Of a stretch of DNA of 64,000 nucleotides, positions 1 through 64,000 are shown piece by piece. The DNA lies in IMG/VR virus record IMGVR_UViG_3300046697_000072, one strand, 5' to 3'. The DNA is from a virus. The position numbers and the translations under genes were made by a program. The notes under the pieces are model-generated. The model searched no databases and had not been told where the DNA came from. It was given only the letters and a program-made list of their open reading frames with translations. The stretch's first letter is position 1. Every line of letters starts with the position of its first letter.

Positions 1-270
1 TACGGTGCGGACCTCTCCGGTGCGAACCTCTCCGGTGCGAACCTCTCCGGTGCGAACCTCTACAGTGCGAACCTCTCCGGTGCGAACCTCTACGGTGCGG
101 ACCTCTCCGGTGCGAACCTCTCCGGTGCGAACCTCTCCGGTGCGAACCTCTACCGTGCGAACCTCTCCGGTGCGAACCTCTACGGTGCGGACCTCTCCCG
201 TGCGAACCTCTCCGGTGCGAACCTCTACGGTGCGGACCTCTCCCGTGCGAACCTCTCCGGTGCGGAGGGT
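1..270 (+). repeat. Tandem 15-nt coding repeat with 90-nt and 45-nt higher-order units
   Basis: nt 1-90 and 91-180 differ at one base (tacagt vs taccgt). nt 181-225 and 226-270 are near-identical 45-nt units. The array runs off the window edge. Confidence 0.9.
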
Positions 271-627
271 ATAAAGGATCTCGCTTCTCTGGAGTGGTTC
301 ATGAGAAACTTCAAGAAAACCAAACATGGAGTGATCGTGTATAAGTGTTTTCACGGCACTTTCGCTCCAAATCCATGCTGGAAAATCGAACCGGGGACCG
401 TCCTCACCGAGATCTGTGGACCAATGCCGACCGATGACTGCGCCTGCGGCTTAAACTTCGCCACGTTGGAATGGGTCAGAGCGAATCACCCCGGGAAAAT
501 CATCTGGCGTTGCCTGATCCGCTGGGCGTGGCTCCCCGGAGTTGTGATCCCGTGGAATACGAACGGGAAGGCCCGGTGTTCGAAACTGATGCTCTTACGG
601 CCACTGAAGGAGGGTGAAACAAAATAG
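1..627 (+). CDS. Pentapeptide-repeat protein, 5'-partial, with Cys/Trp-rich C-terminal domain
   Basis: Frame 1 is open from nt 1 and reads [15 protein letters not shown] ... (about 17 A[DN]LxG-type pentads, nt 1-270). It continues in-frame into track ORF 301..627. Track ORF 5..274 (RTSPV repeats) is the same repeat read in the wrong frame. Confidence 0.8.
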
Positions 628-674
628 TACGGGGCAGGCTCAGCCTGCCTCCCGCTCCAATGGGTGCCTGCACA

Positions 675-688
675 GTGCAACTTTGGAC
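675..688. repeat. GTSCAACGTTGSAC dyad motif, degenerate copy
   Basis: GTGCAACTTTGGAC (core G>T). Intergenic, 41 nt upstream of ATG 730. Confidence 0.55.
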
Positions 689-729
689 TCGGAGGCTGTC
701 TGAACAACAGCCCACAGGAGGAAGCGCCT

Positions 730-1269
730 ATGTTAAAACCAGACCTAAATCCGCACTGTCTGTTCCCGGAGATATGCGGGCCGAAGAACGGGTACCAATG
801 CGAGAACTGGCTTCGCAACTTGGAGGGGTGTGCGGCTGTTCACACCCGAAAAGCAGCGCGGTCCATGGCCACCGACAAACGCAAGAGCGCCCTAAGAGCC
901 GATGTGGACGCAAAGATGAAGGCGCACGGCTACGACGGCACCTTTAGGCTCGAATTGCTCTGGGAGATCATCGACTCCCTGGTGGATGAGTGCGCCACCT
1001 GGGAGTGGGCGGTCGGCAAGAAGGACAAGCAGATCTTGGACCTGGCGGATGAGTGCGCGGGTTCTACCACGATGGAATACCGCTGCCTCTGGGAAGAGAG
1101 ACTTGCAGGGGAGTGGTATCCATTCAGCGGAAAGGTGCAAACTTCGGAACTGTGCCTAGCCGAAGCCGAAAGACGAGGGCAATCCCCTGAATACCGTATG
1201 GTACACATCGAGGCCCGGCGGAAATCTAACCGGGAGTGGATACCCCCGTGTGACGTGCAGGGGTCCTGA
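730..1269 (+). CDS. Hypothetical protein
   Basis: Track ORF 664..1269. The internal ATG 730 is preceded by AGGAGG (about 716-722), so it is the likelier start. Confidence 0.6.
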   Translation: MLKPDLNPHCLFPEICGPKNGYQCENWLRNLEGCAAVHTRKAARSMATDKRKSALRADVDAKMKAHGYDGTFRLELLWEIIDSLVDECATWEWAVGKKDKQILDLADECAGSTTMEYRCLWEERLAGEWYPFSGKVQTSELCLAEAERRGQSPEYRMVHIEARRKSNREWIPPCDVQGS

Positions 1270-1628
1270 TGTCTTTCCGCTTCACGCCCGAGCAGGTAAA
1301 GGAGATCTTCCAGAACAGCCGCGCGAAGAAGCCTCGTGCGCTGGTGATCCCGCCCGGAACCGAGCTTATGGTCCCGGACCTGGACTACATGCCGTGCCTG
1401 CCCAAGCGCCAGCCGTGGCAGCTATTCCCGACCCGACCACGGGAGTACAAGAAAGCCGTCGCCGTTCTGTCCAAGATGCAGCGATGCTCCCGCACAGGGA
1501 AGGCTTTCTCGGCTCTGTACGCCGAGCTTCCGACGTGGGCTCAGTGGCGGGAACGGTACAACGTGATGGCTTGTGTTAGACCGGGGATGCGATTTCAGAA
1601 ACGCGCTCCCCGCAGAAAAAAGTCTTGA
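1269..1628 (+). CDS. Hypothetical protein (119 aa)
   Basis: Track ORF. TGATG stop/start overlap with the upstream gene. Confidence 0.6.
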   Translation: MSFRFTPEQVKEIFQNSRAKKPRALVIPPGTELMVPDLDYMPCLPKRQPWQLFPTRPREYKKAVAVLSKMQRCSRTGKAFSALYAELPTWAQWRERYNVMACVRPGMRFQKRAPRRKKS

Positions 1629-1654
1629 CAACGACGCATTAAAAGAAGTATGAT
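1625..1654 (+). promoter_or_regulatory. Sigma-70-type promoter (early)
   Basis: TTGACA (1625-1630), 18-nt spacer, TATGAT (1649-1654), with an upstream A-tract. Followed by GATATCACAGA...ACACAGGAG and ATG 1681. Near-duplicate of the promoter at 3651-3679. Confidence 0.7.
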
Positions 1655-1680
1655 ATCACAGAAAACACAGGAGATACCGA

Positions 1681-1863
1681 ATGCAGAACATCGACACCAA
1701 TACCGCCCGCCTGTACTTCGATGACGGTACGGTGCGGACTTTTTCCGACCAATCCATAGCGTATTCCGTATGGCTTGGTCTTCGGCGCGGAATTCGTTGC
1801 GCCTTCCGGGGGGCCGGGGATATCCGCCCTGTCTATTCCTGGGATTACGTGGATAACTTATGA
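1681..1863 (+). CDS. Hypothetical protein (60 aa)
   Basis: Track ORF. AGGAG lies 8 nt upstream of the ATG. First gene after the promoter. Confidence 0.6.
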   Translation: MQNIDTNTARLYFDDGTVRTFSDQSIAYSVWLGLRRGIRCAFRGAGDIRPVYSWDYVDNL

Positions 1864-2168
1864 CCCACGAATACACGCCCGAGGAAGTGCGTGAGCGCTT
1901 CATTGAATCCGTGCGTAGCATCGTGGACTACTGGGAGCACGTCCCGAATCCGTATGGGACGAGAGAAAGCGGGGTAGCCTTCTCTATCTTGTCCATGTTG
2001 GATGGCTGCAATGGCGGACTCCCCGGCTTTGTAGTGGCACCGGCTCCGCACCCGGACGACAAGCAGTACTACATTGACCATGGAGAAAACTACTACCCCG
2101 AAGCCCCTGAAGTGAAATGTGATATCGCCGGGGGGCTGCATGAACATTTTGCCAAGGAGAAACCATGA
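1860..2168 (+). CDS. Hypothetical protein (102 aa)
   Basis: Track ORF with ATGA overlap to the upstream gene. Confidence 0.6.
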   Translation: MTHEYTPEEVRERFIESVRSIVDYWEHVPNPYGTRESGVAFSILSMLDGCNGGLPGFVVAPAPHPDDKQYYIDHGENYYPEAPEVKCDIAGGLHEHFAKEKP

Positions 2169-2383
2169 CCCGCTTGCTGCTGGACTTCCTGAAATACCTG
2201 GGATGGTGCCAACACACGAAGTATTCTTTCCCCCGCACTGACCCGGCCACCGGCGTTATGAGCACGGTCTGTTTGGACTGCACGCATCGCTTCGAGTACG
2301 ACTGGGAGCACATGCGCCGGGGTAAACCGGTGCCGGACCCCGCAACCCCGCGTCCAACGTTGCACAAGGAGGTGACACAGTGA
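2165..2383 (+). CDS. Hypothetical Cys-containing small protein (72 aa)
   Basis: Track ORF with ATGA overlap. Confidence 0.55.
   Translation: MTRLLLDFLKYLGWCQHTKYSFPRTDPATGVMSTVCLDCTHRFEYDWEHMRRGKPVPDPATPRPTLHKEVTQ
2352..2365. repeat. GTSCAACGTTGSAC dyad motif copy
   Basis: GTCCAACGTTGCAC directly abuts the SD AAGGAGG (2366-2372). GTG start at 2380. Confidence 0.9.
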
Positions 2384-2970
2384 AGCTCATCAACCGAGCA
2401 AGATTGGTCTACCCCGATCAGCGGGTTCAACTACTCGGGCTTTTCCAGGTCGAAACCGCCGTGTTCCGTTGGGTCTGCCAAGACACCGACCGGCGCTTTG
2501 ACGGCGTAGACTACGTGGACAAGCCCTCGGCGGTTGTCGGCCTGCGGGTGACCGTAGAGGGTGACCCGGCTTTCAAAGGGTGCGATCTAACGGTCAAAGA
2601 GATCGAGCCATCCCCGGAAGAACGGGCGGCACTATTGATGGCTCAAATGGCTGTGAGGGAAGTGGGACGGGCTGAAAACCTTGAGGATTTGTGCGATAGG
2701 ATTGAAGCACTTCAACCCACGATTGCACTGATTATTCAGGAAGAGACCGGCCTGTCTGAACTGTTGGAGCACGCCAACACGATTCTCGCCTACCTAATCA
2801 CTCGTGGCGGCCATCGGGACTTATCCTTAGGTGGCCTGATGCTCAACCTTTTGGGGGCACTCGAAAAGACCTCTGGTGTCAAGTACGACGCCTTGCGGAA
2901 GGCTCTGACCGAGCCGCCCCCACAAATCATCCCCGCGCGCAACATGCCGGGGAACAAGTTGGTGCAGTAG
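2380..2970 (+). CDS. Hypothetical protein (196 aa)
   Basis: Track ORF with GTGA overlap and a strong SD. Confidence 0.65.
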   Translation: MKLINRARLVYPDQRVQLLGLFQVETAVFRWVCQDTDRRFDGVDYVDKPSAVVGLRVTVEGDPAFKGCDLTVKEIEPSPEERAALLMAQMAVREVGRAENLEDLCDRIEALQPTIALIIQEETGLSELLEHANTILAYLITRGGHRDLSLGGLMLNLLGALEKTSGVKYDALRKALTEPPPQIIPARNMPGNKLVQ

Positions 2971-3051
2971 TTCATCTCCTGTGGCTCTGCACCCTCCGGG
3001 GGGAGTGGTGGCGTTGCCCGTCCGCTCTCCCCGGTATGAAAGGATTCTCAT

Positions 3052-3289
3052 GAAAGACGATACACGAAGGAAAATCTTTTGTAAGGCTCGCCAATTGGGG
3101 TTCTCTGTCAAGATGTCTGCCGCCGCCTTTGACCTTGCCGCCCGCGCCTTATGCCGAATGGCACAGAACGGGGATAGCGACATCCGGAAAGCGCTGGAAC
3201 AGGAAGCCCCAGATATCGACGCGGCCACGGACTACGCGGCAGAAGTTTTGTGCCGTGCAACGTTGGATTGCTCTGAGGAGGTGAAATAG
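3052..3289 (+). CDS. Hypothetical protein (79 aa)
   Basis: Track ORF 2981..3289. ATG 3052 (MKDDTRRK) is preceded by AAAGGA. Confidence 0.5.
3255..3268. repeat. GTSCAACGTTGSAC dyad motif copy
   Basis: GTGCAACGTTGGAT (last base off consensus). Followed by SD GAGGAGG and ATG 3292. Confidence 0.85.
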
Positions 3290-3291
3290 TC

Positions 3292-3534
3292 ATGAAGCAC
3301 ACAGTAGATCTAGTAGTGCAGTGCGATACCGTGGGCGACCTTTTGGACGCGCTTGCACAAATCGCCAAAGACTCGCATACCAGCGACTTGCTTGACGCCT
3401 CGATTGACGGGCCGAACGGCGAGATATTCAACAGGTTCAAGATCGTTCGACGCACTTTGAGTGACAATTCCGAGGTGCTCGACTTTGAACTCATAGAAGA
3501 AGATCCCGGAGGTGATCCCGAAATCGTAACGTAG
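3292..3534 (+). CDS. Hypothetical acidic protein (80 aa)
   Basis: Track ORF with a GAGGAGG SD. Confidence 0.6.
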   Translation: MKHTVDLVVQCDTVGDLLDALAQIAKDSHTSDLLDASIDGPNGEIFNRFKIVRRTLSDNSEVLDFELIEEDPGGDPEIVT

Positions 3535-3545
3535 GCACAATACGG

Positions 3546-3568
3546 GGGCCGGACAGGGATTCCGGCCC
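3546..3568 (+). terminator. Terminator-like hairpin (no U-tract)
   Basis: GGGCCGGA-cagggat-TCCGGCCC, an 8-bp GC stem 12 nt after stop 3534 and upstream of the promoter at 3651. Confidence 0.4.
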
Positions 3569-3650
3569 ATGGCGGCTTGCCCCACTTCCGGGTACGTTTC
3601 AAGATGCTCAAGTGCCGCTGGTAACTCAAACGGAGCACCGAAAAAACCTC

Positions 3651-3679
3651 TTGACATCGCAGCGCAAAACGGCTACGAT
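3651..3679 (+). promoter_or_regulatory. Sigma-70-type promoter (early)
   Basis: AAAAAACCTC-TTGACA (3651-3656), 17-nt spacer, TACGAT (3674-3679). Followed by GATATCACAGA...ACACAGGAG and ATG 3715. Confidence 0.75.
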
Positions 3680-3714
3680 ATCACAGAGCAACAAAACACA
3701 GGAGCAAAACACCG

Positions 3715-4779
3715 ATGCAGGTAAACACAAAAGAGTTCGCCGCCGAGGTCGATTTCGCGGCGAGATTTATCGACAAGAAAAGCACCGTCCCGATTCTGGG
3801 CAATGTCGCCCTGATTGCCGAACCCGGCAAGATCGGACTGGCTGCAACCGACCTGGAGACCGCAGGGATCACCAGCGTCAAAACCAAAGGCAAAGGCGAG
3901 TGGTCCGTCTGTACCCCGGCTGGACTGCTGCTCAAGTATTTGCGGAAAGTCGAAGAGGAGTCCGTCGAACTGAACGCCAACGGCCCAATCCTGGAGATCA
4001 CCCACGGACACGGCGGGAAAGTGACGATCAACGGGATGTCCACGGAGTCATACCCGGAGTTGCCAGCACCCAAAGCAACCGTCCAGTTGAAGAACCTGGC
4101 TTTCGCCTTACCCCGCGTGATGTTCGCCATCTCTGCGGAGGAGTCCCGGTTTACGCTGAACGGGGCACTCATGGAGATCGGCGAAGCCGGTTCCCGGATG
4201 GTTGCCACGGACGGCCACCGGTTATCGCTGGTCGATCTGGACTGCGAACCGAAGGACAAGCTCAGGACGCTGATCCCGAAGAAAGCACTGTTCGAGGTCA
4301 ACCGGCTCGTCAAAGAGAACACCACGGTCTGGTTTGGGATGGATGACAACCACCAGATTTTCATAACCGGGAAACGGGCGATTGTCTCGAAAAAACTGAC
4401 CGGGAATTTCCCTGACTGGCAGAGAGTGATCCCGAACAACCCGCCTCACAAGATCGACATCCCGGTGCAGGCTCTTTCCAAGATCTTGGACCGGGTGGTC
4501 ATATTCGCAGATGTCCGGGCCAAAGCAGTTAGGTTCTCGCTTCAGAAGGGCTGCTTGACGGTTTCGGCCATGGCCGTCGAGGTTGGTAACGCCTCCGGCC
4601 AAATCCCGGTCGCATGGGGCGGTGAATCCATGGAGTTTGAATTCCATCAGCCCTATATACAGGACATCCTGAAGCTGTGCGCCACCCCGAACACCGAGTG
4701 GCAGTTCACCGAGCCAAAGAATGCCTCGCTGTTCAGCATGGATGGCTGGGTGGGGGTAGTTATGCCGATGCGTTTGTAG
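3715..4779 (+). CDS. dnaN: DNA polymerase III beta sliding clamp (phage-encoded)
   Basis: 354 aa. N-terminus reads ...FIDKKSTVPILGNVAL...GLAATDLE..., with internal ATDGHRL. The length and three-domain layout are typical of DnaN. Confidence 0.85.
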   Translation: MQVNTKEFAAEVDFAARFIDKKSTVPILGNVALIAEPGKIGLAATDLETAGITSVKTKGKGEWSVCTPAGLLLKYLRKVEEESVELNANGPILEITHGHGGKVTINGMSTESYPELPAPKATVQLKNLAFALPRVMFAISAEESRFTLNGALMEIGEAGSRMVATDGHRLSLVDLDCEPKDKLRTLIPKKALFEVNRLVKENTTVWFGMDDNHQIFITGKRAIVSKKLTGNFPDWQRVIPNNPPHKIDIPVQALSKILDRVVIFADVRAKAVRFSLQKGCLTVSAMAVEVGNASGQIPVAWGGESMEFEFHQPYIQDILKLCATPNTEWQFTEPKNASLFSMDGWVGVVMPMRL

Positions 4780-4781
4780 TA

Positions 4782-4795
4782 GTGCAACGTTGGAC
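4782..4795. repeat. GTSCAACGTTGSAC dyad motif copy
   Basis: GTGCAACGTTGGAC starts 2 nt after the dnaN stop and abuts the SD AAAGGAG of the next gene. Confidence 0.9.
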
Positions 4796-4810
4796 AAAGG
4801 AGAGCAATAC

Positions 4811-6700
4811 GTGAACGAACAAACGACCGCGCTGGTCCCTCAACAGGACATGAGCGCATTCACGGAATATAACCGTGATCAAATCGAACTCGTCAAAGCC
4901 ACAGTTTGTCGTGGCGCAACCGACGATCAGTTGAAGCTGTTTCTAACGGTGTGCAAACGGACTCAGTTGGACCCGTTTGTGCATCAAATCTATGCCATCC
5001 AGCGAAAGAGCCGGGACGCATCCGGAAACTGGGTGCAGAATATGACAATCCAGACCGGCATCGACGGGCTTCGCCTAGTAGCCCAACGTTCCGGCGAGTA
5101 CCAAGGGCAGGAAGGCCCTTTCTGGTGCGGAGACGACGGCGTATGGAAGGATGTATGGCTATCTCCAGATCCTCCCGCTGCCGCAAAGGTGGCCGTCTAC
5201 CGCAAGGGATTCGTCAAACCAGTCTGGGGCGTGGCCCGATTCTGGGAATACGCTCAAACGACCTCCAAGGACGGTAAGAAGTTCCTGACCGGACTTTGGA
5301 AAACGATGTACAGCAACCAATTGGCCAAGTGCTCCGAGGCCCTAGCACTCCGCAAAGCATTCCCCAATGAAAGCTCTGGCCTCTATATCCGGGAAGAAAT
5401 GGATCAAGCTGGGCCTTCCACGATGGATGAACCTACCGCCGATGACCAGCGCCGGGTGGATAAGGTTGCCGACGATATGGGGGGCTACAAGGTCGGGCTG
5501 AAGGCCGTCCCGAAGACCGGACCGGCCCCGGAGCCGCAACCCGATCCGGTGAAGACGGTCGAGGTGAGGGCCGAAGCGCCAGATCCTGCCCCGGAGCCCG
5601 TCAAGGATGAACCGAAGCCCGATCCGGTGATCGAGTTCTGGGTGTGCTCTATCTCCAAGAAGTCCGGTAAAGACGTGCCTACGCCGGTTGAAGGGGAAGT
5701 ACCCCAGAATCGACAGGACACGGCCACACTACGCGCCCGGTCTTTGTGCAACGAGAAGGGCGTGACGTTCGTAGTAATCAAAACCCAGGACGGGAAGTTC
5801 GTCGATACGGTGTCGATCTGCAATCCCCTGTCTAAGCCCGCTCCGGCCCCTGCTGCTGCCCCGGCACCGGCTCCGGCCCCAACACCCAAGCCGGTGGCTA
5901 CCGGCGATCCCAAGGCCGCTGCGGAGACGATCAAGGCCCGGTTTAACGAGTTCGCGGCCCTGCTGGACCTGCCGGGTAAGACGGCCATTACGCGGTTCAA
6001 GGCGTTCGTGGCCGGTTACATGGGGATTAACCTGAAGGATCTCCCCAACAGCCCCCTGGAATGGCTGGAAGCTGTCGAGGAACTGGGGTATAGCCTGGGA
6101 TACGACCCGAACGAGTTCCGTTCCGGCCCGGAGTCTGCCGGCAAGCTGGCTCACCAGCGCCGGTTAGAGATTATGGGGTACATCCAGAAAGAATGGAAGG
6201 ACAGCCAGACTCAGACCTTGGCTCTGGAGGTGGCCCGTAAGTACGGATATAGGGTCAGTGACTTCCAGAAGTGGGCTGAGTTCATTGGGCTGGAGCCCAA
6301 ACTAGCAGAGGATGGTGCCTATCACTCTCTGTCTACCAAAGATGCCAACGCTTTCCTCCGGGCCTTCAAAGTCACCCGCGAGGCCGGTATCCTGCCAAAA
6401 CTGGCGAAGGATCACAACCTGGAGGTCTCCGCGATCATCGATCAGATCGAACAGCGCGGCCTGAAATGCAAGCTGGAGGAGTCCACGCCGGGCGACGTGG
6501 AGAACGCCATCAAGGGGTTCACGCTGGCCGTCAGGGAGGAAGCGAAAGCCGCCGCCGCCCCTACTCCGGTCTCGCCCTCAGCCCCAGTGAACGAGCCTTC
6601 TGGGACCGAGCCGCCAGCAGCCGAGGGTGGACCCGAAGCAGACGGATCTGGCGAGGAATCGGACGAAGGGCAAGATAACATCTTTGCGAGTCTGTTCTGA
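4811..6700 (+). CDS. recT: RecT/Bet-family single-strand annealing protein with a ~400-aa C-terminal extension
   Basis: N-terminal ~230 aa contain ...QLKLFLTVCKRTQLDPFVHQIYAIQRK...GIDGLRLVAQRSGEYQG.... GTG 4811 follows the SD (the track starts at TTG 4790). P/A-rich linkers are followed by extra domains and an acidic/hydrophobic tip, DEGQDNIFASLF. Confidence 0.8.
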   Translation: MNEQTTALVPQQDMSAFTEYNRDQIELVKATVCRGATDDQLKLFLTVCKRTQLDPFVHQIYAIQRKSRDASGNWVQNMTIQTGIDGLRLVAQRSGEYQGQEGPFWCGDDGVWKDVWLSPDPPAAAKVAVYRKGFVKPVWGVARFWEYAQTTSKDGKKFLTGLWKTMYSNQLAKCSEALALRKAFPNESSGLYIREEMDQAGPSTMDEPTADDQRRVDKVADDMGGYKVGLKAVPKTGPAPEPQPDPVKTVEVRAEAPDPAPEPVKDEPKPDPVIEFWVCSISKKSGKDVPTPVEGEVPQNRQDTATLRARSLCNEKGVTFVVIKTQDGKFVDTVSICNPLSKPAPAPAAAPAPAPAPTPKPVATGDPKAAAETIKARFNEFAALLDLPGKTAITRFKAFVAGYMGINLKDLPNSPLEWLEAVEELGYSLGYDPNEFRSGPESAGKLAHQRRLEIMGYIQKEWKDSQTQTLALEVARKYGYRVSDFQKWAEFIGLEPKLAEDGAYHSLSTKDANAFLRAFKVTREAGILPKLAKDHNLEVSAIIDQIEQRGLKCKLEESTPGDVENAIKGFTLAVREEAKAAAAPTPVSPSAPVNEPSGTEPPAAEGGPEADGSGEESDEGQDNIFASLF

Positions 6701-6711
6701 GGAGATACATC

Positions 6712-7044
6712 ATGGGAAACAACGCAGCGTTTACAAGTTTTGAAGCGTCGGTAATCGCCGTCTACAACAGGGGCGTTCTCGACAAGGAACTGCTCGATGC
6801 TCTGGCCGCTCCCTACGAGGGCATGGACATCGACCGGGGCGGCATGGAAGGCACGCTTACCAAGGACGGCCTGGACATCGACGGGGTGATCTGCAAGGTG
6901 TACGGCATCGTGCTGGCACCGTATCCTGACATCCCGAAGGACTGGCGCGAACAGACACCCGAGCAGCAGGACCTCAACGATGAATGGGTGGAAGCCAAGT
7001 ACGAGGCCATCCACAAGATCCAAGAGAAGTGGGGCTGGGGGTAG
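6712..7044 (+). CDS. Hypothetical protein (110 aa)
   Basis: Track ORF with GAGGAG SD. Confidence 0.6.
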   Translation: MGNNAAFTSFEASVIAVYNRGVLDKELLDALAAPYEGMDIDRGGMEGTLTKDGLDIDGVICKVYGIVLAPYPDIPKDWREQTPEQQDLNDEWVEAKYEAIHKIQEKWGWG

Positions 7045-7047
7045 GCC

Positions 7048-7722
7048 GTGTCCAACGTTGAACTAACGTACAACGCCGAGAAGCACGAATACCGAATCGG
7101 GGGCCGAAAGGCCCCCGGCATAACGACCGTGCTTTCGGCCATGTCGTACTATCCCTCTCAGGGGCACTACACGGATGAGAGCCGCAGGCGTGGAACGGCA
7201 GTACACCACGCCTGCTACCTCCTGGACGAGCACTGCCCCCAGGCAACCACGGTCGATGAGGCCCTGGAAGTCCTGGACCTGGACGACCGCCTGATCCCCT
7301 ACATGCAGGGGTACTTGGCTTGGAAACGGGAGAGCGGGTTCATCCCTCAGAGGCATGAGTTTCAGGTTTGCTCTGCCAAGCTGAACATCGCGGCCACACC
7401 GGACCTGTACGGGATATTCCCCGGACCATGCGGAGGTGTGGTTGAACTGAAGACTTGGAAAGCCGCCCCGCCGAAGTGCCAGCGATCCGCTGAACTCCAG
7501 ACCGCCGCGCAAGCCTTGATGATCGAAGAATACCTGGGGCTCCCGGTCGAGCGCCGGGTGGTGGTGGCGTTGACCGGGAACCCGGATCACCCACACCGGG
7601 CTTACGTCTGTGACCGGCCCGGAGACAAGAACATCGTAGCGTTCCTGGCACACGTGTTCTGGGACCGCGTTAACTCCCGGTTGCTGGAATGGACCGGGGA
7701 GGAAGAGGAGGATGAAGAATGA
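7048..7722 (+). CDS. PD-(D/E)XK (RecB/Cas4/YqaJ-like) exonuclease, partner of the annealase
   Basis: N-terminal ...EKHEYRIGGRKAPGITTVL.... D...ELK core (ATPDLYG...GGVVELKTWK). Acidic tail EEEEDEE. Confidence 0.7.
   Translation: MSNVELTYNAEKHEYRIGGRKAPGITTVLSAMSYYPSQGHYTDESRRRGTAVHHACYLLDEHCPQATTVDEALEVLDLDDRLIPYMQGYLAWKRESGFIPQRHEFQVCSAKLNIAATPDLYGIFPGPCGGVVELKTWKAAPPKCQRSAELQTAAQALMIEEYLGLPVERRVVVALTGNPDHPHRAYVCDRPGDKNIVAFLAHVFWDRVNSRLLEWTGEEEEDEE
7050..7063. repeat. GTSCAACGTTGSAC dyad motif copy
   Basis: GTCCAACGTTGAAC overlaps the GTG start codon (7048), giving the N-terminus (M)SNVEL. Confidence 0.85.
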
Positions 7723-8039
7723 TATCTGATAGAAGAAACTTAAATGTCGTTCCATCAGAGTTGCCCTGCGGGGCGCACCTACTGGCCGTGGCCTACGGGA
7801 CAGGTAAGGACGACTACCTAGCGGTAGTTCTTGGGTTCATCCCCGCCGAAGAAGGGATGCGGGAGAAGTGGGTGACCTGGATTTGGAACTCCGACCCCGG
7901 TTGTTTCGGGTTTGGGGATGGCCACTATATGAACCTGGGAGAAACTGGCTGGGCAAACTTTTGCGAGCGATCCAAGGAGTTCGTGCTGAAGGCAATTCTC
8001 TGGGACGAAGTTGGGCTGTTAAGGGGGACGGGTGTATGA
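7719..8039 (+). CDS. Hypothetical protein (106 aa)
   Basis: Track ORF with ATGA overlap. Confidence 0.6.
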   Translation: MISDRRNLNVVPSELPCGAHLLAVAYGTGKDDYLAVVLGFIPAEEGMREKWVTWIWNSDPGCFGFGDGHYMNLGETGWANFCERSKEFVLKAILWDEVGLLRGTGV

Positions 8040-8185
8040 ACGAAGAACGAGACTTCACGCTTGAGGAATTGCGTGATTTGAAGATCGCAGTAACACGGGC
8101 TATGGACACAACGCGCCCAAGCGAAACTGAGTTGTACGACCGATTTGAGGCGCTATACCAGAAGCTAAGAAATCTGGGGGCCTGA
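8036..8185 (+). CDS. Hypothetical small protein (49 aa)
   Basis: ATGA overlap with stop 8039. MNEERDFTLEEL... is the C-terminal part of track ORF 7868..8185. Confidence 0.5.
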   Translation: MNEERDFTLEELRDLKIAVTRAMDTTRPSETELYDRFEALYQKLRNLGA

Positions 8186-8188
8186 ATT

Positions 8189-8542
8189 ATGAGGACCGAG
8201 AAGCAGGTTTTGACCCCCATGACCGTAACCGAATGGCGGGCGGAGGCCGTAAGGCGTTTCGGCCCTGATCCGATGAATTGGCGCTTCATCTGTCCAGTCT
8301 GTCACCACGTAGCTTCGGTGTCCGACTGGAAGAACGCCGGTGCCACAGAGGGTGAGGCTGCCTTCTCTTGCGTCGGGCGGCGCACTGGAGGCCGTCAGGC
8401 ATTTGAAGAGAAAGGTGTCGGCCCATGCAACTACGCTGGAGGAGGGCTCTTTCGGCTCAACCCCCAACCCGTCATTAACGAAGATGGAAAGACACATCAC
8501 GTGTTTGCCTTCGAACCGGAAGAAGAGGAGGCCGAAGAATGA
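8189..8542 (+). CDS. Cys-rich phage protein (VVA0879-like, tentative)
   Basis: Pattern W-F-CPVC...SCVGR...GPCNYAGGGLFRLNP...HVFAF, with an acidic tail EEEEAEE. The family name is from memory only. Confidence 0.55.
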   Translation: MRTEKQVLTPMTVTEWRAEAVRRFGPDPMNWRFICPVCHHVASVSDWKNAGATEGEAAFSCVGRRTGGRQAFEEKGVGPCNYAGGGLFRLNPQPVINEDGKTHHVFAFEPEEEEAEE

Positions 8543-8638
8543 TCACCGAGAATCACACGTGCGAAGAGAGGGTCTTCCGTAATTGGAGAGAGCATACCTG
8601 CGGGATAACCGCCCGGTTTGAGCACGGAGGAAGGGATT

Positions 8639-8887
8639 GTGCTTCGCCCGCGCGGATTCGGCCAAGTCAGTATTCGTACCGGCTCTGGCCTGACAATAAC
8701 AACCGACACGAAAGACTTGGAGGTTATCCCTGAGGACCTAAGCCAACAGCACTTGGTCCTCAGGAAATCACCGAACGAAGTAATTCCATTCAACCTTGCG
8801 GCACACGAGTTTCAATCCACGCCCGGACATCCGGGCGAACTACAGACTGATTGTACCACAACAAAGGAGCGTAAAAACACGTTATGA
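8639..8887 (+). CDS. Hypothetical protein (82 aa) with EVIP repeats
   Basis: GGAGGA (8626-8631) lies 7 nt before GTG 8639, in the frame of track ORF 8618..8887. I prefer this over ORF 8539..8733. Confidence 0.5.
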   Translation: MLRPRGFGQVSIRTGSGLTITTDTKDLEVIPEDLSQQHLVLRKSPNEVIPFNLAAHEFQSTPGHPGELQTDCTTTKERKNTL

Positions 8888-9633
8888 CACCGACTGAGGT
8901 AATCCCCTTCGATCTTGTCGCTCATGAGAAGGCCGCAGTCCGGCTGACGGAAGGCACCAACATGTCAGCCTTACAGGCTACTGCCAAGAGCTTGCAGGTC
9001 ACCGACGAAGAATCCAACGTGGAGTGCCTGGGACTCAGGAACGCCTGCGCCACAATCGAGAAGCGAATCACCGACTACTGGGCTCCGCTGGCCGACATGG
9101 CAAACAAGCTCCACAAAGCCATCACCGGCAAACGCGGGCAGATGACCAAACCGTGGACCGATCTCAAGGACGCCTTCACCAGCAAGAGCGAGAAGTTCAT
9201 CATGGATCAACGCGCCGCCAAGCGCCGGGAAGAGGAAGCTCTCGCCCGGATCGAAGCTCAGCGCAAACGGGAACTGGAACAGGAAGCCGACGCACTGCTG
9301 TCACGCGGCTACGTGGAAGCGGCCCAAGCCAAGATCCAGCAGGCCGAGATCACGGACATGCCAACCCTGCCGGATGCCGTAGGAAAGATCGAGGGCTCCC
9401 GGATCGGCACGACCTGGAAGGCGGAAGGCGCGGACCTGATCGGCACCATGCGGGCGATTGTGGCCGGGCAGATCCCGATCCTGTGGGACAACGGCAAGGG
9501 TGAGCAGGAGCCGATCCTGGTCTACAACCAGCAGGTGCTCAACGCCATTGCCAAGCGGTCTCAGGGCAGTCTCAAGATCCCCGGCGTGAAGTTCATCGAG
9601 GGAGTTCGGATCGGCGCAGCGCGTCTAGGATAA
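8884..9633 (+). CDS. Hypothetical coiled-coil protein (249 aa)
   Basis: Track ORF with ATGA overlap. The central segment is rich in charged residues. Confidence 0.65.
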   Translation: MTPTEVIPFDLVAHEKAAVRLTEGTNMSALQATAKSLQVTDEESNVECLGLRNACATIEKRITDYWAPLADMANKLHKAITGKRGQMTKPWTDLKDAFTSKSEKFIMDQRAAKRREEEALARIEAQRKRELEQEADALLSRGYVEAAQAKIQQAEITDMPTLPDAVGKIEGSRIGTTWKAEGADLIGTMRAIVAGQIPILWDNGKGEQEPILVYNQQVLNAIAKRSQGSLKIPGVKFIEGVRIGAARLG

Positions 9634-9646
9634 CAGGAGAATAACC

Positions 9647-9868
9647 ATGGAAAACAGAACAGCACTCGAATCAAGCAATCTGCATAGCGCCGGATGGGAA
9701 TCCGGCATTCTCGAAGTCGCGTTCCGAGACAAAACCGGGGCTGTCCGGGCCGTGTGGCAGTACTCGGCACCCAAGGAAGCCTACGACGGCCTGATTGCCG
9801 CCGAAAGTTCCGGGAAATACTTCAACTCTTCCATCAAGGGCGTCTTCGACGGACACCGGGTTGACTAG
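9647..9868 (+). CDS. KTSC domain protein
   Basis: ...SSNLHSAGWESGILEVAFRD...VWQYSAPKEAYDGLIAAESSGKYFNSSIKG... matches the KTSC pattern. AGGAG SD. Confidence 0.75.
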   Translation: MENRTALESSNLHSAGWESGILEVAFRDKTGAVRAVWQYSAPKEAYDGLIAAESSGKYFNSSIKGVFDGHRVD

Positions 9869-9870
9869 CC

Positions 9871-10116
9871 ATGTCCAACGTTGCACTGACCATACAGGAG
9901 CGGATCAATCTGGTCCGCTCCGCGATTGAGAAAATCCGGGATGCTGAAGCCCAGTTGAAGGAGTTCGGTTGTACGAGTTCCGAGAAGCCTTTCTTCGATC
10001 TGGTTAAGCGAGCTGAGGCTAGGGGCCGTCTCGAAGCCGCCCGATACAATTGGCGCGGACAATGGTCCAACGTCGAAGTCATCTTGCAGGAAGGTCTGAG
10101 AGAGGAGCTGCGGTAA
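9871..10116 (+). CDS. Hypothetical protein (81 aa)
   Basis: Track ORF. ATG lies 2 nt after the upstream stop. N-terminus MSNVAL is encoded by the dyad motif. Confidence 0.55.
   Translation: MSNVALTIQERINLVRSAIEKIRDAEAQLKEFGCTSSEKPFFDLVKRAEARGRLEAARYNWRGQWSNVEVILQEGLREELR
9873..9886. repeat. GTSCAACGTTGSAC dyad motif copy
   Basis: GTCCAACGTTGCAC overlaps ATG 9871. The 18-mer ATGTCCAACGTTGCACTG is identical to 59490-59507 on the minus strand. Confidence 0.9.
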
Positions 10117-11886
10117 GTGGGGCTGCGACCGTATCAGCAGGAGGCAATCCAGAGCATACAGGACGAGTTCTCCCATGGGATCTCCCGGCAACTGGTCGTG
10201 ATGGCCACGGGATTGGGAAAGACGGTCGTAGCTGCCCACGTTCCGCACTTCATGCCGAAACGTAAGCGGGGAATGTTCATCGTACACCGGAACGAACTTT
10301 GCCTACAGGCCCAACGTCAGTTTGAGAAACACAATCCCGAACTGAAGGTCGGAGTGGAACGAGCGGAATACCGAGCCGGTGATGCCGACATTGTGATCGC
10401 CTCTGTCCAGACCATCGGCAAGATGAACGGAGACGGCAAACCCGGTGACCGGCTCAAGCAGTTCCGGCCCGATGATTTCTCGTGGGTCATCTGTGATGAA
10501 GTTCACCACGGGACCTCGGACACGTACCGGGCGATCTTCCGGCACATGCGGGTTCTGAAGGGGGAGCCGGACTGTAACGAATTCAAGCTGTTCTGCGGCA
10601 TAACCGCGACTCCAAACCGTTCAGATTCGATAGGGTTGGAGTGCCTGTTCGACAAGATAACCGTAGTCAACGACATCCGATTCGGAGTCCGGGAAGGCTG
10701 GTTGTCTCGTATTCATTGCAACGTAGTGGAGACGGAAATAGATCTCAGCCGCGTTCACATTACTGCCGGGGACTTCAACGCGGCGGAACTCAGCGCAACC
10801 GTGGATACTCCCACCAGGAATGAACTGATCGCGCAAGAGTACTTGAAGAACCGGCCAGACGGGCCATCGTTCTTCTTTGTTGTCGATATAAACCACGCCC
10901 ATAATCTCTCGGAAGTCTTACGCGGGCACGGGATACGCACCTATGCCATCTCTGGGAAGACTCCGGAAGATGAGTGCCGCCGCTTCATGAAGATGATCAA
11001 TGAGGGATCGATAGACGGGCTGGCCTCCGCAGGTAAGTTGAACGAGGGCGTTGACGCTCCCAGGGTTTGCGCAGCTTGGATGTGCAGGCCGACAAAGAGC
11101 CAACTCCTCTATCAGCAGATGGTGGGCCGAGTTTTGAGGCCATTCCCCAGTCCGGAAGACCTACAGGCGTTGTCCAACGTTGGACAGGCCCCGGCATGGG
11201 TCAAGCCCTTTGCGTCCATCACGGACTTCGTAGACATCTGCGGGAGGCACAGCTTATGCACAACCCCGACTCTGTTCAGCCTTCGGCACAAGTTTGACGC
11301 GAAGCGCAAGGATATCATCGAAGCCGTTGAAGAGATCGAGGCGTTGGAGGCCGAGCACCCCGGTCTGGACTTGCGGAGCGCCCCGAACCTGGACGCGATC
11401 AAGACCTCGCTGCACCGGCTGGATCTTCTTGCTACCCCAACCACTCCGCCCGAGCTTCGCAAGATCAGCAAGTTCGTATGGCTGAAAGAGCAGGAAGATT
11501 CTTTCCACCTGGGGCTTATGGATGGGGCGCTTTTATCAGTGCGCGTGAACACCCTTGGCCAGTGGGATGTCTACCGCCACATGAAGGGTATCCGGACCAA
11601 ACTCTGGGTGGCACACGATCTCAAGGAGGCCGTGCAGAAGGCCGAAGAGGAGATCCCCTCAAGGGAGGCTCGAATCCTCTCTGCCGAAGCTGGCTGGCGT
11701 CGAGAGGGGCCTACCGAAAAACAAGCGGCACGATTGATTATGCGGGACCACAAGCTCCGTCAGGAGTTCGGTAACTCCGAAAATCTGTACGCTTTCCTGT
11801 GTGACCGGTTTGAGCATGGAGATCTATCCGCGTCACGCGGAAATATATCCGCCCGCATCTCGTCACTTGAGGAAGCAAGACGTTAG
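10117..11886 (+). CDS. SF2 (DEAD/DEAH-like, ResIII + helicase-C) helicase with C-terminal extension
   Basis: Motif I MATGLGKT, motif II ICDEVHHG, motif VI QQMVGRVLR. GTG start after GAGGAG. Confidence 0.85.
   Translation: MGLRPYQQEAIQSIQDEFSHGISRQLVVMATGLGKTVVAAHVPHFMPKRKRGMFIVHRNELCLQAQRQFEKHNPELKVGVERAEYRAGDADIVIASVQTIGKMNGDGKPGDRLKQFRPDDFSWVICDEVHHGTSDTYRAIFRHMRVLKGEPDCNEFKLFCGITATPNRSDSIGLECLFDKITVVNDIRFGVREGWLSRIHCNVVETEIDLSRVHITAGDFNAAELSATVDTPTRNELIAQEYLKNRPDGPSFFFVVDINHAHNLSEVLRGHGIRTYAISGKTPEDECRRFMKMINEGSIDGLASAGKLNEGVDAPRVCAAWMCRPTKSQLLYQQMVGRVLRPFPSPEDLQALSNVGQAPAWVKPFASITDFVDICGRHSLCTTPTLFSLRHKFDAKRKDIIEAVEEIEALEAEHPGLDLRSAPNLDAIKTSLHRLDLLATPTTPPELRKISKFVWLKEQEDSFHLGLMDGALLSVRVNTLGQWDVYRHMKGIRTKLWVAHDLKEAVQKAEEEIPSREARILSAEAGWRREGPTEKQAARLIMRDHKLRQEFGNSENLYAFLCDRFEHGDLSASRGNISARISSLEEARR
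11172..11185. repeat. GTSCAACGTTGSAC dyad motif copy (perfect palindrome)
   Basis: GTCCAACGTTGGAC lies inside the helicase gene, just after motif VI, and is read as LSNVGQ. Confidence 0.9.
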
Positions 11887-11936
11887 AACCCTGAACACGG
11901 CCGGTGGCGTTACGCCCGGCCACTGAAAGGAGAATC

Positions 11937-12164
11937 ATGGAACGTGTAGAGGTAACAAACGGATTTTTGGGGATCTGCCACATGCAGGTTTGTGCGGTGG
12001 CCGATGCTACCGACGATGAAATCCTGGAGGTGTGCGACTCGCGTAACCCCTCAGGAACATCGAACGGATGGTGCCACGTAATCAGAGAATCGGAACATCC
12101 GAACATGCAGCCGGTAGCCTGCAAGGAACACCCGGAGCGAAAGCATTTCCTGGTGGCCTGCTAA
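11937..12164 (+). CDS. Hypothetical Cys/His-rich protein (75 aa)
   Basis: AAGGAG lies 6 nt before ATG 11937 (track ORF 11904..12164). Confidence 0.55.
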   Translation: MERVEVTNGFLGICHMQVCAVADATDDEILEVCDSRNPSGTSNGWCHVIRESEHPNMQPVACKEHPERKHFLVAC

Positions 12165-12301
12165 TGACCGAGGCCTTGCAATCCCTCACCGCCCGGGCCA
12201 TCGACCACTGGCCCGGCATACTGGTGCCCATCGTTCTGTTGGGCTTCATTGGGATGGTATGGACGGCTACGGTGTGGGCATTCAGGAGAAAACAACGATG
12301 A
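12164..12301 (+). CDS. Small membrane protein (45 aa)
   Basis: TAATG overlap. One hydrophobic helix, WPGILVPIVLLGFIGMVWTATVWAF, followed by RRKQR. Confidence 0.5.
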   Translation: MTEALQSLTARAIDHWPGILVPIVLLGFIGMVWTATVWAFRRKQR

Positions 12302-12373
12302 CATACGAATTTCGCAGTAACGGACGGCCCGAGATCGAGCACTTCGACACCAAGGTCAGGAGTTTGACGATTG

Positions 12374-12697
12374 ATGGATAAAATAACCCCGCTGTGGCGG
12401 TCTTACGAATATGGCTTGCGGAATGGTTGGGGACAGCACCCGACTAAGGGCGCTGCGCTGCTGGACTCCGCCGCGCGCTCCCTGGTGGACGGCGAACCGG
12501 TCCTGGCGACTCCTAAGGAGATTTCCGAGGCCCTGGGAACCAATCCGTCGATTATGGGTATGTGCCCATTCTGTGGCGCACATCCGCTGACTCCCTTTTG
12601 TGGCCCGAGATGCCGTGCGGAGCATTCTCCCGATTGCGAGGCACTGGAGGGAAGCCATCAGTGGGTGAAGGACAGGGAGGCCGCTTGTGGCCTGTAG
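12374..12697 (+). CDS. Hypothetical Cys-rich protein (107 aa)
   Basis: Track ORF 12371..12697 with ATG at 12374. Contains CPFCG...CGPRC. Confidence 0.5.
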   Translation: MDKITPLWRSYEYGLRNGWGQHPTKGAALLDSAARSLVDGEPVLATPKEISEALGTNPSIMGMCPFCGAHPLTPFCGPRCRAEHSPDCEALEGSHQWVKDREAACGL

Positions 12698-12872
12698 AAT
12701 ATGCGGTCGAGGAGCGTGTACCGAATCCTTCCATTCGATCCAAGATCAGGAAGAGTGGCAAACGAAGACGGGCCGGTATGCCCCCGAAGATACAGAGGAT
12801 ACCCAGCACCGCGAGCAGGACGCCGCTGCGATTCTGGTAGAGCGGGCGGAGGAAATCGGAGAGAATCGGTGA
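12687..12872 (+). CDS. Hypothetical small protein (61 aa)
   Basis: AGGGAGG lies 6 nt before GTG 12687. N-terminal CRICGRGAC. Ends at the hairpin at 12868-12884. Confidence 0.4.
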   Translation: MACRICGRGACTESFHSIQDQEEWQTKTGRYAPEDTEDTQHREQDAAAILVERAEEIGENR

Positions 12873-12884
12873 GGCTACCTCACC
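12868..12884. terminator. Hairpin between convergent blocks
   Basis: GGTGAGG-cta-CCTCACC between the rightward block end and the fibre-gene stop (12893). No U-tract on either strand. Confidence 0.3.
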
Positions 12885-12892
12885 ACTCCCCG

Positions 12893-15800
12893 TTACCGTG
12901 TTACCGTGCCGCTCCCGAACACGGGCCGGTAGGTCACGACGCCAGAGACCCCCATCAGGATCGCGGCCTCTCCTGCCCGGAGCGAGACGCTCGTCACCGG
13001 AGCGCCCAGAGTTCCGTCCGCGCTCAGAAGCTGGTACGTGCCCCCCAAGGCGATGGCCTGCGATGGCGTATCCAGTTCGGCCTCCAGGTGCAGGCTGCCC
13101 CGAAACGGCCTCATTAACACGATGCCATTCGTGAAATCCCGCCGCCATACGTTCGGGCATCCGCCGGTTGAGCAATCTCCAAGAGGAGAGTGCCCAGAGA
13201 TCGCGCTGCCGTACAACCAGGGCGTCCCCCCGGTTTCATCAGCCGCACGAACGCCGGCCCTGTACCCTGCAGTGTTTGGAACACCCAGATCCACGCCCAT
13301 AGCTGGAAACCAGGTGGTCCAACCCCATACGTTCGCCACGGACGGACTTGTAATGGCAGCCAAGTGCTGAGACTGAATGCAGCTTGCCGCCGCGCCAGCG
13401 AGGTACGAATTGTAGATCGGGCTTGTGGTGCTGAAAATCTTCCAGTCAGAACTGCGGATCGTGCTCACTGTTGGCTGATGTCCCGTCGTGTCCAGGGTGC
13501 CCGTGATCCAATACGCGGTCACTCCCCCTATCGAGGTAGTGGCCCAGTCGCCGGGTGGGGTGAATGTGATTGTCCCCGAGTTGTGGAGGACGTTCGTGCC
13601 GTCTGCCACTGTCAGTGCCACCTGAGCCGAACCATTCCAATAAGTCCAAGTGAGATACGCGCCACCTGACGGATCAACCACGCCGAAAGACAGGTGGCTG
13701 AACGGTGTAGAATACCCGGCCTGAATCGTGGCAGTCGGGTACGAACCCAAGAGCATGGTGGGTGATCCACCCCACGCCTGCAAAGAAACATCCCCTCCGA
13801 GGACCCGAACATAGCCAGGAGCCGATGCTTTTACCACATCCCCCGACGGTCCCAACTGCATCACTATCCCATTTGCCTCAAACACGCTCCCCACACAAGT
13901 ATCGACACTCATCAAGCTGATCGCCTTGGCGCCGGATGACGTATCTGCTGGAATAGGGGACGCCAAAGTGGTAGGCGTGTCGTATGTGTCCACTTGATCC
14001 GTGACTAAATAGTACCCGACAATCTCTTGCCCACCGTGATACATGTACCCCGTGTTGCTGTTGGTCCCCATATAGTGCATGGCCAGGGTGAGCATAGGTG
14101 TGCGGTTCGCTCGGTCCACAAAATGCCAAGTCGCCATCGAACCATTTCCCGGACTCCAACTTGATGCCGCGTTGAGGGAACTGGTGTCATAGAATGCCGT
14201 GTATACCTTGACGTTGTTCGGGTTGTTCGCCGTCAAAAAGTCGTCGTAGTTAACACAGCAGGCCCCCCCAAACGTGTAATCCGGGAAAGGATTCCGGGTG
14301 GCTGCCGCCGAGTAATAGTTGCCCGGCATGATCGCGGTTTCGAGCAGGTTCGCATCTCCGATCGGGTAGCCTCCCAAGAGCAAGGTCTGTCCATTGTTCG
14401 TGACCCAGAAGTTAGAGCCATGCTCAGACTTGAGGCGGGCAATCAATTCGGTGTGGAGCGCCCCCCACGCAGGCAACCAACCCTCGGTGTGATTGTAGTC
14501 CAGCGAGGCATCGGCATTCGAGGGCAGATTCGTCGCATCGTCATAAAACACGGCGTCGTAATTGTCGGTTGGGTTGAGGGCTGAATCTACTATGTCTGCA
14601 AGCGCCCGTCCCCAAGTCCGAATGCCGCTTTGAACATCGGACGGATTGCCGTACATGTTATTGCCGCCAGCTGTGGCGCGAGCCTGATATTGGAACTTGG
14701 CGGAAGCGGTTCCCGGTGGCGTCGGGTTGTACTCTAGGCGCGTTCCCACGTTAATCCGATTCGCGTCTGTTGCGTTCCATCCCCTGAAGGTATTGCCTGC
14801 CGACGAGACTGCCCAATCGTCACCCTTCACGGTGGAGTATATCGGAGAAACCGATGCACCGCTCACTACGATCTGCACCCAGTATTTCAGGTGAGTGGTC
14901 GTAATTGGGAATGGAGTCGTCACGTTCACCGTGAGAGTTTTCTGCGCCCAGTCCGACGGCGGATACCAGTATACCTTGCCAGAGGTCGTCAACCCCGAAG
15001 TTCCATCCGAGAGGTGACTCGATAGCGCGGTCCATGCTGAACCGTTCCAGTAATTGTAGGCCACCGTCCCACCCGTCCGGGCGGTTGTAATGGCAAAGTT
15101 CATCTGGTCGAACGGCTCCTGATAGCCAACGTATAAGGTGCTGGCTACGGTCGTGGTCGGAGAACCGAACCAGCTTCCATTCGTCACGTCGGCGTAAGCG
15201 CCGCTCGAATACGTGAACACGCCGCCGTCGTAATTTCCCCCACCCAGGTAGGGCTCGAAAGCGTCGAACCGAGTCATGTCTGATGTATACGCGGTAAGGG
15301 CTGAATCCACGTTGGCGTGGAGGTACATGTTCTCCAGTACGAATCCGTTAGTTATCGCTGTGTCTTGCGCCAAGTATCCAACCTCGGCGGTGAAGTCTGG
15401 CATGTCCTTATAAGTCGAGTAGTACGTCTTCGTGAGATTCCCGCCATGCGCATCTCCAGTACCGCCGCCACCGAGAACCCAGTCGAAACGGCTGCCCAAC
15501 CAGGTGTTGATTGTGCTCCAGAGCCCTGGCGGAGTGGTGTACTGGCCGTAGTCTACTATGGCCGTTGAGAGGTGTGGGAAATGGGGCGTGTGGGCTGCCA
15601 CCGTCATCGGCGCAACCGTGAAAGGAGACGAGTAGCCGGAAGTCCCTCCGGCGGCGGTAACGTCCATCTTCCACGATCCAGCCGTAAGGGATTGACTGTT
15701 GACGGTCAAGAGCGTCGAACTGTTGACGGTCACGCTGGAAGCTGCCGTGCAAGCTCCGCCTCCAGTCGGACAAAAGTTGACGCCCACGGGGGCAATAAAG

Positions 15801-16576
15801 GTGGTCCCTATGATGGAAGCGTTGAACGGAACCGACGGCCATGGAGATCCAGCCGATAGCGTATAGCCGCTCAGTGTAGGCGCGGCCGGCGCGACGTAGG
15901 GCTTGAACGCCGCGATCAAAGCTGCCGATGCGTTCGTGGTCGGAGAGAGCGCCCACGTCGGATTGCGTGCGGTGGCCGTCGCTTGGATCTCATAAGCGAG
16001 ACCCACTGAGTTGTTCGTGCCATTCGAGGAGGCCACATGCTGCGCGTAGTTGGAACTGAAAGGAGAATCTACACCGCTGATGTCGATGCTCTGGTACGTG
16101 CCTCCTACCGTTATCAGCAGTTCCCCGTTTCCGGCTGGCGTGAGCGTTCCAGGCTGGAGTGTTGCTCCTGTATCCTGGCCGCCGCCCGTAATCGCGTCCA
16201 ACACCAGACTTGATGCCGTACCCGAAAATGCGGTCACAGCAAAACTCATGTAGGCACCATAGGTTGTGAACGTGTGGCCCGTTCCCACGCTCGTCGGAAT
16301 GCTGTACCAGAGCGTCGCGTTCGCTGCCATCCCTGGTGCATGATAAGTTCCCGCGCAGGTCCATCCGTTACTCTTCGAATCGGCTACACCGTAGCTGCAA
16401 TTTCCACCCGTGGTGTAGTTGGATAGACCAATGACCAGCAGGGTGGCTCCAGTGGTGTCAATTGCAGACGTGGTAGTCGTCGCAAGGTTGCTCGGGTTCG
16501 CCACACTCGTGCTGGCCACGGGAGCGATCTGCCCCCACGCCGGAGCGCAGAGCAAGAGGATGAGCAGGGGCCTCAT
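12893..16576 (-). CDS. Giant fibre/depolymerase-like protein with N-terminal signal peptide (1227 aa)
   Basis: Track ORF 12893..16606. ATG 16576 forms an ATGA overlap with the upstream gene. N-terminus MRPLLILLLCAPAWGQ-IAPV. T/S/G-rich, beta-rich composition. Confidence 0.75.
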   Translation of the reverse strand: MRPLLILLLCAPAWGQIAPVASTSVANPSNLATTTTSAIDTTGATLLVIGLSNYTTGGNCSYGVADSKSNGWTCAGTYHAPGMAANATLWYSIPTSVGTGHTFTTYGAYMSFAVTAFSGTASSLVLDAITGGGQDTGATLQPGTLTPAGNGELLITVGGTYQSIDISGVDSPFSSNYAQHVASSNGTNNSVGLAYEIQATATARNPTWALSPTTNASAALIAAFKPYVAPAAPTLSGYTLSAGSPWPSVPFNASIIGTTFIAPVGVNFCPTGGGACTAASSVTVNSSTLLTVNSQSLTAGSWKMDVTAAGGTSGYSSPFTVAPMTVAAHTPHFPHLSTAIVDYGQYTTPPGLWSTINTWLGSRFDWVLGGGGTGDAHGGNLTKTYYSTYKDMPDFTAEVGYLAQDTAITNGFVLENMYLHANVDSALTAYTSDMTRFDAFEPYLGGGNYDGGVFTYSSGAYADVTNGSWFGSPTTTVASTLYVGYQEPFDQMNFAITTARTGGTVAYNYWNGSAWTALSSHLSDGTSGLTTSGKVYWYPPSDWAQKTLTVNVTTPFPITTTHLKYWVQIVVSGASVSPIYSTVKGDDWAVSSAGNTFRGWNATDANRINVGTRLEYNPTPPGTASAKFQYQARATAGGNNMYGNPSDVQSGIRTWGRALADIVDSALNPTDNYDAVFYDDATNLPSNADASLDYNHTEGWLPAWGALHTELIARLKSEHGSNFWVTNNGQTLLLGGYPIGDANLLETAIMPGNYYSAAATRNPFPDYTFGGACCVNYDDFLTANNPNNVKVYTAFYDTSSLNAASSWSPGNGSMATWHFVDRANRTPMLTLAMHYMGTNSNTGYMYHGGQEIVGYYLVTDQVDTYDTPTTLASPIPADTSSGAKAISLMSVDTCVGSVFEANGIVMQLGPSGDVVKASAPGYVRVLGGDVSLQAWGGSPTMLLGSYPTATIQAGYSTPFSHLSFGVVDPSGGAYLTWTYWNGSAQVALTVADGTNVLHNSGTITFTPPGDWATTSIGGVTAYWITGTLDTTGHQPTVSTIRSSDWKIFSTTSPIYNSYLAGAAASCIQSQHLAAITSPSVANVWGWTTWFPAMGVDLGVPNTAGYRAGVRAADETGGTPWLYGSAISGHSPLGDCSTGGCPNVWRRDFTNGIVLMRPFRGSLHLEAELDTPSQAIALGGTYQLLSADGTLGAPVTSVSLRAGEAAILMGVSGVVTYRPVFGSGTVTR

Positions 16577-19128
16577 TGCACCTTCACTCCCTTGCAGAGG
16601 ATGCACTGCTTTATAGGCGACGCGCCGGCCCCTTCCGTGATCTGGTAGACGTGCGCTCCGTATGCGCCGAATGAATCCGTGAACGTGGAACCACTTGGCG
16701 TGATCGTGCGGCTCTCGTTGTAGACTGTCACGGTCGAAATCGGAGCGTGCCAGGTGAATGTCGGGGCCACTGTCCCGCTGGTGGTGTTGCTGGCGATCAA
16801 GGTCGGAGTCGCCCCGGACTTTACGCGCGTGTGGACGGTGGCCGTATCGTTGCTAGTCAGTTTGGTATTGTCATCCAACGCGGCGAGAGGAGTGGCTAAA
16901 CCATCGATCTCTCCTATGACGTTCTTCAAATTGGTCCAGTTTGCAATCCATGTTGCATTTTGTAGACTTCGAACGGTTCCATCGAACGATCCAGAGAAGG
17001 CCGATGAGTTCACGGGTATAGTGAATGTATTGGCATCTATGACCGTAGGCCGGTAGCTCTGATCGTTCATGGCAGACCAGCTACCAGTCGCGCCGTAAGT
17101 ATAGACGTAGCTAAAATCAGCAGTCAATCCGTGCCCAGGGATAGTAAACGTCGTTACCGCTCCCTTGGTCACAGTGTCTAGTGCTGCATTCGTATCATCG
17201 ACAGGCGTCCCCGTCCCAAACACTAAGTGCCCGTTGAATGTACCAGCGAAACCGGTAGAGTTTACTGGAACGGTGATATTGGATGAACTAGACGTAGCGG
17301 TAATCGTCTGCGCTCCATTCAGCGCAGTCCAATCTCCCGTAGCCCCGGTGATTGTGGCGCTGCACGTCCCCCCGCACTGCGGATGCCAAGGCGAAATAAT
17401 AGTCGTTGGAGACCCAGGAGTCACAGACGTAATACCGCCTAGTTCCGTAAAGATAGAACTCAACTGCCCCGCAGACCAGTACATCAATCCATTGGCTCCG
17501 TCTGCTACTGCCATGTAGCTCATATCTCGCAGTTCGGCCTGTGTGGGCCATCTAATAGTTCCAGTAAACTGGAAGTACTGAATAACAGTCATTACTGGGC
17601 GTGATGATTGAACCGCTGACATTGCAGCAGTTGTCCATGTGCTCACTTCGTTGAGTGGGTAGCCAGATCCTTCGGCTCCAAACAGGGGGTACGGATCGGT
17701 AGCCAAAATATCCACGGTATCTCTCCACAGGGGTAGAGAGGAGTCCCCCAACTGAGCTCCGAGTATGGCCGCTCCTGGTGCCAACCTATCAGTGCGGGCC
17801 TTCGTCGCAAACGTGGTGGCTGCCACCGATGCGGCGCATTCGTCTGTACGATAGATTCCCCAAAACCCAGGCATTGCCGCCCGCGCTTCTATCTCCGCGT
17901 CTGACCCGATGTACCAAAAAAAGCTCGAACCTGGGATGCTGGTGGTTACGCAGTTATCTGTTTCTATCCACCCCACACCACTACCGTAAGTCTGGAGAGC
18001 TGCAATGAATGGGGAGGCTGCCAAGTTTGCCAAGTCTCCCATCCAGTAATTCAAATAGAGATTCACTCCCGTGAGCCCAGACAACTCTATCGTGCTATTC
18101 AATTGGTTCAGGAAAAAGGATTCTGAGGTGCTGTACCCGCCCCCTGAGTCATACAACCCCAACATGAACGTCGGCACACCGTTTTTCAAAATTCTCTGAT
18201 TCTGGTCTGCGCTTGTCTGGAATCCGGTGCGCGTGCTCCCTGGGTATTTGTAGATCGAGTAGTATGGATACTGATTGTTGGAACTTGCGTTTCCTCCACT
18301 GGAAGTCTGAGTCAACTGAAACGACACACGGTACTCAGTGGACTCCGAGAGTGCGGCCATGTCAAAGGTTGCCGTGGTGCTGGCTAACGCGGGCCACGAT
18401 CCCGCCAGAACTGTGGTTCCATCCGCTGTCTTGATTGTGCCATCAACCGTGTAGTCAGAAAGCGTCAAGTCTGTTGGATACATCCCCTGTGATGGATTTG
18501 GGACCACACTGAAAGTTGTGATCTGTGATTGATCGTCAAACAGCATCCCCTTCCAATTCGGGTACTGCATGAAGACAGAGATCGGCCTCTGCTCTTGGGT
18601 AAGTACTACATCATCGAACCAAGCCGTTCCGCTGGTGCCATTGTAGGCTGCCTCAAGACTCACTTGGATCTGAGCCGCGCTGCCCAAGGATAACCCCGGA
18701 AGAAGTATCTCGGTCCAATCATTTGTCCCCGTTAACGCTGGCGAGGAAGTCCAGATCAATGCGTAAGGAAATGACGGAGGAGCAAATACGCTCACTCGCA
18801 CTCCATTTCCCGTTATTGAGCTAGTCTTTACCCACACGCTCAAGTCATACACTCCTGCTGGCTGTGTGGAGATAGTCTGCTGAAGATTCACAACAGACCC
18901 GGAGAGGACCATCTTGGCGCTGTATGTACCAGTGTGTGCGTAATCACTAGCCACAGTAATGGCCCCCCCTCCGCCAGTCCAACCCGTGAAGTCCCCAGAC
19001 TCTAATCCAGGATTGGATAGAAGGTTGGAGCTAGGAACTGCTGCGGGATAGGAAGACAGTCCGCCGGGAGTCTGTGCCAAAGCAGTGCTAGCAAGCGCCA
19101 GAAAACACAGTAATTGTTTCATAGTCAT
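16573..19128 (-). CDS. Secreted-type CBM (CBM4/9-like) plus glycoside-hydrolase-like depolymerase/fibre (851 aa)
   Basis: N-terminus MTMKQLLCFLALASTALAQ-TPGG. Then NPGLESGDFTGWTGGG...HTGTYSAKM...WFDDVVL, the typical CBM4_9 pattern. Confidence 0.7.
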   Translation of the reverse strand: MTMKQLLCFLALASTALAQTPGGLSSYPAAVPSSNLLSNPGLESGDFTGWTGGGGAITVASDYAHTGTYSAKMVLSGSVVNLQQTISTQPAGVYDLSVWVKTSSITGNGVRVSVFAPPSFPYALIWTSSPALTGTNDWTEILLPGLSLGSAAQIQVSLEAAYNGTSGTAWFDDVVLTQEQRPISVFMQYPNWKGMLFDDQSQITTFSVVPNPSQGMYPTDLTLSDYTVDGTIKTADGTTVLAGSWPALASTTATFDMAALSESTEYRVSFQLTQTSSGGNASSNNQYPYYSIYKYPGSTRTGFQTSADQNQRILKNGVPTFMLGLYDSGGGYSTSESFFLNQLNSTIELSGLTGVNLYLNYWMGDLANLAASPFIAALQTYGSGVGWIETDNCVTTSIPGSSFFWYIGSDAEIEARAAMPGFWGIYRTDECAASVAATTFATKARTDRLAPGAAILGAQLGDSSLPLWRDTVDILATDPYPLFGAEGSGYPLNEVSTWTTAAMSAVQSSRPVMTVIQYFQFTGTIRWPTQAELRDMSYMAVADGANGLMYWSAGQLSSIFTELGGITSVTPGSPTTIISPWHPQCGGTCSATITGATGDWTALNGAQTITATSSSSNITVPVNSTGFAGTFNGHLVFGTGTPVDDTNAALDTVTKGAVTTFTIPGHGLTADFSYVYTYGATGSWSAMNDQSYRPTVIDANTFTIPVNSSAFSGSFDGTVRSLQNATWIANWTNLKNVIGEIDGLATPLAALDDNTKLTSNDTATVHTRVKSGATPTLIASNTTSGTVAPTFTWHAPISTVTVYNESRTITPSGSTFTDSFGAYGAHVYQITEGAGASPIKQCILCKGVKVQ

Positions 19129-19138
19129 TGTCTCATGG

Positions 19139-19885
19139 TCAGGGGTGTATGGTTATGATAATCCCGCCACCAGTTACACTGCGATCTCCGGTCGCCGTTG
19201 CGGTATAAGCTGCCTTAGCTGATACCGCTGCGGTCTCCAACAGCACGTTTCCGGGATTAGTGGGGCTCCGTTGCTGAAAACTAATGGGCGAAGATTCTGG
19301 AGTAAAGTTTATGCACCACGGGTAATCTGGCTGGACCGCAGACAAAACCGCCACTAATGCTTCATTTGTGTAGCTGGTGGTTGCTGTGGTTCCAGTCGTG
19401 TACGTGGAAGTTGCCACAAAGGTGCTGGTGGCATACAAATCAACCGGCGATGCGGACGCCCCGCTATACTCTATGACGTTTGTTATGTAGTTTGAGTTTG
19501 TGCCGCTACAGAAAATAGACACCGTAGTAGCCCCAGTAGTTGCTACGCTTGCCCACCACGCGGCGGTCTCAGTGACGCCGGAAGTGTCCAGGTAGTCAAC
19601 AATCAAATGCCAAGTCACAGCATTCGGCGTATTTGAAACCGTAAAACTAGAGCAGGTCGAGCTTGTGACGGCTCCGAAGACAAATAGTTTATAGCCGGCA
19701 GTGGGCGAGTAGCTAACGCTATCGCTGTAAGCCGACACGGAATGTGATGCGCTTCCCACGTAGGCTGGAGCTGCTGAATCGGCCGCCGTCTGATACATCC
19801 CCGGCCCCGGAAACGGGAACATCTGAAACATCGGCCCCAGGAGGGCGCGAAGCATTAGAGTTGCGATTGCGATTGTGCTGGTCAT
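19139..19885 (-). CDS. Fibre-associated protein (248 aa) with hydrophobic N-terminus
   Basis: Track ORF 19139..19984. ATG 19885 forms an ATGA overlap with the upstream stop. N-terminus MTSTIAIATLMLRALLG.... Confidence 0.6.
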   Translation of the reverse strand: MTSTIAIATLMLRALLGPMFQMFPFPGPGMYQTAADSAAPAYVGSASHSVSAYSDSVSYSPTAGYKLFVFGAVTSSTCSSFTVSNTPNAVTWHLIVDYLDTSGVTETAAWWASVATTGATTVSIFCSGTNSNYITNVIEYSGASASPVDLYATSTFVATSTYTTGTTATTSYTNEALVAVLSAVQPDYPWCINFTPESSPISFQQRSPTNPGNVLLETAAVSAKAAYTATATGDRSVTGGGIIITIHP

Positions 19886-21693
19886 CGGGTTACACTCCAA
19901 TTTAAGGTTACTGCTCCTGGAACGATGGCCGTTCCTGTTTTGTTTGCCAGGCGGAAATGCACGTAACCAGCGGTGGGCCACCAATACACAGCCAAGCCGT
20001 CTGTGGTCAGTGCTCCGTAGCCGGTGACCCCGCTAATGTCAGCATTTGGAGTGATGTAAATTGTGTCGGTTGAAACTACTCCGGTTGCAACCACATTCGT
20101 GGCCGTGTCTTGTGCGTTCAGCGCAATTGAGGTTGTGCGAAGCGCCTGCGCTCCAGCAGCGATCCTGATAGGGCTGTTCGGCATGATCCAATCTGTTCCG
20201 TTGTAGTAGAGCAGCACGGGCACGCTAGTTTGAAGTTCGCTTCCCAACAGAGCCGCTCCGTTGTGAAAGATCGGAACCGCGCCCCCTGAGTTGATCGCCA
20301 GCGTCATGGTTGAGGCGTTCACCGCGCCAGGAACGAACCAGATAAAATCCCCGGTGGCGAGCGTGAACGTGGGAGCTAGAGTACAGGTCTGGGCCGACGT
20401 GCTGGAAGACCCCGTGCAGGTCATCGGCACCGTGATGTTATGCGCTGTAGCTGCCACAGGAGCGCCATAGGCCCCAGTCCCAACAAGATTAGCCGAAGCG
20501 GGCACCGCAACCGCAGTAGGGGCAGCCGCGCCGCTGGTGTTGTTCAGCAGTTCGGTGGCGCTGGCCTGTGTTGCTAAATTCGTGAGCGGCACTGTCGGCG
20601 TGCAGGATGTACCGCTCGTGCAGGTTGTTCCGTAAACGCTCACGGTCGGATTCGACTTGTGAACCACGCCCGCGGGGGTGATGTAATCCACCCACTGGTT
20701 ACTCGTGGCACTGGATTCGGGTGCCACCATCGTGCCGGTTAGAACGCTTGAGGCATTTAGGTACTGCGGCATGTGGGCCGTTGAATCCAGATAGACTGTC
20801 GGAACCGTAACCGTAGGAGCGGCCTCTTCCAGTCCCTGCAATAGCAGAGCCGTGCTCGATCCAGTGCTGAACCCTCCATCGGCCTCAATGATTCCGCTGA
20901 CGTTGATGTTCCCTGTCTGCTGTGTGCCAGGAGCAGAGGATTGCAGGTTCACGCCAGCGACAGACCCTGTTGGCACTACGAACGCCGAACCGTTCCACGA
21001 ACACATGGAATAGGTGGGTATCGTGCCGCCACCCGTTGGAGGACATGCCCCGGCTACGGTGGCATCCGTAAACAACATCGTGTCACCGGCAGACGGAGAT
21101 CCGGGCTTGCTCCCGAAAACGCCACGATAAGTGAAGCCTGTGCCGTTCGTGCCCGCTGCACCGTTCGTTCCGTTCGTGCCATTGGTCCCGTTGCTGCCTG
21201 CCGCTCCAGTTGTGCCCATCGCGCCCGTCGTTCCGGTAGCGCCCTGTATGCCTTGGATTCCCTGAATACCTTGCGAACCTGTTGCGCCAGCCGCACCCTG
21301 TGGCCCAACCAACGACGTGCAGGTCCCTGGCCACGCCCCCGCCGCCTTGGGGCCGTACATGCAAGTGGTGTCGGTCTTCAGGTAGAAGTCCCCGTTGTTT
21401 CCCCCGGATGGCGCACCGGTCCCATTGAGGATCGAGTTTCCGTTGGTTCCGTTCGTTCCATTCCCGGCGATGACTTCCCAGGAATAACTTCCTGACCCAA
21501 CTTGGGAGCACCCGTAGAGGCTGGCATTCGCCGCTTGGGTGTTTTTCCGGTAGTAGACCTTCCCTACGTCACTGATGGTTCCACAGCCGCCCGATGGGGC
21601 CCCCGTGCCACTTGTGATCCTCTGTGCCGTCGAAGTGAACTGCGCCAACACCGGGGTGGACAGGAACAGGATTGTTGCCAGTAAGCGTTTCAT
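19882..21693 (-). CDS. Collagen-like-repeat fibre protein with signal peptide (603 aa)
   Basis: ATG 21693 follows GAGGTG. N-terminus MKRLLATILFLSTPVLAQ-FTST. A G-X-Y run, GPQGAAGATGSQGIQGIQGIQGATGTTGAMGTTGAAGSNGTNGTNGTNGAAGTNGTG, lies at about 21136-21306. Confidence 0.75.
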   Translation of the reverse strand: MKRLLATILFLSTPVLAQFTSTAQRITSGTGAPSGGCGTISDVGKVYYRKNTQAANASLYGCSQVGSGSYSWEVIAGNGTNGTNGNSILNGTGAPSGGNNGDFYLKTDTTCMYGPKAAGAWPGTCTSLVGPQGAAGATGSQGIQGIQGIQGATGTTGAMGTTGAAGSNGTNGTNGTNGAAGTNGTGFTYRGVFGSKPGSPSAGDTMLFTDATVAGACPPTGGGTIPTYSMCSWNGSAFVVPTGSVAGVNLQSSAPGTQQTGNINVSGIIEADGGFSTGSSTALLLQGLEEAAPTVTVPTVYLDSTAHMPQYLNASSVLTGTMVAPESSATSNQWVDYITPAGVVHKSNPTVSVYGTTCTSGTSCTPTVPLTNLATQASATELLNNTSGAAAPTAVAVPASANLVGTGAYGAPVAATAHNITVPMTCTGSSSTSAQTCTLAPTFTLATGDFIWFVPGAVNASTMTLAINSGGAVPIFHNGAALLGSELQTSVPVLLYYNGTDWIMPNSPIRIAAGAQALRTTSIALNAQDTATNVVATGVVSTDTIYITPNADISGVTGYGALTTDGLAVYWWPTAGYVHFRLANKTGTAIVPGAVTLNWSVTR

Positions 21694-21700
21694 GGTCACC

Positions 21701-22024
21701 TCACAGGAGCCCGTACAAGTACTGAACGCCGTCCCCGGAATTGTCCAAATCAACGTAGACGGTCCTCAGGTCGTAATCATGAACCGGCCATGCGACACTC
21801 GCATCTCCGGGGTGGATCGGGCATCCGGAGCCGGAAGGGATCGCCCCGGAATCAGCAGCATTGGGGACCCCGCCGATCCGGACTTCTCCGACGTTCGCTA
21901 CCCCGCCTACAACACGGGGAAAGAACGTGATCCATGTTGCCGGGACGGGATTCAGACCCGAGGCTAAAGGAACGGCGGTTCCAGGGGTGGTGGAAGTTTT
22001 GAAGCCGTGATACAGTGCGGCCAT
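21701..22024 (-). CDS. Hypothetical protein (107 aa)
   Basis: Track ORF. GGTGAGG SD before ATG 22024. Upstream member of the fibre operon. Confidence 0.6.
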   Translation of the reverse strand: MAALYHGFKTSTTPGTAVPLASGLNPVPATWITFFPRVVGGVANVGEVRIGGVPNAADSGAIPSGSGCPIHPGDASVAWPVHDYDLRTVYVDLDNSGDGVQYLYGLL

Positions 22025-22091
22025 AGGTATACCTCACCCCGATGCTACACCTTATTTAGCTTGATTTCAAGTGCTTGAGCGGGTAATTCTG

Positions 22092-22247
22092 TCAGGCTGC
22101 GGCTGCGGAGTCCAACGTTGCACAAGCCAACGCCGACTCGGTGTCTTCCCGCTTCTGCTCAGGATCGAACGGGACGGACAGGGCTTCGGCCAGGAGAGTG
22201 ATCTCGTCCTCGTCGTAGTCGAGTTTTCGTAGCCAGTGCCGATCCAT
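22092..22247 (-). CDS. Small acidic ORF (51 aa), absent from the ORF track
   Basis: Hand translation: MDRHWLRKLDYDEDEITLLAEALSVPFDPEQKREDTESALACATLDSAAAA*. First ORF downstream of the promoter at 22272-22299. Confidence 0.4.
   Translation of the reverse strand: MDRHWLRKLDYDEDEITLLAEALSVPFDPEQKREDTESALACATLDSAAAA
22110..22123. repeat. GTSCAACGTTGSAC dyad motif copy
   Basis: GTCCAACGTTGCAC in the last codons of the 51-aa ORF (read as ATLD), about 85 nt upstream of ATG 22024. Confidence 0.9.
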
Positions 22248-22271
22248 ACAAACTACCATCTTGACTACTAG

Positions 22272-22299
22272 GATATACCCACGATCATGTGGTTGTCAA
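22272..22299 (-). promoter_or_regulatory. Sigma-70-type promoter for the fibre operon
   Basis: Minus strand: TTGACA (22299-22294), 16-nt spacer, TATATC (22277-22272). ATG 22247 lies 25 nt downstream. Confidence 0.5.
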
Positions 22300-22330
22300 G
22301 GGGTTTGTGGCGGGAGGGTATTCCGGGAGC

Positions 22331-22369
22331 GGGTGGCATAAGTCTGGGATCGGCCCATTATGCTCACCC
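22331..22369. ncRNA. Strong extended hairpin within a ~240-nt non-coding leader
   Basis: GGGTGGCATAA...TTATGCTCACCC forms 11 bp with one bulge, and an inner TGGG-atcgg-CCCA stem lies within the loop. I see no convincing CDS between 22300 and 22540. Confidence 0.35.
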
Positions 22370-22543
22370 GCCCTATTACACCTACTTGCGTTACGTCGCG
22401 TGAGGTTATCGAACCGGGGTACGGATCATCGCTCGTGTCGAGGGCCACTACCGTTTCGCAAGGGCGCAGAGCCGTGAGGACGCGCTTGCCCGCTAACAGG
22501 GGGACTCCAAAACCGTAGCTCCCCAGATACCCCAGCAAGTACG

Positions 22544-22572
22544 ATTCTACGGCAACCCCGGTTTTATGTCAA
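22544..22572 (-). promoter_or_regulatory. Sigma-70-type leftward promoter (divergent pair)
   Basis: Minus strand: AAAAAACTC-TTGACA (22572-22567), 17-nt spacer, TAGAAT (22549-22544). Confidence 0.7.
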
Positions 22573-22584
22573 GAGTTTTTTCGC

Positions 22585-22614
22585 TTGACAGCGGAAACCG
22601 GGCGGGTGTAGTAT
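22585..22614 (+). promoter_or_regulatory. Sigma-70-type rightward promoter (divergent pair)
   Basis: TTGACA (22585-22590), 18-nt spacer, TAGTAT (22609-22614). Its -35 box is 12 nt from the leftward -35 box. Confidence 0.65.
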
Positions 22615-22739
22615 CGAAGTGTCTGCCGGTCGCGCAAACCGGCAGACACTCTGGGTCCGGGACGGGTCAAGAGTTTCAGTGGGTCCAGCGGGGCGGCTCC
22701 ATACGCCCCGCCCCCACAACCACATGGAGGTGGTTGACG

Positions 22740-23303
22740 ATGCATTCTGACGCTTTGAAATCCTTCAGGGTTGACCTTTCTGAAGATCGACTCGAATCCC
22801 TCTTTGAAGAATTTCTCGTAATGTTCCTGGGGGAATGTAACGAGGAGCCCTCCTTCATTCTGTTCACTGATAAACACCGGCAGAAACTGATCGATCTTGT
22901 TGGTGAGGCATACACGACTTCCCGGCACTACAACCAAATAGCGGAGTGGTCAATTGCTTGGGAAAACGGTAAGGCCGATGCCGACCAGATACTCTCTGTT
23001 TATGTTTTCGACCACTGTAGAACCCTTGAACAGGCAGAGGAACACCTTCGGGAAATGAAGTCTCTCCCGTATGTGGAATTCCTTAAGACGGATTACTGGT
23101 CAATCGTGCGGCGGGCCGTCATACGGATGCACAACGGGAAATGCGGGGTTTGTCTGTCTTCCGACCATCTCCACGTTCATCATAAATCCTACGATCACCA
23201 CGGGGAGGAGCATGAACATCTTGAGGATTTGATCCCATTATGCCGTTCGTGTCACGAAAAGTTTCACAATAAAGTCCCAACTCCCGGAGTATCTGCTCAA
23301 TGA
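22740..23303 (+). CDS. HNH-motif nuclease-like protein (187 aa)
   Basis: GAGGTGG SD before ATG 22740 (track ORF 22566..23303). C-terminal CGVC...HVHHKSY...LIPLCRSCHEKFH. Confidence 0.65.
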   Translation: MHSDALKSFRVDLSEDRLESLFEEFLVMFLGECNEEPSFILFTDKHRQKLIDLVGEAYTTSRHYNQIAEWSIAWENGKADADQILSVYVFDHCRTLEQAEEHLREMKSLPYVEFLKTDYWSIVRRAVIRMHNGKCGVCLSSDHLHVHHKSYDHHGEEHEHLEDLIPLCRSCHEKFHNKVPTPGVSAQ

Positions 23304-24523
23304 AAACCGATGACCCGGTGTTCAAGCTCCTCACGGAGTTTTGCGGGCAGAGTGCCCAGGTCACCATACCAAGGGCGCTCATCTCCCTTACGGGTGACTT
23401 GAAAACCGCGATGGTTCTTTCTCAGGTCGTCTATTGGTCTGGCAAGAAAGACCAGTCTGACGGTTGGTTCTATAAAACTTACGACCAATGGAATGAGGAA
23501 TTAGCGCTTTCCAAGCATGAGGTTTCTAGGGCTGTTGATTGGCTTTCTAGTGAGGGATTAGTTGAGTTCGAAACCCGCAAGGAAGGTGGTGTCCCGAAGC
23601 TCCATTACCACTTTTCGATCTCCGGTTTCCGGAAGTGGATAGTTAAAAAAGGGGAAGTCGATAGTGAAAAAATCGGAGATCTGAACAGCGAAAAACCGGA
23701 AGTCCCTAATAAGGAACAGAAGAATACTCCAGAAGAGTACAAACAGAAGAATACAGAAGAACCTCCGCCGGAGGAAAACGGAACTATAACCGGAATTGAA
23801 AACCAAGAACCTTTTGACCGGGAGGCCCTTCCAAAACTTTTGTGTTCGCGGTTCAAGAGGCTGAGGGGGGTTCGGTCGTTTCCGAAAAGTTGCAGGGATC
23901 TCGTCCAACGTTGCACGGGCATTCTTAATTCGAACTGGTCCGAAGACCAAGTTCTATCTGTGTTCGAGGATTGGGAATCTGAGGAGTTCTGGAGATCCTT
24001 TACCATTGAGCATAAAGTGCATTCATTCTTCAAGTATACCGAGTCTCACTCCCCTCGCCAGAAGACCGAACTACTGGAGCCCCCCGGAGCATCCCCCCAG
24101 CCTGAGATCCCGGTGCTGGTTACGGCAACTCCAGTGGCCCCTGCGATTGATTTCCCGGCCCGGTGGAACGAGCTTGTACCAGCGCGGCCTACGGTTTGGA
24201 ACCAAGCTCGGGATTCATGGCGCGGGGTGGGGGTGTTTTCAGACCCAGAATTTGCAGCCAAATTTGACGACTTGTGCCGCACATGCCAGAAGTTCATCAC
24301 AGCCAAGCCGGATGCAGATTGGGTTCACTTCCGCTGGATGATCGGAGCCAAGGACGGACACCCGAACTGGCACCGGGTAGACAGTGACGAGTTCCATATC
24401 AGCGAGAAGCGCCACGGGTCCGGCATGACCGCTGAAGAGAAAGGCCAGATGACCCGTAATCTAGCCAAACAGATGGAGGAAGAGAATGAAACTCGAAAGA
24501 AAGCAGCCGCTCAGAAGTCTTGA
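23300..24523 (+). CDS. Replication-initiator/organiser-like protein (winged-helix N-terminus)
   Basis: N-terminus ...VTIPRALISLTGDLKTAMVLSQVVYWSGK...GWFYKTYDQWNEELALSKHEVSRAVDWLSSEGLV... resembles phage replication-organiser wHTH domains. It lies just upstream of dnaB. Confidence 0.55.
   Translation: MKTDDPVFKLLTEFCGQSAQVTIPRALISLTGDLKTAMVLSQVVYWSGKKDQSDGWFYKTYDQWNEELALSKHEVSRAVDWLSSEGLVEFETRKEGGVPKLHYHFSISGFRKWIVKKGEVDSEKIGDLNSEKPEVPNKEQKNTPEEYKQKNTEEPPPEENGTITGIENQEPFDREALPKLLCSRFKRLRGVRSFPKSCRDLVQRCTGILNSNWSEDQVLSVFEDWESEEFWRSFTIEHKVHSFFKYTESHSPRQKTELLEPPGASPQPEIPVLVTATPVAPAIDFPARWNELVPARPTVWNQARDSWRGVGVFSDPEFAAKFDDLCRTCQKFITAKPDADWVHFRWMIGAKDGHPNWHRVDSDEFHISEKRHGSGMTAEEKGQMTRNLAKQMEEENETRKKAAAQKS
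23903..23916. repeat. GTSCAACGTTGSAC dyad motif copy
   Basis: GTCCAACGTTGCAC inside the initiator-like gene, read in the third frame (VQRC). Confidence 0.9.
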
Positions 24524-24872
24524 GGACCGCACCACTGATGTCATGAAATCCATCGACAGTCTCTCTTGGATGCCGAAGTACCCGGAAAAACCTGAACACC
24601 TGAAACTCATCGCATCCTGTATCGCGTCATTCTGTGACACCGGGGAGATCAACTACACGGACTTCGACCCGGACGATCCGACGCAAACCAAACCCGGCCC
24701 GATGGCCTGGGGCTGGCAGAAGCCTCTCGATTGGACGGTTAAGCGGGTGGCCGAAACCTGCTACTCGTTCCCGCCTCCCATACGCTGGCGTCAGATCTAC
24801 TGTGAGGGAACCCCGTTCTGGCCGGTGGACGGGAAGACGGCGAACAACCTTCTGGCGGTGATCGAGGCATGA
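24486..24872 (+). CDS. Hypothetical protein (128 aa)
   Basis: Track ORF. GGAGGA SD before ATG 24486. Possibly a helicase-loader position, but I recognise no motif. Confidence 0.55.
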   Translation: MKLERKQPLRSLEDRTTDVMKSIDSLSWMPKYPEKPEHLKLIASCIASFCDTGEINYTDFDPDDPTQTKPGPMAWGWQKPLDWTVKRVAETCYSFPPPIRWRQIYCEGTPFWPVDGKTANNLLAVIEA

Positions 24873-26230
24873 AGACGGGCACCGAACAGAGCTTGCCTTG
24901 TAACGTAGACGCCGAGCGGGCCGTCCTTGGCTGTCTACTACTCGACGACTCGCTTGTCAAAGAGATCGACATCGGGCCGGATGCGTTCAGCCTGGATACT
25001 CACCGGAAGATCCTGAAGCATATCCTCAGCGTCTACGAGGAACAGAAACAGGTTGACTACATCACGGTGGCGAACTCCCTGGTCTCAACTGGAGAGATCG
25101 AGTCGGTTGGCGGGGTGAGTTACCTGACATCGCTAACAGAGGGATTGCCGGAACATACGCGCATTACCGGATATCTCGGAATCGTCAAAGAGAAAGCCGC
25201 TCTTCGACGGCTGGTATTTCTGGGAGAGCATCTTGTCAACACTTCACTGGCTCAAGAGTTCACGTCTCTGAAGATTGTCCACGACCTCGAAAAAGCCATC
25301 ACCAAGATGGAGATAGGCGCGGAGAAGTCTTCATTCCAGAGCCTCGCGGATATTGTGGAGTCCTACGGAGGCCGGAAAGAATTCATCTCCCATGCGGTTG
25401 ACCCCGGTGTCAGCTTCGGGTTTCCTCAGTGGGACAACCTGCTGGTTGGGTTGCAGCCGGAATGCCAGTACATCATAGCTGGACGCACCAGTTCCGGGAA
25501 GTCTGCTCTGGCCGGGAACGTCGCGGTCAGCCTCGCCAAACGAGGCATCCCGGTCGCCATCCTGGGGCTGGAAATGGGACGAGGGATCACGCTGGCCAGA
25601 ATGCTTTGCTCGCAGGCTCAGGCCCCGATCAAGTACTACTTGCGGCAGGAACTCACAGCTACCCAGATGATGTACGTCGATCACGCCATGGAGGAAATAC
25701 TGGGGCTCCCGATCTACATTGACGATGATCCACACTTGACCATCACAGACATGGCCCACAAGATCAACCGGATTGTGGCAGAGAAGAAAGTCCGCGTGGT
25801 GTTCTTAGACCACGTACACCGAGTCAACTGGCAAGGCGACAAAGACCTAAAGATCCGAAATGAGTACGAGGGGATCACTACCGCAAGTTGGACATGCTGC
25901 CTACTGGCTCGACAGAACAAGATCTCAACGGTGGTTCTGTGCCAGTTGAATCGGCCACCTGACAAACGCAAGGACGATGCCCCGCCGACACTCAACGATC
26001 TTCGGTCCACGGGGGCTCTTGAGTTCGATGCCACCGGGGTTCTGATGCTCCACCGTCCCGAACTCTACGACAAGACCAAGACTGATTATAAGGGGATTGC
26101 GGAAGCATACGTCCGTAAGTCTAGGAACGGAGAACTCGGGATGGTGAGGATGAAGTTCAAGGGCTACTGCGTTACGTTTGAAGAAGACGAGCCGGGACTG
26201 GTGCCACCGGAAGAGGAGCACACGACATGA
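24869..26230 (+). CDS. dnaB: Replicative DNA helicase DnaB
   Basis: N-terminal NVDAERAVLGCLLLDD. Walker A GRTSSGKSALAGN. LGLEMG, RNGELG. 453 aa. Confidence 0.9.
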   Translation: MKTGTEQSLPCNVDAERAVLGCLLLDDSLVKEIDIGPDAFSLDTHRKILKHILSVYEEQKQVDYITVANSLVSTGEIESVGGVSYLTSLTEGLPEHTRITGYLGIVKEKAALRRLVFLGEHLVNTSLAQEFTSLKIVHDLEKAITKMEIGAEKSSFQSLADIVESYGGRKEFISHAVDPGVSFGFPQWDNLLVGLQPECQYIIAGRTSSGKSALAGNVAVSLAKRGIPVAILGLEMGRGITLARMLCSQAQAPIKYYLRQELTATQMMYVDHAMEEILGLPIYIDDDPHLTITDMAHKINRIVAEKKVRVVFLDHVHRVNWQGDKDLKIRNEYEGITTASWTCCLLARQNKISTVVLCQLNRPPDKRKDDAPPTLNDLRSTGALEFDATGVLMLHRPELYDKTKTDYKGIAEAYVRKSRNGELGMVRMKFKGYCVTFEEDEPGLVPPEEEHTT

Positions 26231-26409
26231 CGCCGAGTACAACGTTGGACAAAGGCAAACGGGACACTTGCAAGGGCTGCGGTGCTACCATCTGGTGGCG
26301 TCCGTGGCCGACAACCGGGAAGATGCACCCGTTCAATGAGAACGGGACTTCGCATTTCGGGACATGCCCGAATGCTTCCCAATTTCGGAAACCGAGGGTA
26401 AAGGCATGA
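26227..26409 (+). CDS. Small zinc-ribbon-like protein (60 aa)
   Basis: ATGA overlap with the dnaB stop. Contains CKGCG...GTCP. Confidence 0.55.
   Translation: MTPSTTLDKGKRDTCKGCGATIWWRPWPTTGKMHPFNENGTSHFGTCPNASQFRKPRVKA
26237..26250. repeat. GTSCAACGTTGSAC dyad motif copy
   Basis: GTACAACGTTGGAC (position 3 is A) covers codons 4-8 of the 26227 ORF (TTLD). Confidence 0.8.
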
Positions 26410-26849
26410 CCCACATGCCCGCAGCACGCGCTCACCGACTGGTGGAGAAGCTACCCACCGGATTTCGGATCTATCCAGAGAAAAGCAGTGAGTATTTCTG
26501 GGTCTGGGTCTACCCGACGCAGGCCCAAATGATTCGCTTTAGCGCCCATCTACGGAGGACCGCCGCCGATCTGGTGCCAGACGCTCTCGCTTATGTTCAC
26601 CCGGTTACTACAAAGGGCATGATTGGCTACGTTCTGATCTGGGAGAAGCACCTGAACCACGCGACGGTCAGCCATGAGATCTTCCATGCCGTCGCGTGGT
26701 GGGCGCACCGGAAGCGCCTGGACCCAGTGAAGTGCCTCTCGTGGAAAGGCTGGAAGACCCAGCGCGGCATTGCCACCCATGAGCGCATGGCGGAAGCGAT
26801 GGGCAAGATGGCAGCGCAGTTCTGGAGGCACATTCATGATGCGAGGTAA
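26406..26849 (+). CDS. HExxH-motif protein (putative metallopeptidase, 147 aa)
   Basis: ATG 26406 overlaps the upstream stop. Contains ATVSHEIFHAVAWW. The family is not identified. Confidence 0.5.
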   Translation: MTHMPAARAHRLVEKLPTGFRIYPEKSSEYFWVWVYPTQAQMIRFSAHLRRTAADLVPDALAYVHPVTTKGMIGYVLIWEKHLNHATVSHEIFHAVAWWAHRKRLDPVKCLSWKGWKTQRGIATHERMAEAMGKMAAQFWRHIHDAR

Positions 26850-27060
26850 CGGAGGCGGAGGCTCGGGATGGGACTACTACGATATCATCCATCCCAACTC
26901 CAGCCAAATCCATTTCAATAACCATCGCAAGGGTACATGCCGATTCCGGCTTCCCGATAAAACTCTCTGCGGGGCTCCGTTCTCTGGTCCCCCTAACCGC
27001 AAGTACTGCTCGGAGCACAGCACCTACACGCAGTACACCGGGATTTTATCCAGAGTGTAA
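26836..27060 (+). CDS. Hypothetical Cys-containing protein (74 aa)
   Basis: ATG 26836 within track ORF 26770..27060. Confidence 0.45.
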   Translation: MMRGNGGGGSGWDYYDIIHPNSSQIHFNNHRKGTCRFRLPDKTLCGAPFSGPPNRKYCSEHSTYTQYTGILSRV

Positions 27061-27068
27061 CGTTGGAC
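27055..27068. repeat. GTSCAACGTTGSAC dyad motif, near copy
   Basis: GTGTAACGTTGGAC (position 4 C>T) spans stop TAA 27058-27060. It lies 24 nt upstream of the -35 box at 27093. Confidence 0.7.
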
Positions 27069-27092
27069 TCCCACGATCCCCAAGAAAAACTC

Positions 27093-27121
27093 TTGACATC
27101 ATGAAACGGCCAGCGTAGAAT
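27093..27121 (+). promoter_or_regulatory. Sigma-70-type promoter
   Basis: GAAAAACTC-TTGACA (27093-27098), 17-nt spacer, TAGAAT (27116-27121). AAGGAG SD and ATG 27143. Confidence 0.75.
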
Positions 27122-27142
27122 CGAAATGCAAAGGAGATTTAC

Positions 27143-27904
27143 ATGCCGGAAGCAAACACCGCTTTAGAGTTAATCAAGAAGAAGCCGACTGAAAAAGAAA
27201 TGAAGTTCTTGGCCGAGACGGCCAAAGAAGGCGTTACCCTGGAGAAGTTGATCCCGGACGACATGGACCCCGGCGACTTGCTGGGCAACATGGACATCGT
27301 GTGCCGAGGGCTGGCGCGGGCCGACACGGTAACCAACGGGCTGATCCCGGTCCTGGGCCGGATGCTGGCCGTGGCGAAGTCGAACCCTGCCGTCATGGAG
27401 AAGGCCGGGGTGGATACCTGGGACAAGTTCCTGGAAGAGAAGGTCTATCCGTACTTCCAGCGGGGCCGGTCCACGGCGTTTTTCGCCCTGCGGTTGGCGA
27501 AGCGATGGCCGAGCCTGGACACCCAGACCTACACCGCCGTCTCCCGGCGCGGGTTCCAGATTCTCATGAAGGCCATCCCGGAGAAACAGACCACGGAGCC
27601 GTGGGCCAAGGCGCTGGTCAAGAAAGCCGCCAAGCTCAGCGTGGACGCGCTGGAGCAGCACTGCGAGGAGCAGGGCTACCTGACGCATGGGTCCGTTACG
27701 GGCGCGGTGATTAGGGTAGCCACGAACAAGGCCACGGCGCGGGCTTGGGAGAAGTTCTGCAAGAACAAGAAAATCCAGGCGTACTGCCAGTCCGACCAGC
27801 CGGACGTGATCCTCAACAAACTCATGGAAGAGTGCGAGATCGAGTGGATGTCGCGGGCCGAAGACGCCGCTGCCGCACCCGTTCAACCCGTGGAGGCCGC
27901 ATGA
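27143..27904 (+). CDS. Hypothetical protein (253 aa)
   Basis: Track ORF. First gene after the promoter. Antisense ORF 27170..27886 rejected. Confidence 0.65.
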   Translation: MPEANTALELIKKKPTEKEMKFLAETAKEGVTLEKLIPDDMDPGDLLGNMDIVCRGLARADTVTNGLIPVLGRMLAVAKSNPAVMEKAGVDTWDKFLEEKVYPYFQRGRSTAFFALRLAKRWPSLDTQTYTAVSRRGFQILMKAIPEKQTTEPWAKALVKKAAKLSVDALEQHCEEQGYLTHGSVTGAVIRVATNKATARAWEKFCKNKKIQAYCQSDQPDVILNKLMEECEIEWMSRAEDAAAAPVQPVEAA

Positions 27905-28287
27905 AACGATCCGCTTTTCTAGCCTCGTTACTAGGGGTGTTGGGGATCGGACAGGCGCAGCAGTGGAGAGAGGATGAACCGGAACGGAGGCTCGACCCCT
28001 TAAACTGCATGGGCTGGGACAAGGAAGGGAATATCACGCGAGTTGCCTGCGGACATTCTGGCAAGCACAAGCCGGCGCTCAACAACCAGTGCCCAGTGTG
28101 CGGCACAATGGCAAAGCCGTACAGCGGCAAGCGGGCGTATAGTGAACCGTGGTGCGAAGGCGGACCGCAGCAATTCCCGCCAACTAAGGAAATGTTGGCA
28201 CAGTGCGAAGACCTGCCGCGACAGAGGATCACTCGCTGCCTACGTTGCTCCGCAGCCTTTTGGCAAAATTCGGAGGATAAGAAATGA
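27901..28287 (+). CDS. Secreted Cys-rich protein (128 aa)
   Basis: ATGA overlap. N-terminus MKRSAFLASLLGVLGIGQAQ-QWRE is signal-peptide-like. Multiple CxxC. Confidence 0.55.
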   Translation: MKRSAFLASLLGVLGIGQAQQWREDEPERRLDPLNCMGWDKEGNITRVACGHSGKHKPALNNQCPVCGTMAKPYSGKRAYSEPWCEGGPQQFPPTKEMLAQCEDLPRQRITRCLRCSAAFWQNSEDKK

Positions 28288-28601
28288 CGACGCTAACGGA
28301 TTTCCAGACTCACTGCTCGAAGACGGGGACAGCCCCGGATTTCGATGGCTTGGCCGACATGTTCGGTGGGGCCGATAAGGTCTTCACGAGCTACCTCGAA
28401 GGCTCGATGGATCAGGATCTCAAGGACTGGGTGCTGATGCACGGCTCCCGCGCCCTGACCGCCTTCACCATGGCTCAACTGGCGCAGTTTGAGGCCAGTT
28501 CGTTCTTCTCGATCATGGGGATGCTCAACCAAATCAACTTGAACCTGAAGGAGATCAACGCCGGGATGAAGGCCATGATCCAGACACCCAAAGTGCAATG
28601 A
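28284..28601 (+). CDS. Hypothetical protein (105 aa)
   Basis: Track ORF with GGAGGA SD and ATGA overlap. Confidence 0.6.
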   Translation: MTTLTDFQTHCSKTGTAPDFDGLADMFGGADKVFTSYLEGSMDQDLKDWVLMHGSRALTAFTMAQLAQFEASSFFSIMGMLNQINLNLKEINAGMKAMIQTPKVQ

Positions 28602-29029
28602 CCCGTTCAAGAGCAGAACGCATCATCGGGTGTGAGGTCTTCCTCGTGGGGCCGAACGGACTTCACGGGCGCACGTGGCGGGCGATGGACGGTGAGACCG
28701 AGATCGCCCGCGTCACCGAGCCAGATGACGACCGGGCTTGGGATAAGCTGGTGCATGTTCTCTACCAGCGCCGGAGCCTTCAGGCGTTCGAGGAACAGGA
28801 CTGGCAGTGCCTCCAGTGCCAAAGTTACCAGCCACTGCAATCGCACCATCTGATTCCGAGGGCGAGGGGACGGTCGGATGTCAGGCCCAACTTGGCCGGT
28901 CTGTGCCCTGCGTGCCACGACAATATCACCCAGAACCGGGTGAAACTCACGCCCCATCCCCGCGTTCTGGAAGCGGTATTCCAGGCATCCGGCCTCCGGT
29001 GGAGCGATACTGGGTGGGTGAGGGAGTGA
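28598..29029 (+). CDS. HNH endonuclease
   Basis: CLQC...QSHHLIPRARGRSDVRPNLAGLCPACHDNI. Confidence 0.8.
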   Translation: MTRSRAERIIGCEVFLVGPNGLHGRTWRAMDGETEIARVTEPDDDRAWDKLVHVLYQRRSLQAFEEQDWQCLQCQSYQPLQSHHLIPRARGRSDVRPNLAGLCPACHDNITQNRVKLTPHPRVLEAVFQASGLRWSDTGWVRE

Positions 29030-29030
29030 C

Positions 29031-29564
29031 ATGGCAACCTCGAACACTGTCGGGTTGGAGGAAGACTGGTACGACGACCCCCTGATGGATGAAGATCCGG
29101 GACCGGACAAACCCGGCCCGCTTCTTCCGCCACCGCCGAACCCCGCAGCAATAGGCGTTCCCCCTCCTCCGCAGATCGGAGATTACAAACTGACTCAAGA
29201 TGGGACCGAGATGGTCTACACCCTTACTGGGTGGAAACAGGTTCCTGCTACTGACCTGACCGAATGGCAGGATACCGAATGGACGGATTTCGGTTCACCT
29301 AAGAAAATCCTGAAAGGGGTTCATCTTAACGTTGATGCCCCTCCCGGCATGAAGTTCAAGGTGTCAGTTGATGGCGAGGAGGTCCCATTCAAGTTTTATC
29401 CGGGCTCGGTGACCAAATCTACCGAGGTTTTTCTGGGGACAGCGCTCCCCTATCCGTGGGAAGCCCCCCCCTATTCCTCGAAACCAGCCCCACCGACGCC
29501 CAAGAAACCGGCCCCGGAGCCCATGGACCTGACCAGCAAACGGAGGATCGCGCTAAATGAGTGA
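29031..29564 (+). CDS. Hypothetical protein (177 aa), Pro-rich N-terminus
   Basis: Track ORF with GGGAG SD. Confidence 0.6.
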   Translation: MATSNTVGLEEDWYDDPLMDEDPGPDKPGPLLPPPPNPAAIGVPPPPQIGDYKLTQDGTEMVYTLTGWKQVPATDLTEWQDTEWTDFGSPKKILKGVHLNVDAPPGMKFKVSVDGEEVPFKFYPGSVTKSTEVFLGTALPYPWEAPPYSSKPAPPTPKKPAPEPMDLTSKRRIALNE

Positions 29565-29787
29565 CACCCGCGAGATCGAAGAACACATGGAAGAGTTCAA
29601 GTTCCTGTGTGAAAAGTACATCGTCGGCCAAGAGGTCAAGGGCGTTATGGTCTATGCGGACATCGTGGAGTTAAGTATGGAAGGCGGGGGACGGGTGGTG
29701 TTCCAGTCCGGGTCCGGGCCGATCCAAATCAGCTTCGGCGGGGAGGAACCGGGAGAGATGGCGCTGGCTACGGGGAAGGTGCAGTGA
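29557..29787 (+). CDS. Hypothetical protein (76 aa)
   Basis: Track ORF with an 8-nt overlap. Confidence 0.5.
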   Translation: MSDTREIEEHMEEFKFLCEKYIVGQEVKGVMVYADIVELSMEGGGRVVFQSGSGPIQISFGGEEPGEMALATGKVQ

Positions 29788-30224
29788 TGGGTATTCTCGA
29801 AGACCTCAAAGAGATCGACCGCCTCATATCCGAAGTCGATCCGATAGAAATCGTCCTGCTCGGAAAAGTCCCAAGTAAAAAAAATCGATATAGGCCACGT
29901 AAGGGAGGCAAGGGGTTTTTCAAGGATTCCACTCTTCAGGACGAGCTTGACCGGCTTGCTCTACAAATCCCCGCTGAGGCCCGCGATCTTCGGCTGCGCC
30001 ACCCGGCCATCGATTTCTACTTCACGTACACGAAAGCGAATTATGATCGCGACAATGCCTGCCAGTGTCTTTTGGACCTGCTCGTTTCGCCGTACCGAGT
30101 TCTGGAGGACGACAACATCGCTCAGTGCAACGGCACGATCACCATCCACCCGGCAGTACGCGGAGAGCAGGACAGCGTGCGGATCGTTCTGACACCGAGT
30201 GCAACGTTGGACAAGAGCCGATGA
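29787..30224 (+). CDS. rusA: RusA-like Holliday-junction resolvase
   Basis: ...GKVPSKKNRYRPR...FYFTY...DRDNACQCLLDLLVSPYRVLEDDNI... matches the RusA D-x-DN / DD pattern. TGATG junction. Confidence 0.6.
   Translation: MGILEDLKEIDRLISEVDPIEIVLLGKVPSKKNRYRPRKGGKGFFKDSTLQDELDRLALQIPAEARDLRLRHPAIDFYFTYTKANYDRDNACQCLLDLLVSPYRVLEDDNIAQCNGTITIHPAVRGEQDSVRIVLTPSATLDKSR
30199..30212. repeat. GTSCAACGTTGSAC dyad motif copy
   Basis: GTGCAACGTTGGAC in the last codons of rusA (ATLD), 8 nt upstream of ATG 30221. Confidence 0.9.
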
Positions 30225-30571
30225 GCCGCCTTAAGGAGAAGGTGCGCGAGCAGTTGGCTGGCCAGGAAATTCGCAACGCTATGCGTCAGGCCGGCCGTAG
30301 AACCGCAAGCCAACTCAAGTTGATTTACAATGCCCGCCGCCAGCACAAGCTGGACACCCTGGAGCAAGCCAGTGATTGGCTGCTGCTGGCTGGGATACAC
30401 CAAAGCGATGAAACGTATTACGGAGTAACGATGTTGTACGCGGGCGGCGCAACGCTAGTCTATTCCCCGGACGGGAAGCTCTCAAGCCGGTATGCTCCCC
30501 GGATTTCCGGGGATGAACCCGAGCAGTGGGTTCTGTTCAGCGACGAGTGCCCCGAGATTTCTTCCTCTTAG
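30221..30571 (+). CDS. Hypothetical protein (116 aa)
   Basis: ATG 30221 within track ORF 30065..30571 (MSRLKEKVREQ...). ATGA overlap with the rusA stop. Confidence 0.55.
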   Translation: MSRLKEKVREQLAGQEIRNAMRQAGRRTASQLKLIYNARRQHKLDTLEQASDWLLLAGIHQSDETYYGVTMLYAGGATLVYSPDGKLSSRYAPRISGDEPEQWVLFSDECPEISSS

Positions 30572-30716
30572 AACGCTTCGGGATGTTGTGCCCCTCTTTC
30601 CTCAAGTAGCTCAACTGTATGGCGCGGGCCTGTTTCTTCGAGCGGACGATCTTTCCGCCCTTACCTGAATGCAGCTTGCGCTTTCTGAATCGACTCATGA
30701 CTTCCGAGGCTGGCAT
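30537..30716 (-). CDS. Very basic small ORF (53-59 aa), absent from the ORF track
   Basis: Hand translation: (MPASEV)MSRFRKRKLHSGKGGKIVRSKKQARAIQLSYLRKEGHNIPKRSKRKKSRGTRR*. It starts 4 nt after the 928-aa gene stop, with GGGAG upstream. Confidence 0.35.
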   Translation of the reverse strand: MPASEVMSRFRKRKLHSGKGGKIVRSKKQARAIQLSYLRKEGHNIPKRSKRKKSRGTRR

Positions 30717-30720
30717 ATTA

Positions 30721-33507
30721 CTACTCCCTTCTCAGTGGAGGCTTCACCGGCTTCCGGCCTTTTGGCGTTGGTTCTTCTGGCGGCTTCGGAGGGGGAGTGC
30801 CGCCCCGCTCAGCTATGATCGCTTCAATTTTCTCGTTGAGTTGCGCCATCTCTTCCGGGCTGAGTTGGTGCGAGCGGAAGATATCTTCGGCGGCTTCCGG
30901 CATGGGCACAAATTTGGATTGAGGAGTCTCTTCGCCCGCAGCTTCGGCTCTATTCGCTTCGCCTCGGGTTACTCCCCGTTCCAGCTTACTGTTCTTCCGC
31001 ATGTAATCCACGGCGGCTCCCTGAGCCCGCTGATTCACAAAAGCTTGTTGGTCGACTTGACTTTTACTGGGGTCGAACCGTTCAAGGGCTTTGAAAGCTT
31101 CCACGGCAACTTCCTGCCGGGCATCTTCGCGTAGGCTCGGGGGAACCTTGCGGACGGCCTTATCCAGAACGCCGTCGAACCAGTCGGGAATCTCGGGAGT
31201 AGTTCCGGGCAGTCCCTCCGCTGAAGGTTCAGCCGCCTGCCCCGGTGCTTTTGGGGGGTCTTCCCCTCCGAGATTCTCCGTCCACCGCTTCACTCCCTTT
31301 GGGTTCCCGACCGGCTCAATGTCCAAAGTCGTAGCGCCGGGAGTACTGACGATCAACTGCGCCAATCCCTCCGGGGTAGACTGCCCCAAAGTAATCGTGC
31401 TTTCGCTGAGAACTTTCCCCTTGATTCCGGGCGCGTCTTTGATCTGAACTCGGAATCCCTTCATCCCGCCGTCCTGGGCTTTCTTGAATACCGCATCCGC
31501 CTGGGCAGTAATCTGCGGGGTAACTTCCGGTGCAACGTTGGACTTACCGGCCTTTGATTTAGGCGTGGGGGGCGGCTCACCTTTCTCCGCCCCTTGTTTG
31601 GCGGGCGCTGGTTCCGTGGATTCGGAGGATTTAGAAGCGCGGAGCTTGGCTGGGTATGATGCCTCGTATATCTTCTCTAAGTCGTAAGAATTGAACTGCT
31701 TACCGCCTGTCCTGCTTTCCCATACGTGCGGGGATACCTGGGTGTAATTCTTCTTTTTCCATGCCTCCAGGCCCGGCCTTCGCCCGGATGTCGCAGCCTG
31801 TGCCGTAGTATCCGGTGGGGTTACAGCCGGGCCAGCGGTCGTATCAGGCGGTGTCACTGGGGGTGGCGGAGGGGTTTCAGCCGGTTTCAGCGGAGGCTGA
31901 ATTGGCGCTGGCTTGGGTGCGGGCGGGGCGGGCACCGGGGTAGGGGCCTCTGCCGGGGCCGGAGCGGGGGCAGGGGCCGCAACCGGGGGAGTTGGGGGCA
32001 CGGGAGCTTCCGGAGCGTCCTGGGGTGCCGGAGCCGGAGCAACCGGAGCCGGGGTGGCTGGCGGCGCTGGCGCTAAAGGGTCCGGGGCTGGAGCAGCGGC
32101 TGGCGCTGGGGCCGGTGGCGGCGTTTCCACGGGGGTAGGGGCGGGTTTTGGCTCCGGTGCAGCCTGAGGCCCCGGAGGAGGGGTTCCTGCCGTCTTAGGC
32201 CGGGGGGCGATCCATCCATCCGTCTGCAACTTCTTAATTGTCGCAAACGGCAAGCTGACCGGAGAGGTCTTCCCGGTTGGATCTGTGACGACCCCAGACA
32301 CCCCATCCTGGGATATCTTACTGAAAACAACCGTACTGCCCGATGGAGCCCCAGGGAATCCTTTCTTGGTGACGTACTCCTGAGACGGGGCGGCGGCTGG
32401 CGTTGTCGGGGGAGAGGCTGGTTTCGGGGTCTCAGTGGCGGCTGCTGGTGTCGGAGGGGGTTCTGGAGCCGCTTGCGCTTCAGCCGGTGGATTCGGGGGT
32501 GCTTCCCCCTCAAACGTGCTGGGCGGAACTTTCGGAGGTTTGGGAATCGGGGCGATCTTATCCTGGAGCTTGGCACCAGCCCTGCGAACGGGGGCTGTGA
32601 CTTTCCGAGCACCTTCCTTGGCCAGATTCTTGGCCTCAACCAGCATGTCCTTCGCGGCAGCGGGATCAGCCCCGACCAGAGCCGCCATGGTAGCTCCAGA
32701 AGTGACCATCTTCTGGATGATCTTCTGGGGATCTTCCCCAGATTCCAGACCTTGAATTAGATCGATGGCCATGTTCGGACCACCAGCCCAAATCAGTTTC
32801 TGAAGTCCGGGGACTTTCTGAACGATCCCCAGGTACTTTCCCATCAGGGCCGCACCGACACCGGACTGTACGGCGGGCCAGAACCCCTTGTCGGATTCTT
32901 CCAGAGCTCCAATTCCTCCCATGACCAAAGGGGCCGCTGGTCCCGCCGCCATCGCCGGAGCGTAGGTTGCTACCTGGGGGACTGCTGCGCCGAGTCCCTT
33001 GTAAATCGGAGACGCAAGGCTCTCTGTCTTCGGGGCCACTTCCTCTGACTGTTTCTCGTAGGCTCCGGACTGCTCCCGGAGATACTTATCTAGTTTTTTT
33101 GCCCCAACCAACTTGGCGGCGTTTGCCCCAGTTCTCAGAAACCCAGATGTCCCTTTCAGGTATCCGCTGTAAACCTCTTTCGCTGGGTTGACGAATGCTT
33201 CTTCCATGAAGCCGGGACCGGGGGGGCCGGCTGGTTTCTCCGGCTGCGATACACCCCCCAGGTTCTTCAGAGTATCTTGGATCTTGTTCTCAGGGAGATC
33301 GGCAAACTTAAACCCTGTGCGCTGTCCCGGATCAAGAGAACTGTACCAGAGTGAAGCGAACTCAGGCCGGGTGAGCTTGCGACCGAGTTTGCTGTACTTC
33401 TGTCCGACTTCATTGGCGAACTTCACCGCATCGGGATTGTTCGATTGGAGAGCCTGTTTGAAAGAATCGTAGTATTGATCGACGGTAACGCCTTGCTCTT
33501 GGCTCAT
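30721..33507 (-). CDS. Large virion-internal/ejection-type protein (928 aa) with sigma-70 region-2-like C-terminal segment
   Basis: Gly/Ala-rich hydrophobic N-terminal region, then long PAPAP linkers. The C-terminal segment REDARQEVAVEAFKALERFDPSKSQVDQQAFVNQRAQGAAVDYMRKN resembles ECF sigma region 2. Confidence 0.75.
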   Translation of the reverse strand: MSQEQGVTVDQYYDSFKQALQSNNPDAVKFANEVGQKYSKLGRKLTRPEFASLWYSSLDPGQRTGFKFADLPENKIQDTLKNLGGVSQPEKPAGPPGPGFMEEAFVNPAKEVYSGYLKGTSGFLRTGANAAKLVGAKKLDKYLREQSGAYEKQSEEVAPKTESLASPIYKGLGAAVPQVATYAPAMAAGPAAPLVMGGIGALEESDKGFWPAVQSGVGAALMGKYLGIVQKVPGLQKLIWAGGPNMAIDLIQGLESGEDPQKIIQKMVTSGATMAALVGADPAAAKDMLVEAKNLAKEGARKVTAPVRRAGAKLQDKIAPIPKPPKVPPSTFEGEAPPNPPAEAQAAPEPPPTPAAATETPKPASPPTTPAAAPSQEYVTKKGFPGAPSGSTVVFSKISQDGVSGVVTDPTGKTSPVSLPFATIKKLQTDGWIAPRPKTAGTPPPGPQAAPEPKPAPTPVETPPPAPAPAAAPAPDPLAPAPPATPAPVAPAPAPQDAPEAPVPPTPPVAAPAPAPAPAEAPTPVPAPPAPKPAPIQPPLKPAETPPPPPVTPPDTTAGPAVTPPDTTAQAATSGRRPGLEAWKKKNYTQVSPHVWESRTGGKQFNSYDLEKIYEASYPAKLRASKSSESTEPAPAKQGAEKGEPPPTPKSKAGKSNVAPEVTPQITAQADAVFKKAQDGGMKGFRVQIKDAPGIKGKVLSESTITLGQSTPEGLAQLIVSTPGATTLDIEPVGNPKGVKRWTENLGGEDPPKAPGQAAEPSAEGLPGTTPEIPDWFDGVLDKAVRKVPPSLREDARQEVAVEAFKALERFDPSKSQVDQQAFVNQRAQGAAVDYMRKNSKLERGVTRGEANRAEAAGEETPQSKFVPMPEAAEDIFRSHQLSPEEMAQLNEKIEAIIAERGGTPPPKPPEEPTPKGRKPVKPPLRRE
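31530..31543. repeat. GTSCAACGTTGSAC dyad motif copy
   Basis: GTGCAACGTTGGAC inside the 928-aa gene. Confidence 0.9.
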
Positions 33508-36500
33508 TGTGACGCTCTCCTCTGCCTCTTGCGCTCATCGGACTTATAGGTCTGCACGACCTGCCTCCAGTTGATATTGTTTGCCGCCGCCACAGCCAGG
33601 ACATCCCGAGCCCGGTCCCCATCCCCGTCATCGAGCGCATCCCGGTACGCCTTCTCGGCCCGCATGAAGCTGGCACCCTTGCTGGTGGGTAGGCTGGCAA
33701 ACTGGGATGCGGACTGTGGGGCAGCAACGGCTCTCGGGAATAAGGCGTGTGCGGTTCCTTTCACAATATCTCGGGCGACGAATGGAAGGCCAACGGATTC
33801 CGTGAGCGCTGAAGCTCTCTGCTGGATCTGCTCTGAAGTGGAAGCCCTCGGATCAATCTCTTCAAAACCGGTCCCGGCAGTATGGCCGGTGGCTTGTACT
33901 AGCGCCCCCCGCACCGGTAGAGAGAGCTTCCCCCAGAACATCTGCATCGGGTCGGTAGCCCATCGAAATGGTTCACGAAAACCCTTACCGAACAAGATAT
34001 ACCGGTCACTGCCATCCGTGTTTTTACCTGCGTAGATGTTGAACGAGTTTTCATTTAGCCCGGTCACTGGTTGTCCTGCAACCGTGAATGGCAAACCAGG
34101 GTTGTCGTAAGTCAAGCGCGGCTGGGGTTTCCCTTTGTCGTCCCGGTTGTACCATCCTGAAAGAGCCATGTTCATAGCCTGAGTAGTCAGAAACCAAGAC
34201 GCTGCTGCACCCGCTACATAGCGGTTCGTGAGCCGCACGCCGGCTTCGGTCTCGTATCCAGAAGTCAGAATCCGGATGTTTGAAAACGTCCAGGCCGGGG
34301 CTAGGAACATCCAGTTCAATGACTGCCGGACCTTGGGGCTTAGAAGCATTTTTTCGAAGCTGACCGATCCGAAAGCATTGTTGATGTGCTCAGCGATGGC
34401 CCTCTTGGTCTCAGCTACTTTGGCCGGGCTGGCGTTCTCTCCAAGTTTGGCCAGTTCCTGAGACTTCAGCATCTCATAGCTGTCCAACATCATCCCCTGG
34501 TGGTAGAAATCCCAGAGCGCCCGGTCCCAGCCTTTCAAGACTGCCATCACCGGCTTTGCTGCGACTCCAATCGCCTTGGCGATGGCGTTATGGCTCATCG
34601 CCATGTCCTGCATCTTGGAATAGATAAAGTGCTCCGTTTCTTCGGACTTCAGATTGACCCCGTGCTCGACGGCATCTCCGACGATCTTCTCGTCCATCCG
34701 CATGACTGGGGGAGCGCCGCCATCTCTTCCGATTGCTTCCCAGACTCCTGACTTCACGCCACGGTAGAACTCCGGGTTGAACATAAAAGCTTTGGAAAGA
34801 GTTGTGATTGGGTTCTTGCGCGTGGCGTAAATGGCTTGCGCTTGTTCGCTGAGCGCCCAGTGGTGAAACATGGAAAACGTCAGGGCCGTCTTCTTGCCAA
34901 GAGCCCGAATGGTCTCAGAGGTGTTGAACGCCGGGTTGTCGAATCCCTTGCCGTAGACCGCATTCACGGCATCGTAGAAGTCCGGGTGAACGTAAACCGG
35001 TTTTCGCATGGCCCCCGGTTCCATAGGCTTATCAGTATAGGACGCTCGATAGAGAGCTACGGCATCGGTGGCGGGTTGCCAGTCAGAGAATGCCCGTTTG
35101 GTCTCGGAGCCGAACGGCACGCCGGTTGGTGTCTGCCCTTGTTCCCCGGCTTTCAGGAGCTTCCGGGCCGGTCGCATTTTCATGTACTCCGGTTCGCTGA
35201 CAATCGCACCGAGGTCCCGCAACCATCCAGCCATGCGCCGGTTAGCGATTGCTTTGCTTGCGAAGTCCGCACGGAGTTTCAGGAGATCGAAAACATCGTC
35301 GTATTTTTGCTCTAGCCCTAACGTCTCAATGCCGAACTTGTAGCTGTCGATGGTCTTCTTCTTCAGGAAAGGGTCGTTCATCAGGGTCCGCGCCGCTCGG
35401 CTCCTGGTTGCCTTATCCATCCCCTCCGTTTTCCAGGCTTGCGTCAAGTACGTCTCAGCCTCCTGTAACGGGAGGTCGTTTCCGTATGCTTCATGGAGCA
35501 GCGCATCCTGCTGCTTCACCCATTCGCGGATGATTGGCAGGGTCGCCTTTGCTTCTGGCGAGAGACCGACTTCTTCCGGGGTGGCGTCACCCTGGAGCAC
35601 GTACCCCATCTTGGTGATCTTTCGATCCTCAACCGGGACGGTCTTCTTCCAGTCATACAGCATGTGATTGATTTCGTAATTGCGTTTTGCCAAAAACGCT
35701 GCCCGGTCGAAGACGACATCGGCGGATACTTGCATCAGACGGGGCTTCGGGATGTTAATGATCTTCGCCGGTTCCCGCAACCACGCATTGGCGTAGATCT
35801 TCTCCGAAAACTTTTGGGACCGCGTAGGGTCTTGAACGGCCTTGGCCTCTTCGAGAGCTTTGGTCTTAGCTGGCTGGAGTACGTCCCCCATGGATTTCAG
35901 GAACCGCATGGGCTCGCTGGCCGATCTCAGCATCTGCTTCTCAGGAGAAGTTAAGACGCGCTTCTCTTCCCGCGCCCGCTTGAGGGTCTTTTCCCGCAAG
36001 GTCTTGTACTTGTTCTCGGCATTGCGCCGCGCATCTTCTACTTCGCTGAGCGGTTTCTTGGCCCATGACGCGATCTCGGAAGCTGGGACTTTCTTGTACT
36101 TCTCGGCAATGGTCATCAGGGAATTGATGCTCGGAGGCGTAGTCTGGATATCCGACCGCAATGCTTCCCGTTGTTCCAAGGGTTCGGCCCGGAACTTCAT
36201 AGTTCTAGACAGTAACGTCTTTGAGCCGCCCTTCACCATGCCAACAGAGAATGCGATCCCCTTGATCGCAGAAGCCCATGACTCAGGTGTCCCATCGGAC
36301 ATCGCCTTCCTGATCTCCGGGATCGACTGCATCATTCCTATGCCGCCAAGACCGACATCCACGATGGCCGCGAATGGGAGTGTGGCCGGGAACATGTGCG
36401 CGGCGGTCAGTGCCGCGCCTAACGGCGACTGGATGAAGTCTAGGATCTCCGGGCCACCCTTGGCGATCTCAGTGGTGAACCTCCCCATCCAGCTACTGCC

Positions 36501-36794
36501 ACGTTCTTTCTGCATGGAGTCCGGCAGCAGGCGCTTGACGGCAGACTCATACGCCGAGGTCGCGGTCCCCCCCATGAGAGTTTCGCTGAGTGGTCGAGAC
36601 AGGACCGATCCTTTGAGTTCTTTCTCGGGTCCTGAAGTGCCAGGGGCGGTCGGAGCCGGAGCGAACCACTGGAACCCTGCGCTAGATGCCTGTTTAGGGG
36701 GCTGGGGCGGAGGTTGTGGCGGCTCTACCTTGGGAGTGGCTGCACCTGGAGCGAACCACTGAAACCCTTGCGCTGGTGCTTTCTCCTGGGCCAT
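33504..36794 (-). CDS. Large virion-internal/ejection-type protein (1096 aa)
   Basis: Track ORF with ATGA overlap to the downstream gene. Duplicated GFQWFAP motif at the N-terminus. Hydrophobic Gly-rich segment. Confidence 0.75.
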   Translation of the reverse strand: MAQEKAPAQGFQWFAPGAATPKVEPPQPPPQPPKQASSAGFQWFAPAPTAPGTSGPEKELKGSVLSRPLSETLMGGTATSAYESAVKRLLPDSMQKERGSSWMGRFTTEIAKGGPEILDFIQSPLGAALTAAHMFPATLPFAAIVDVGLGGIGMMQSIPEIRKAMSDGTPESWASAIKGIAFSVGMVKGGSKTLLSRTMKFRAEPLEQREALRSDIQTTPPSINSLMTIAEKYKKVPASEIASWAKKPLSEVEDARRNAENKYKTLREKTLKRAREEKRVLTSPEKQMLRSASEPMRFLKSMGDVLQPAKTKALEEAKAVQDPTRSQKFSEKIYANAWLREPAKIINIPKPRLMQVSADVVFDRAAFLAKRNYEINHMLYDWKKTVPVEDRKITKMGYVLQGDATPEEVGLSPEAKATLPIIREWVKQQDALLHEAYGNDLPLQEAETYLTQAWKTEGMDKATRSRAARTLMNDPFLKKKTIDSYKFGIETLGLEQKYDDVFDLLKLRADFASKAIANRRMAGWLRDLGAIVSEPEYMKMRPARKLLKAGEQGQTPTGVPFGSETKRAFSDWQPATDAVALYRASYTDKPMEPGAMRKPVYVHPDFYDAVNAVYGKGFDNPAFNTSETIRALGKKTALTFSMFHHWALSEQAQAIYATRKNPITTLSKAFMFNPEFYRGVKSGVWEAIGRDGGAPPVMRMDEKIVGDAVEHGVNLKSEETEHFIYSKMQDMAMSHNAIAKAIGVAAKPVMAVLKGWDRALWDFYHQGMMLDSYEMLKSQELAKLGENASPAKVAETKRAIAEHINNAFGSVSFEKMLLSPKVRQSLNWMFLAPAWTFSNIRILTSGYETEAGVRLTNRYVAGAAASWFLTTQAMNMALSGWYNRDDKGKPQPRLTYDNPGLPFTVAGQPVTGLNENSFNIYAGKNTDGSDRYILFGKGFREPFRWATDPMQMFWGKLSLPVRGALVQATGHTAGTGFEEIDPRASTSEQIQQRASALTESVGLPFVARDIVKGTAHALFPRAVAAPQSASQFASLPTSKGASFMRAEKAYRDALDDGDGDRARDVLAVAAANNINWRQVVQTYKSDERKRQRRASQ

Positions 36795-36800
36795 GGATCA

Positions 36801-38504
36801 TCAATCGGGCAGCACTGCTTGCGCTCCCAGTGCAACGTTGGACTTTGGTGGTTTCTTCGGGGTAGTTGGTGTCTCTTCTCCGCCCGGTTTCGGAGGAGGA
36901 GCGCCCTGTCCGTACATCCCCCCGAGCGATTCCACCATGTCATCGTGGTCTTTCTCTAAGTCCTGTAGCTCCGCAGCCTGTAATCCCTGGTACTCTTTCT
37001 TCTTGGCCTCTTTCTCCTTAGGCTTCAGCAGCGGAAGGTCTTTGTCGATGGACGCTATTTTCTGAACCCAGGTCCGCTTGATCCGGTTCTTCTCCGTGGT
37101 GTACTGGGCCTCAGCCCGCACTTGAGCATTACGCGCCTCTTTCTGATCCCGGATCTGTTCGGTGATATTGAAGTGTTGTAGCCATCGGTCGGGAGCTTGC
37201 CTGACGGTTCCAGGGCCTGTGTAGAATTCCCCGCTAGCCTTCTGGAATACCTGTTGCCCCTGTGCGTTCACATACGCCTTGCGGTCCTGGTAGCCCCGGT
37301 AAAATCCAGACCCTTCCTGCCAGTTCTGCATATCCGGGGGGAGGGGAATTCCATCTGAGTCGTACATTTTCCCGGTAGCTACGTCAAGCCGTACCGACCT
37401 AGAATCCGTAGGATCGTTAGGGTTCACAATGTTTCTCATCTGAACCCCTTGGTACGGGATCAGCTTGCCGATGTCTACCGAAACCTCCCGGTTGTTCTGA
37501 TCGAAGAATGCAGCTCGGTCGGGGAGGTCGATGATGTTCCCTCGTATCCGGTTTCCGCCAATCTCCCAATCTTCTCCGGGACGGACTCGCTTCATCCTTT
37601 CAGCGGCTTGCCTTTGGTTGCCAGTCAGTGTTACCCCGGTGAACCCGATGCCTTGGGGCTTGGCCCCTGGTTGCGCCGTGGCGGGAGGCCCCGGTGGAGG
37701 AGTGCCGCCTCCTGCGGCTGGCTTGCCAACCCCCGCCAGCGTCTGCATTTCCGCCGCTGTAGATGGTGCAGTGGGGTATGCCTGTGCTGCCATCTGCGAA
37801 AACGATTGTGCCCCCTGCGGGTCCACCCGAGCCCACTCGTTGAACTTCGCCCTCAATTCTGGATCGGCGTTGACCGTCTCCGGGGGAGTCCCTGGGGGAT
37901 ACTTTTTCAGGATGTTGTTGACCTGGGATGCGTATTGCCCACTGACCGCTTGCACGCTGTACTTGTTTTGATTGCCGTGGTACTCTGCTTCCATCTGCCC
38001 GATGAGTTCATGCGGGTTCACGTCGGGAGCGCCCTTAGGCATTTCCCCGCCAACCAGCCCGGTGGCAACATGTTTCAGGATTCCTGCTACCATTCCCTCC
38101 GGTCCCTGCTGCTGCTGGTCCCCAGCCCCTTTGCCCTTCTTTCCTTTACCGCCTTTCTGCCCGTCGAAGGACTTCAGCGTTTCCGACCCCAGGGCGCTGA
38201 AGTACTTCTGCCGAACAAGCGCCTTGTACTCATCGGTCTTGGTTGGGTCGCTCTCCACGCTCTGCACGTACTGCCCCAGGATGGCGATATTCTTCAGCCG
38301 CTCGTTCTGCTCCATGGAGAACTTGCGAATCCGGCCCTGCGCGGCCCCGCCGACAAACTCCGTGAAGATTTTGGCGATGGCCCCGGCTTTGCTGCCACCA
38401 CCAACTTGAGACGGAGGAGTGGACGGCTGAGGCACCACGCTCTGCTGCGGGTAGGGACCGACCAAGGCGTTGGGGTCAACGGGCTGAAACTGGGTTTGTG
38501 GCAT
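36801..38504 (-). CDS. Virion-internal-type protein (567 aa)
   Basis: Track ORF. Low-complexity G/K/Q/P stretches. Same operon. Confidence 0.7.
   Translation of the reverse strand: MPQTQFQPVDPNALVGPYPQQSVVPQPSTPPSQVGGGSKAGAIAKIFTEFVGGAAQGRIRKFSMEQNERLKNIAILGQYVQSVESDPTKTDEYKALVRQKYFSALGSETLKSFDGQKGGKGKKGKGAGDQQQQGPEGMVAGILKHVATGLVGGEMPKGAPDVNPHELIGQMEAEYHGNQNKYSVQAVSGQYASQVNNILKKYPPGTPPETVNADPELRAKFNEWARVDPQGAQSFSQMAAQAYPTAPSTAAEMQTLAGVGKPAAGGGTPPPGPPATAQPGAKPQGIGFTGVTLTGNQRQAAERMKRVRPGEDWEIGGNRIRGNIIDLPDRAAFFDQNNREVSVDIGKLIPYQGVQMRNIVNPNDPTDSRSVRLDVATGKMYDSDGIPLPPDMQNWQEGSGFYRGYQDRKAYVNAQGQQVFQKASGEFYTGPGTVRQAPDRWLQHFNITEQIRDQKEARNAQVRAEAQYTTEKNRIKRTWVQKIASIDKDLPLLKPKEKEAKKKEYQGLQAAELQDLEKDHDDMVESLGGMYGQGAPPPKPGGEETPTTPKKPPKSNVALGAQAVLPD
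36830..36843. repeat. GTSCAACGTTGSAC dyad motif copy
   Basis: GTGCAACGTTGGAC in the last codons of the 567-aa gene (KSNVAL), 35 nt upstream of ATG 36794. Confidence 0.9.
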
Positions 38505-38508
38505 AGGT

Positions 38509-39183
38509 TTACACCGATATGGGCTTAGAAGTGTTTTTCGTCAAAGCCGACGCCATCAGCCCTCCGGTCACCGCGCTCCCCGCTACCCCCGCCAGTGACG
38601 AGATGAAGTTGAGCGCTTCGGCTTGCTGCGCTTGCTCTTGGTTGTAGACGGTGCCGAACACATTCGCCGCGTTCGCGGTCGCACCCGTGCCCCCGCTGAG
38701 ATATCCCAGCGCGGCCTGCTCCTGCTGGCCAGCCAGATTCGCCAGGACACTCGGGGCCTGCTGAACTGCTGACGCCTCCCCTCCGCCAATTGCGGTGGCC
38801 TTCTGGGTCTCCAGTTGCGCCAGCGCTTGATCGCGGGCGGCTCCCGGTGGGACGTTGTTCATGATCTGGGCTTTCGCCGCTGCATACCCACTGGAGACTT
38901 GAGCGCCGCCTCCGGTCCCCATGAACGCAGAGAGCGCAGCCTTGGGGTCACCTCCGGCAAGGGCGGTCTCCTGCTTAATGAGCGGGGCCTGAAGCTTGCC
39001 TACTTGGTCCTGAAGTGCCGTGGACGTATCCAGCGCATTTGTGCCTGCTCCTGTGAGCGTGTTGGCGGCTCCGGATTCCCCGGCTGACGCCGACTTCATT
39101 TCCCCCGATGGTCCGATGCACTGGATTACTGGGCAGGCCCGCAACTCCAGTTTTGCCCACGCTTTCAGAATGTCATTGAACAT
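38509..39183 (-). CDS. Ala/Gly/Gln-rich virion protein (224 aa)
   Basis: ATG 39183 (MFNDILKAW...) within track ORF 38509..39306. Overlaps the GNAT stop by 11 nt. Confidence 0.6.
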   Translation of the reverse strand: MFNDILKAWAKLELRACPVIQCIGPSGEMKSASAGESGAANTLTGAGTNALDTSTALQDQVGKLQAPLIKQETALAGGDPKAALSAFMGTGGGAQVSSGYAAAKAQIMNNVPPGAARDQALAQLETQKATAIGGGEASAVQQAPSVLANLAGQQEQAALGYLSGGTGATANAANVFGTVYNQEQAQQAEALNFISSLAGVAGSAVTGGLMASALTKNTSKPISV

Positions 39184-39721
39184 ACGACTCCTTCGCCAGA
39201 TGTAGCAGCATTCCGTCGCACCGGGCTCCACGCCACTGTGACCAGATCGGCAGCGGCCCGACTTCGGTAAACCCGATATCCCGCGCCAACTTCCGGCCAA
39301 AGACATTCGGCACCGGGATGCTCCCGTAGAGTGCGTCGAGATTCAACTCTTCGAAGCAGTACTGTACCATAAGCCGGGTAAGGGCCAGCGGGATGCCCCG
39401 GCCCCAGTACTCCCGGAAGTATCCAAACCCGACTTCACCGCGCCCGTTCTGAAGATTCGACGCCCAGCCCATCCCGGCGAATCCGGTCGAGTCCAACGTT
39501 GGACTGGGGTAGACGAACCCACCCAGGAACTTGACGGATTTCTGGTCGTGCAAGTTCAGGAAAGCCTTAATGGTCGGGACTCCCTGCGAGAAAATCACTG
39601 GCAGTAATCTCTCATCGTGAAACCGGATGTATGCCCTGGCGATCTGATTGTCATCGAGAGCTGGGGAGATGCTGAAGCTCTGCCGGACTGCGGTGCTCTC
39701 TAAAACTTTCGTGCCCATCAT
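39173..39721 (-). CDS. GNAT-family N-acetyltransferase
   Basis: ...GFGYFREYWGRGIPLALTRLMVQYCFEELNLDALYG... shows the R/Q-x-x-G-x-G/A acetyl-CoA motif region. 182 aa. Confidence 0.7.
   Translation of the reverse strand: MMGTKVLESTAVRQSFSISPALDDNQIARAYIRFHDERLLPVIFSQGVPTIKAFLNLHDQKSVKFLGGFVYPSPTLDSTGFAGMGWASNLQNGRGEVGFGYFREYWGRGIPLALTRLMVQYCFEELNLDALYGSIPVPNVFGRKLARDIGFTEVGPLPIWSQWRGARCDGMLLHLAKESYVQ
39491..39504. repeat. GTSCAACGTTGSAC dyad motif copy (perfect palindrome)
   Basis: GTCCAACGTTGGAC inside the GNAT gene (PTLD). Confidence 0.9.
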
Positions 39722-39777
39722 TCTCCACGCTACTCCTAAACCTTCTTCAATTCAAGACTTACAGGCAATTCCAGTCT

Positions 39778-40116
39778 TTAAGTCGGTGCCGTATACGCTG
39801 TGATTCGTCCATGCCTGTCCACCGTTAAGGAGCCGAGCGCTCCGCCCGTGGTGAGCTTTGCCAGCTTGACGGTCCAGCCGGGTACAGTAAGCGACGGATC
39901 GGCCCCTACCTGATCCGAAGTTGGGATCGTGCCTGCGGCCTTCGTTGCCGCCGCCGCAGCCGCAGCAGCGTTGTTCGCCGCATTCGCCGCTGCCTGAGTC
40001 TGCTGGTCCATCAGGTCCAGCCGATGGTTTAGCCGGTAAAGCTGCGGGTCTTTCAAGTCGTTGGCGTTGATCTGAATACCTGAAGTGCCGCCAGGGGTCG
40101 TATTGGTTGTGCCCAT
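39778..40116 (-). CDS. Small fibre-like protein (112 aa)
   Basis: GGAGG SD 7 nt before ATG 40116 (track ORF 39778..40122). Poly-Ala/Asn coiled segment. Confidence 0.6.
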   Translation of the reverse strand: MGTTNTTPGGTSGIQINANDLKDPQLYRLNHRLDLMDQQTQAAANAANNAAAAAAAATKAAGTIPTSDQVGADPSLTVPGWTVKLAKLTTGGALGSLTVDRHGRITAYTAPT

Positions 40117-40129
40117 CAGCACACCTCCG

Positions 40130-40138
40130 TGCTATAAT
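40130..40138 (+). promoter_or_regulatory. Extended -10 promoter for the opposite-strand HNH gene
   Basis: TGcTATAAT (40130-40138). No good -35 box. GAAAGGAG SD and ATG 40206 lie downstream. Confidence 0.5.
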
Positions 40139-40205
40139 GCAAGTTGGGCCACGAGTGGTTGTAGCCACGCGCGGCCCTGACCAAGAGATCTTGAAAGGAG
40201 ATCAG

Positions 40206-40739
40206 ATGGCTACTAACCAGTGTAAACCTCTTCCGCCGCTCACGCCAGCCGACATCGCTCGATTTTGGTCCCGCGTTGATAAACGTGGGCCGGATGAGTG
40301 CTGGCCATGGATGAGAGGCCGAGACAAACATGGCTATGGAGTTATTAGCATTGCGAACCGCAACCTTTACGCTGCTCGGGTGGCGTACTCCCTGACAACC
40401 GGGGATGATCCTTACCCACTCGGCGTACTCCATATTTGCGACAACCCTCCCTGCTGTAACGGGAAGCATTTGTTTAAGGGAACGGATGCCGACAATATGG
40501 CAGATAAGATGAAGAAGGGGCGACACCGTGGCGGAGGCGGTCTTAAACATTGCCCTGAGCGAGCTTGCCGTGGAGAGTCTATTCAGTGGGCTAGGCTCAC
40601 CAACCACACAGTTATAGAGATCAGGCATCGATACGAGATCCTTGGACAACACAATTTTCATGAACTTTCCAGAGTGTTTGGAGTCTCTCCAACGACAATC
40701 TCGAACGTTGTTTACCGTAAAACTTGGGCTCATATCTAA
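40206..40739 (+). mobile_element. Free-standing HNH homing-endonuclease-like gene on the opposite strand to the virion operon
   Basis: MATNQCKPL...WPWMRGRDKHGYGVI...HICDNPPCCNGKHLFKGTDADNMAD (HNH_3-type) plus a C-terminal HTH-like tail. Track ORF 40107..40739. Confidence 0.75.
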
Positions 40740-43700
40740 ATCATCATCTGCATGAAAGAAGACAGGGTGGTTTTGGTATACCCTGCATGTCGGTCAGAGC
40801 CAAGCGGCAACCATTCAATCCCAGAGGGATCTCCGTACAAAGAGAAGGTCGTCTCCCCGTCGCTCGATGCTATCGAAATGTCGTAAAGGACGGACTTGTT
40901 CAACCCGGAGCCGAACACGCTCGGGAAAAGATACCGCTCAACTGAGCGAGTAGGATGCGCCGGAAAGGGGACCACCAATGTCCCCGTGCTCGATACGAAC
41001 GTCACGTTGATTGGGACCGCCGACACGTATTCGATCCACAATTGCTTCAGTAACTTGAACGCCGAATACCCAAAACTCTGCTGGTATGAGGTCCACTGGG
41101 TCACTGCGGGAGGCTCTTTCACGATATCCAGGGTCCAATCCCACAGTTGCGCCCGGCCTCCGGTTCCCGGAGTGAACAGCAACCTCCACATAAGCCCTGA
41201 CAGTTCCGGGTTGCAAGCAAGGACTATTCGCCGATTCGTATAAGTCGTGTTCACCAGAAACGTCTGTTGGGTAACTCCGTCGCTTGTTTGAAGTGCCACT
41301 GAGCACGTCACCCCTCCAGTGTTTATGGTTGCGATAAAGTTTCTGGCCAACTTCGGATAGGGGTAGCCGAAATCCTGCCATGGGGTATAAAGTATGACTT
41401 CCGGGGGATCTATAGGCCCGGCTTGATCGAAAGCGTGCCAACGCTCAAACCCCCAATTGAACAATTGAAAGCGCCCGCCAGCCCCTTCGGTAGCAAGGAT
41501 GCGCCACATCTTCGCGTGAGTATCAGCCGGGATTGCGTAGTTGAACTTTCGATTGGTGGGCGTGCCAGTATGTGTTACGGTTAGAACCGTCCCATTTTCA
41601 TTTTGCAGATATACTGTGGAGGGAACGCCAGCCGTATCAGCGTCGAGCCAGAGCCATGAAGGTTCCTTGTCGTTTGGGTCTGAAGCGTCTCGCCAGTCCG
41701 TGGTGTGGATTATGTCTGGTGGGTAATCGACCTTCTGGAAAGTATACTTCCACTGCTTGTAACCAGCCGGGATCGTAACCCCTGTAGGATAGATGCGAAT
41801 CATCTTGGCGACGGTATCGGCGGCAATCGGAAATTCAGTTTTGCCGCGCCCTGTACCGAGCACAAATTGTGCAACGTTGGAGTTCAACGTCACGCCTCCG
41901 ATGCCAGTGAGGGTATCCATCTGAAGCGTGATCGGGCCGCCCAATGTCGTATCGTATTCGAAGACTACCGACAACAGCAGTTTGTCGTAGGGGTGCTCCA
42001 ACTCGTCCCAGTCGAATGTGTGCTGCACTTCTCCTTTGTCTGCCTGCTGGAACTTCAGGGAGTGGTTAAAAAGCTGCCACGTCCCTTCCCTGGTGGCGAG
42101 AGCGGGTTGAGTTAAGTCAACGAAAAGCCTCCAGCGGTAACCCGTCAGTCCGGTCGGGACTGTGATGTTCCTTTGCCGGTCGGCTTCAGTTGAGATCACG
42201 GTAAACTTGAACTTGGTAACATTGTCGGCTTGGAGCCAGCACTCAACAGCTACCCCGTTCGTGTTCACTTCCAAGACCACTTGGTTGGCATACTTGAGGT
42301 ACGACAGCCCGCCGTCCTCCCAGGGGGTGAATCCCGTAACATCCTCAGGGTACGTCTCTTTCTGAAAGTCAACAGAATGGATCTTGAAGAATGCGACTGA
42401 GGATTGGCCAACCGCCCCTACTGTGGCAACAGGCCGCACGCGCACCAGCTTGGCGATAATCCCATCCGTCACAGGGAAAGACTTCTTGGCTCGCCCTGCT
42501 CCCAGAATCGTGGGATTCGAAAGGACAAACGTCTGCACGGCTTCGTTGTAGGTATCCCCGTCCTTCCCTGATATCGTATCCAGAACTATCGTGCGGTCAG
42601 TTCCTTCCGTGTCGAACGTAACCGTCATCTGGTGGAGCTTTTTGTCGAAGGGATGATCCAGGTCCATCCAGTCTGTCGTCCCCCCAGCCGTCAGAAGCCC
42701 CGTCTCCTGGTACTGGAACATCAGGCTATAGAAGGTCGCTTGAGCCGGGTATGCGGTGCCGTAAATATGAAAAGAGATCGCCCGCGCTTCCCGGCCAAAC
42801 GACTGAAGGCCCGCAGCCTTTGACACTACATTGGCAAGCAAGGCCACCGGCTGTCGCCCGGTCAGGCTTGTTCCAGAAGGGATGGTGACTGCCACCGAGT
42901 CTACTGCCGTGTCTGAGTAATCGAGCAGGATCTCCACCGTCATCGAAGAGGCCGGGGAACCTGTGAACAATTGCGGATCTACATCCAGCCAAATCTCCTC
43001 AAATAGTTTTTTGGCGTTCGGAAGACCGAGATCAAACCATGGGAGCCAAATATCGTATGGGACTGCCGATCCCCCGGAAAACGGATCGACCCATCCATCT
43101 GCGGTCTGGTCTGTCCCAGCCGCGATATTCACCGCATCTGCGATAACGAACGTGGCCCCGAGAGAGGGGCTGTCCAGCGCCAGAATTAGAGACTGAGTAT
43201 CCGGCTCGGTGTAGATTGTTGAGATTTCGGAAAATGGCGAATAGGTCTCCGGGTACAGGCTCCATCGATCCCCATAAAGGGGTTCGCACATCAATTCCTG
43301 CATGACGTTATTGATGTCTCTGTAGAGCAGGCGGATCACTCCACGCCGGTATTCCATGCGGGCGTAGAGGAGCGCGTTGGGCTGCATACTGATCGGCGGA
43401 ATCCCGTTGACTTCCATACTGTGGAAGATCGGGTCGATGGCCTCAGTCCGTTTCTGGAGCGATCCACCATCCCAGGACCAGATGCCATCCGTGGACAGGA
43501 ACCAGACTTCAGTTTCCGTCTTACACCATGCCGGCTGCGCGACGAGCCCCTTCTCCGCTATCTTTACCGGAGTCAGCAAAGAGCCTGAGATGAGCGGCAC
43601 TTCAAATAGGCTGCTGACATTCATGGAAAGGATCTGGCCCCGGTACTCACAAAAGTTCACGATCCCGTTGGCTGGGGTTCCGACCCCAATGTTAGTCACG

Positions 43701-45385
43701 GCCCCGGAAGCGTCCGTGCCCACAGGGAAGGCTTCGGGGTAGCCCGACTTGCTCTTGTAGAGTATGTGCGGATTGTTGGGATCACCAGCCACCAGAACAG
43801 CATCTCCCACGTTGGCTGTCAGGTTGCACGGCTGGCCAGCGATGGCATCCACGGTGATGACATCCCCGTCTTCGTGGACGTACTGGAAGTACACGATGAT
43901 CGTGGTGCCGGAGATCGCTCCGATTATGCAGTCTTCGCTCCCGCTGGTTGCGGCTATGTGTGCCAATGTTCCTGGGGTGAGATTATAGGCGGATGGCAAC
44001 GCTGCCAGAGACACAGCCATCCACCCGGCATCGAAGATTCCCCCCGCAGCAGAGATCGTGCTGGAGTACGGGACCGGGACCGTGCTGGTCACCGGCATGT
44101 CGTTGTCGATCTCGATCTGATTGTTGTAAATCTGAACGGTGTCTGCGATGTTGTCCACGAAAGTTGCGGGGTTGGGGACCCCGGCGGTTACTCCTGGATT
44201 GGGGACAGATCCAACGAATCTCCAGGTATCGTAGTTTAGACCCCCACGGCGGTAGATGTTGAGTGTCTTGATATCCACGTCGGGGCTTCCCCAGACGGTA
44301 ACCGCGACTTGGCCCAAATGAACAGCAAGAGGGATGCCGGAATTGTTCCCTCCCATCGCAAAAGAGGCATCCGGCACCATCACCTGAGAAGGGTTCCCTT
44401 CATTGCCTGTCAGCCCAGAAATGCCAGTCCATCGCCAATCGTAAGGGATCGAACTGGCCGGGCTTTCGTCCGCGCCGCCATCTAGCAGCCCGATGGCCAG
44501 CCCGTTGGGAGATCCAATCTGGGTGATCGTCCCAGCGGCAGTGATCGTACCTGAACCTGTCACCATCTGGCCGTTGCTGTCGAAGAGGCGGAACATCGTG
44601 GTCGGGTTGTCGATTGTCACTCCATCCGCATCGACTACCCCAACTCGGATGTCCCATGTGTCGTTAATGTCCGTGCGCCCATCGGTCGTTGTGACGGCGA
44701 AGGTGCCCGTCACCCCCGCGATCTTGACCGTGCTATCGTCCAACATGGGGACCGAAGGTGTTTGATCTTGAGGGGCGGAATCAAGTACGATGACCACCCC
44801 GCCCCAGGTGGGCCAGTTCGTGTAGATGTAGTCAATGGAGATAGCCGGGGCCAAAGTCTTCGGCGTTGCATCTGGGACTTGTACCGCTTGCGCCACTCCG
44901 GCGGATGGTGGAGTACCCCATAGCGGCAACGGAGACTGTGGAGTTACCCCGCTGTCCTTGAGCATGGCCTTCGGACAGGCGAAGAATCCGAATGGCTGAC
45001 CAGTTTCCCCAGCCGCATACGACGCCATCTCCCAGTGCTTGCCAACTCCCTCTACGCTAGCCGCCACCACTACTGCGGTTTTGTAATCGTATGTCCGAAG
45101 GATGTTCTGGTTGATGTCCAGATAGCGAGGGTTGGAAGATGGAACAAGTGGGTCCTCATTTGGCGTCACCACCAACTTTCGTACAACGTTGCACGGGGAC
45201 AAGCCCGCGCCCAAACTGCCAATGAGCTTGGACCCGGTGCGGCTCGAAAGAGCGCCCTCCTGGACGGAATAGACCCCGGACAGACGGCGATACCTTCCGT
45301 CTTTCAGGAGATCCGGGCTCTCTTTGTTCACCATCCCTTGGTGAGAGAACCGAAAGGCGGAAGTTTTTGAGCCCGGATTTTCCAC
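40736..45385 (-). CDS. Giant tail (nozzle/hub-type) protein, 1549 aa, with tandem C-terminal domain repeats
   Basis: GTG start after GAGGAG. The C-terminal half carries at least 5 repeats of a ~110-130-aa module, each ending in a W-R-L/F...QLFNW / LWDW / FQKVDYP-type signature. Confidence 0.75.
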   Translation of the reverse strand: MENPGSKTSAFRFSHQGMVNKESPDLLKDGRYRRLSGVYSVQEGALSSRTGSKLIGSLGAGLSPCNVVRKLVVTPNEDPLVPSSNPRYLDINQNILRTYDYKTAVVVAASVEGVGKHWEMASYAAGETGQPFGFFACPKAMLKDSGVTPQSPLPLWGTPPSAGVAQAVQVPDATPKTLAPAISIDYIYTNWPTWGGVVIVLDSAPQDQTPSVPMLDDSTVKIAGVTGTFAVTTTDGRTDINDTWDIRVGVVDADGVTIDNPTTMFRLFDSNGQMVTGSGTITAAGTITQIGSPNGLAIGLLDGGADESPASSIPYDWRWTGISGLTGNEGNPSQVMVPDASFAMGGNNSGIPLAVHLGQVAVTVWGSPDVDIKTLNIYRRGGLNYDTWRFVGSVPNPGVTAGVPNPATFVDNIADTVQIYNNQIEIDNDMPVTSTVPVPYSSTISAAGGIFDAGWMAVSLAALPSAYNLTPGTLAHIAATSGSEDCIIGAISGTTIIVYFQYVHEDGDVITVDAIAGQPCNLTANVGDAVLVAGDPNNPHILYKSKSGYPEAFPVGTDASGAVTNIGVGTPANGIVNFCEYRGQILSMNVSSLFEVPLISGSLLTPVKIAEKGLVAQPAWCKTETEVWFLSTDGIWSWDGGSLQKRTEAIDPIFHSMEVNGIPPISMQPNALLYARMEYRRGVIRLLYRDINNVMQELMCEPLYGDRWSLYPETYSPFSEISTIYTEPDTQSLILALDSPSLGATFVIADAVNIAAGTDQTADGWVDPFSGGSAVPYDIWLPWFDLGLPNAKKLFEEIWLDVDPQLFTGSPASSMTVEILLDYSDTAVDSVAVTIPSGTSLTGRQPVALLANVVSKAAGLQSFGREARAISFHIYGTAYPAQATFYSLMFQYQETGLLTAGGTTDWMDLDHPFDKKLHQMTVTFDTEGTDRTIVLDTISGKDGDTYNEAVQTFVLSNPTILGAGRAKKSFPVTDGIIAKLVRVRPVATVGAVGQSSVAFFKIHSVDFQKETYPEDVTGFTPWEDGGLSYLKYANQVVLEVNTNGVAVECWLQADNVTKFKFTVISTEADRQRNITVPTGLTGYRWRLFVDLTQPALATREGTWQLFNHSLKFQQADKGEVQHTFDWDELEHPYDKLLLSVVFEYDTTLGGPITLQMDTLTGIGGVTLNSNVAQFVLGTGRGKTEFPIAADTVAKMIRIYPTGVTIPAGYKQWKYTFQKVDYPPDIIHTTDWRDASDPNDKEPSWLWLDADTAGVPSTVYLQNENGTVLTVTHTGTPTNRKFNYAIPADTHAKMWRILATEGAGGRFQLFNWGFERWHAFDQAGPIDPPEVILYTPWQDFGYPYPKLARNFIATINTGGVTCSVALQTSDGVTQQTFLVNTTYTNRRIVLACNPELSGLMWRLLFTPGTGGRAQLWDWTLDIVKEPPAVTQWTSYQQSFGYSAFKLLKQLWIEYVSAVPINVTFVSSTGTLVVPFPAHPTRSVERYLFPSVFGSGLNKSVLYDISIASSDGETTFSLYGDPSGIEWLPLGSDRHAGYTKTTLSSFMQMMI
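41869..41882. repeat. GTSCAACGTTGSAC dyad motif copy
   Basis: GTGCAACGTTGGAG (last base off consensus), followed immediately by the half-site TTCAACGTCAC. Confidence 0.8.
45181..45194. repeat. GTSCAACGTTGSAC dyad motif copy
   Basis: GTACAACGTTGCAC, about 190 nt into the 1549-aa gene. Confidence 0.8.
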
Positions 45386-45888
45386 TACTTCTCCTCAAAG
45401 GTGAACGTCAGGGTGTACGTGGCCTCGATGTGGATGGGCCTCCCGGTGTCGTTCATCCAACTCGCCATCTTCAGGATGAGCTTATTGTCAGGCGGCAGCA
45501 CCCAATCCACCTCATTGTCGAACGCAAAGCGGGACTTCCGGTTCTCTGAGGTCAGAACATCCTGGTGGTAGAGCGGGGTGTTATCCGCGCACCAATCACA
45601 GCGCGTAGACCCATCCGGCCCGCTATCATGGAAGGCCAAGAGCACCCCGACTGTGCTCTCTAGCGGCATGGGTGCGCCGGTTGAGGACGAACGCACCCAA
45701 GCCACCAGATCGCCGCGCAGTCGGGTTATGCGGACGCGGAGGCCCGGCGGCGGCGAAAACGTAATGACCTTCTCCTGAGAGTCGGCGTATCCCCAGCATC
45801 CGGGTCGTGTGTCCTGCACTCCGTAGAGATCAACGGCAAAGTTCCCAGACGGCATGAACGACGCCAGCACCAGGAGAATCGGGATCAT
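45385..45888 (-). CDS. Hypothetical protein (167 aa) with hydrophobic N-terminus
   Basis: ATG 45888 forms an ATGA overlap with the upstream stop (track ORF 45385..45936). N-terminus MIPILLVLASF.... Confidence 0.6.
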   Translation of the reverse strand: MIPILLVLASFMPSGNFAVDLYGVQDTRPGCWGYADSQEKVITFSPPPGLRVRITRLRGDLVAWVRSSSTGAPMPLESTVGVLLAFHDSGPDGSTRCDWCADNTPLYHQDVLTSENRKSRFAFDNEVDWVLPPDNKLILKMASWMNDTGRPIHIEATYTLTFTFEEK

Positions 45889-46205
45889 TTCTTGTCTGCC
45901 CCCTTGGCTTCCGTTGGCGGTGCCGGAGGAGCGCATTGAGGCTTTCCCTGTGCGTCCAGCATCAGTGGGCAGACGGCCTCCATGGACTTCACGGATTCCT
46001 GCATCCGTTTCTGCGCGTCGGTCAGTTTTGCTTGCGCCTCCAGCACATCCGCTTTGGCTTGAAAGAACGTCTCGCGCATCTCAGCCGTGATCTTCGGCGG
46101 GTCTGCTGGCTTGGCCGGTTCTGTCGGCTTCGCCGGTTTCTGTTGCGCCAGTCCCGCAAGGGCAATGGCGAGAATCAAAATGCATCGTGTCGGTGTGTGT
46201 TTCAT
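45885..46205 (-). CDS. Small secreted protein (106 aa)
   Basis: AGGAGG SD before ATG 46205. N-terminus MKHTPTRCILILAIALAGLAQ-QKPA. Pro/Lys-rich, then helical. Confidence 0.6.
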   Translation of the reverse strand: MKHTPTRCILILAIALAGLAQQKPAKPTEPAKPADPPKITAEMRETFFQAKADVLEAQAKLTDAQKRMQESVKSMEAVCPLMLDAQGKPQCAPPAPPTEAKGADKK

Positions 46206-46219
46206 ACGTCCTCCTATAA

Positions 46220-49200
46220 TTAGTGTGTCCATGCTCCGTTTACCTTAACACAGGACTGCCCCGTGGAACTCCCTAACGTGCAGGTTATGTTGCAGTCTAG
46301 GCAGTACGTGTGAGAACTATTCCCTGTGTTTCCTAGACCCACGCTTGTGCTGGTCATCGTGGCATAGGACATCTGCCCCCCCTCAACGATTACCCCGGAA
46401 GACACAGCGTAGGCTTGGCTGGTATATATCGTCCGAGTATTCCCTAAAGTCACGGTGACCCCGGTAGGACTCCCATTGATTAGATATGCGTAATCCACCC
46501 CTTGGATGGTGTTCCCGGTAATCGTCCAGTCGCTAGTAGTCCCCTGGAGCCAAGCCGCGATGTTCGAGTTGGAACCACTTGCCCCTTGAATCGTGTTTCC
46601 GGTAATAGTGCCCCATGGGAATCCTGCGCCGCTCGATCCATTTACCAAAATCGCATCCCAACTGGCGAAGTTACCGGAGTTAGCCATCGTGTTGGCGGTG
46701 ATCGCGGTCTGCGCCCCGTATCCGGTGAGCACGATACAGCCCAACGTCGTGTTCTCGCACTTGTTGTTGGCAATGTTGATCCATCCGCCGCTGGTGGTCG
46801 AATTGTACTCAACGAAATACTTAACCGCGTTTCCGCCATCCAGCGTGTTGTTGGAGATCATGTGCTCTGAACTGCTGTTAATCAGGATCGCGGCTTCCGC
46901 TGCTGGACTAACCGAGTAATTGAGGAACCTGTTACTCGTTACTGTCGGACCTCCGCAGTCCGGGCAAGCGGTGTCCTGAGCAGTGATTGCGGTATGGTGA
47001 AACTGGTAAAATGTGGAGTCGCTGACGCTCAATTGGTTCATCGAGACCCCAAGGATCTCATCGTAGAAGTTGTTGAACAGGACGTGATCCACGCTTGAGA
47101 ACGAAGTCTCTACATTGGAGCCAATGCGGATCGCGTAGTTTCCGCTCGACACCGTTCCTATCGAATCCATCCGTAAATTGGAAAAGCTGACTGCTGGGCC
47201 ACCGTCTACATCGAATAACCCATTGCTCCCATTCCAATTCACAATCAAGGATTGCGATGTCCCGCCTCCGAAGACTCTTGCTCCATTGTCAATGTAAACA
47301 GGAGCGTAAAACGAATATGTCCCAAAGGGAAAGTAAAGCGGTCCTGTCGGGTTTCCGGCGTTCGACGCTCCGGCCGCAATTGCCGCCTCTTGAGCGCCAG
47401 CCGTCGCTGACCCAATGACAAACGACCCACCGTGGGAATAAGACAATCCGTACAGGGTCATCGTTCCGGTTGACGATCCCGAAGTGCAGGTGGTTCCACT
47501 GACGTAAGCAGCCTCGGCTGTCCCACTCCCGCCGCTGATGTAGTACCAGAATGCATGGGGTGAGGCGGGCACGAAAGATGCCGCCCCAACTGGGCAGGGA
47601 GTGAAGGTGAGTGCGTGAGTTCCGCTGGATAATGTGCCGCTGCTGGTTCCTCCAGGGACACAGGTGGAAGTGGTCATGTTACAGGAGTATGGAGTAAAAT
47701 TGTATCCTTGCACGTTGTATGGACCGCTGCTCCCGGATACGCAGATTCCCCCAATGAAAGACGCACATTCGGGACTTGAGGCCCCAATGTAATTCCTCGA
47801 CCCGATTTGCAAGGTGATATAAGGAGTAGACGAAGCCACTGCTACCATTTGGAAAGCACTGTACGTTGCTCCAACACCCGCAGAAAAAACTAGGTCCGCA
47901 TAGGTAGCGGATGGCAAAAATTCCAGTGAAGACCAGTTAGAAGACCCGGACCCGAATGCTAAGAGTTGTCCAGAGTGAGTTATCGAGAACACTTTACCGC
48001 CGCCGCTAGGTTGGCTGTATACATCCAGCAGGTCAGCCGAGCCTCCGGTATAGCCAATTAGCGTTTCGGCAACAATATCCGATGACGGAGTTGCCGCAAG
48101 GTGCCCTGTGGTGAAGATCGTGCCGCCTGCGGTGATGTCCTGAACGTGTCCGATGTCTACCACGGACGGGCTGCCGGTCGCGTACTGGATGATGCCTGTA
48201 TTACCCGTGTACCCGAACGGGTTGGAGGACGGGAACTGAATGTAGAAGCCTGCCGTGTTCGTCGGCGTGGCGTTGGCTGTTACCGATCCGGTGAAAGTCC
48301 CACTTGAACTGTTGACGGTGCCGAGGTGCGCGTTGGCGCTACCGTCGATGATCTGGGTGTTGTAGATGTAATAGCCGCCGTATGTTCCAGCGCCCGACCC
48401 GACATGCCCCGTGCCCGCTCCGACGCACGATCCACCATAAATCTGGCACGTCACGATGTTACCGCTGTTCGAGTTGATGTTGAATACATTCCCGATGTTC
48501 ACTACGCCGCCCAGGGACGCGCTATACTGAATGACCCCGGTGGTCCCGACGTAGTATCCCGCGTCGGGAGTTAGAGCCGTGTTCGCCGTGACCGAACCCG
48601 CGAATGGGTTCCCTCCACCACCGCCGCCACTTATTGTGGCCGTCGATGATGCCGTGACAAGGCCCTTCCCGTTGATGGTAAGAACGCAGGACTGGGTGCT
48701 GCTACCGCAAGACACCGGGCTGGAGTTCACGGTGTTCAGAGTGAAACTCGGCTGGCTGAAAGTCAGATCGCCGCCAGCAGTGAAGCCCCCGAACACGCCT
48801 CCGTTGTTGTACTGAATTTGCCCAGAGCTTCCGCCGGGCGTCCCGCCGCCGCCCCCGCTCCCGCAGTCGGAGCCTGTGCCACTCAACTCCCCCAGCGCGT
48901 TGAAGTGAGCGCACTGAACAGTCCCAGTGATGCCGGAGAATGTCACCGTTCCGGGGAGAATCGTATCGTTAGAGGATGACGTGCAAGTTGCAGGCCAGCT
49001 CGTTCCGTCGTACTTCCCGGAGCAAGTCATGCTCGAATTGATAGGCATGAGCGCCCACAGGCTGCCATCGAACGGAGAGGGAAGCGTGACAGCGTAGACT
49101 GTACTGCCCTGGCTGAAGGTGAACGAAAGATCCACGTATCCGCCAGAGGCCGGTGGGCACGTAACAGATGAGATCGTGACCGGAGCCGTGAGCGTGGTAC

Positions 49201-51442
49201 TGGCCTCAAACCATGAGTTTGCTACCGACGTGCAAGTCAGAGTCGATGTGGTATTCGGGTTGAAAGAATAAGACACGCCTGCGCCAGAACCGCCCCCACC
49301 GCCCGAACCGCACTCCGTACCAGTCCCGGTGACCGCTCCTGTAGGACCAGCATGGAGGCACTGATTGCCAGACCCGGTGACGGTGAGGAGCGTAAGGATT
49401 CCGCTGCCATCAATGATGCTCTGCGCGGACCCGCCCACGCCCAACCAGAATCCGCCGTTGCTCCCCGTGCCTGCGCTGACATGCTGGCCGTTGGCCGTGC
49501 TGATCGTTCCTGCCGCCGCGACGTTGTAGACATTCCCAATTGAGATCGTCGGGCATCCGGTAGCGTCACATTGGATAATCCCGGTGGTCCCGACGTAGTA
49601 TCCCGCTACAGCCGTCAGGCTCGTGTTGGCCGTGACTGAACCGGGGAACGGGTTCCCTCCACCTCCCCCGCCGCCTCCACCTGATCCGCAATCTGACCCG
49701 GTTCCGCCGACAACGCCAAGCGAATTGACGTGAAGGCATTGCGTCATCCCCGCCACGTCGATTGTCAGATGTCCAAGCAGGGACGTGGCACCGGAAACCG
49801 TCAGACCTGAGAACGATCCGTTCCTGCTGGAATCGATGGCCGTTACGCCGCTGATCTCAAAAGCATTGGACGTGTTGACGTAGCCGGTGGTGCTGATGTT
49901 CAAGCTGCCGTCGATGATCGTTGTTCCACCTACTGCGTAACTGCCCGCCGCGATCCCCGCATTTGCTCCGCTCCCTCCAACCTTGAACCCCACCCCTGCT
50001 GCGGTCTGAACTCCGACAGTTCCGCTGAACTCCAATGTGCCCGAGGTGGGCACATAGGCGCTTGCGCCCTGCCACAAGATACGACCAAAGTTCCCTAACC
50101 CGTCGATCTTGATGGCCACAACATTGGCCGAATTCAAGATGGAATTCGCGTCTTGCAGGTTTTGAACCCAGACCCCGTATCCGTTGACCACATGACCGCC
50201 GCCGCCGCCGTAACCTCCTGGTTGCCCAACGATGAGTCCCGCCCAGGTGTTCAGCGTCACACCGGAAGAGACTTGCGCCAAACTTGCCAGGTAGTTCATG
50301 CCCAGATTTGCGGTGTACGCCGATGCGGGAGTCTGGTAGTACAGTTCGGAGTCCACCGCTTTCTGCTGGCCGCGAATGTAAGGCGAACCGTATCCGGAAT
50401 CGGTCGGGAGATTCATCGCTCCAAGGACTACCACTCCGGCCAATCCGAACTGGTCCCATCCGTTCGATCCTTCGTCAACCGTGGTCCGCACCACTCGCAC
50501 TACCGAAGACACGCCCCTCGATTCGTTGTCCTGGTTCAACCAGGTATGGTCGATGTTTGACACCACGTACCCGAGCGCGGTTGAATCGTTCAGGCTCGCG
50601 CCGCCCCAAGCGGTGAACCCGTTCCCGTCGATGACTTGGTTAGAGCCTACGTACACCCCTCCGTTGAAGGTCTTGGCTCCTGTGATCGTTTGCGTGGTGT
50701 TGGTCGTAACGCACGTCGGGCAGTTCGCTGCCGAGATCCCCGTGAGCCATGCCGGGGCGTTGTAGGTCTGCGTGGTGTCCACGGCGTTGGTCACCATGGC
50801 AGCCGTGTAGTCTCCCGTGGTAGGGACCACCGCCCCCGTCCTGGTGTTGAACGAATTGACAATAGCCTGAAAGGTCGGGTCCGCACTTGCCTCGTTGGAC
50901 ACCAGACCGTAGTTGGCTGTACCTGCCGCCGTCACAGAGAGCGCCGAACTCCCTTCCCCGACAAGCACCCCATGAGCAGTGAACGACGAGGCTCCGGTCC
51001 CTCCTTGCGCCAAAGTGATCGGATATACCGCAGACGCCAGCGATGTTGACAAGTAGAAATCTTTGCAGGCCGAGTAGGTCACGGTGGCAGCCCCGGTCAC
51101 AACGATCTGGATGTACGGGTGATAGCCATTTGAATAGGCAATGGGCGGGTTGCTAACCTGAGTGATCGTAGCCTGAGAGCCAAAACTTGTCCACGGACCC
51201 GCGCAAGAAGTGTCGGAGAAGTTCATGGCAACGGTCCATGCTCCGGCCCCGGTGGCGTAGATGCTGTGGTAGTTGTTATGGCGGGAAACTGCGCTGGAGT
51301 TATTTATTCCGTTGGTGCCGCATTCCGCAGAAGCCCAGGAACTTGTGATCCCGTAAATCCTGGTAATCATCAAGCTGGTCTGAGAGGTCTGGGATAGTCC
51401 AACGTTGCACAGCAGAAATAAAAACGGCAGTAGTTTTTTCAT
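46220..51442 (-). CDS. Giant beta-helix fibre/tailspike-like protein (1740 aa) with signal peptide
   Basis: N-terminus MKKLLPFLFLLCNVGLSQ-TSQT. Four G-rich modules (GTGSDCGSGGGGG...). C-terminal parallel beta-helix-type repeats (ISNNTLDG, IANNKCEN, ITANTMAN, ITGNTIQG x2). Confidence 0.8.
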   Translation of the reverse strand: MKKLLPFLFLLCNVGLSQTSQTSLMITRIYGITSSWASAECGTNGINNSSAVSRHNNYHSIYATGAGAWTVAMNFSDTSCAGPWTSFGSQATITQVSNPPIAYSNGYHPYIQIVVTGAATVTYSACKDFYLSTSLASAVYPITLAQGGTGASSFTAHGVLVGEGSSALSVTAAGTANYGLVSNEASADPTFQAIVNSFNTRTGAVVPTTGDYTAAMVTNAVDTTQTYNAPAWLTGISAANCPTCVTTNTTQTITGAKTFNGGVYVGSNQVIDGNGFTAWGGASLNDSTALGYVVSNIDHTWLNQDNESRGVSSVVRVVRTTVDEGSNGWDQFGLAGVVVLGAMNLPTDSGYGSPYIRGQQKAVDSELYYQTPASAYTANLGMNYLASLAQVSSGVTLNTWAGLIVGQPGGYGGGGGHVVNGYGVWVQNLQDANSILNSANVVAIKIDGLGNFGRILWQGASAYVPTSGTLEFSGTVGVQTAAGVGFKVGGSGANAGIAAGSYAVGGTTIIDGSLNISTTGYVNTSNAFEISGVTAIDSSRNGSFSGLTVSGATSLLGHLTIDVAGMTQCLHVNSLGVVGGTGSDCGSGGGGGGGGGNPFPGSVTANTSLTAVAGYYVGTTGIIQCDATGCPTISIGNVYNVAAAGTISTANGQHVSAGTGSNGGFWLGVGGSAQSIIDGSGILTLLTVTGSGNQCLHAGPTGAVTGTGTECGSGGGGGSGAGVSYSFNPNTTSTLTCTSVANSWFEASTTLTAPVTISSVTCPPASGGYVDLSFTFSQGSTVYAVTLPSPFDGSLWALMPINSSMTCSGKYDGTSWPATCTSSSNDTILPGTVTFSGITGTVQCAHFNALGELSGTGSDCGSGGGGGTPGGSSGQIQYNNGGVFGGFTAGGDLTFSQPSFTLNTVNSSPVSCGSSTQSCVLTINGKGLVTASSTATISGGGGGGNPFAGSVTANTALTPDAGYYVGTTGVIQYSASLGGVVNIGNVFNINSNSGNIVTCQIYGGSCVGAGTGHVGSGAGTYGGYYIYNTQIIDGSANAHLGTVNSSSGTFTGSVTANATPTNTAGFYIQFPSSNPFGYTGNTGIIQYATGSPSVVDIGHVQDITAGGTIFTTGHLAATPSSDIVAETLIGYTGGSADLLDVYSQPSGGGKVFSITHSGQLLAFGSGSSNWSSLEFLPSATYADLVFSAGVGATYSAFQMVAVASSTPYITLQIGSRNYIGASSPECASFIGGICVSGSSGPYNVQGYNFTPYSCNMTTSTCVPGGTSSGTLSSGTHALTFTPCPVGAASFVPASPHAFWYYISGGSGTAEAAYVSGTTCTSGSSTGTMTLYGLSYSHGGSFVIGSATAGAQEAAIAAGASNAGNPTGPLYFPFGTYSFYAPVYIDNGARVFGGGTSQSLIVNWNGSNGLFDVDGGPAVSFSNLRMDSIGTVSSGNYAIRIGSNVETSFSSVDHVLFNNFYDEILGVSMNQLSVSDSTFYQFHHTAITAQDTACPDCGGPTVTSNRFLNYSVSPAAEAAILINSSSEHMISNNTLDGGNAVKYFVEYNSTTSGGWINIANNKCENTTLGCIVLTGYGAQTAITANTMANSGNFASWDAILVNGSSGAGFPWGTITGNTIQGASGSNSNIAAWLQGTTSDWTITGNTIQGVDYAYLINGSPTGVTVTLGNTRTIYTSQAYAVSSGVIVEGGQMSYATMTSTSVGLGNTGNSSHTYCLDCNITCTLGSSTGQSCVKVNGAWTH
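51397..51410. repeat. GTSCAACGTTGSAC dyad motif copy
   Basis: GTCCAACGTTGCAC within the signal-peptide codons (LCNVGL) of the 1740-aa gene. Confidence 0.9.
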
Positions 51443-52170
51443 GGCAAATCTCGACTATTGATTGCTTCACACACACCTAAGCACTCGCGCCATTGCGCCC
51501 CGGCGTAAAGCGCGGCCTGGGCGTTCTTGAGTTCGTTATCTCCAGAGTAGATCCGCTCCTCGATGGAGAAAATAAGGTACGCCAAGCTGAACTCATCCGG
51601 GATCAGCGGCAACGGGTCCGTCAATGCCGACACCTGCGTTGTAGCCGCCTGGGTGCCCACGATGCTCAACCCCCGGTGTTGGGCCGGATTCTGTAAAACC
51701 GGGCCACCAATCGTGCTCACGGTCGCGGAGAATGAATCGTAGATCGCAAATGGCGCGTTCGGCCAGTTCGCCCCAATGATCGACTCGGAATTCTGATCCG
51801 GAGTCGGTGCCAGCCCTATGCTCTTGATTGGCAGGCCGTCTTCGTAGAAGTACTGGGGAGCCCCCGGTTTCCGCCGCCAGTCTCTCAGCTTGTTATTCAG
51901 TTCGGCCTGCGTAGCGCGGGGTATCCACTTGCCACCGACAAAGACATCAGAAACTGTGAGAATGTCATCCGGCACGGTGTACACCGCTTGCCCGGCCAGG
52001 ATGCTCTGCGTGTAGATGCGCTTGAAGAGTTCGCCGCGAGTGAAGAAGTCCAGAAGTGAGAGGTTCAGGAGATCGAAGAACTGGGGGAGCGTCAAGATTC
52101 CCAGGACAAGCCCTCCGTCTTCTAGAACGTCGTAGCAGAGCGCATCGTAAACATCCTGTGCGGTCGCCAT
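51439..52170 (-). CDS. Virion adaptor-like protein (243 aa)
   Basis: Track ORF with 4-nt overlap. Shares an overall pattern (...R.W......P..W/Y.....I.L.P.P...) with 52170..52829. Confidence 0.6.
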   Translation of the reverse strand: MATAQDVYDALCYDVLEDGGLVLGILTLPQFFDLLNLSLLDFFTRGELFKRIYTQSILAGQAVYTVPDDILTVSDVFVGGKWIPRATQAELNNKLRDWRRKPGAPQYFYEDGLPIKSIGLAPTPDQNSESIIGANWPNAPFAIYDSFSATVSTIGGPVLQNPAQHRGLSIVGTQAATTQVSALTDPLPLIPDEFSLAYLIFSIEERIYSGDNELKNAQAALYAGAQWRECLGVCEAINSRDLP

Positions 52171-52829
52171 CAGGCACCCACCTTCTGCTGCACAGGGTCG
52201 CTAACCAAGAAATACGGAGGGAATTTCAGGTCTTTCCACAAACTTAGCGGCTTCAATTTGCGGATCATCTCTTGGTAATTAAAAGACGCATCCGCAAACG
52301 GCTTCCCGCTTTCCTTGATCATAATCCGACTTTTGGCATAGTCGATCAGGATGTCGCACATCTGGTCTTCCAGAGAGATCGCCTGCCCGGCAGCGGTGAG
52401 CGGGATCATGGGGACTACACCCTGCACTTCGATCATGTTCCCGCCAGCGGCGTCAATGGGGTGAATCACGAACATCCCGAGTCCGATGGGTGCCCAACGG
52501 TTAACCGGTCCATAGTTGGCCGTGGTGTCCGTCGCCCACTTCCGAAACCGGGTAGCCAATTCTCGCAGACTGAAAGGCTCCAAGATGCGGCCTTCAAAGT
52601 AAATCTTGATCGGTATGACAATGCCGGTAGGAGAGGCATACTCCCGCTGCCCTGCCACGCTGAAACCGGGAACCGGGATGGTGTCCTGCGCGATGCCTAC
52701 CGCGACGTTGAGGCGGCGTAATCCCTCATTGAGCACACCCCTGACGTTGGGTTCCGGGTAGAGGCCAACATTGCCATCCAGGCCATCCCATACGCGCTGC
52801 TCAAGGTCTGCCAGTGTGAAGGTCGGCAC
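52170..52829 (-). CDS. Virion adaptor-like protein (219 aa)
   Basis: Track ORF with 1-nt overlap. Looks paralogous to the neighbouring gene. Confidence 0.6.
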   Translation of the reverse strand: MPTFTLADLEQRVWDGLDGNVGLYPEPNVRGVLNEGLRRLNVAVGIAQDTIPVPGFSVAGQREYASPTGIVIPIKIYFEGRILEPFSLRELATRFRKWATDTTANYGPVNRWAPIGLGMFVIHPIDAAGGNMIEVQGVVPMIPLTAAGQAISLEDQMCDILIDYAKSRIMIKESGKPFADASFNYQEMIRKLKPLSLWKDLKFPPYFLVSDPVQQKVGA

Positions 52830-52840
52830 CGTTCGCCACC

Positions 52841-53083
52841 TTACCCGATGATATGCCCGGCCTTGAACATTGACCCGCCGCGTTCGAGGCGCTTGCCGAA
52901 GTTTCGCAGAGCCCTGTAGTCATGACGAGAAGCTTCGACGAACGGCATCGGCCCACCGTGCTCCATGACCTCGTGGGCTTCGTGAAGATGGTCCTGAGCC
53001 TGCATCATCGCCTGATCTGGGCCGACGAGACGCCGCCCCTTCAATTCGTTGGGAGCCATGTACTCCCGGAAACTGTCGCACAT
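52841..53083 (-). CDS. Hypothetical protein (80 aa)
   Basis: Track ORF, co-oriented and tightly spaced. Confidence 0.5.
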   Translation of the reverse strand: MCDSFREYMAPNELKGRRLVGPDQAMMQAQDHLHEAHEVMEHGGPMPFVEASRHDYRALRNFGKRLERGGSMFKAGHIIG

Positions 53084-53086
53084 ACG

Positions 53087-54241
53087 TTATCCTCCTAATT
53101 GATCGTACACCGAGAAATCGGGCCGAGCCTGCATCGCATTGTAGGAACTCACCCCACGAACCTTGTCGATGAAGTTCGAGAGCATCTGCATGTAGCGCCC
53201 CTGGTCCATGTTGATGGCGTCTTCGAGATAATCTTTGTACTGCTGCTCGCAGAAAGCTGCCGCCGATGGGTCGTAAAAAGGATCGACGCGACCTTCTCGG
53301 GGGATTACTCTCGCGAGAAGAGCATCGGCCTGCGCCCCCGCGATGAAGATCTCTTCGTTCAGGAAGTACGGTGACAGGTCGTTGTCGTTCACCAGCCGGG
53401 GCCAGCCGTCTTCGTAGACGAGATTGATGAGCCTGCCTGTCATCTGCTGGGGGTAAAGCTCCCACTGCATGACTCCAGCCGGGTGCGGTGCCATCATGCA
53501 CATCGCCTCCGGGTCACCGGTGTTCGTCCGCTGCGGGTCCCCCATGTTCAGGAAGTCCTGGGTCTGCTCGGTGTTCAGGACATTCCCGGCCAGTGCGTCA
53601 TAGGCGAAGCGCAGGCGCTTGGCCGTAGGGGTGATCTGGCAGTAGGCCGAGTAGATGACGTATGGGTTGCTGGTCACAGCCAGCCCGCCCCATGGCCGGT
53701 CCATAACGGCGCTGGTGGCCGACAGAATCCCGGTGATGGTGAAGATGTAGTCGTTCACGTCCAGTTGCCGGTTAGCAAGGGTGGATGCCTGGACCGTGGC
53801 CCCGGTGTTGTGCTGATACCGGCAGTAGACCGTGAACGTGTCCGGCCCGGTCTTGCGGATCGGCAGGATCTCCATGATCGAGGGGTTCTCCATCTCGATC
53901 ACAACGTAGATCCCCTGCTGAATCTTGTCCATTGAGGCCGGGGATAGCTCCACAAACCCGGTGTCCCTGGAGTCTGAAGTGAGGGTGGTGTTGACCAGAT
54001 CGTTGACCGGCCACGCGGTTGCGACTCCGGTGACAGCCGTTGAGCCTGGGGTGAGGTCCACAGATCCGGTGCTGTAGGCGTCCGGGACCACCAGTGATCC
54101 CATCCGGAGCGTGTCGCTCCAGCGGTACTTCTCCAGAACGGACCTGATCCGGCGATTTATGAATCCGTCGATTTGTGACGGAGGGGCATTGGGCTTCCGG
54201 TCGGCCACCAATCCGCGCATCGTCCAGAGCGATTCCGCCAT
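53087..54241 (-). CDS. Virion structural protein (384 aa)
   Basis: Track ORF. First gene after the promoter at 54259-54287. The N-terminal pattern resembles the two adaptor-like proteins downstream. Confidence 0.65.
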   Translation of the reverse strand: MAESLWTMRGLVADRKPNAPPSQIDGFINRRIRSVLEKYRWSDTLRMGSLVVPDAYSTGSVDLTPGSTAVTGVATAWPVNDLVNTTLTSDSRDTGFVELSPASMDKIQQGIYVVIEMENPSIMEILPIRKTGPDTFTVYCRYQHNTGATVQASTLANRQLDVNDYIFTITGILSATSAVMDRPWGGLAVTSNPYVIYSAYCQITPTAKRLRFAYDALAGNVLNTEQTQDFLNMGDPQRTNTGDPEAMCMMAPHPAGVMQWELYPQQMTGRLINLVYEDGWPRLVNDNDLSPYFLNEEIFIAGAQADALLARVIPREGRVDPFYDPSAAAFCEQQYKDYLEDAINMDQGRYMQMLSNFIDKVRGVSSYNAMQARPDFSVYDQLGG

Positions 54242-54258
54242 ACACTACCCTCACCGGC

Positions 54259-54287
54259 ATCATACGACAACCGGGCAAGGTTTTCAA
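54259..54287 (-). promoter_or_regulatory. Sigma-70-type promoter
   Basis: Minus strand: TTGAAA (54287-54282), 17-nt spacer, TATGAT (54264-54259). ATG 54241. Confidence 0.65.
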
Positions 54288-54314
54288 TAGCTTAGGGCAG
54301 AATCAGATGGGCGC

Positions 54315-54328
54315 GTGCAACGTTGGAC
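54315..54328. repeat. GTSCAACGTTGSAC dyad motif copy
   Basis: GTGCAACGTTGGAC, intergenic. It lies 3 nt below the glycosyltransferase stop and 27 nt upstream of the -35 box. Confidence 0.9.
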
Positions 54329-54331
54329 GGA

Positions 54332-55027
54332 TTACGCTGGGGTGACTGCCACCGTTCCCCCGCTGGGCATGGGCACCGCCACCACCTCGGACGGGTCGAA
54401 CATGTCGTTCGTAACCCCGGTTACCCGGAGGTGCGTGCTGTAGATCTTCGGGGCCACGTAGCAGGCGATCCCCAGTTTCATGCAGCGCTGGAAGAAGCTG
54501 AAGTCCTCACTGAACTTCCCGATGATATCGAACGGCTCCTCGTGAAGTTCGTTCCAGATGCGCTCGAACACCCGCCTGCGGACCAGCAGGCACCCGGCCC
54601 CGGCGCAGTCGATCTTCACCAAGTCGGCGTTCCAGTCCATCTGCGACACGATCATGTAGGCATTGTTCACCCACATATAGGTGGTTGGCAGGAACGGACC
54701 TGCCTTGTACCGATACAACCCTGTGAGCACGTCGAGGTCTTTCTGCTTCATCAGGGAGACCATCCGACAAACAATATCAGGCCCGAATTGGTGGTCGCTG
54801 TCGGTGGTCCAAAGCCAATCACCGAGCATCGTTCGGGCCAGCCCGTTGCGGGCCGTGACGTGGTAGCTGCTGATCGATCTATCCCGGTGAACAAACTCCC
54901 CCGTCTGGCACATGTATTCCTGATTGTAGACTCGCATGTCTGCCCAGGAATCTGTGAACTCGGTTGGTACGGACATCAGCCCGCCTAAATAGGCCACCGT
55001 TCCTATTGGCCTTCGTAGAATCAGCAC
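54332..55027 (-). CDS. GT2-like glycosyltransferase
   Basis: ...WTTDSDHQF...DVLTGLY...IDCAGAGCLLVRRRVFERI...FSEDFSFFQRC... The start position is uncertain. Confidence 0.65.
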   Translation of the reverse strand: MLILRRPIGTVAYLGGLMSVPTEFTDSWADMRVYNQEYMCQTGEFVHRDRSISSYHVTARNGLARTMLGDWLWTTDSDHQFGPDIVCRMVSLMKQKDLDVLTGLYRYKAGPFLPTTYMWVNNAYMIVSQMDWNADLVKIDCAGAGCLLVRRRVFERIWNELHEEPFDIIGKFSEDFSFFQRCMKLGIACYVAPKIYSTHLRVTGVTNDMFDPSEVVAVPMPSGGTVAVTPA

Positions 55028-55704
55028 GCGCGCTCCTTTGCCAAATACTTCTCCGCCGCTTTCAGACCTTCCGGGGTTCCGATGTCCAAGTAGGGTCCGG
55101 AGGACTCAATCGCAATGACTTGACCTCCGGCCTCCACCCAACGGTTAATCACCGTGCCGACGTAAGGCTCTTGCTGCCACATCCTAGAAAGGGTTCTCAA
55201 CTCCAGGCAGGTCATTCGCATCGCGCCCCATACCCATCCCGATGCTGGCTTTGAAGCCTTGACCGCTACCCTTCTGACCATCCCGGCCTCGTCGTATTCC
55301 ACGGAGTCGAAGTTCTCTGGATCGGGAACCTGGAATACAAGTAGGGACATTCTCTGTGGGAGTTTCTGAAAACCGTACTCTGGGAACCAGACCGTATCCG
55401 GCAACCCGATCAACACATCCCCACTTACAAAAGGCTCGCAGATGAAAATGGCGTCTGCCAGACCAATCGGCTCCGGCTGAATCAGGTAGCAGAGTTTAGC
55501 TGACTTGTAGGTAGTGCCGTACTTACGAAGGATGTCGGCCTTCCCCGGTGCGATCACGATGCAGATCTTATCGGCCCCGCCAATCACCATACGGTCCAGC
55601 AAGTACTCGATCACCGGCTTACCGGCAACCGGGATCAGTTCTTTCGAGCACTGCCGGTTCGGAAGCCGGGTGCCTGATCCCGCTGCCGGGACTATTCCCC
55701 ACAT
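55021..55704 (-). CDS. Sugar-phosphate nucleotidyltransferase (RmlA/GalU-like)
   Basis: MWGIVPAAGSGTRL...KELIPVAGKPVIEYLLD.... ATG 55704 lies within track ORF 55021..55737. Confidence 0.75.
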   Translation of the reverse strand: MWGIVPAAGSGTRLPNRQCSKELIPVAGKPVIEYLLDRMVIGGADKICIVIAPGKADILRKYGTTYKSAKLCYLIQPEPIGLADAIFICEPFVSGDVLIGLPDTVWFPEYGFQKLPQRMSLLVFQVPDPENFDSVEYDEAGMVRRVAVKASKPASGWVWGAMRMTCLELRTLSRMWQQEPYVGTVINRWVEAGGQVIAIESSGPYLDIGTPEGLKAAEKYLAKERAC

Positions 55705-56438
55705 ATTGCCTCCCAGTTCACACACGGTGCCAACCACTCCGTCTCACAGTGGGTGGCCAAAGACGGGATCGGACCCCACAGGGTCCGCTGCGGCTTGCAG
55801 CGCGGATACCGTCCAAGGGACTGAAGGTGCATGAACAACTCCCGATCTTGGGGATGAACGGTCCCTAGGTATGCCGAGATCCTGGCGTAGTCCCATCGCA
55901 GTGTTTCCACCCTAGCCGCGAACGTCATGCACGTAGACTCCTGCGTGCGCCAGTGGTGGCTCCCGGAATGAATAATCTGCTCTCCTCCGGGCCGATCAAA
56001 GTCTTGGCCGTTGTACCGGGCTGGGTGATCGTACAACGTTGCATAATCCGGGTGCTTCTCTTCAAAGAACTCCACCAGTTTCACCAGCGCGTCCGGGGTG
56101 TGCAGATAGTCGTCTTCCACGAAGTACACGATGTCATCGTCCGGGAAACCGGAAGTCGTAGCCAGCCGGAGGGCGTGCCGGAATGATGCCGCGTTCCCGA
56201 TGGGACCACCGGATTCGTCCTTCAGAACCTCTACATCAGCGCCCGACCATAATCCACGGAGCCAATCAGGAGGGTGGTTCCCGTCGTATAGAACTCTTAT
56301 TGCAACCGGAGTAGTCATCCGAGATGCTCTCTGGAGCGCTTCCATCAGACTCTTCAGACAGGCTCTTTTGGAGTACCACGCTGGCCGGTGCTTCGCCGGG
56401 TTCTCGGTCATGCACAGACGGTAGTAGATTCTCAGCAT
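55692..56438 (-). CDS. Glycosyltransferase-like protein (DxD: YFVEDDY)
   Basis: ATG 56438 forms an ATGA overlap with the upstream stop (track ORF 55692..56492). Confidence 0.55.
   Translation of the reverse strand: MLRIYYRLCMTENPAKHRPAWYSKRACLKSLMEALQRASRMTTPVAIRVLYDGNHPPDWLRGLWSGADVEVLKDESGGPIGNAASFRHALRLATTSGFPDDDIVYFVEDDYLHTPDALVKLVEFFEEKHPDYATLYDHPARYNGQDFDRPGGEQIIHSGSHHWRTQESTCMTFAARVETLRWDYARISAYLGTVHPQDRELFMHLQSLGRYPRCKPQRTLWGPIPSLATHCETEWLAPCVNWEAICGE
56031..56044. repeat. GTSCAACGTTGSAC dyad motif, near copy
   Basis: GTACAACGTTGCAT. The core is exact and two flank positions are off consensus. Confidence 0.65.
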
Positions 56439-57106
56439 CAGAGCACCAGCTTCAACCCGGCATCGAACGCCCGTAGCCTGTCTTCGCTCCACTGGGGGTC
56501 ATGTTGGTGGCGGAACGGGTGGCTTACGAATAGGTCATGGTTCAGGCCCATAGCCGGGTTGTTTCTCAGGTTCCAGAACAGCCAGCCTGCTTTCATGGCT
56601 CGATACCCTAAGTTCGAATTGTCGTTGCCCCATTTTTGGTCCTGGTATTCATCGAAGCCGCCAAGATCTTTGAGAGCCTGAAGAGGCGCTGCGGCCCAGT
56701 CGCATTCCCAGTGCCGCCAGTCGATCATCCCGCCCCATGCCGACCGCCACTCTTCCACCACAGAGCCGCTCCACCTCACCTGTTTCCCGAGGTCATTGTA
56801 GGATTGAGCCTTCGGAACCGGGGCCGTGAAGAAATATCTGGGGCTGGACCTGTAGGCATCCCAAAACTTCTGGAGTCCTTCCGGGGGGAACCAACACCAA
56901 TCTTCCACTATGACTACCAGTTCTCCCCGCGCTCGGCGAAGCATGGAGTTGAACGCCTTATTTAATGCGTGAACTCTCCCGTCCCCATATTCTATTAACC
57001 ACTCAAATGATTGGAACGATTGGTCCTTCAAGGACTGTTCTATGGGGCGCAATGCGTTCAAACCCCTGATGGTTGGGCTTAGAACGCTAATCTTGGGGGT
57101 TTCCAT
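56438..57106 (-). CDS. GT2-like glycosyltransferase (222 aa)
   Basis: N-terminal ISVLSPTIRG...QSFQSFEWLI...ELVVIVEDWCWF. Confidence 0.6.
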   Translation of the reverse strand: METPKISVLSPTIRGLNALRPIEQSLKDQSFQSFEWLIEYGDGRVHALNKAFNSMLRRARGELVVIVEDWCWFPPEGLQKFWDAYRSSPRYFFTAPVPKAQSYNDLGKQVRWSGSVVEEWRSAWGGMIDWRHWECDWAAAPLQALKDLGGFDEYQDQKWGNDNSNLGYRAMKAGWLFWNLRNNPAMGLNHDLFVSHPFRHQHDPQWSEDRLRAFDAGLKLVL

Positions 57107-57956
57107 AATTGTTCACCAAATCTACAGCGAGGTCATGCTTTCTTTGTAAAAACTGCCCCCCATTACAATACAACTCTGAGAGTACCCTTTGCGCAATCCT
57201 GTCAGAAACACCGAACCAATATATGTTCCTGCTAGGGCACACTTTAGCCCGACATGAGGGGACCAGATTTTTGACGAAAGCAGAGAACTGATCGAGCAGA
57301 GGTTTCGACCCGACAAGGGTCATTCGCGGGTAGCGCTTGTTCCTTTTTTGGTGAGTTGAAACGCACCCATCCCCGTCAATCACTCCTCTCCAGAAATCTC
57401 GACTTCGATCTATCCCTAATAATGCTTTAGCTGAGAAAGTTTTCCGGGGGACCACGCCGAACTTCGCCAGCGCTCCGACTAATCTGTCTGACCTAACAGA
57501 GAATCTGACCGCTCTCAATGTGGGAACAAGAGTAATCGCATGGGAAGAACCGAGAAAGTCTCGGAACTTCTCTACATGAAGATGATCTTTTTGACCTAGA
57601 ACAAGGGCTACCGTCGGGGCGCTTCCGGGCCACCTGGAGTCCTCTACTATAGCCCCATCAGCCATCAGAAAACCAACCCAATACAGAGACTCTTCCGTAG
57701 GCTCGTCAAACTTAGATTCGTCTACCGGAAGCCGGAGTAATGCGCCCGCCTCCTTAGCGCCTCTTTGTCTTATCCCATTTCTCCTCAGCAGCATCCAGAC
57801 AGCCTGTGGCGATGCCTCATATTCGGATGCAAGCGCCACGGTTGTCCTGCCATTCAGGTATCCCGAGCATATTAAAGATGTTTTCCGTTCGTCAAACTTT
57901 CTCCGAAATCCTTTACGGAATCTATCAGCGATACAAAAACAACTCCCCTTTATCAC
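57087..57956 (-). mobile_element. LAGLIDADG homing endonuclease (two-motif)
   Basis: LYWVGFLMADGAI and FWRGVIDGDGCV motifs. N-terminal HTH-like region. GTGA overlap with the upstream HTH gene. Confidence 0.8.
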
Positions 57957-58195
57957 GGCTTCACCTTCTTCAGCCGCTCAACGAACTCCGGGCTGATGGT
58001 GCGGCGACCATGGCGGATGTCGCAGATGTAGGTTGGGGTGAACTTTAGTCGGCGGGCCAGATCATTGGCCGCACCAAGATTTTCATCGAGGTACTGGTTG
58101 ATAGCCATACGGAGGGCATCTTCTCTTCCAGACACCTGCTCCCGCCCGTCTTCAAGGAATTCGGCACATTCGATGAGCCACTGTAGGTCTGCCAT
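57953..58195 (-). CDS. Small HTH DNA-binding protein (80 aa)
   Basis: ...GAANDLARRLKFTPTYICDIRHGRRTIS... (XRE/Cro-like HTH). Has its own promoter and is translationally coupled to the LAGLIDADG gene. Confidence 0.6.
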   Translation of the reverse strand: MADLQWLIECAEFLEDGREQVSGREDALRMAINQYLDENLGAANDLARRLKFTPTYICDIRHGRRTISPEFVERLKKVKP

Positions 58196-58201
58196 ATTTC
58201 C

Positions 58202-58230
58202 ACTATACGCCTATGCGCTTACAGTGTCAA
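58202..58230 (-). promoter_or_regulatory. Sigma-70-type promoter giving a leaderless or near-leaderless mRNA
   Basis: Minus strand: TTGACA (58230-58225), 17-nt spacer, TATAGT (58207-58202). Only 6 nt separate it from ATG 58195. Confidence 0.65.
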
Positions 58231-58232
58231 GG

Positions 58233-60473
58233 CTAGAGCAGCCAGCCTCCAACCGGCTCCGCCTCGGGGTGCATGGACTTGAAAATCTCCCGGTTGTGAA
58301 TCAGCTTGGCTTCCGCCTCCTCCGTCGATTGGTAGGCTTTGAGGGTCTGGGACTCCCAGTGCCGGGCGGCTATCGGGATGATCTTGGTCTTGAACCCTGC
58401 GCTTCGGACCCGATGAAGAAAATCATCATCATCGTATCCCCACCCGTCCGCGAATACCTCATCGATCCCCCCCACCTTCTCATACACGCTCCGGGGGATA
58501 CAGACCATCGAGAACTCCAGATCCAGTTCCCCGGTCAAGGTGAATGGTCTTCCGGCCCAAGCCGTCACGGTGTCAGGAACAGCCAGCTTGTCCATCCAGA
58601 ACGGATCTTGGATCAGGATGTCGTTGGCAACCACGTAGATCCAGTCCCCGTGGGCCTGGGAAAGCCCCTGGTTCATCGCCTTGGACCAGCCCTTGACGTT
58701 GACCACCGGGATGAACTCGGCACCGCCTACGGTCTTAATGAGGGATTCCCTGACCTTCAGGCGCATCTCCTGCATCTTGTTCTCGGGGTCGTAGTCCAGG
58801 AAGACAACGGACCTTGCTGGCTTCACCGGCTTCGTGTCCTGGATTATCTCCGGGGCATCTTCTCTTGGGACGGACACCACCCCTTCCCCCATGATGTTGT
58901 CGAACCCATAGTCGATGGGATACCGGACGATGGCCTTAAGACCGGCCTGCTCCAGCCATGAGTCGATCACTTCCGGTGGGCAGGCGTGGTGGTGTCCGTA
59001 CCGGGTTGGACCGGTGGCTCCCACCGAGCGACGGTCATCCGGCACCGTGAAGATGATCCGACCACCGGGGGCCAAACACTCTTTGAACTTCCGGAGTTGA
59101 TCCGGGACATCTTCGGTGGCGTAGTGCTCCAGCATGTCACTCGCAACCACGGTATCCCAGATGTGCGGCTGAAAAGGCTGGGGCAACTGCCGGGCATCTG
59201 CCAAGACATTCACGGCGTTGGGCTTCTTCAGGTGAGCGTCTTCTTCGTACAGATCGATGTTGACGGCTCCCATTTCCCGGAGTTTCCCCCCGTCATCGCA
59301 GCAGCCTACGTTCAAAACTCTGCCGGGGAACATCTTGCAGTGCTTCAGGACGAACGCGAACTGGGCGGAGATATTGCGACCGGGCTGATCGGCATACCCG
59401 TGCATCCCGGCTTCAAGAACATCCACGAACCGCTCCCAGTTGAAAAGCGCCCGCGCATAAGGGACCATCTCTGCTCGGATCTTCTCTTGCAGTGCAACGT
59501 TGGACATCAGGCGGTAAATCTCCCCGATGAACCGGGCTTGGGTGAGCGGGTCATTCGGATCGCCGTAAATCCAGATTCCGTGCTGGCAGTAGTCCCCCGC
59601 CGCCCAGGTCGGGCAGATAATCGGGATGGCTCCCATCGCCATCTCTTGGAGTCCACTTATGAATCCAGTTTCCTGAAATTGTGTTGCGTGAACGCTCAAC
59701 CCGCACTGCATGATCTGGCGGTACTGCTCCGGCTGTCCGATGCGCCCGAGCCATGTGACTCCTGGCTGGTTCGACAACTTCTCTATCTCTTCAGCGAGCT
59801 TCCTCCAATGAGATGTAGGAGGGTTGCTCGCTATGATTTTTTTTATGTTATCGACACCGTAACACGCGAAAAGCTCGGCGTCGTGAACCCACTCTCGTAC
59901 ACGCGGCCAGATCTTGAGCAGCGGAATCAATCCCCGGTCGGGGCTGGAACCGAAGAATACCCGGCGTGGGTTGCGCTCCGGTATGCCTTCGGCCTCAATC
60001 CGGCGGATCAGATCAGACCGGATGCCGTTGAATCCCTGCCGGACTTTATGCGCGTACTTCGAGTACTTGGACTGGGTGTATCGCAGATGCGTGGGGCAGA
60101 GCGCGATGAAGTGATCCAGCTTCTCCCACCGCTCATCAGTCCAGTTCCCGTAGTCAACATCTTGGCTCGTTAGGCCGATAATTTGACCCGGATGGTCAAC
60201 CAAAAAATGATCTAGCTCGGCGGGCTGTCTCGAAATCAGCCACAGCCCTTTACGAGAATAATCCGCCTGTTCTAATGGAAGCCACCGGGTTCCTTTCCAT
60301 TCGGACTCGCACCCTTTCGGTACAGGAGCATACACAACTACGTCATGCCCTCTCTTAGCCATTCGCCACGCTGTTTCGACTACGGCGGTTTCTGACCCTC
60401 CAATTCCTGGATTGTCCGGGCTTAGATATGACCATTCCTCGAAATGCACGGGGCTAATAATAGTTACGTTCAT
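58233..60473 (-). CDS. Tri-domain GT4-like glycosyltransferase / SAM methyltransferase / GT2-like glycosyltransferase (746 aa)
   Basis: N-terminal MNVTIISPVHFE...GIGGSETAVVE (GT4). Middle VLNVGCCDDG...ASDMLEH...LAPGGRIIFTVPDD (class I methyltransferase). C-terminal ...GLSQAHGDWIYVVANDILI... (GT2). Confidence 0.75.
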   Translation of the reverse strand: MNVTIISPVHFEEWSYLSPDNPGIGGSETAVVETAWRMAKRGHDVVVYAPVPKGCESEWKGTRWLPLEQADYSRKGLWLISRQPAELDHFLVDHPGQIIGLTSQDVDYGNWTDERWEKLDHFIALCPTHLRYTQSKYSKYAHKVRQGFNGIRSDLIRRIEAEGIPERNPRRVFFGSSPDRGLIPLLKIWPRVREWVHDAELFACYGVDNIKKIIASNPPTSHWRKLAEEIEKLSNQPGVTWLGRIGQPEQYRQIMQCGLSVHATQFQETGFISGLQEMAMGAIPIICPTWAAGDYCQHGIWIYGDPNDPLTQARFIGEIYRLMSNVALQEKIRAEMVPYARALFNWERFVDVLEAGMHGYADQPGRNISAQFAFVLKHCKMFPGRVLNVGCCDDGGKLREMGAVNIDLYEEDAHLKKPNAVNVLADARQLPQPFQPHIWDTVVASDMLEHYATEDVPDQLRKFKECLAPGGRIIFTVPDDRRSVGATGPTRYGHHHACPPEVIDSWLEQAGLKAIVRYPIDYGFDNIMGEGVVSVPREDAPEIIQDTKPVKPARSVVFLDYDPENKMQEMRLKVRESLIKTVGGAEFIPVVNVKGWSKAMNQGLSQAHGDWIYVVANDILIQDPFWMDKLAVPDTVTAWAGRPFTLTGELDLEFSMVCIPRSVYEKVGGIDEVFADGWGYDDDDFLHRVRSAGFKTKIIPIAARHWESQTLKAYQSTEEAEAKLIHNREIFKSMHPEAEPVGGWLL
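59492..59505. repeat. GTSCAACGTTGSAC dyad motif copy
   Basis: GTGCAACGTTGGAC inside the fusion gene. On the coding strand it reads ATG TCC AAC GTT GCA CTG (LMSNVALQ). Confidence 0.9.
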
Positions 60474-60488
60474 GCGTCCTGAATCTCC

Positions 60489-60517
60489 TTGACATACTGT
60501 TTGGTGTCAGGTAAACT
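60489..60517 (+). promoter_or_regulatory. Sigma-70-type promoter for the opposite-strand endonuclease-like gene
   Basis: TTGACA (60489-60494), 17-nt spacer, TAAACT (60512-60517). ATG 60528. Confidence 0.55.
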
Positions 60518-60527
60518 AGATCTTGTC

Positions 60528-61292
60528 ATGTTCATAGTGAACGTTAAACCTGGATGGAAGTTCGGGAAGTGGACTATACTCGAAGAACTTCAGCGGAGCG
60601 GGTATGAGCGAAGGTTCCTTTGCCGCTGTGACTGCGGTAACGTGAAGCCGGTATTTTGGGGGAATCTCACGGAAAGTAAAAGCAATGGATGTCACAAATG
60701 CCCCCGCCTGAACCGCCGCCTCTATGATCGCCCTGCCCGGATTACTCCCGAATGGCAGCGGTGGAGCGGAATGAAGAATCGCTGCCTCAACTCCAAGAAC
60801 CCATCGTATCCTAGATACGGCGGTAGGGGGATTACAGTTTGTGATCGATGGAGTGGAAAAGATGGATTCATTAACTTCCTGGAGGACATGGGGCCGCTTC
60901 CGACTCCGAAACACACCATCGAGCGCCAGAACAGTAACGGCCCTTACTCTCCTGAAAATTGCGTATGGGATACGGCCCTGCGCCAAGGTAGAAATAGAAG
61001 TATCGTGATCAAGGTGAACTTCGAGGGGCAGGTGTGGACACTCCCTGATTTGGCTAACGCTCACGGCTTGTCCCGTAACTTGCTCTACAGCAGGATCAAA
61101 TGTCCGGGATGGGATCTTCACCGTGCCTTGACCCAACCGGTGCGCGTAAATACCAACGGCTCGTTTTCCCTTGTCCCTATAAAACGAATCCCCTCTTCTG
61201 GTCCGATCTTCCAGCGATCCACGCCAACGCTTATTCCAGGGATAAAGCCACGGGACGTTCGATCTTTTCGCGGCGCGACGCCTACCCCCTAA
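60528..61292 (+). mobile_element. Free-standing phage endonuclease-like gene (HNH-associated W..M..RC...YGGRGI.VC..W family), opposite strand
   Basis: ...WQRWSGMKNRCLNSKNPSYPRYGGRGITVCDRWSGKDGFINFLEDMGP...NSNGPYSPENCVW.... Track ORF 60489..61292. Antisense ORF 60516..61412 rejected. Confidence 0.6.
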
Positions 61293-61342
61293 ATCGAAGT
61301 TAACGGGCGAATGAAGCGTTACCTGCATGTTTCGATGTCTCC

Positions 61343-61579
61343 CTAAACTTCCCAGAACTCTTCCAACTGATCGGCGGTCGGCTCGGTAGCCCCGGCGAAC
61401 TCTTTCAGCCATTCCGGGAAGGTGTAGAACTTACTCCCTTTCGGAGCAAGATGATATCCCTGAAGCCACCTGTCGTATTCACCGCAGAACGATTGGACCC
61501 TCTTGCCCTCTGGAAGAATAACGAAATGAACGGAGGCGTCAGCCCAGTCTCCGCCGCCCATGATCGCTGTGATCTTCAT
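61343..61579 (-). CDS. Hypothetical protein (78 aa)
   Basis: GGGAGA SD before ATG 61579 (MKITAIMGGG...) within track ORF 61343..61678. Confidence 0.55.
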   Translation of the reverse strand: MKITAIMGGGDWADASVHFVILPEGKRVQSFCGEYDRWLQGYHLAPKGSKFYTFPEWLKEFAGATEPTADQLEEFWEV

Positions 61580-61596
61580 CGGTGTCTCCCTGTGGT

Positions 61597-62004
61597 CTAC
61601 GCCTGGTGCGTGCCTTCGACGCCGCGCTTGATCCGCTCGCGGGTGCGCCTTTGGAGGCGCATCAGGGCCATCTCGCAATGCTCCTGCGCAATTGCGTTGT
61701 CCTCACACGCGAACGGCCCCGCCTGAAAACTCCGCAGCCGGTCGATCACGATAGCGAGCAACGCCTCTTGCGTGATTCCGTTAACGCCGAACTCTTTGAT
61801 GGGGCCGTTCTGAAAGACGATTGTGGTCTTGAACTGAGCATCATATTGCTCATTTGGGAGCCTTGACTGATTAGATGCCAGATCAAATCCGGCGATCTCG
61901 TACCTGTGGTTTGCTCCCCCCTTCCCCGGCTCATCCGTGACTTCGATGGTGAGTTGGTGGTTCGCTGAGTCTCCCTCAACGATGTGGTCGGTGATTGTTC
62001 TCAT
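61597..62004 (-). CDS. Conserved phage protein of unknown function (135 aa)
   Basis: The C-terminal pattern FQNGPIKEFGVNGITQEALLAIVIDRLRSFQAGPFACEDN...RTRERIKRGVEGT recurs in many phages, as far as I remember. AGGAG SD. Confidence 0.65.
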   Translation of the reverse strand: MRTITDHIVEGDSANHQLTIEVTDEPGKGGANHRYEIAGFDLASNQSRLPNEQYDAQFKTTIVFQNGPIKEFGVNGITQEALLAIVIDRLRSFQAGPFACEDNAIAQEHCEMALMRLQRRTRERIKRGVEGTHQA

Positions 62005-62018
62005 GTCGGTGTGCTCCT

Positions 62019-62032
62019 GTGCAACGTTGAAC
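62019..62032. repeat. GTSCAACGTTGSAC dyad motif copy
   Basis: GTGCAACGTTGAAC sits between the -10 box (62049-62054) and the AGGAG SD / ATG 62004 of the minus-strand gene. Confidence 0.85.
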
Positions 62033-62048
62033 TTCGGCTTCGATTCTG

Positions 62049-62077
62049 ATGCTAACTCTTGACACCGAAAATGTCAA
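62049..62077 (-). promoter_or_regulatory. Sigma-70-type promoter
   Basis: Minus strand: TTTTCTC-TTGACA (62077-62072), 17-nt spacer, TAGCAT (62054-62049). Confidence 0.7.
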
Positions 62078-62078
62078 G

Positions 62079-62119
62079 AGAAAAAGCAACGGCCCGCCCC
62101 GGTTTCCCGAAGCGGGCCG
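62079..62119 (-). terminator. Rho-independent terminator
   Basis: Minus strand: CGGCCCGC...GCGGGCCG, an 8-bp GC stem (62090-62119), followed by TTGCTTTTTC. It lies 26 nt after stop 62145. Confidence 0.7.
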
Positions 62120-62144
62120 CGTGCCGTGCCGACCTGAGTGAGGC

Positions 62145-62606
62145 TCAGATCCTTTGAAGGGTCACAACAATTTCTCCCACGCCGGGGTTGGCCGATGGGA
62201 TCGTCCACATCCAGCCCAGGGCATCGCCCTGCGCCAGTTGGTTACGAGTGGTTGAGTTGAGGATCGTGCCGTACCGCGAAGTGTCTGCGGCGGCAGTATG
62301 GTCGATGGTCGAGGCCAGAACCGGGAACGCGGAAGACCCGAGGGTCGATCCGTTCCAGGCTTTTACCAGCATACCAGTGGTCGATCCCACAACTTCGTGT
62401 CGCTCGGTAACGGCGATCACTTGAGCCGGGGCATCGGCCACCCAGATGGGTTGTGTGTCCAAGGTCTGCCAGAGGGTAGACCCGAAGGTGGAGCCAACTA
62501 AGTCGAGGCTCACCGTAAACGTTTCGAGGGCGGGGGACTCGGAGGACCCCATGACGTTACCGGCAGAGTCTACCGGAAGCCCAGATTTGAAGATTTGAGT
62601 AATCAT
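62145..62606 (-). CDS. Virion protein (153 aa)
   Basis: Track ORF. Last gene of the capsid-proximal unit, followed by the terminator. Confidence 0.6.
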   Translation of the reverse strand: MITQIFKSGLPVDSAGNVMGSSESPALETFTVSLDLVGSTFGSTLWQTLDTQPIWVADAPAQVIAVTERHEVVGSTTGMLVKAWNGSTLGSSAFPVLASTIDHTAAADTSRYGTILNSTTRNQLAQGDALGWMWTIPSANPGVGEIVVTLQRI

Positions 62607-62624
62607 ATGTTCTTTGGTCCTCTC

Positions 62625-62855
62625 TTACACGCCCGGTGCTACCGGCCCCAGAGCGATGGTACACCAGCCGCCAGGGCTTCCCCCGGAAACGCAGACCCAG
62701 GCCCAAGTGCTTGTCGCCACCGTGGGGTACTGATTGATGATCATGTCCCCCAACTGGTACGTGCCTTCACTCGATGAGCCGATGGGTGCCCCGGAACCGT
62801 AGTACTTGGTGTTCGCCGGTCCCCAGTTGTCGCCGTAAGTGATTCCTGATGGCAT
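62625..62855 (-). CDS. Small virion protein (76 aa)
   Basis: Track ORF, Gly/Trp-rich. Confidence 0.5.
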   Translation of the reverse strand: MPSGITYGDNWGPANTKYYGSGAPIGSSSEGTYQLGDMIINQYPTVATSTWAWVCVSGGSPGGWCTIALGPVAPGV

Positions 62856-62869
62856 GTCTCATTCCTCCC

Positions 62870-63352
62870 TTACAGCACGTTGGCCTTGGTTGTGCTCGAT
62901 CCGTACTGCGGCATGGTCGCTGGCGTCTGGACTTCCGTGACCAGAACGTCAATGTTCACCACACCAGCCGTAGCAACCGAGCAAGCAGCGCCGGTTGGCG
63001 TCAGGGTAGCCGCCAGCGTCACCGCCGAAAGCTGGCCCGAAGCCTGAGCGAAGGTCTCCACCAGCGCACCGTCGTAGACGGCCTGCATGATGTCGTAATC
63101 CTTCACGAAGAAATCGGTCACGCCTCCGGATTTTCCAACCCGAAGAACAAGTGCCGAGAGAGCGCCCCCGGAGAAAGCCACGCTGGACTTCACCCGGATG
63201 TACTCGATAATCGCGCCAACACTGAGAGTCCCCAGGGTCCAGGTCTTTGCGCCTGTCCCTGAAGTCGCCGCCAGATCCGCGTAGCTGATCTGGTAAGAGT
63301 GGAGCACCCGCACCATCGTGAGCCGCTGGTCATTTGCAGTAGGATTTGCCAT
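62870..63352 (-). CDS. Head decoration/accessory-type protein (160 aa)
   Basis: Track ORF immediately downstream of the capsid gene. The functional label comes from position only. Confidence 0.55.
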   Translation of the reverse strand: MANPTANDQRLTMVRVLHSYQISYADLAATSGTGAKTWTLGTLSVGAIIEYIRVKSSVAFSGGALSALVLRVGKSGGVTDFFVKDYDIMQAVYDGALVETFAQASGQLSAVTLAATLTPTGAACSVATAGVVNIDVLVTEVQTPATMPQYGSSTTKANVL

Positions 63353-63364
63353 TGTCGTCTCTCC

Positions 63365-64000
63365 TTAGAACAGCGTACTCTGAAGCTGGAACCCGGTCCT
63401 GGGGCTCGGAACCAGAAGGTTGCTGGCCACCAAGAACTGGCCCGCCACATCCAAGTCATCCTTCGCGCCCTTGAACCCGGTCCACCCATACTGGAACAGC
63501 GGAACCTGCGAGAACCACCAGTGGATGTACTTCGAGTTGATCCCGAACATCCGCCCGATGGGGCTGCTGCCAGTTGGCAAATACCGGGAAATCACCACGT
63601 CCGCTGCGTTGAACTTCACGTTCTGGAATCCAACGTTGGCCAGATCGTTGTCTGTGTTGCCGTACCGCATGGAGGGCTGAAGTGACTGCCAGATCAGGCT
63701 CCATCCGTTCGGAGTCACCGGCATGATGTCCGGGTGATCCGATCCCCAGCAGGCGTTCTGATACGCCGTGTTGACTTGCGCCAGCGTGAAACTGGTCAGC
63801 GTGGCAAAGTAGGCGTTCAATCCGCCCACCGTCCCGTTCGCCATCCCGTTCACGTCCGTCCGGAGCTGGCCACCAACGCTCGGGAAGTTCGTCCCGTCGT
63901 CGTACCACTCCTCCAAACCGTTCAGGTACTTCTGCCGGTTCGTCGCTTGCCCGTTCAGGTACATGTTCGTCGCAAGAATCTTCGCCATCTTCAGCGAAGC
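63365..64000 (-). CDS. Major capsid protein-like, 5'-partial (N-terminus beyond the window)
   Basis: The frame stays open past Met 63988 to the window edge. The C-terminal pattern ...GFQNVKFNAADVVISRYLP...MFGINSKYIHWW...DLDVAGQFLVASNLLVPSPR... resembles HK97-fold capsid C-termini. Confidence 0.6.
   Translation of the reverse strand, partial: ASLKMAKILATNMYLNGQATNRQKYLNGLEEWYDDGTNFPSVGGQLRTDVNGMANGTVGGLNAYFATLTSFTLAQVNTAYQNACWGSDHPDIMPVTPNGWSLIWQSLQPSMRYGNTDNDLANVGFQNVKFNAADVVISRYLPTGSSPIGRMFGINSKYIHWWFSQVPLFQYGWTGFKGAKDDLDVAGQFLVASNLLVPSPRTGFQLQSTLF
63628..63641. repeat. GTSCAACGTTGSAC dyad motif, near copy
   Basis: ATCCAACGTTGGCC. The core is exact and flank positions 1 and 13 are off consensus. 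Inside the capsid gene. Confidence 0.6.

Follow-up and report, generated by a model that had tools for sequence, protein, structure and literature searches.

The stretch of DNA analysed here, from an uncultured phage of soil (IMG/VR virus record IMGVR_UViG_3300046697_000072; 64,000 nucleotides, referred to as the window), carries on its minus strand four consecutive genes, A (603 aa; 19882-21693), B (248 aa; 19139-19885), C (851 aa, or 849 aa from the second ATG; 16573-19128) and D (1227 aa; 12893-16576). A and B are joined by an ATGA start/stop overlap at 19882-19885 and C and D by another at 16573-16576, with a gap of 10 nt between B and C; these overlaps are present where the first-pass annotation had placed them, and Shine-Dalgarno sites (GAGGTG in the case of A) were confirmed. 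A 107-aa gene (minus strand, 21701-22024) lies directly 5' of A, at a distance of 7 nt, and a 55-aa ORF (minus strand, 22092-22259), called in three independent assemblies, is the probable first gene of the cassette. Both are probably part of the operon and gave no family match; an A-like gene in another contig (P0190) is likewise preceded by a 107-aa gene. Upstream of the cassette, in a divergent intergenic region, there is a candidate sigma-70-like promoter, proposed from its consensus match (TTGACA-17-TAGAAT, 11/12; minus strand, 22544-22572). The cassette stands apart as a unit of its own: the replication genes that flank it are encoded on the other strand, and the virion module is elsewhere.

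The protein N-termini were examined with a home-made scan for n/h/c regions and the -3/-1 rule, not with SignalP. Signal peptides were called at the start of A (MKRLLATILFLSTPVLA followed by QFTST; 21643-21693), C (MTMKQLLCFLALASTALA followed by QTPGG; 19075-19128) and D (MRPLLILLLCAPAWG followed by QIAPV; 16532-16576), all on the minus strand. The same feature was found on a 1740-aa protein (MKKLLPFLFLLCNVGLS followed by QTSQ), a 106-aa protein (...ILILAIALAGLA followed by QQKP) and a 128-aa protein (MKRSAFLASLLGVLGIGQA followed by QQW), the last encoded on the plus strand within the replication-gene block (27901-28287) and without a family match; the scan thus recovered all six of the signal sequences that had been noted in the first-pass annotation. 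The hydrophobic N-terminus noted there for B (MTSTIAIATLMLRALLGPMF) is indeed hydrophobic, but it lacks a basic n-region and was not called. In total, 6 of the 62 window protein N-termini were flagged, as against 3 of 12,783 internal pseudo-N-termini (0.02%), a rate at which 0.015 N-termini would be expected. That the resemblance is fortuitous, or that start codons were misplaced, is very improbable: although the predictor is home-made only, the excess over internal positions has a P of about 1e-14, the position of the starts is set by Shine-Dalgarno sites and by the ATGA coupling, identical starts were called in three independent assemblies and the feature is conserved in homologues.

In all six flagged proteins a small -1 residue is followed by Gln (A/G/S↓Q), a residue that makes up 4% of the proteome. 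In the first-pass annotation the sites had been read as AxA/AQ-like, with the cut after the Gln; it would probably fall before the Gln (AXA↓Q type). For the 106-aa protein, the top-scoring site is ALA before G, with an alternative Gln site, GLA before Q, three residues later. No lipobox, twin-arginine motif, T9SS or PEP-CTERM sorting domain was found. According to one alternative, also raised in the first-pass annotation, the hydrophobic N-termini would be helices that are not cleaved and serve to tether the proteins to a membrane or to attach them to the tail, and the proteins would remain cytoplasmic. B, with a hydrophobic stretch only and no n-region, would fit this idea, and Sec deals poorly with large trimeric fibres that fold fast. 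However, among nine homologues of the N-terminus of the 1740-aa protein the hydrophobic core varies, whereas position -1 is always A/G/S/C and Gln at +1 is invariant; furthermore, signal peptide and a Cys pair co-vary (see below) and the cellular homologues of C are plainly secreted, so that an uncleaved helix is considered highly doubtful. In all in-silico tests run, the N-termini of A, C, D and the other flagged proteins behave as true Sec-type signal peptides. The mature parts contain even numbers of Cys (10 in A, 6 in C, 10 in D, 8 in the 128-aa protein and 2 in the 106-aa protein) and the large ejection-like proteins contain none. The even counts, together with the co-occurrence of the Cys pair with the signal, are signs of extracytoplasmic folding. 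The signals suggest that these proteins leave the cytoplasm, the site where phage particles are built.

The description of the cassette products as giant fibre-like proteins holds for A, with its collagen repeat, and fails for C, which is an enzyme-type multidomain protein. A is composed of the signal peptide, a Cys-containing N-module of tail-fibre type, a collagen-like Gly-X-Y stretch (residues 130-184; Pfam Collagen, 33.3 bits, cut-off 27.2) and C-terminal modules, and its PHROG tail-fibre matches cover the Gly-rich part only. In its relatives P0190, P0207, P0277 and P0282 the modules are shuffled, and every one of these proteins begins with a signal peptide and Q of its own; in the last three, the signal peptide stands ahead of different pieces of A. 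B gave no match in Pfam, PHROG or NCBIfam and shows no similarity to the N-domain of D. In D, the signal peptide is followed by an N-domain of about 210 aa that is common to phage-tail-like proteins without a signal peptide, an Ig-like segment and a domain of about 900 aa. This main domain occurs behind a signal peptide both in GT2-containing cellular clusters (L104, L105) and in a phage tail module. The signal peptide of D is kept in P0001, while P0003 and P0004 lack the first 330 aa of D and have a new signal peptide of their own directly before the main domain. Among the homologues of A and D, therefore, the signal peptide is constant while the domains shuffle.

Gene C encodes, in order, the signal peptide, a conserved GGLxxYP motif, a CBM4_9 module, an Ig-like sandwich, a TIM barrel, an insert of about 190 aa, which is shared with the closest homologue (P0012, on an EPS-locus contig), and a C-terminal sandwich. 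The CBM4/9-like module that had been suspected in one member of the operon was identified here (Pfam CBM_4_9, 28.8 bits, cut-off 25.9). Structure modelling had been suggested as a means of finding catalytic domains; it yielded a GH2-like TIM barrel for C, whereas the fold search with the main domain of D gave no resolved fold. The AF2 model of C (pLDDT 73) retrieved GH2 beta-glucuronidases and galactosidases in Foldseek with E-values of 1e-12 to 1e-13, at low global TM-scores of 0.2-0.3. The predicted (beta/alpha) barrel, delimited by family alignment, AF2 model and Foldseek, spans approximately residues 310-555 (minus strand, 17464-18201); D429, D478 and W551 are invariant in the family and E430 is nearly so. 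No Pfam catalytic-domain model matches the family. According to the model, C is a CBM4_9 and GH2-like TIM-barrel protein and a putative glycosidase.

The signal peptide is present at the same position, directly before GGL(T/S)AYP, in nearly all 38 homologues of C. The closest of these (P0012, P0014 and P0018, with 49, 48 and 42% identity) are encoded next to Wzx flippase and glycosyltransferase genes, and in the case of P0012 and P0014 also next to a Wzy polymerase gene. As judged from sequence and model, the members of this family are predicted GH2-like glycosidases that are secreted and whose genes belong to the Wzx/Wzy exopolysaccharide loci of bacteria. Glycan hydrolases that are secreted or act in the periplasm are well known from such loci, examples being PslG, AlgL and BcsZ. 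C resembles them as a homologue (40-49% identity) of signal-bearing proteins beside Wzx, glycosyltransferase and some Wzy genes, and D in that its main domain occurs in GT2 clusters; unlike them, C is encoded in a phage genome, in a coupled operon with fibre-like proteins. Studies of WceF from Pantoea stewartii, an enzyme with a Tat signal and a beta-helix fold, indicated a common origin of the tailspikes of phages and the exported enzymes of EPS loci (PMC7949094); C differs from WceF in its Sec-type signal and GH2-like TIM-barrel architecture. Of the four explanations offered in the first-pass annotation, soluble secreted depolymerases are best supported, by the CBM4_9 module and GH2-like barrel of C and its secreted EPS-locus family.

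A scan of genomes with the C profile returned 74 loci, and the nearest genomes were those of Bryobacteraceae and Solibacteraceae; the host is probably a bacterium of the Acidobacteriota (Terriglobia type). In signal-like N-termini, a small residue and Q just past the hydrophobic core were found in 12 of 23 cases in Granulicella and 7 of 11 in Bryobacteraceae/Solibacteraceae DNA, as compared with 7 of 51 in Binatia and about 12% of interior windows. A host among the Bacteroidota is unlikely in view of 62% Shine-Dalgarno use, TTGACA-type promoters and nearest homologues in Acidobacteriota. The idea of an unusual host cell plan found no support, since the nearest cellular relatives are ordinary diderm Acidobacteriota. 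In a diderm, a Sec signal carries a protein only as far as the periplasm.

It could also be envisaged that the proteins are produced early in infection, or by a phage genome that is resident or pseudolysogenic, and that their export serves to remodel the surface polysaccharide of the host, resulting in superinfection exclusion or host benefit, as with lambda Lom/Bor, T5 Llp and O-antigen-converting enzymes. Lambda Lom, T5 Llp and Cor, which are encoded among tail genes, are receptor-blocking proteins of small size, either lipoproteins or proteins of the outer membrane. They share with the present case an exported phage protein among tail genes, and the comparison may apply to the 106-aa protein, but they are small and not fibres of 600-1700 aa. 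The cassette's own candidate sigma-70-like promoter, apart from the late genes, is in line with such a role, as is the chain-length control exerted by enzymes of this kind in bacterial EPS loci (WceF). A further parallel is provided by the prophages of Porphyromonas gingivalis, which encode small secreted proteins (PMC10367356) obeying the Q-rule of Bacteroidetes (PMC5837995, PMC10653852). As in the window, the proteins are encoded by a phage and have type I signal peptides, removal of which would leave Gln at the N-terminus, and in this they mirror the host secretome; the P. gingivalis proteins, however, are small and belong to Bacteroidota prophages, while those of the window are giant fibre or enzyme proteins. 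Against conversion, neither an integrase nor a repressor or excisionase was found in the 64 kb, although the genome probably extends about 12 kb beyond the window; the replication set (DnaB, helicase and RecT, with a sliding clamp read from sequence only) looks lytic, and there was no prophage copy among the 74 loci. Lysogenic conversion, another of the earlier proposals, is therefore not favoured and appears improbable.

The 1740-aa beta-helix-type protein (minus strand, 46220-51442) is encoded in the slot directly after two SU10-type adaptor genes (minus strand, 51439-52829; Pfam SU10_adaptor, E 1e-10 and 4e-7). In SU10, the gene in this slot is that of the long tail fibre, the N-terminus of which docks on the adaptor. 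Signal-bearing genes of this type come right after SU10-type adaptor genes in at least five related contigs. The same order of genes as in the window was observed in L084, L085 (the same contig as L086) and L090; in L088 the 1740-aa-type gene follows a single SU10-type adaptor-like gene, and in L087 a 646-aa signal-bearing gene stands between the adaptor gene and the homologue. The protein comprises the signal peptide, a conserved Cys-containing N-domain of 130 aa, a GGTG motif and, distally, a variable part. Over the distal 1000 aa it shares 62% identity with P0112, which has another N-domain and a tail module of a different type; hence, the N-domain goes with the type of tail, as expected of an anchor domain. 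Among three related phages whose tail modules are homologous, the same fibre N-domain has both signal and Cys pair (L098, L100) or neither (L099), and the Cys pair of the signal-bearing N-domains P0112 and P0113 is replaced by Ala at both positions in the signal-less homologue P0126. The 106-aa gene (minus strand, 45885-46205), directly downstream of the 1740-aa gene, specifies a coiled coil and a sequence that is either a signal or an anchor; in another type of phage (L098), the gene behind the signal-bearing fibre gene encodes a homologue (43% identity, E 2e-14). The phages with a signal-bearing protein in the fibre slot show no other obvious receptor-binding protein. Tail modules of related phage contigs (L090, L108) also contain signal-bearing genes that are A-like and D-like.

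Such observations are consistent with a reading in which the virion's real receptor-binding fibres or tailspikes are these very proteins, although they are exported when made. They would fold in the periplasm, with disulfides and possibly an N-terminal pyroglutamate, and dock onto fibreless particles only when holin-mediated collapse of the inner membrane or lysis mixes the compartments, so that the last assembly step would be extracytoplasmic. Both the tailspikes of P22 and the fibres of T4 can be joined to particles in vitro. With known virion depolymerases, tailspikes and fibres (P22 gp9, K1F endosialidase, SU10 gp12) the proteins share collagen-like and beta-helix-type modules and domain shuffling, and the 1740-aa protein resembles fibres such as SU10 gp12 in its conserved N-domain, variable distal part and adaptor-adjacent position; the small coiled-coil protein after the fibre gene in two phage types would suit a dedicated assembly factor. 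Nevertheless, known virion fibres have no signal peptide and assemble in the cytoplasm, whereas A, C and D, the three largest cassette proteins, and the 1740-aa protein, though not B, carry a Sec-type signal. Signals on phage fibre-like proteins are unusual, as had been remarked at the outset, and a literature search found no precedent for Sec-delivered fibres of tailed phages. In addition, the A-D families have no constant N-terminal anchor domain and lie outside the structural module in the window, and gene position alone is no proof of virion membership. This reading is a serious contender, but on balance it is thought unlikely.

An even chance is given to the explanation that A, C and D are phage proteins directed at glycans, which are exported, do their work in the periplasm and escape when the cell lyses. 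Three precedents count in its favour, the P. gingivalis proteins being one. Secondly, the phage endolysins that are Sec-exported or of the SAR type, such as fOg44 Lys44 and P1 Lyz (PMC6116005), likewise serve a late function, depend on the Sec system of the host and remain outside the cytoplasm until the cell lyses, but they are peptidoglycan hydrolases of the lysis cassette and not glycan-targeting fibres or depolymerases. Thirdly, a signal peptide was reported on 5% of 64,678 prophage CAZymes (PMC13507307), and C would fit among them as a carbohydrate-active enzyme that is carried by a phage and equipped with a signal peptide; in that survey they are regarded as auxiliaries of lysogen metabolism, whereas in the window a whole coupled set has the signals and the trait reaches the tail module.

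In the preferred explanation, the operon would be an accessory cassette of the phage, driven by a sigma-70-like promoter of its own, and the N-termini would be genuine Sec/signal-peptidase-I signal peptides adapted to the host, position -1 being taken by a small residue and +1 by Gln. C may have been acquired, signal peptide included, from the secreted enzyme family of bacterial Wzx/Wzy exopolysaccharide loci; the main domain of D would lead the same double life in cellular polysaccharide gene clusters and phages, and A would be a collagen-like fibre made of shuffled modules. The infected cell would export these glycan-targeting proteins to the periplasm, where, after oxidative folding, they would bind or cleave the exopolysaccharide or capsule that the host itself is producing. 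The dying cell would be stripped of matrix or receptor, and lysis would release the proteins, which would be absent from the particle, as free depolymerases that clear the path for the progeny. Several points count against this explanation: no route across the outer membrane was identified, A-like and D-like genes lie in tail modules of related contigs, the particle would be left without fibres if the proteins were only free enzymes, and the 1740-aa protein occupies the long-tail-fibre slot with an N-domain type that co-varies with tail type. The signal-bearing trait is lineage-wide, occurring in several relatives, which had not been foreseen in the first-pass annotation, and the signal-bearing copy in the tail-fibre slot keeps alive a reading not listed there, namely that these proteins may be exported and yet be virion fibres.

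The cassette comprises six minus-strand genes flanked on both sides by plus-strand replication-gene blocks. These encode proteins of 55 aa (22092-22259) and 107 aa (21701-22024), followed by the four large proteins A (603 aa, 19882-21693), B (248 aa, 19139-19885), C (851 aa, 16573-19128) and D (1227 aa, 12893-16576). The ATGA overlaps that the first-pass annotation had placed at 19882-19885 and 16573-16576 are present, and Shine-Dalgarno sites were found before A (GAGGTG) and before B and D (GGAG-type). The window represents most of one uncultured short-tailed phage, whose genome is probably of roughly 75 kb, with a GC content of about 57%, and three sequencing runs of the source soil or peat (SRR35911956, SRR35912369 and SRR35911959) each assembled this phage independently, with identical gene calls in the cassette. 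The replication genes include a DEAD-type helicase, DnaB and RecT, recognized by Pfam, as well as HNH nucleases; a sliding clamp is probably also encoded, judging from the reading of the sequence. The structural block lies on the minus strand at about 30.7-64 kb, and no tRNA genes were found in the 64 kb. In a collection of cultured phages, megablast with the cassette gave no match at the DNA level, tblastn with the capsid-like protein gave none, and DnaB reached 31% identity at most.

Signal peptides were called with a home-made rule-based scan, which is not a trained predictor. For a call, the residues ahead of the core must carry a net positive charge, an 8-mer must be hydrophobic and free of charges, the -3 and -1 residues must be small, and the spacing must be right. 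The underlying definition of a type I signal peptide is a basic n-region, a hydrophobic and uncharged h-region (about 8-15 residues) and a c-region whose -3 and -1 positions are small. Exactly 6 of the 62 N-termini in the window pass, namely those of A, C and D, of a 1740-aa protein (46220-51442, minus strand), of a 106-aa protein (45885-46205, minus strand) and of a 128-aa protein (27901-28287, plus strand). A signal-sequence pattern had been described for just these proteins by eye, and the scan bears it out in each. As a control, 3 of 12,783 internal positions pass (P ~1e-14), and it is extremely improbable that the pattern is an artefact. B does have the hydrophobic N-terminus ascribed to it, but it lacks a basic n-region and fails the scan.

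The N-termini of A, C and D read MKRLLATILFLSTPVLA-Q, MTMKQLLCFLALASTALA-Q and MRPLLILLLCAPAWG-Q, respectively (the hyphen marks the likely signal peptidase I site), and the n-regions of the signal-bearing proteins are MK, MKR, MR or MKK. A small residue and then Gln stand at the end of the signal in all six, against a Gln share of 4% in the proteome; in the 106-aa protein the top-scoring site of the scan is ALA-G, and the alternative GLA-Q is the one counted. Because of this recurring pair, cleavage is likely to occur before the Gln and not after it, as had been proposed. On reading the sequences, neither a lipobox Cys at +1, a position taken by Gln, nor a twin-arginine motif was seen. No C-terminal sorting domain of the T9SS or PEP-CTERM type was matched by Pfam or NCBIfam in A-D, and T9SS cargo was ruled out on this ground. 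Cys counts are even in the mature forms of A, C, D and the 128-aa and 106-aa proteins; the 1740-aa protein has 35 Cys and the large ejection-like proteins have none. We infer that the six N-termini are putative Sec/signal peptidase I signals, which would direct translocation and be cleaved. The 128-aa protein has 8 Cys, including CxxC pairs; its gene lies in the replication block, is translationally coupled to its neighbours and has no family match.

The signals are retained in relatives whose other parts differ. P0001, which is 63% identical to D, begins with MRRPYLILALCATAWG-Q, and two further relatives (P0003 and P0004) are without the first 330 residues of D and have a signal peptide of their own directly ahead of the common main domain. 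Different single pieces of A occur in P0190, P0207, P0277 and P0282, each behind a signal peptide and Gln, and the 107-aa gene precedes P0190 as it precedes A in the window. When nine homologues of the 1740-aa protein were aligned, it was observed that the hydrophobic core varies, -1 is A, G, S or C, and the Gln at +1 is invariant; the signal is followed by a conserved domain of about 130 aa with two invariant Cys. A varying core between fixed -1 and +1 positions points to selection on a cleaved signal peptide and not on a structural helix, and the alternative that these N-termini are helices that stay uncleaved is regarded as very unlikely. Two proteins with another type of fibre N-domain, P0112 and P0113, carry a signal peptide together with a Cys pair (GFCEQGG...PGC), whereas in P0126, 48-50% identical to them, the first residue is the one that follows their signals, and both Cys positions are occupied by Ala. 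This comparison (loci L100 and L098 against L099) has the appearance of a clean natural switch between an exported and a cytoplasmic version of a homologous N-domain.

In C, Pfam places a CBM4_9 module (PF02018) at residues 34-141 with 28.8 bits against a gathering score of 25.9, and this module matches the CBM of PDB entry 2xom with an E-value of 3e-4. The well-conserved family has the order signal peptide, GGLTAYP motif, CBM, Ig-like sandwich, barrel and C-terminal sandwich, and the predicted layout of a sugar-binding jelly roll, an Ig-like sandwich and a (beta/alpha)8 barrel is that of GH2-like enzymes of clan GH-A. An AF2 model built from the family alignment (pLDDT 73, pTM 0.71) was compared with the PDB by Foldseek, and the top 50 matches were GH2 enzymes (E 1e-10 to 3e-13), among them beta-glucuronidases and galactosidases at E 1e-12 to 3e-13, with global TM-scores of only 0.2-0.3, which are low because of domain orientation. 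The glycoside hydrolase models of Pfam and NCBIfam gave no match. D429 and D478 are invariant in the family alignment and E430 nearly so; matching them to the two catalytic Glu expected on strands 4 and 7 gave no assignment. The closest homologues of C are located in bacterial exopolysaccharide biosynthesis loci: P0012 (49%) and P0014 (48%) adjoin a Wzy polymerase, a Wzx-type flippase and several glycosyltransferases, and P0018 (42%) adjoins flippase and GT2 genes. Among species-representative genomes, the best matches come from Bryobacteraceae and Solibacteraceae MAGs (Acidobacteriota), then from Rokubacteria and others; a scan of IMG/VR found no relatives of C.

For the main domain of D (about 900 aa) no family or fold was detected. 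D had no match in the PDB by sequence or by profile, Pfam gave nothing meaningful for D and its relatives, a scan of IMG/VR found no relatives, and a model of residues 331-1227 from a five-sequence alignment was unusable (pLDDT 30). Relatives of the domain with signal peptides occur in cellular GT2 glycosyltransferase clusters (L104, L105) and in a phage tail module (L108), and the N-terminal domain (about 210 aa) is shared by phage-tail-like proteins that lack a signal. A contains a Gly-X-Y repeat (Pfam Collagen, 33.3 bits against a cut-off of 27.2), and its PHROG matches are confined to the Gly-rich region; its N-terminal module is related to a GxGAPxxxxG...GDxY motif common in signal-less tail fibres. 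In L090 an A-like gene is part of the tail module, where it comes after the fibre gene, while A of the window stands among replication genes instead. B had no match in Pfam, PHROG or NCBIfam and no similarity to the N-domain of D; the proteins of 106, 183, 128, 107 and 55 aa likewise had none in PHROG or NCBIfam. Hence, on the basis of modules, fold and gene contexts, A can be called fibre-like, the modelled fold of C fits the label of enzyme, and D is linked to polysaccharide by its gene context. The earlier description of the set as giant fibre-like proteins thus holds for A, through its collagen repeat, but not for the enzyme-type C. Another recurrent signal-bearing N-terminus, A-QT(K/R)VDL(P/R)TQ, was noted in the cellular GT2 cluster of L105 (5857-7944), beside a D-like gene, and appears among the matches to A as well (P0188, P0194); it suggests that soil bacteria and their phages have in common a larger pool of exported fibre-like modules that are shuffled.

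The trait is lineage-wide and extends into the tail module. Two SU10-type adaptor genes (51439-52170 and 52170-52829, minus strand; Pfam SU10_adaptor) are directly followed by the gene of the 1740-aa protein, and homologues directly follow such genes in L084 (76 kb), L085/L086 (75.5 kb) and L090. In L088 a single adaptor-like gene precedes the homologue, and in L087 (78 kb) adaptor and homologue are separated by a signal-bearing gene of 646 aa; in all these loci, the homologue has a signal peptide and Gln. The slot after the adaptor is that of the long tail fibre in SU10, with the N-terminus docked on the adaptor. The 1740-aa protein follows the pattern of such a fibre, having an adaptor-adjacent gene, a conserved N-domain and a variable distal part; it had no NCBIfam match and no Pfam match at E<=0.001. 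Its distal 1000 residues are 62% identical to P0112, which has a different N-domain and belongs to a different, distantly related type of tail module (L098/L099/L100). The type of N-domain therefore follows the type of tail, as would be expected for an anchor domain. In this second phage type, a signal precedes the same fibre N-domain in L098 and L100 and is absent in L099. Three consecutive signal-bearing genes occur in the tail module of L087 and three in that of L108, the fibre gene of either phage type is followed by a gene for a signal-bearing coiled-coil protein of 101-106 aa, and no other obvious receptor-binding protein was seen in the structural block of the window.

The small proteins of about 100 aa from the window (45885-46205) and L098 (12962-13267) share 43% identity (E 2e-14); each is made up of a signal (or anchor) sequence, a linker rich in Pro and Lys, a coiled coil and two Cys at the C-terminal end. 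They could be periplasmic fibre-assembly factors or chaperones, or i-spanin-like proteins. An ORF at 45385-45936 overlaps the 3' end of the 106-aa gene by 52 nt.

Two readings of these proteins survive, as free enzymes and binders or as virion fibres. Both assume export, and it is export, cleavage, substrate, timing and virion content that we infer. The first has roughly an even chance of being correct: the proteins would be exported to the periplasm by the infected cell and would cut or bind the nascent exopolysaccharide or capsule of the host there, as is thought for the homologues in EPS loci (compare WceF, PMC7949094), and lysis would free them as soluble depolymerases. For A-D this reading is favoured, since the cassette has a candidate promoter of its own, lies outside the virion block in the window and is without a constant anchor domain, and since C and D have a cellular ancestry. 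That the proteins are the fibres of the virion, folding in the periplasm and docking on particles once the inner membrane is breached, is possible though clearly less probable; the tail-slot position of the 1740-aa protein and the co-variation of its N-domain with tail type speak for it, whereas no precedent for Sec-exported tail fibres was found in the searchable literature. In its full form, likewise tentative, a group of soil podophages that probably infect Acidobacteriota would send receptor-binding fibres and tailspikes through host Sec. These would acquire disulfides and a blocked N-terminus while folding in the periplasm, and would be mounted on otherwise finished particles only at lysis, when the inner membrane is breached, as a final and extracytoplasmic step of tailed-phage assembly. 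Surface remodelling of the lysogenic-conversion type is unlikely, and lysogeny genes were not seen in the 64-kb window.

The Gln at +1 bears on the host. The Q-rule has been described as phylum-specific to Bacteroidetes, in analyses that did not include Acidobacteria (PMC5837995, PMC10653852), and prophages of P. gingivalis have adopted it (PMC10367356). A Bacteroidota host, first suggested by this residue, was ruled out by Shine-Dalgarno use (30 of 48 gene starts against a background of 12%), by the TTGACA/TAnAAT type of the promoter-like sites in the window and by the acidobacterial nearest cellular homologues. The occurrence of a small residue and Gln just past the hydrophobic core of signal-like N-termini was counted, a crude and site-independent heuristic. 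The motif was found in 12 of 23 cases on 250 kb of a Granulicella tundricola megaplasmid (NC_015057, 1-250000; L093-L097), where Gln at the single best site is seen in 3 of 23, the scan tending toward an earlier AXA site. The counts were 7/11 in Bryobacteraceae/Solibacteraceae MAG loci, 12/33 in Rokubacteria and 7/51 (14%) in Binatia, against about 12% in interior control windows. As the motif is common in Granulicella and in Bryobacteraceae/Solibacteraceae, the phage signals match a Terriglobia-type secretome. Taken together, homologue taxonomy and motif statistics make an ordinary diderm acidobacterium the most likely host, and the unusual host cell plan considered initially is not supported. 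The counts hint that the Q-rule, called exclusive to Bacteroidetes, operates in Terriglobia too; no report of an acidobacterial Q-rule was found in literature searches. Such a host-matched cleavage motif is a usable host-prediction signal for uncultured phages.

Several other features of the window were recorded. A sugar-handling block (54332-60473, minus strand) lies immediately upstream of the capsid-like gene, within the structural module, and encodes three GT2-type glycosyltransferases, a sugar-nucleotidyl transferase and a 746-aa fusion of GT4, methyltransferase and GT7C; it might serve virion-protein glycosylation, host-polysaccharide modification or DNA modification. Homing-type nuclease genes are found at 22566-23303, 28598-29029 and 57087-57956 (two HNH and one LAGLIDADG-like), one of which interrupts the structural/glycosyltransferase block. 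Among the ejection-protein-like giants, a Cys-free protein of 928 aa (30721-33507, minus strand) gives a weak match to Pfam Sigma70_r2 over residues 792-840 (E 5.5e-5, narrowly under the cut-off) and could be a transcription factor delivered with the virion. The window opens (3-264) with a tandem array of 17.5 copies of the 15-bp unit CGGTGCGAACCTCTC (89% matches); the array reads through as an RTSPV-repeat ORF and could represent the end of the genome, an origin or an iteron-like element.

Use of Sec by phage proteins is known from exported and SAR endolysins (PMC6116005) and from the Q-rule proteins of P. gingivalis prophages (PMC10367356); 5% of prophage CAZymes carry signal peptides (PMC13507307), and bacterial EPS loci can encode tailspike-like enzymes that bear export signals (PMC7949094). 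In view of these, C alone is of a known kind. What is new in degree is the coupled set of giant signal-bearing glycan-targeting proteins, the reach of the trait to an adaptor-adjacent fibre gene across several related phages, and a host-matched Gln motif outside Bacteroidota. There is a substantial chance that a categorically new thing, extracytoplasmic fibre mounting, lies behind the signal-bearing genes. If the proteins are exported enzymes, the phage would attack host exopolysaccharide from inside, before lysis, with enzymes copied from host EPS loci. Such a strategy would destroy receptor or matrix, with relevance to soil biofilms and carbon turnover, and the enzymes would be a source of new glycanases; the C and D families are without a curated catalytic-domain model. 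If they are virion fibres, they would be an exception to the textbook rule that tailed phages are completed in the cytoplasm, and would be relevant to the way in which phage proteins gain disulfides and become stable in acidic soils.
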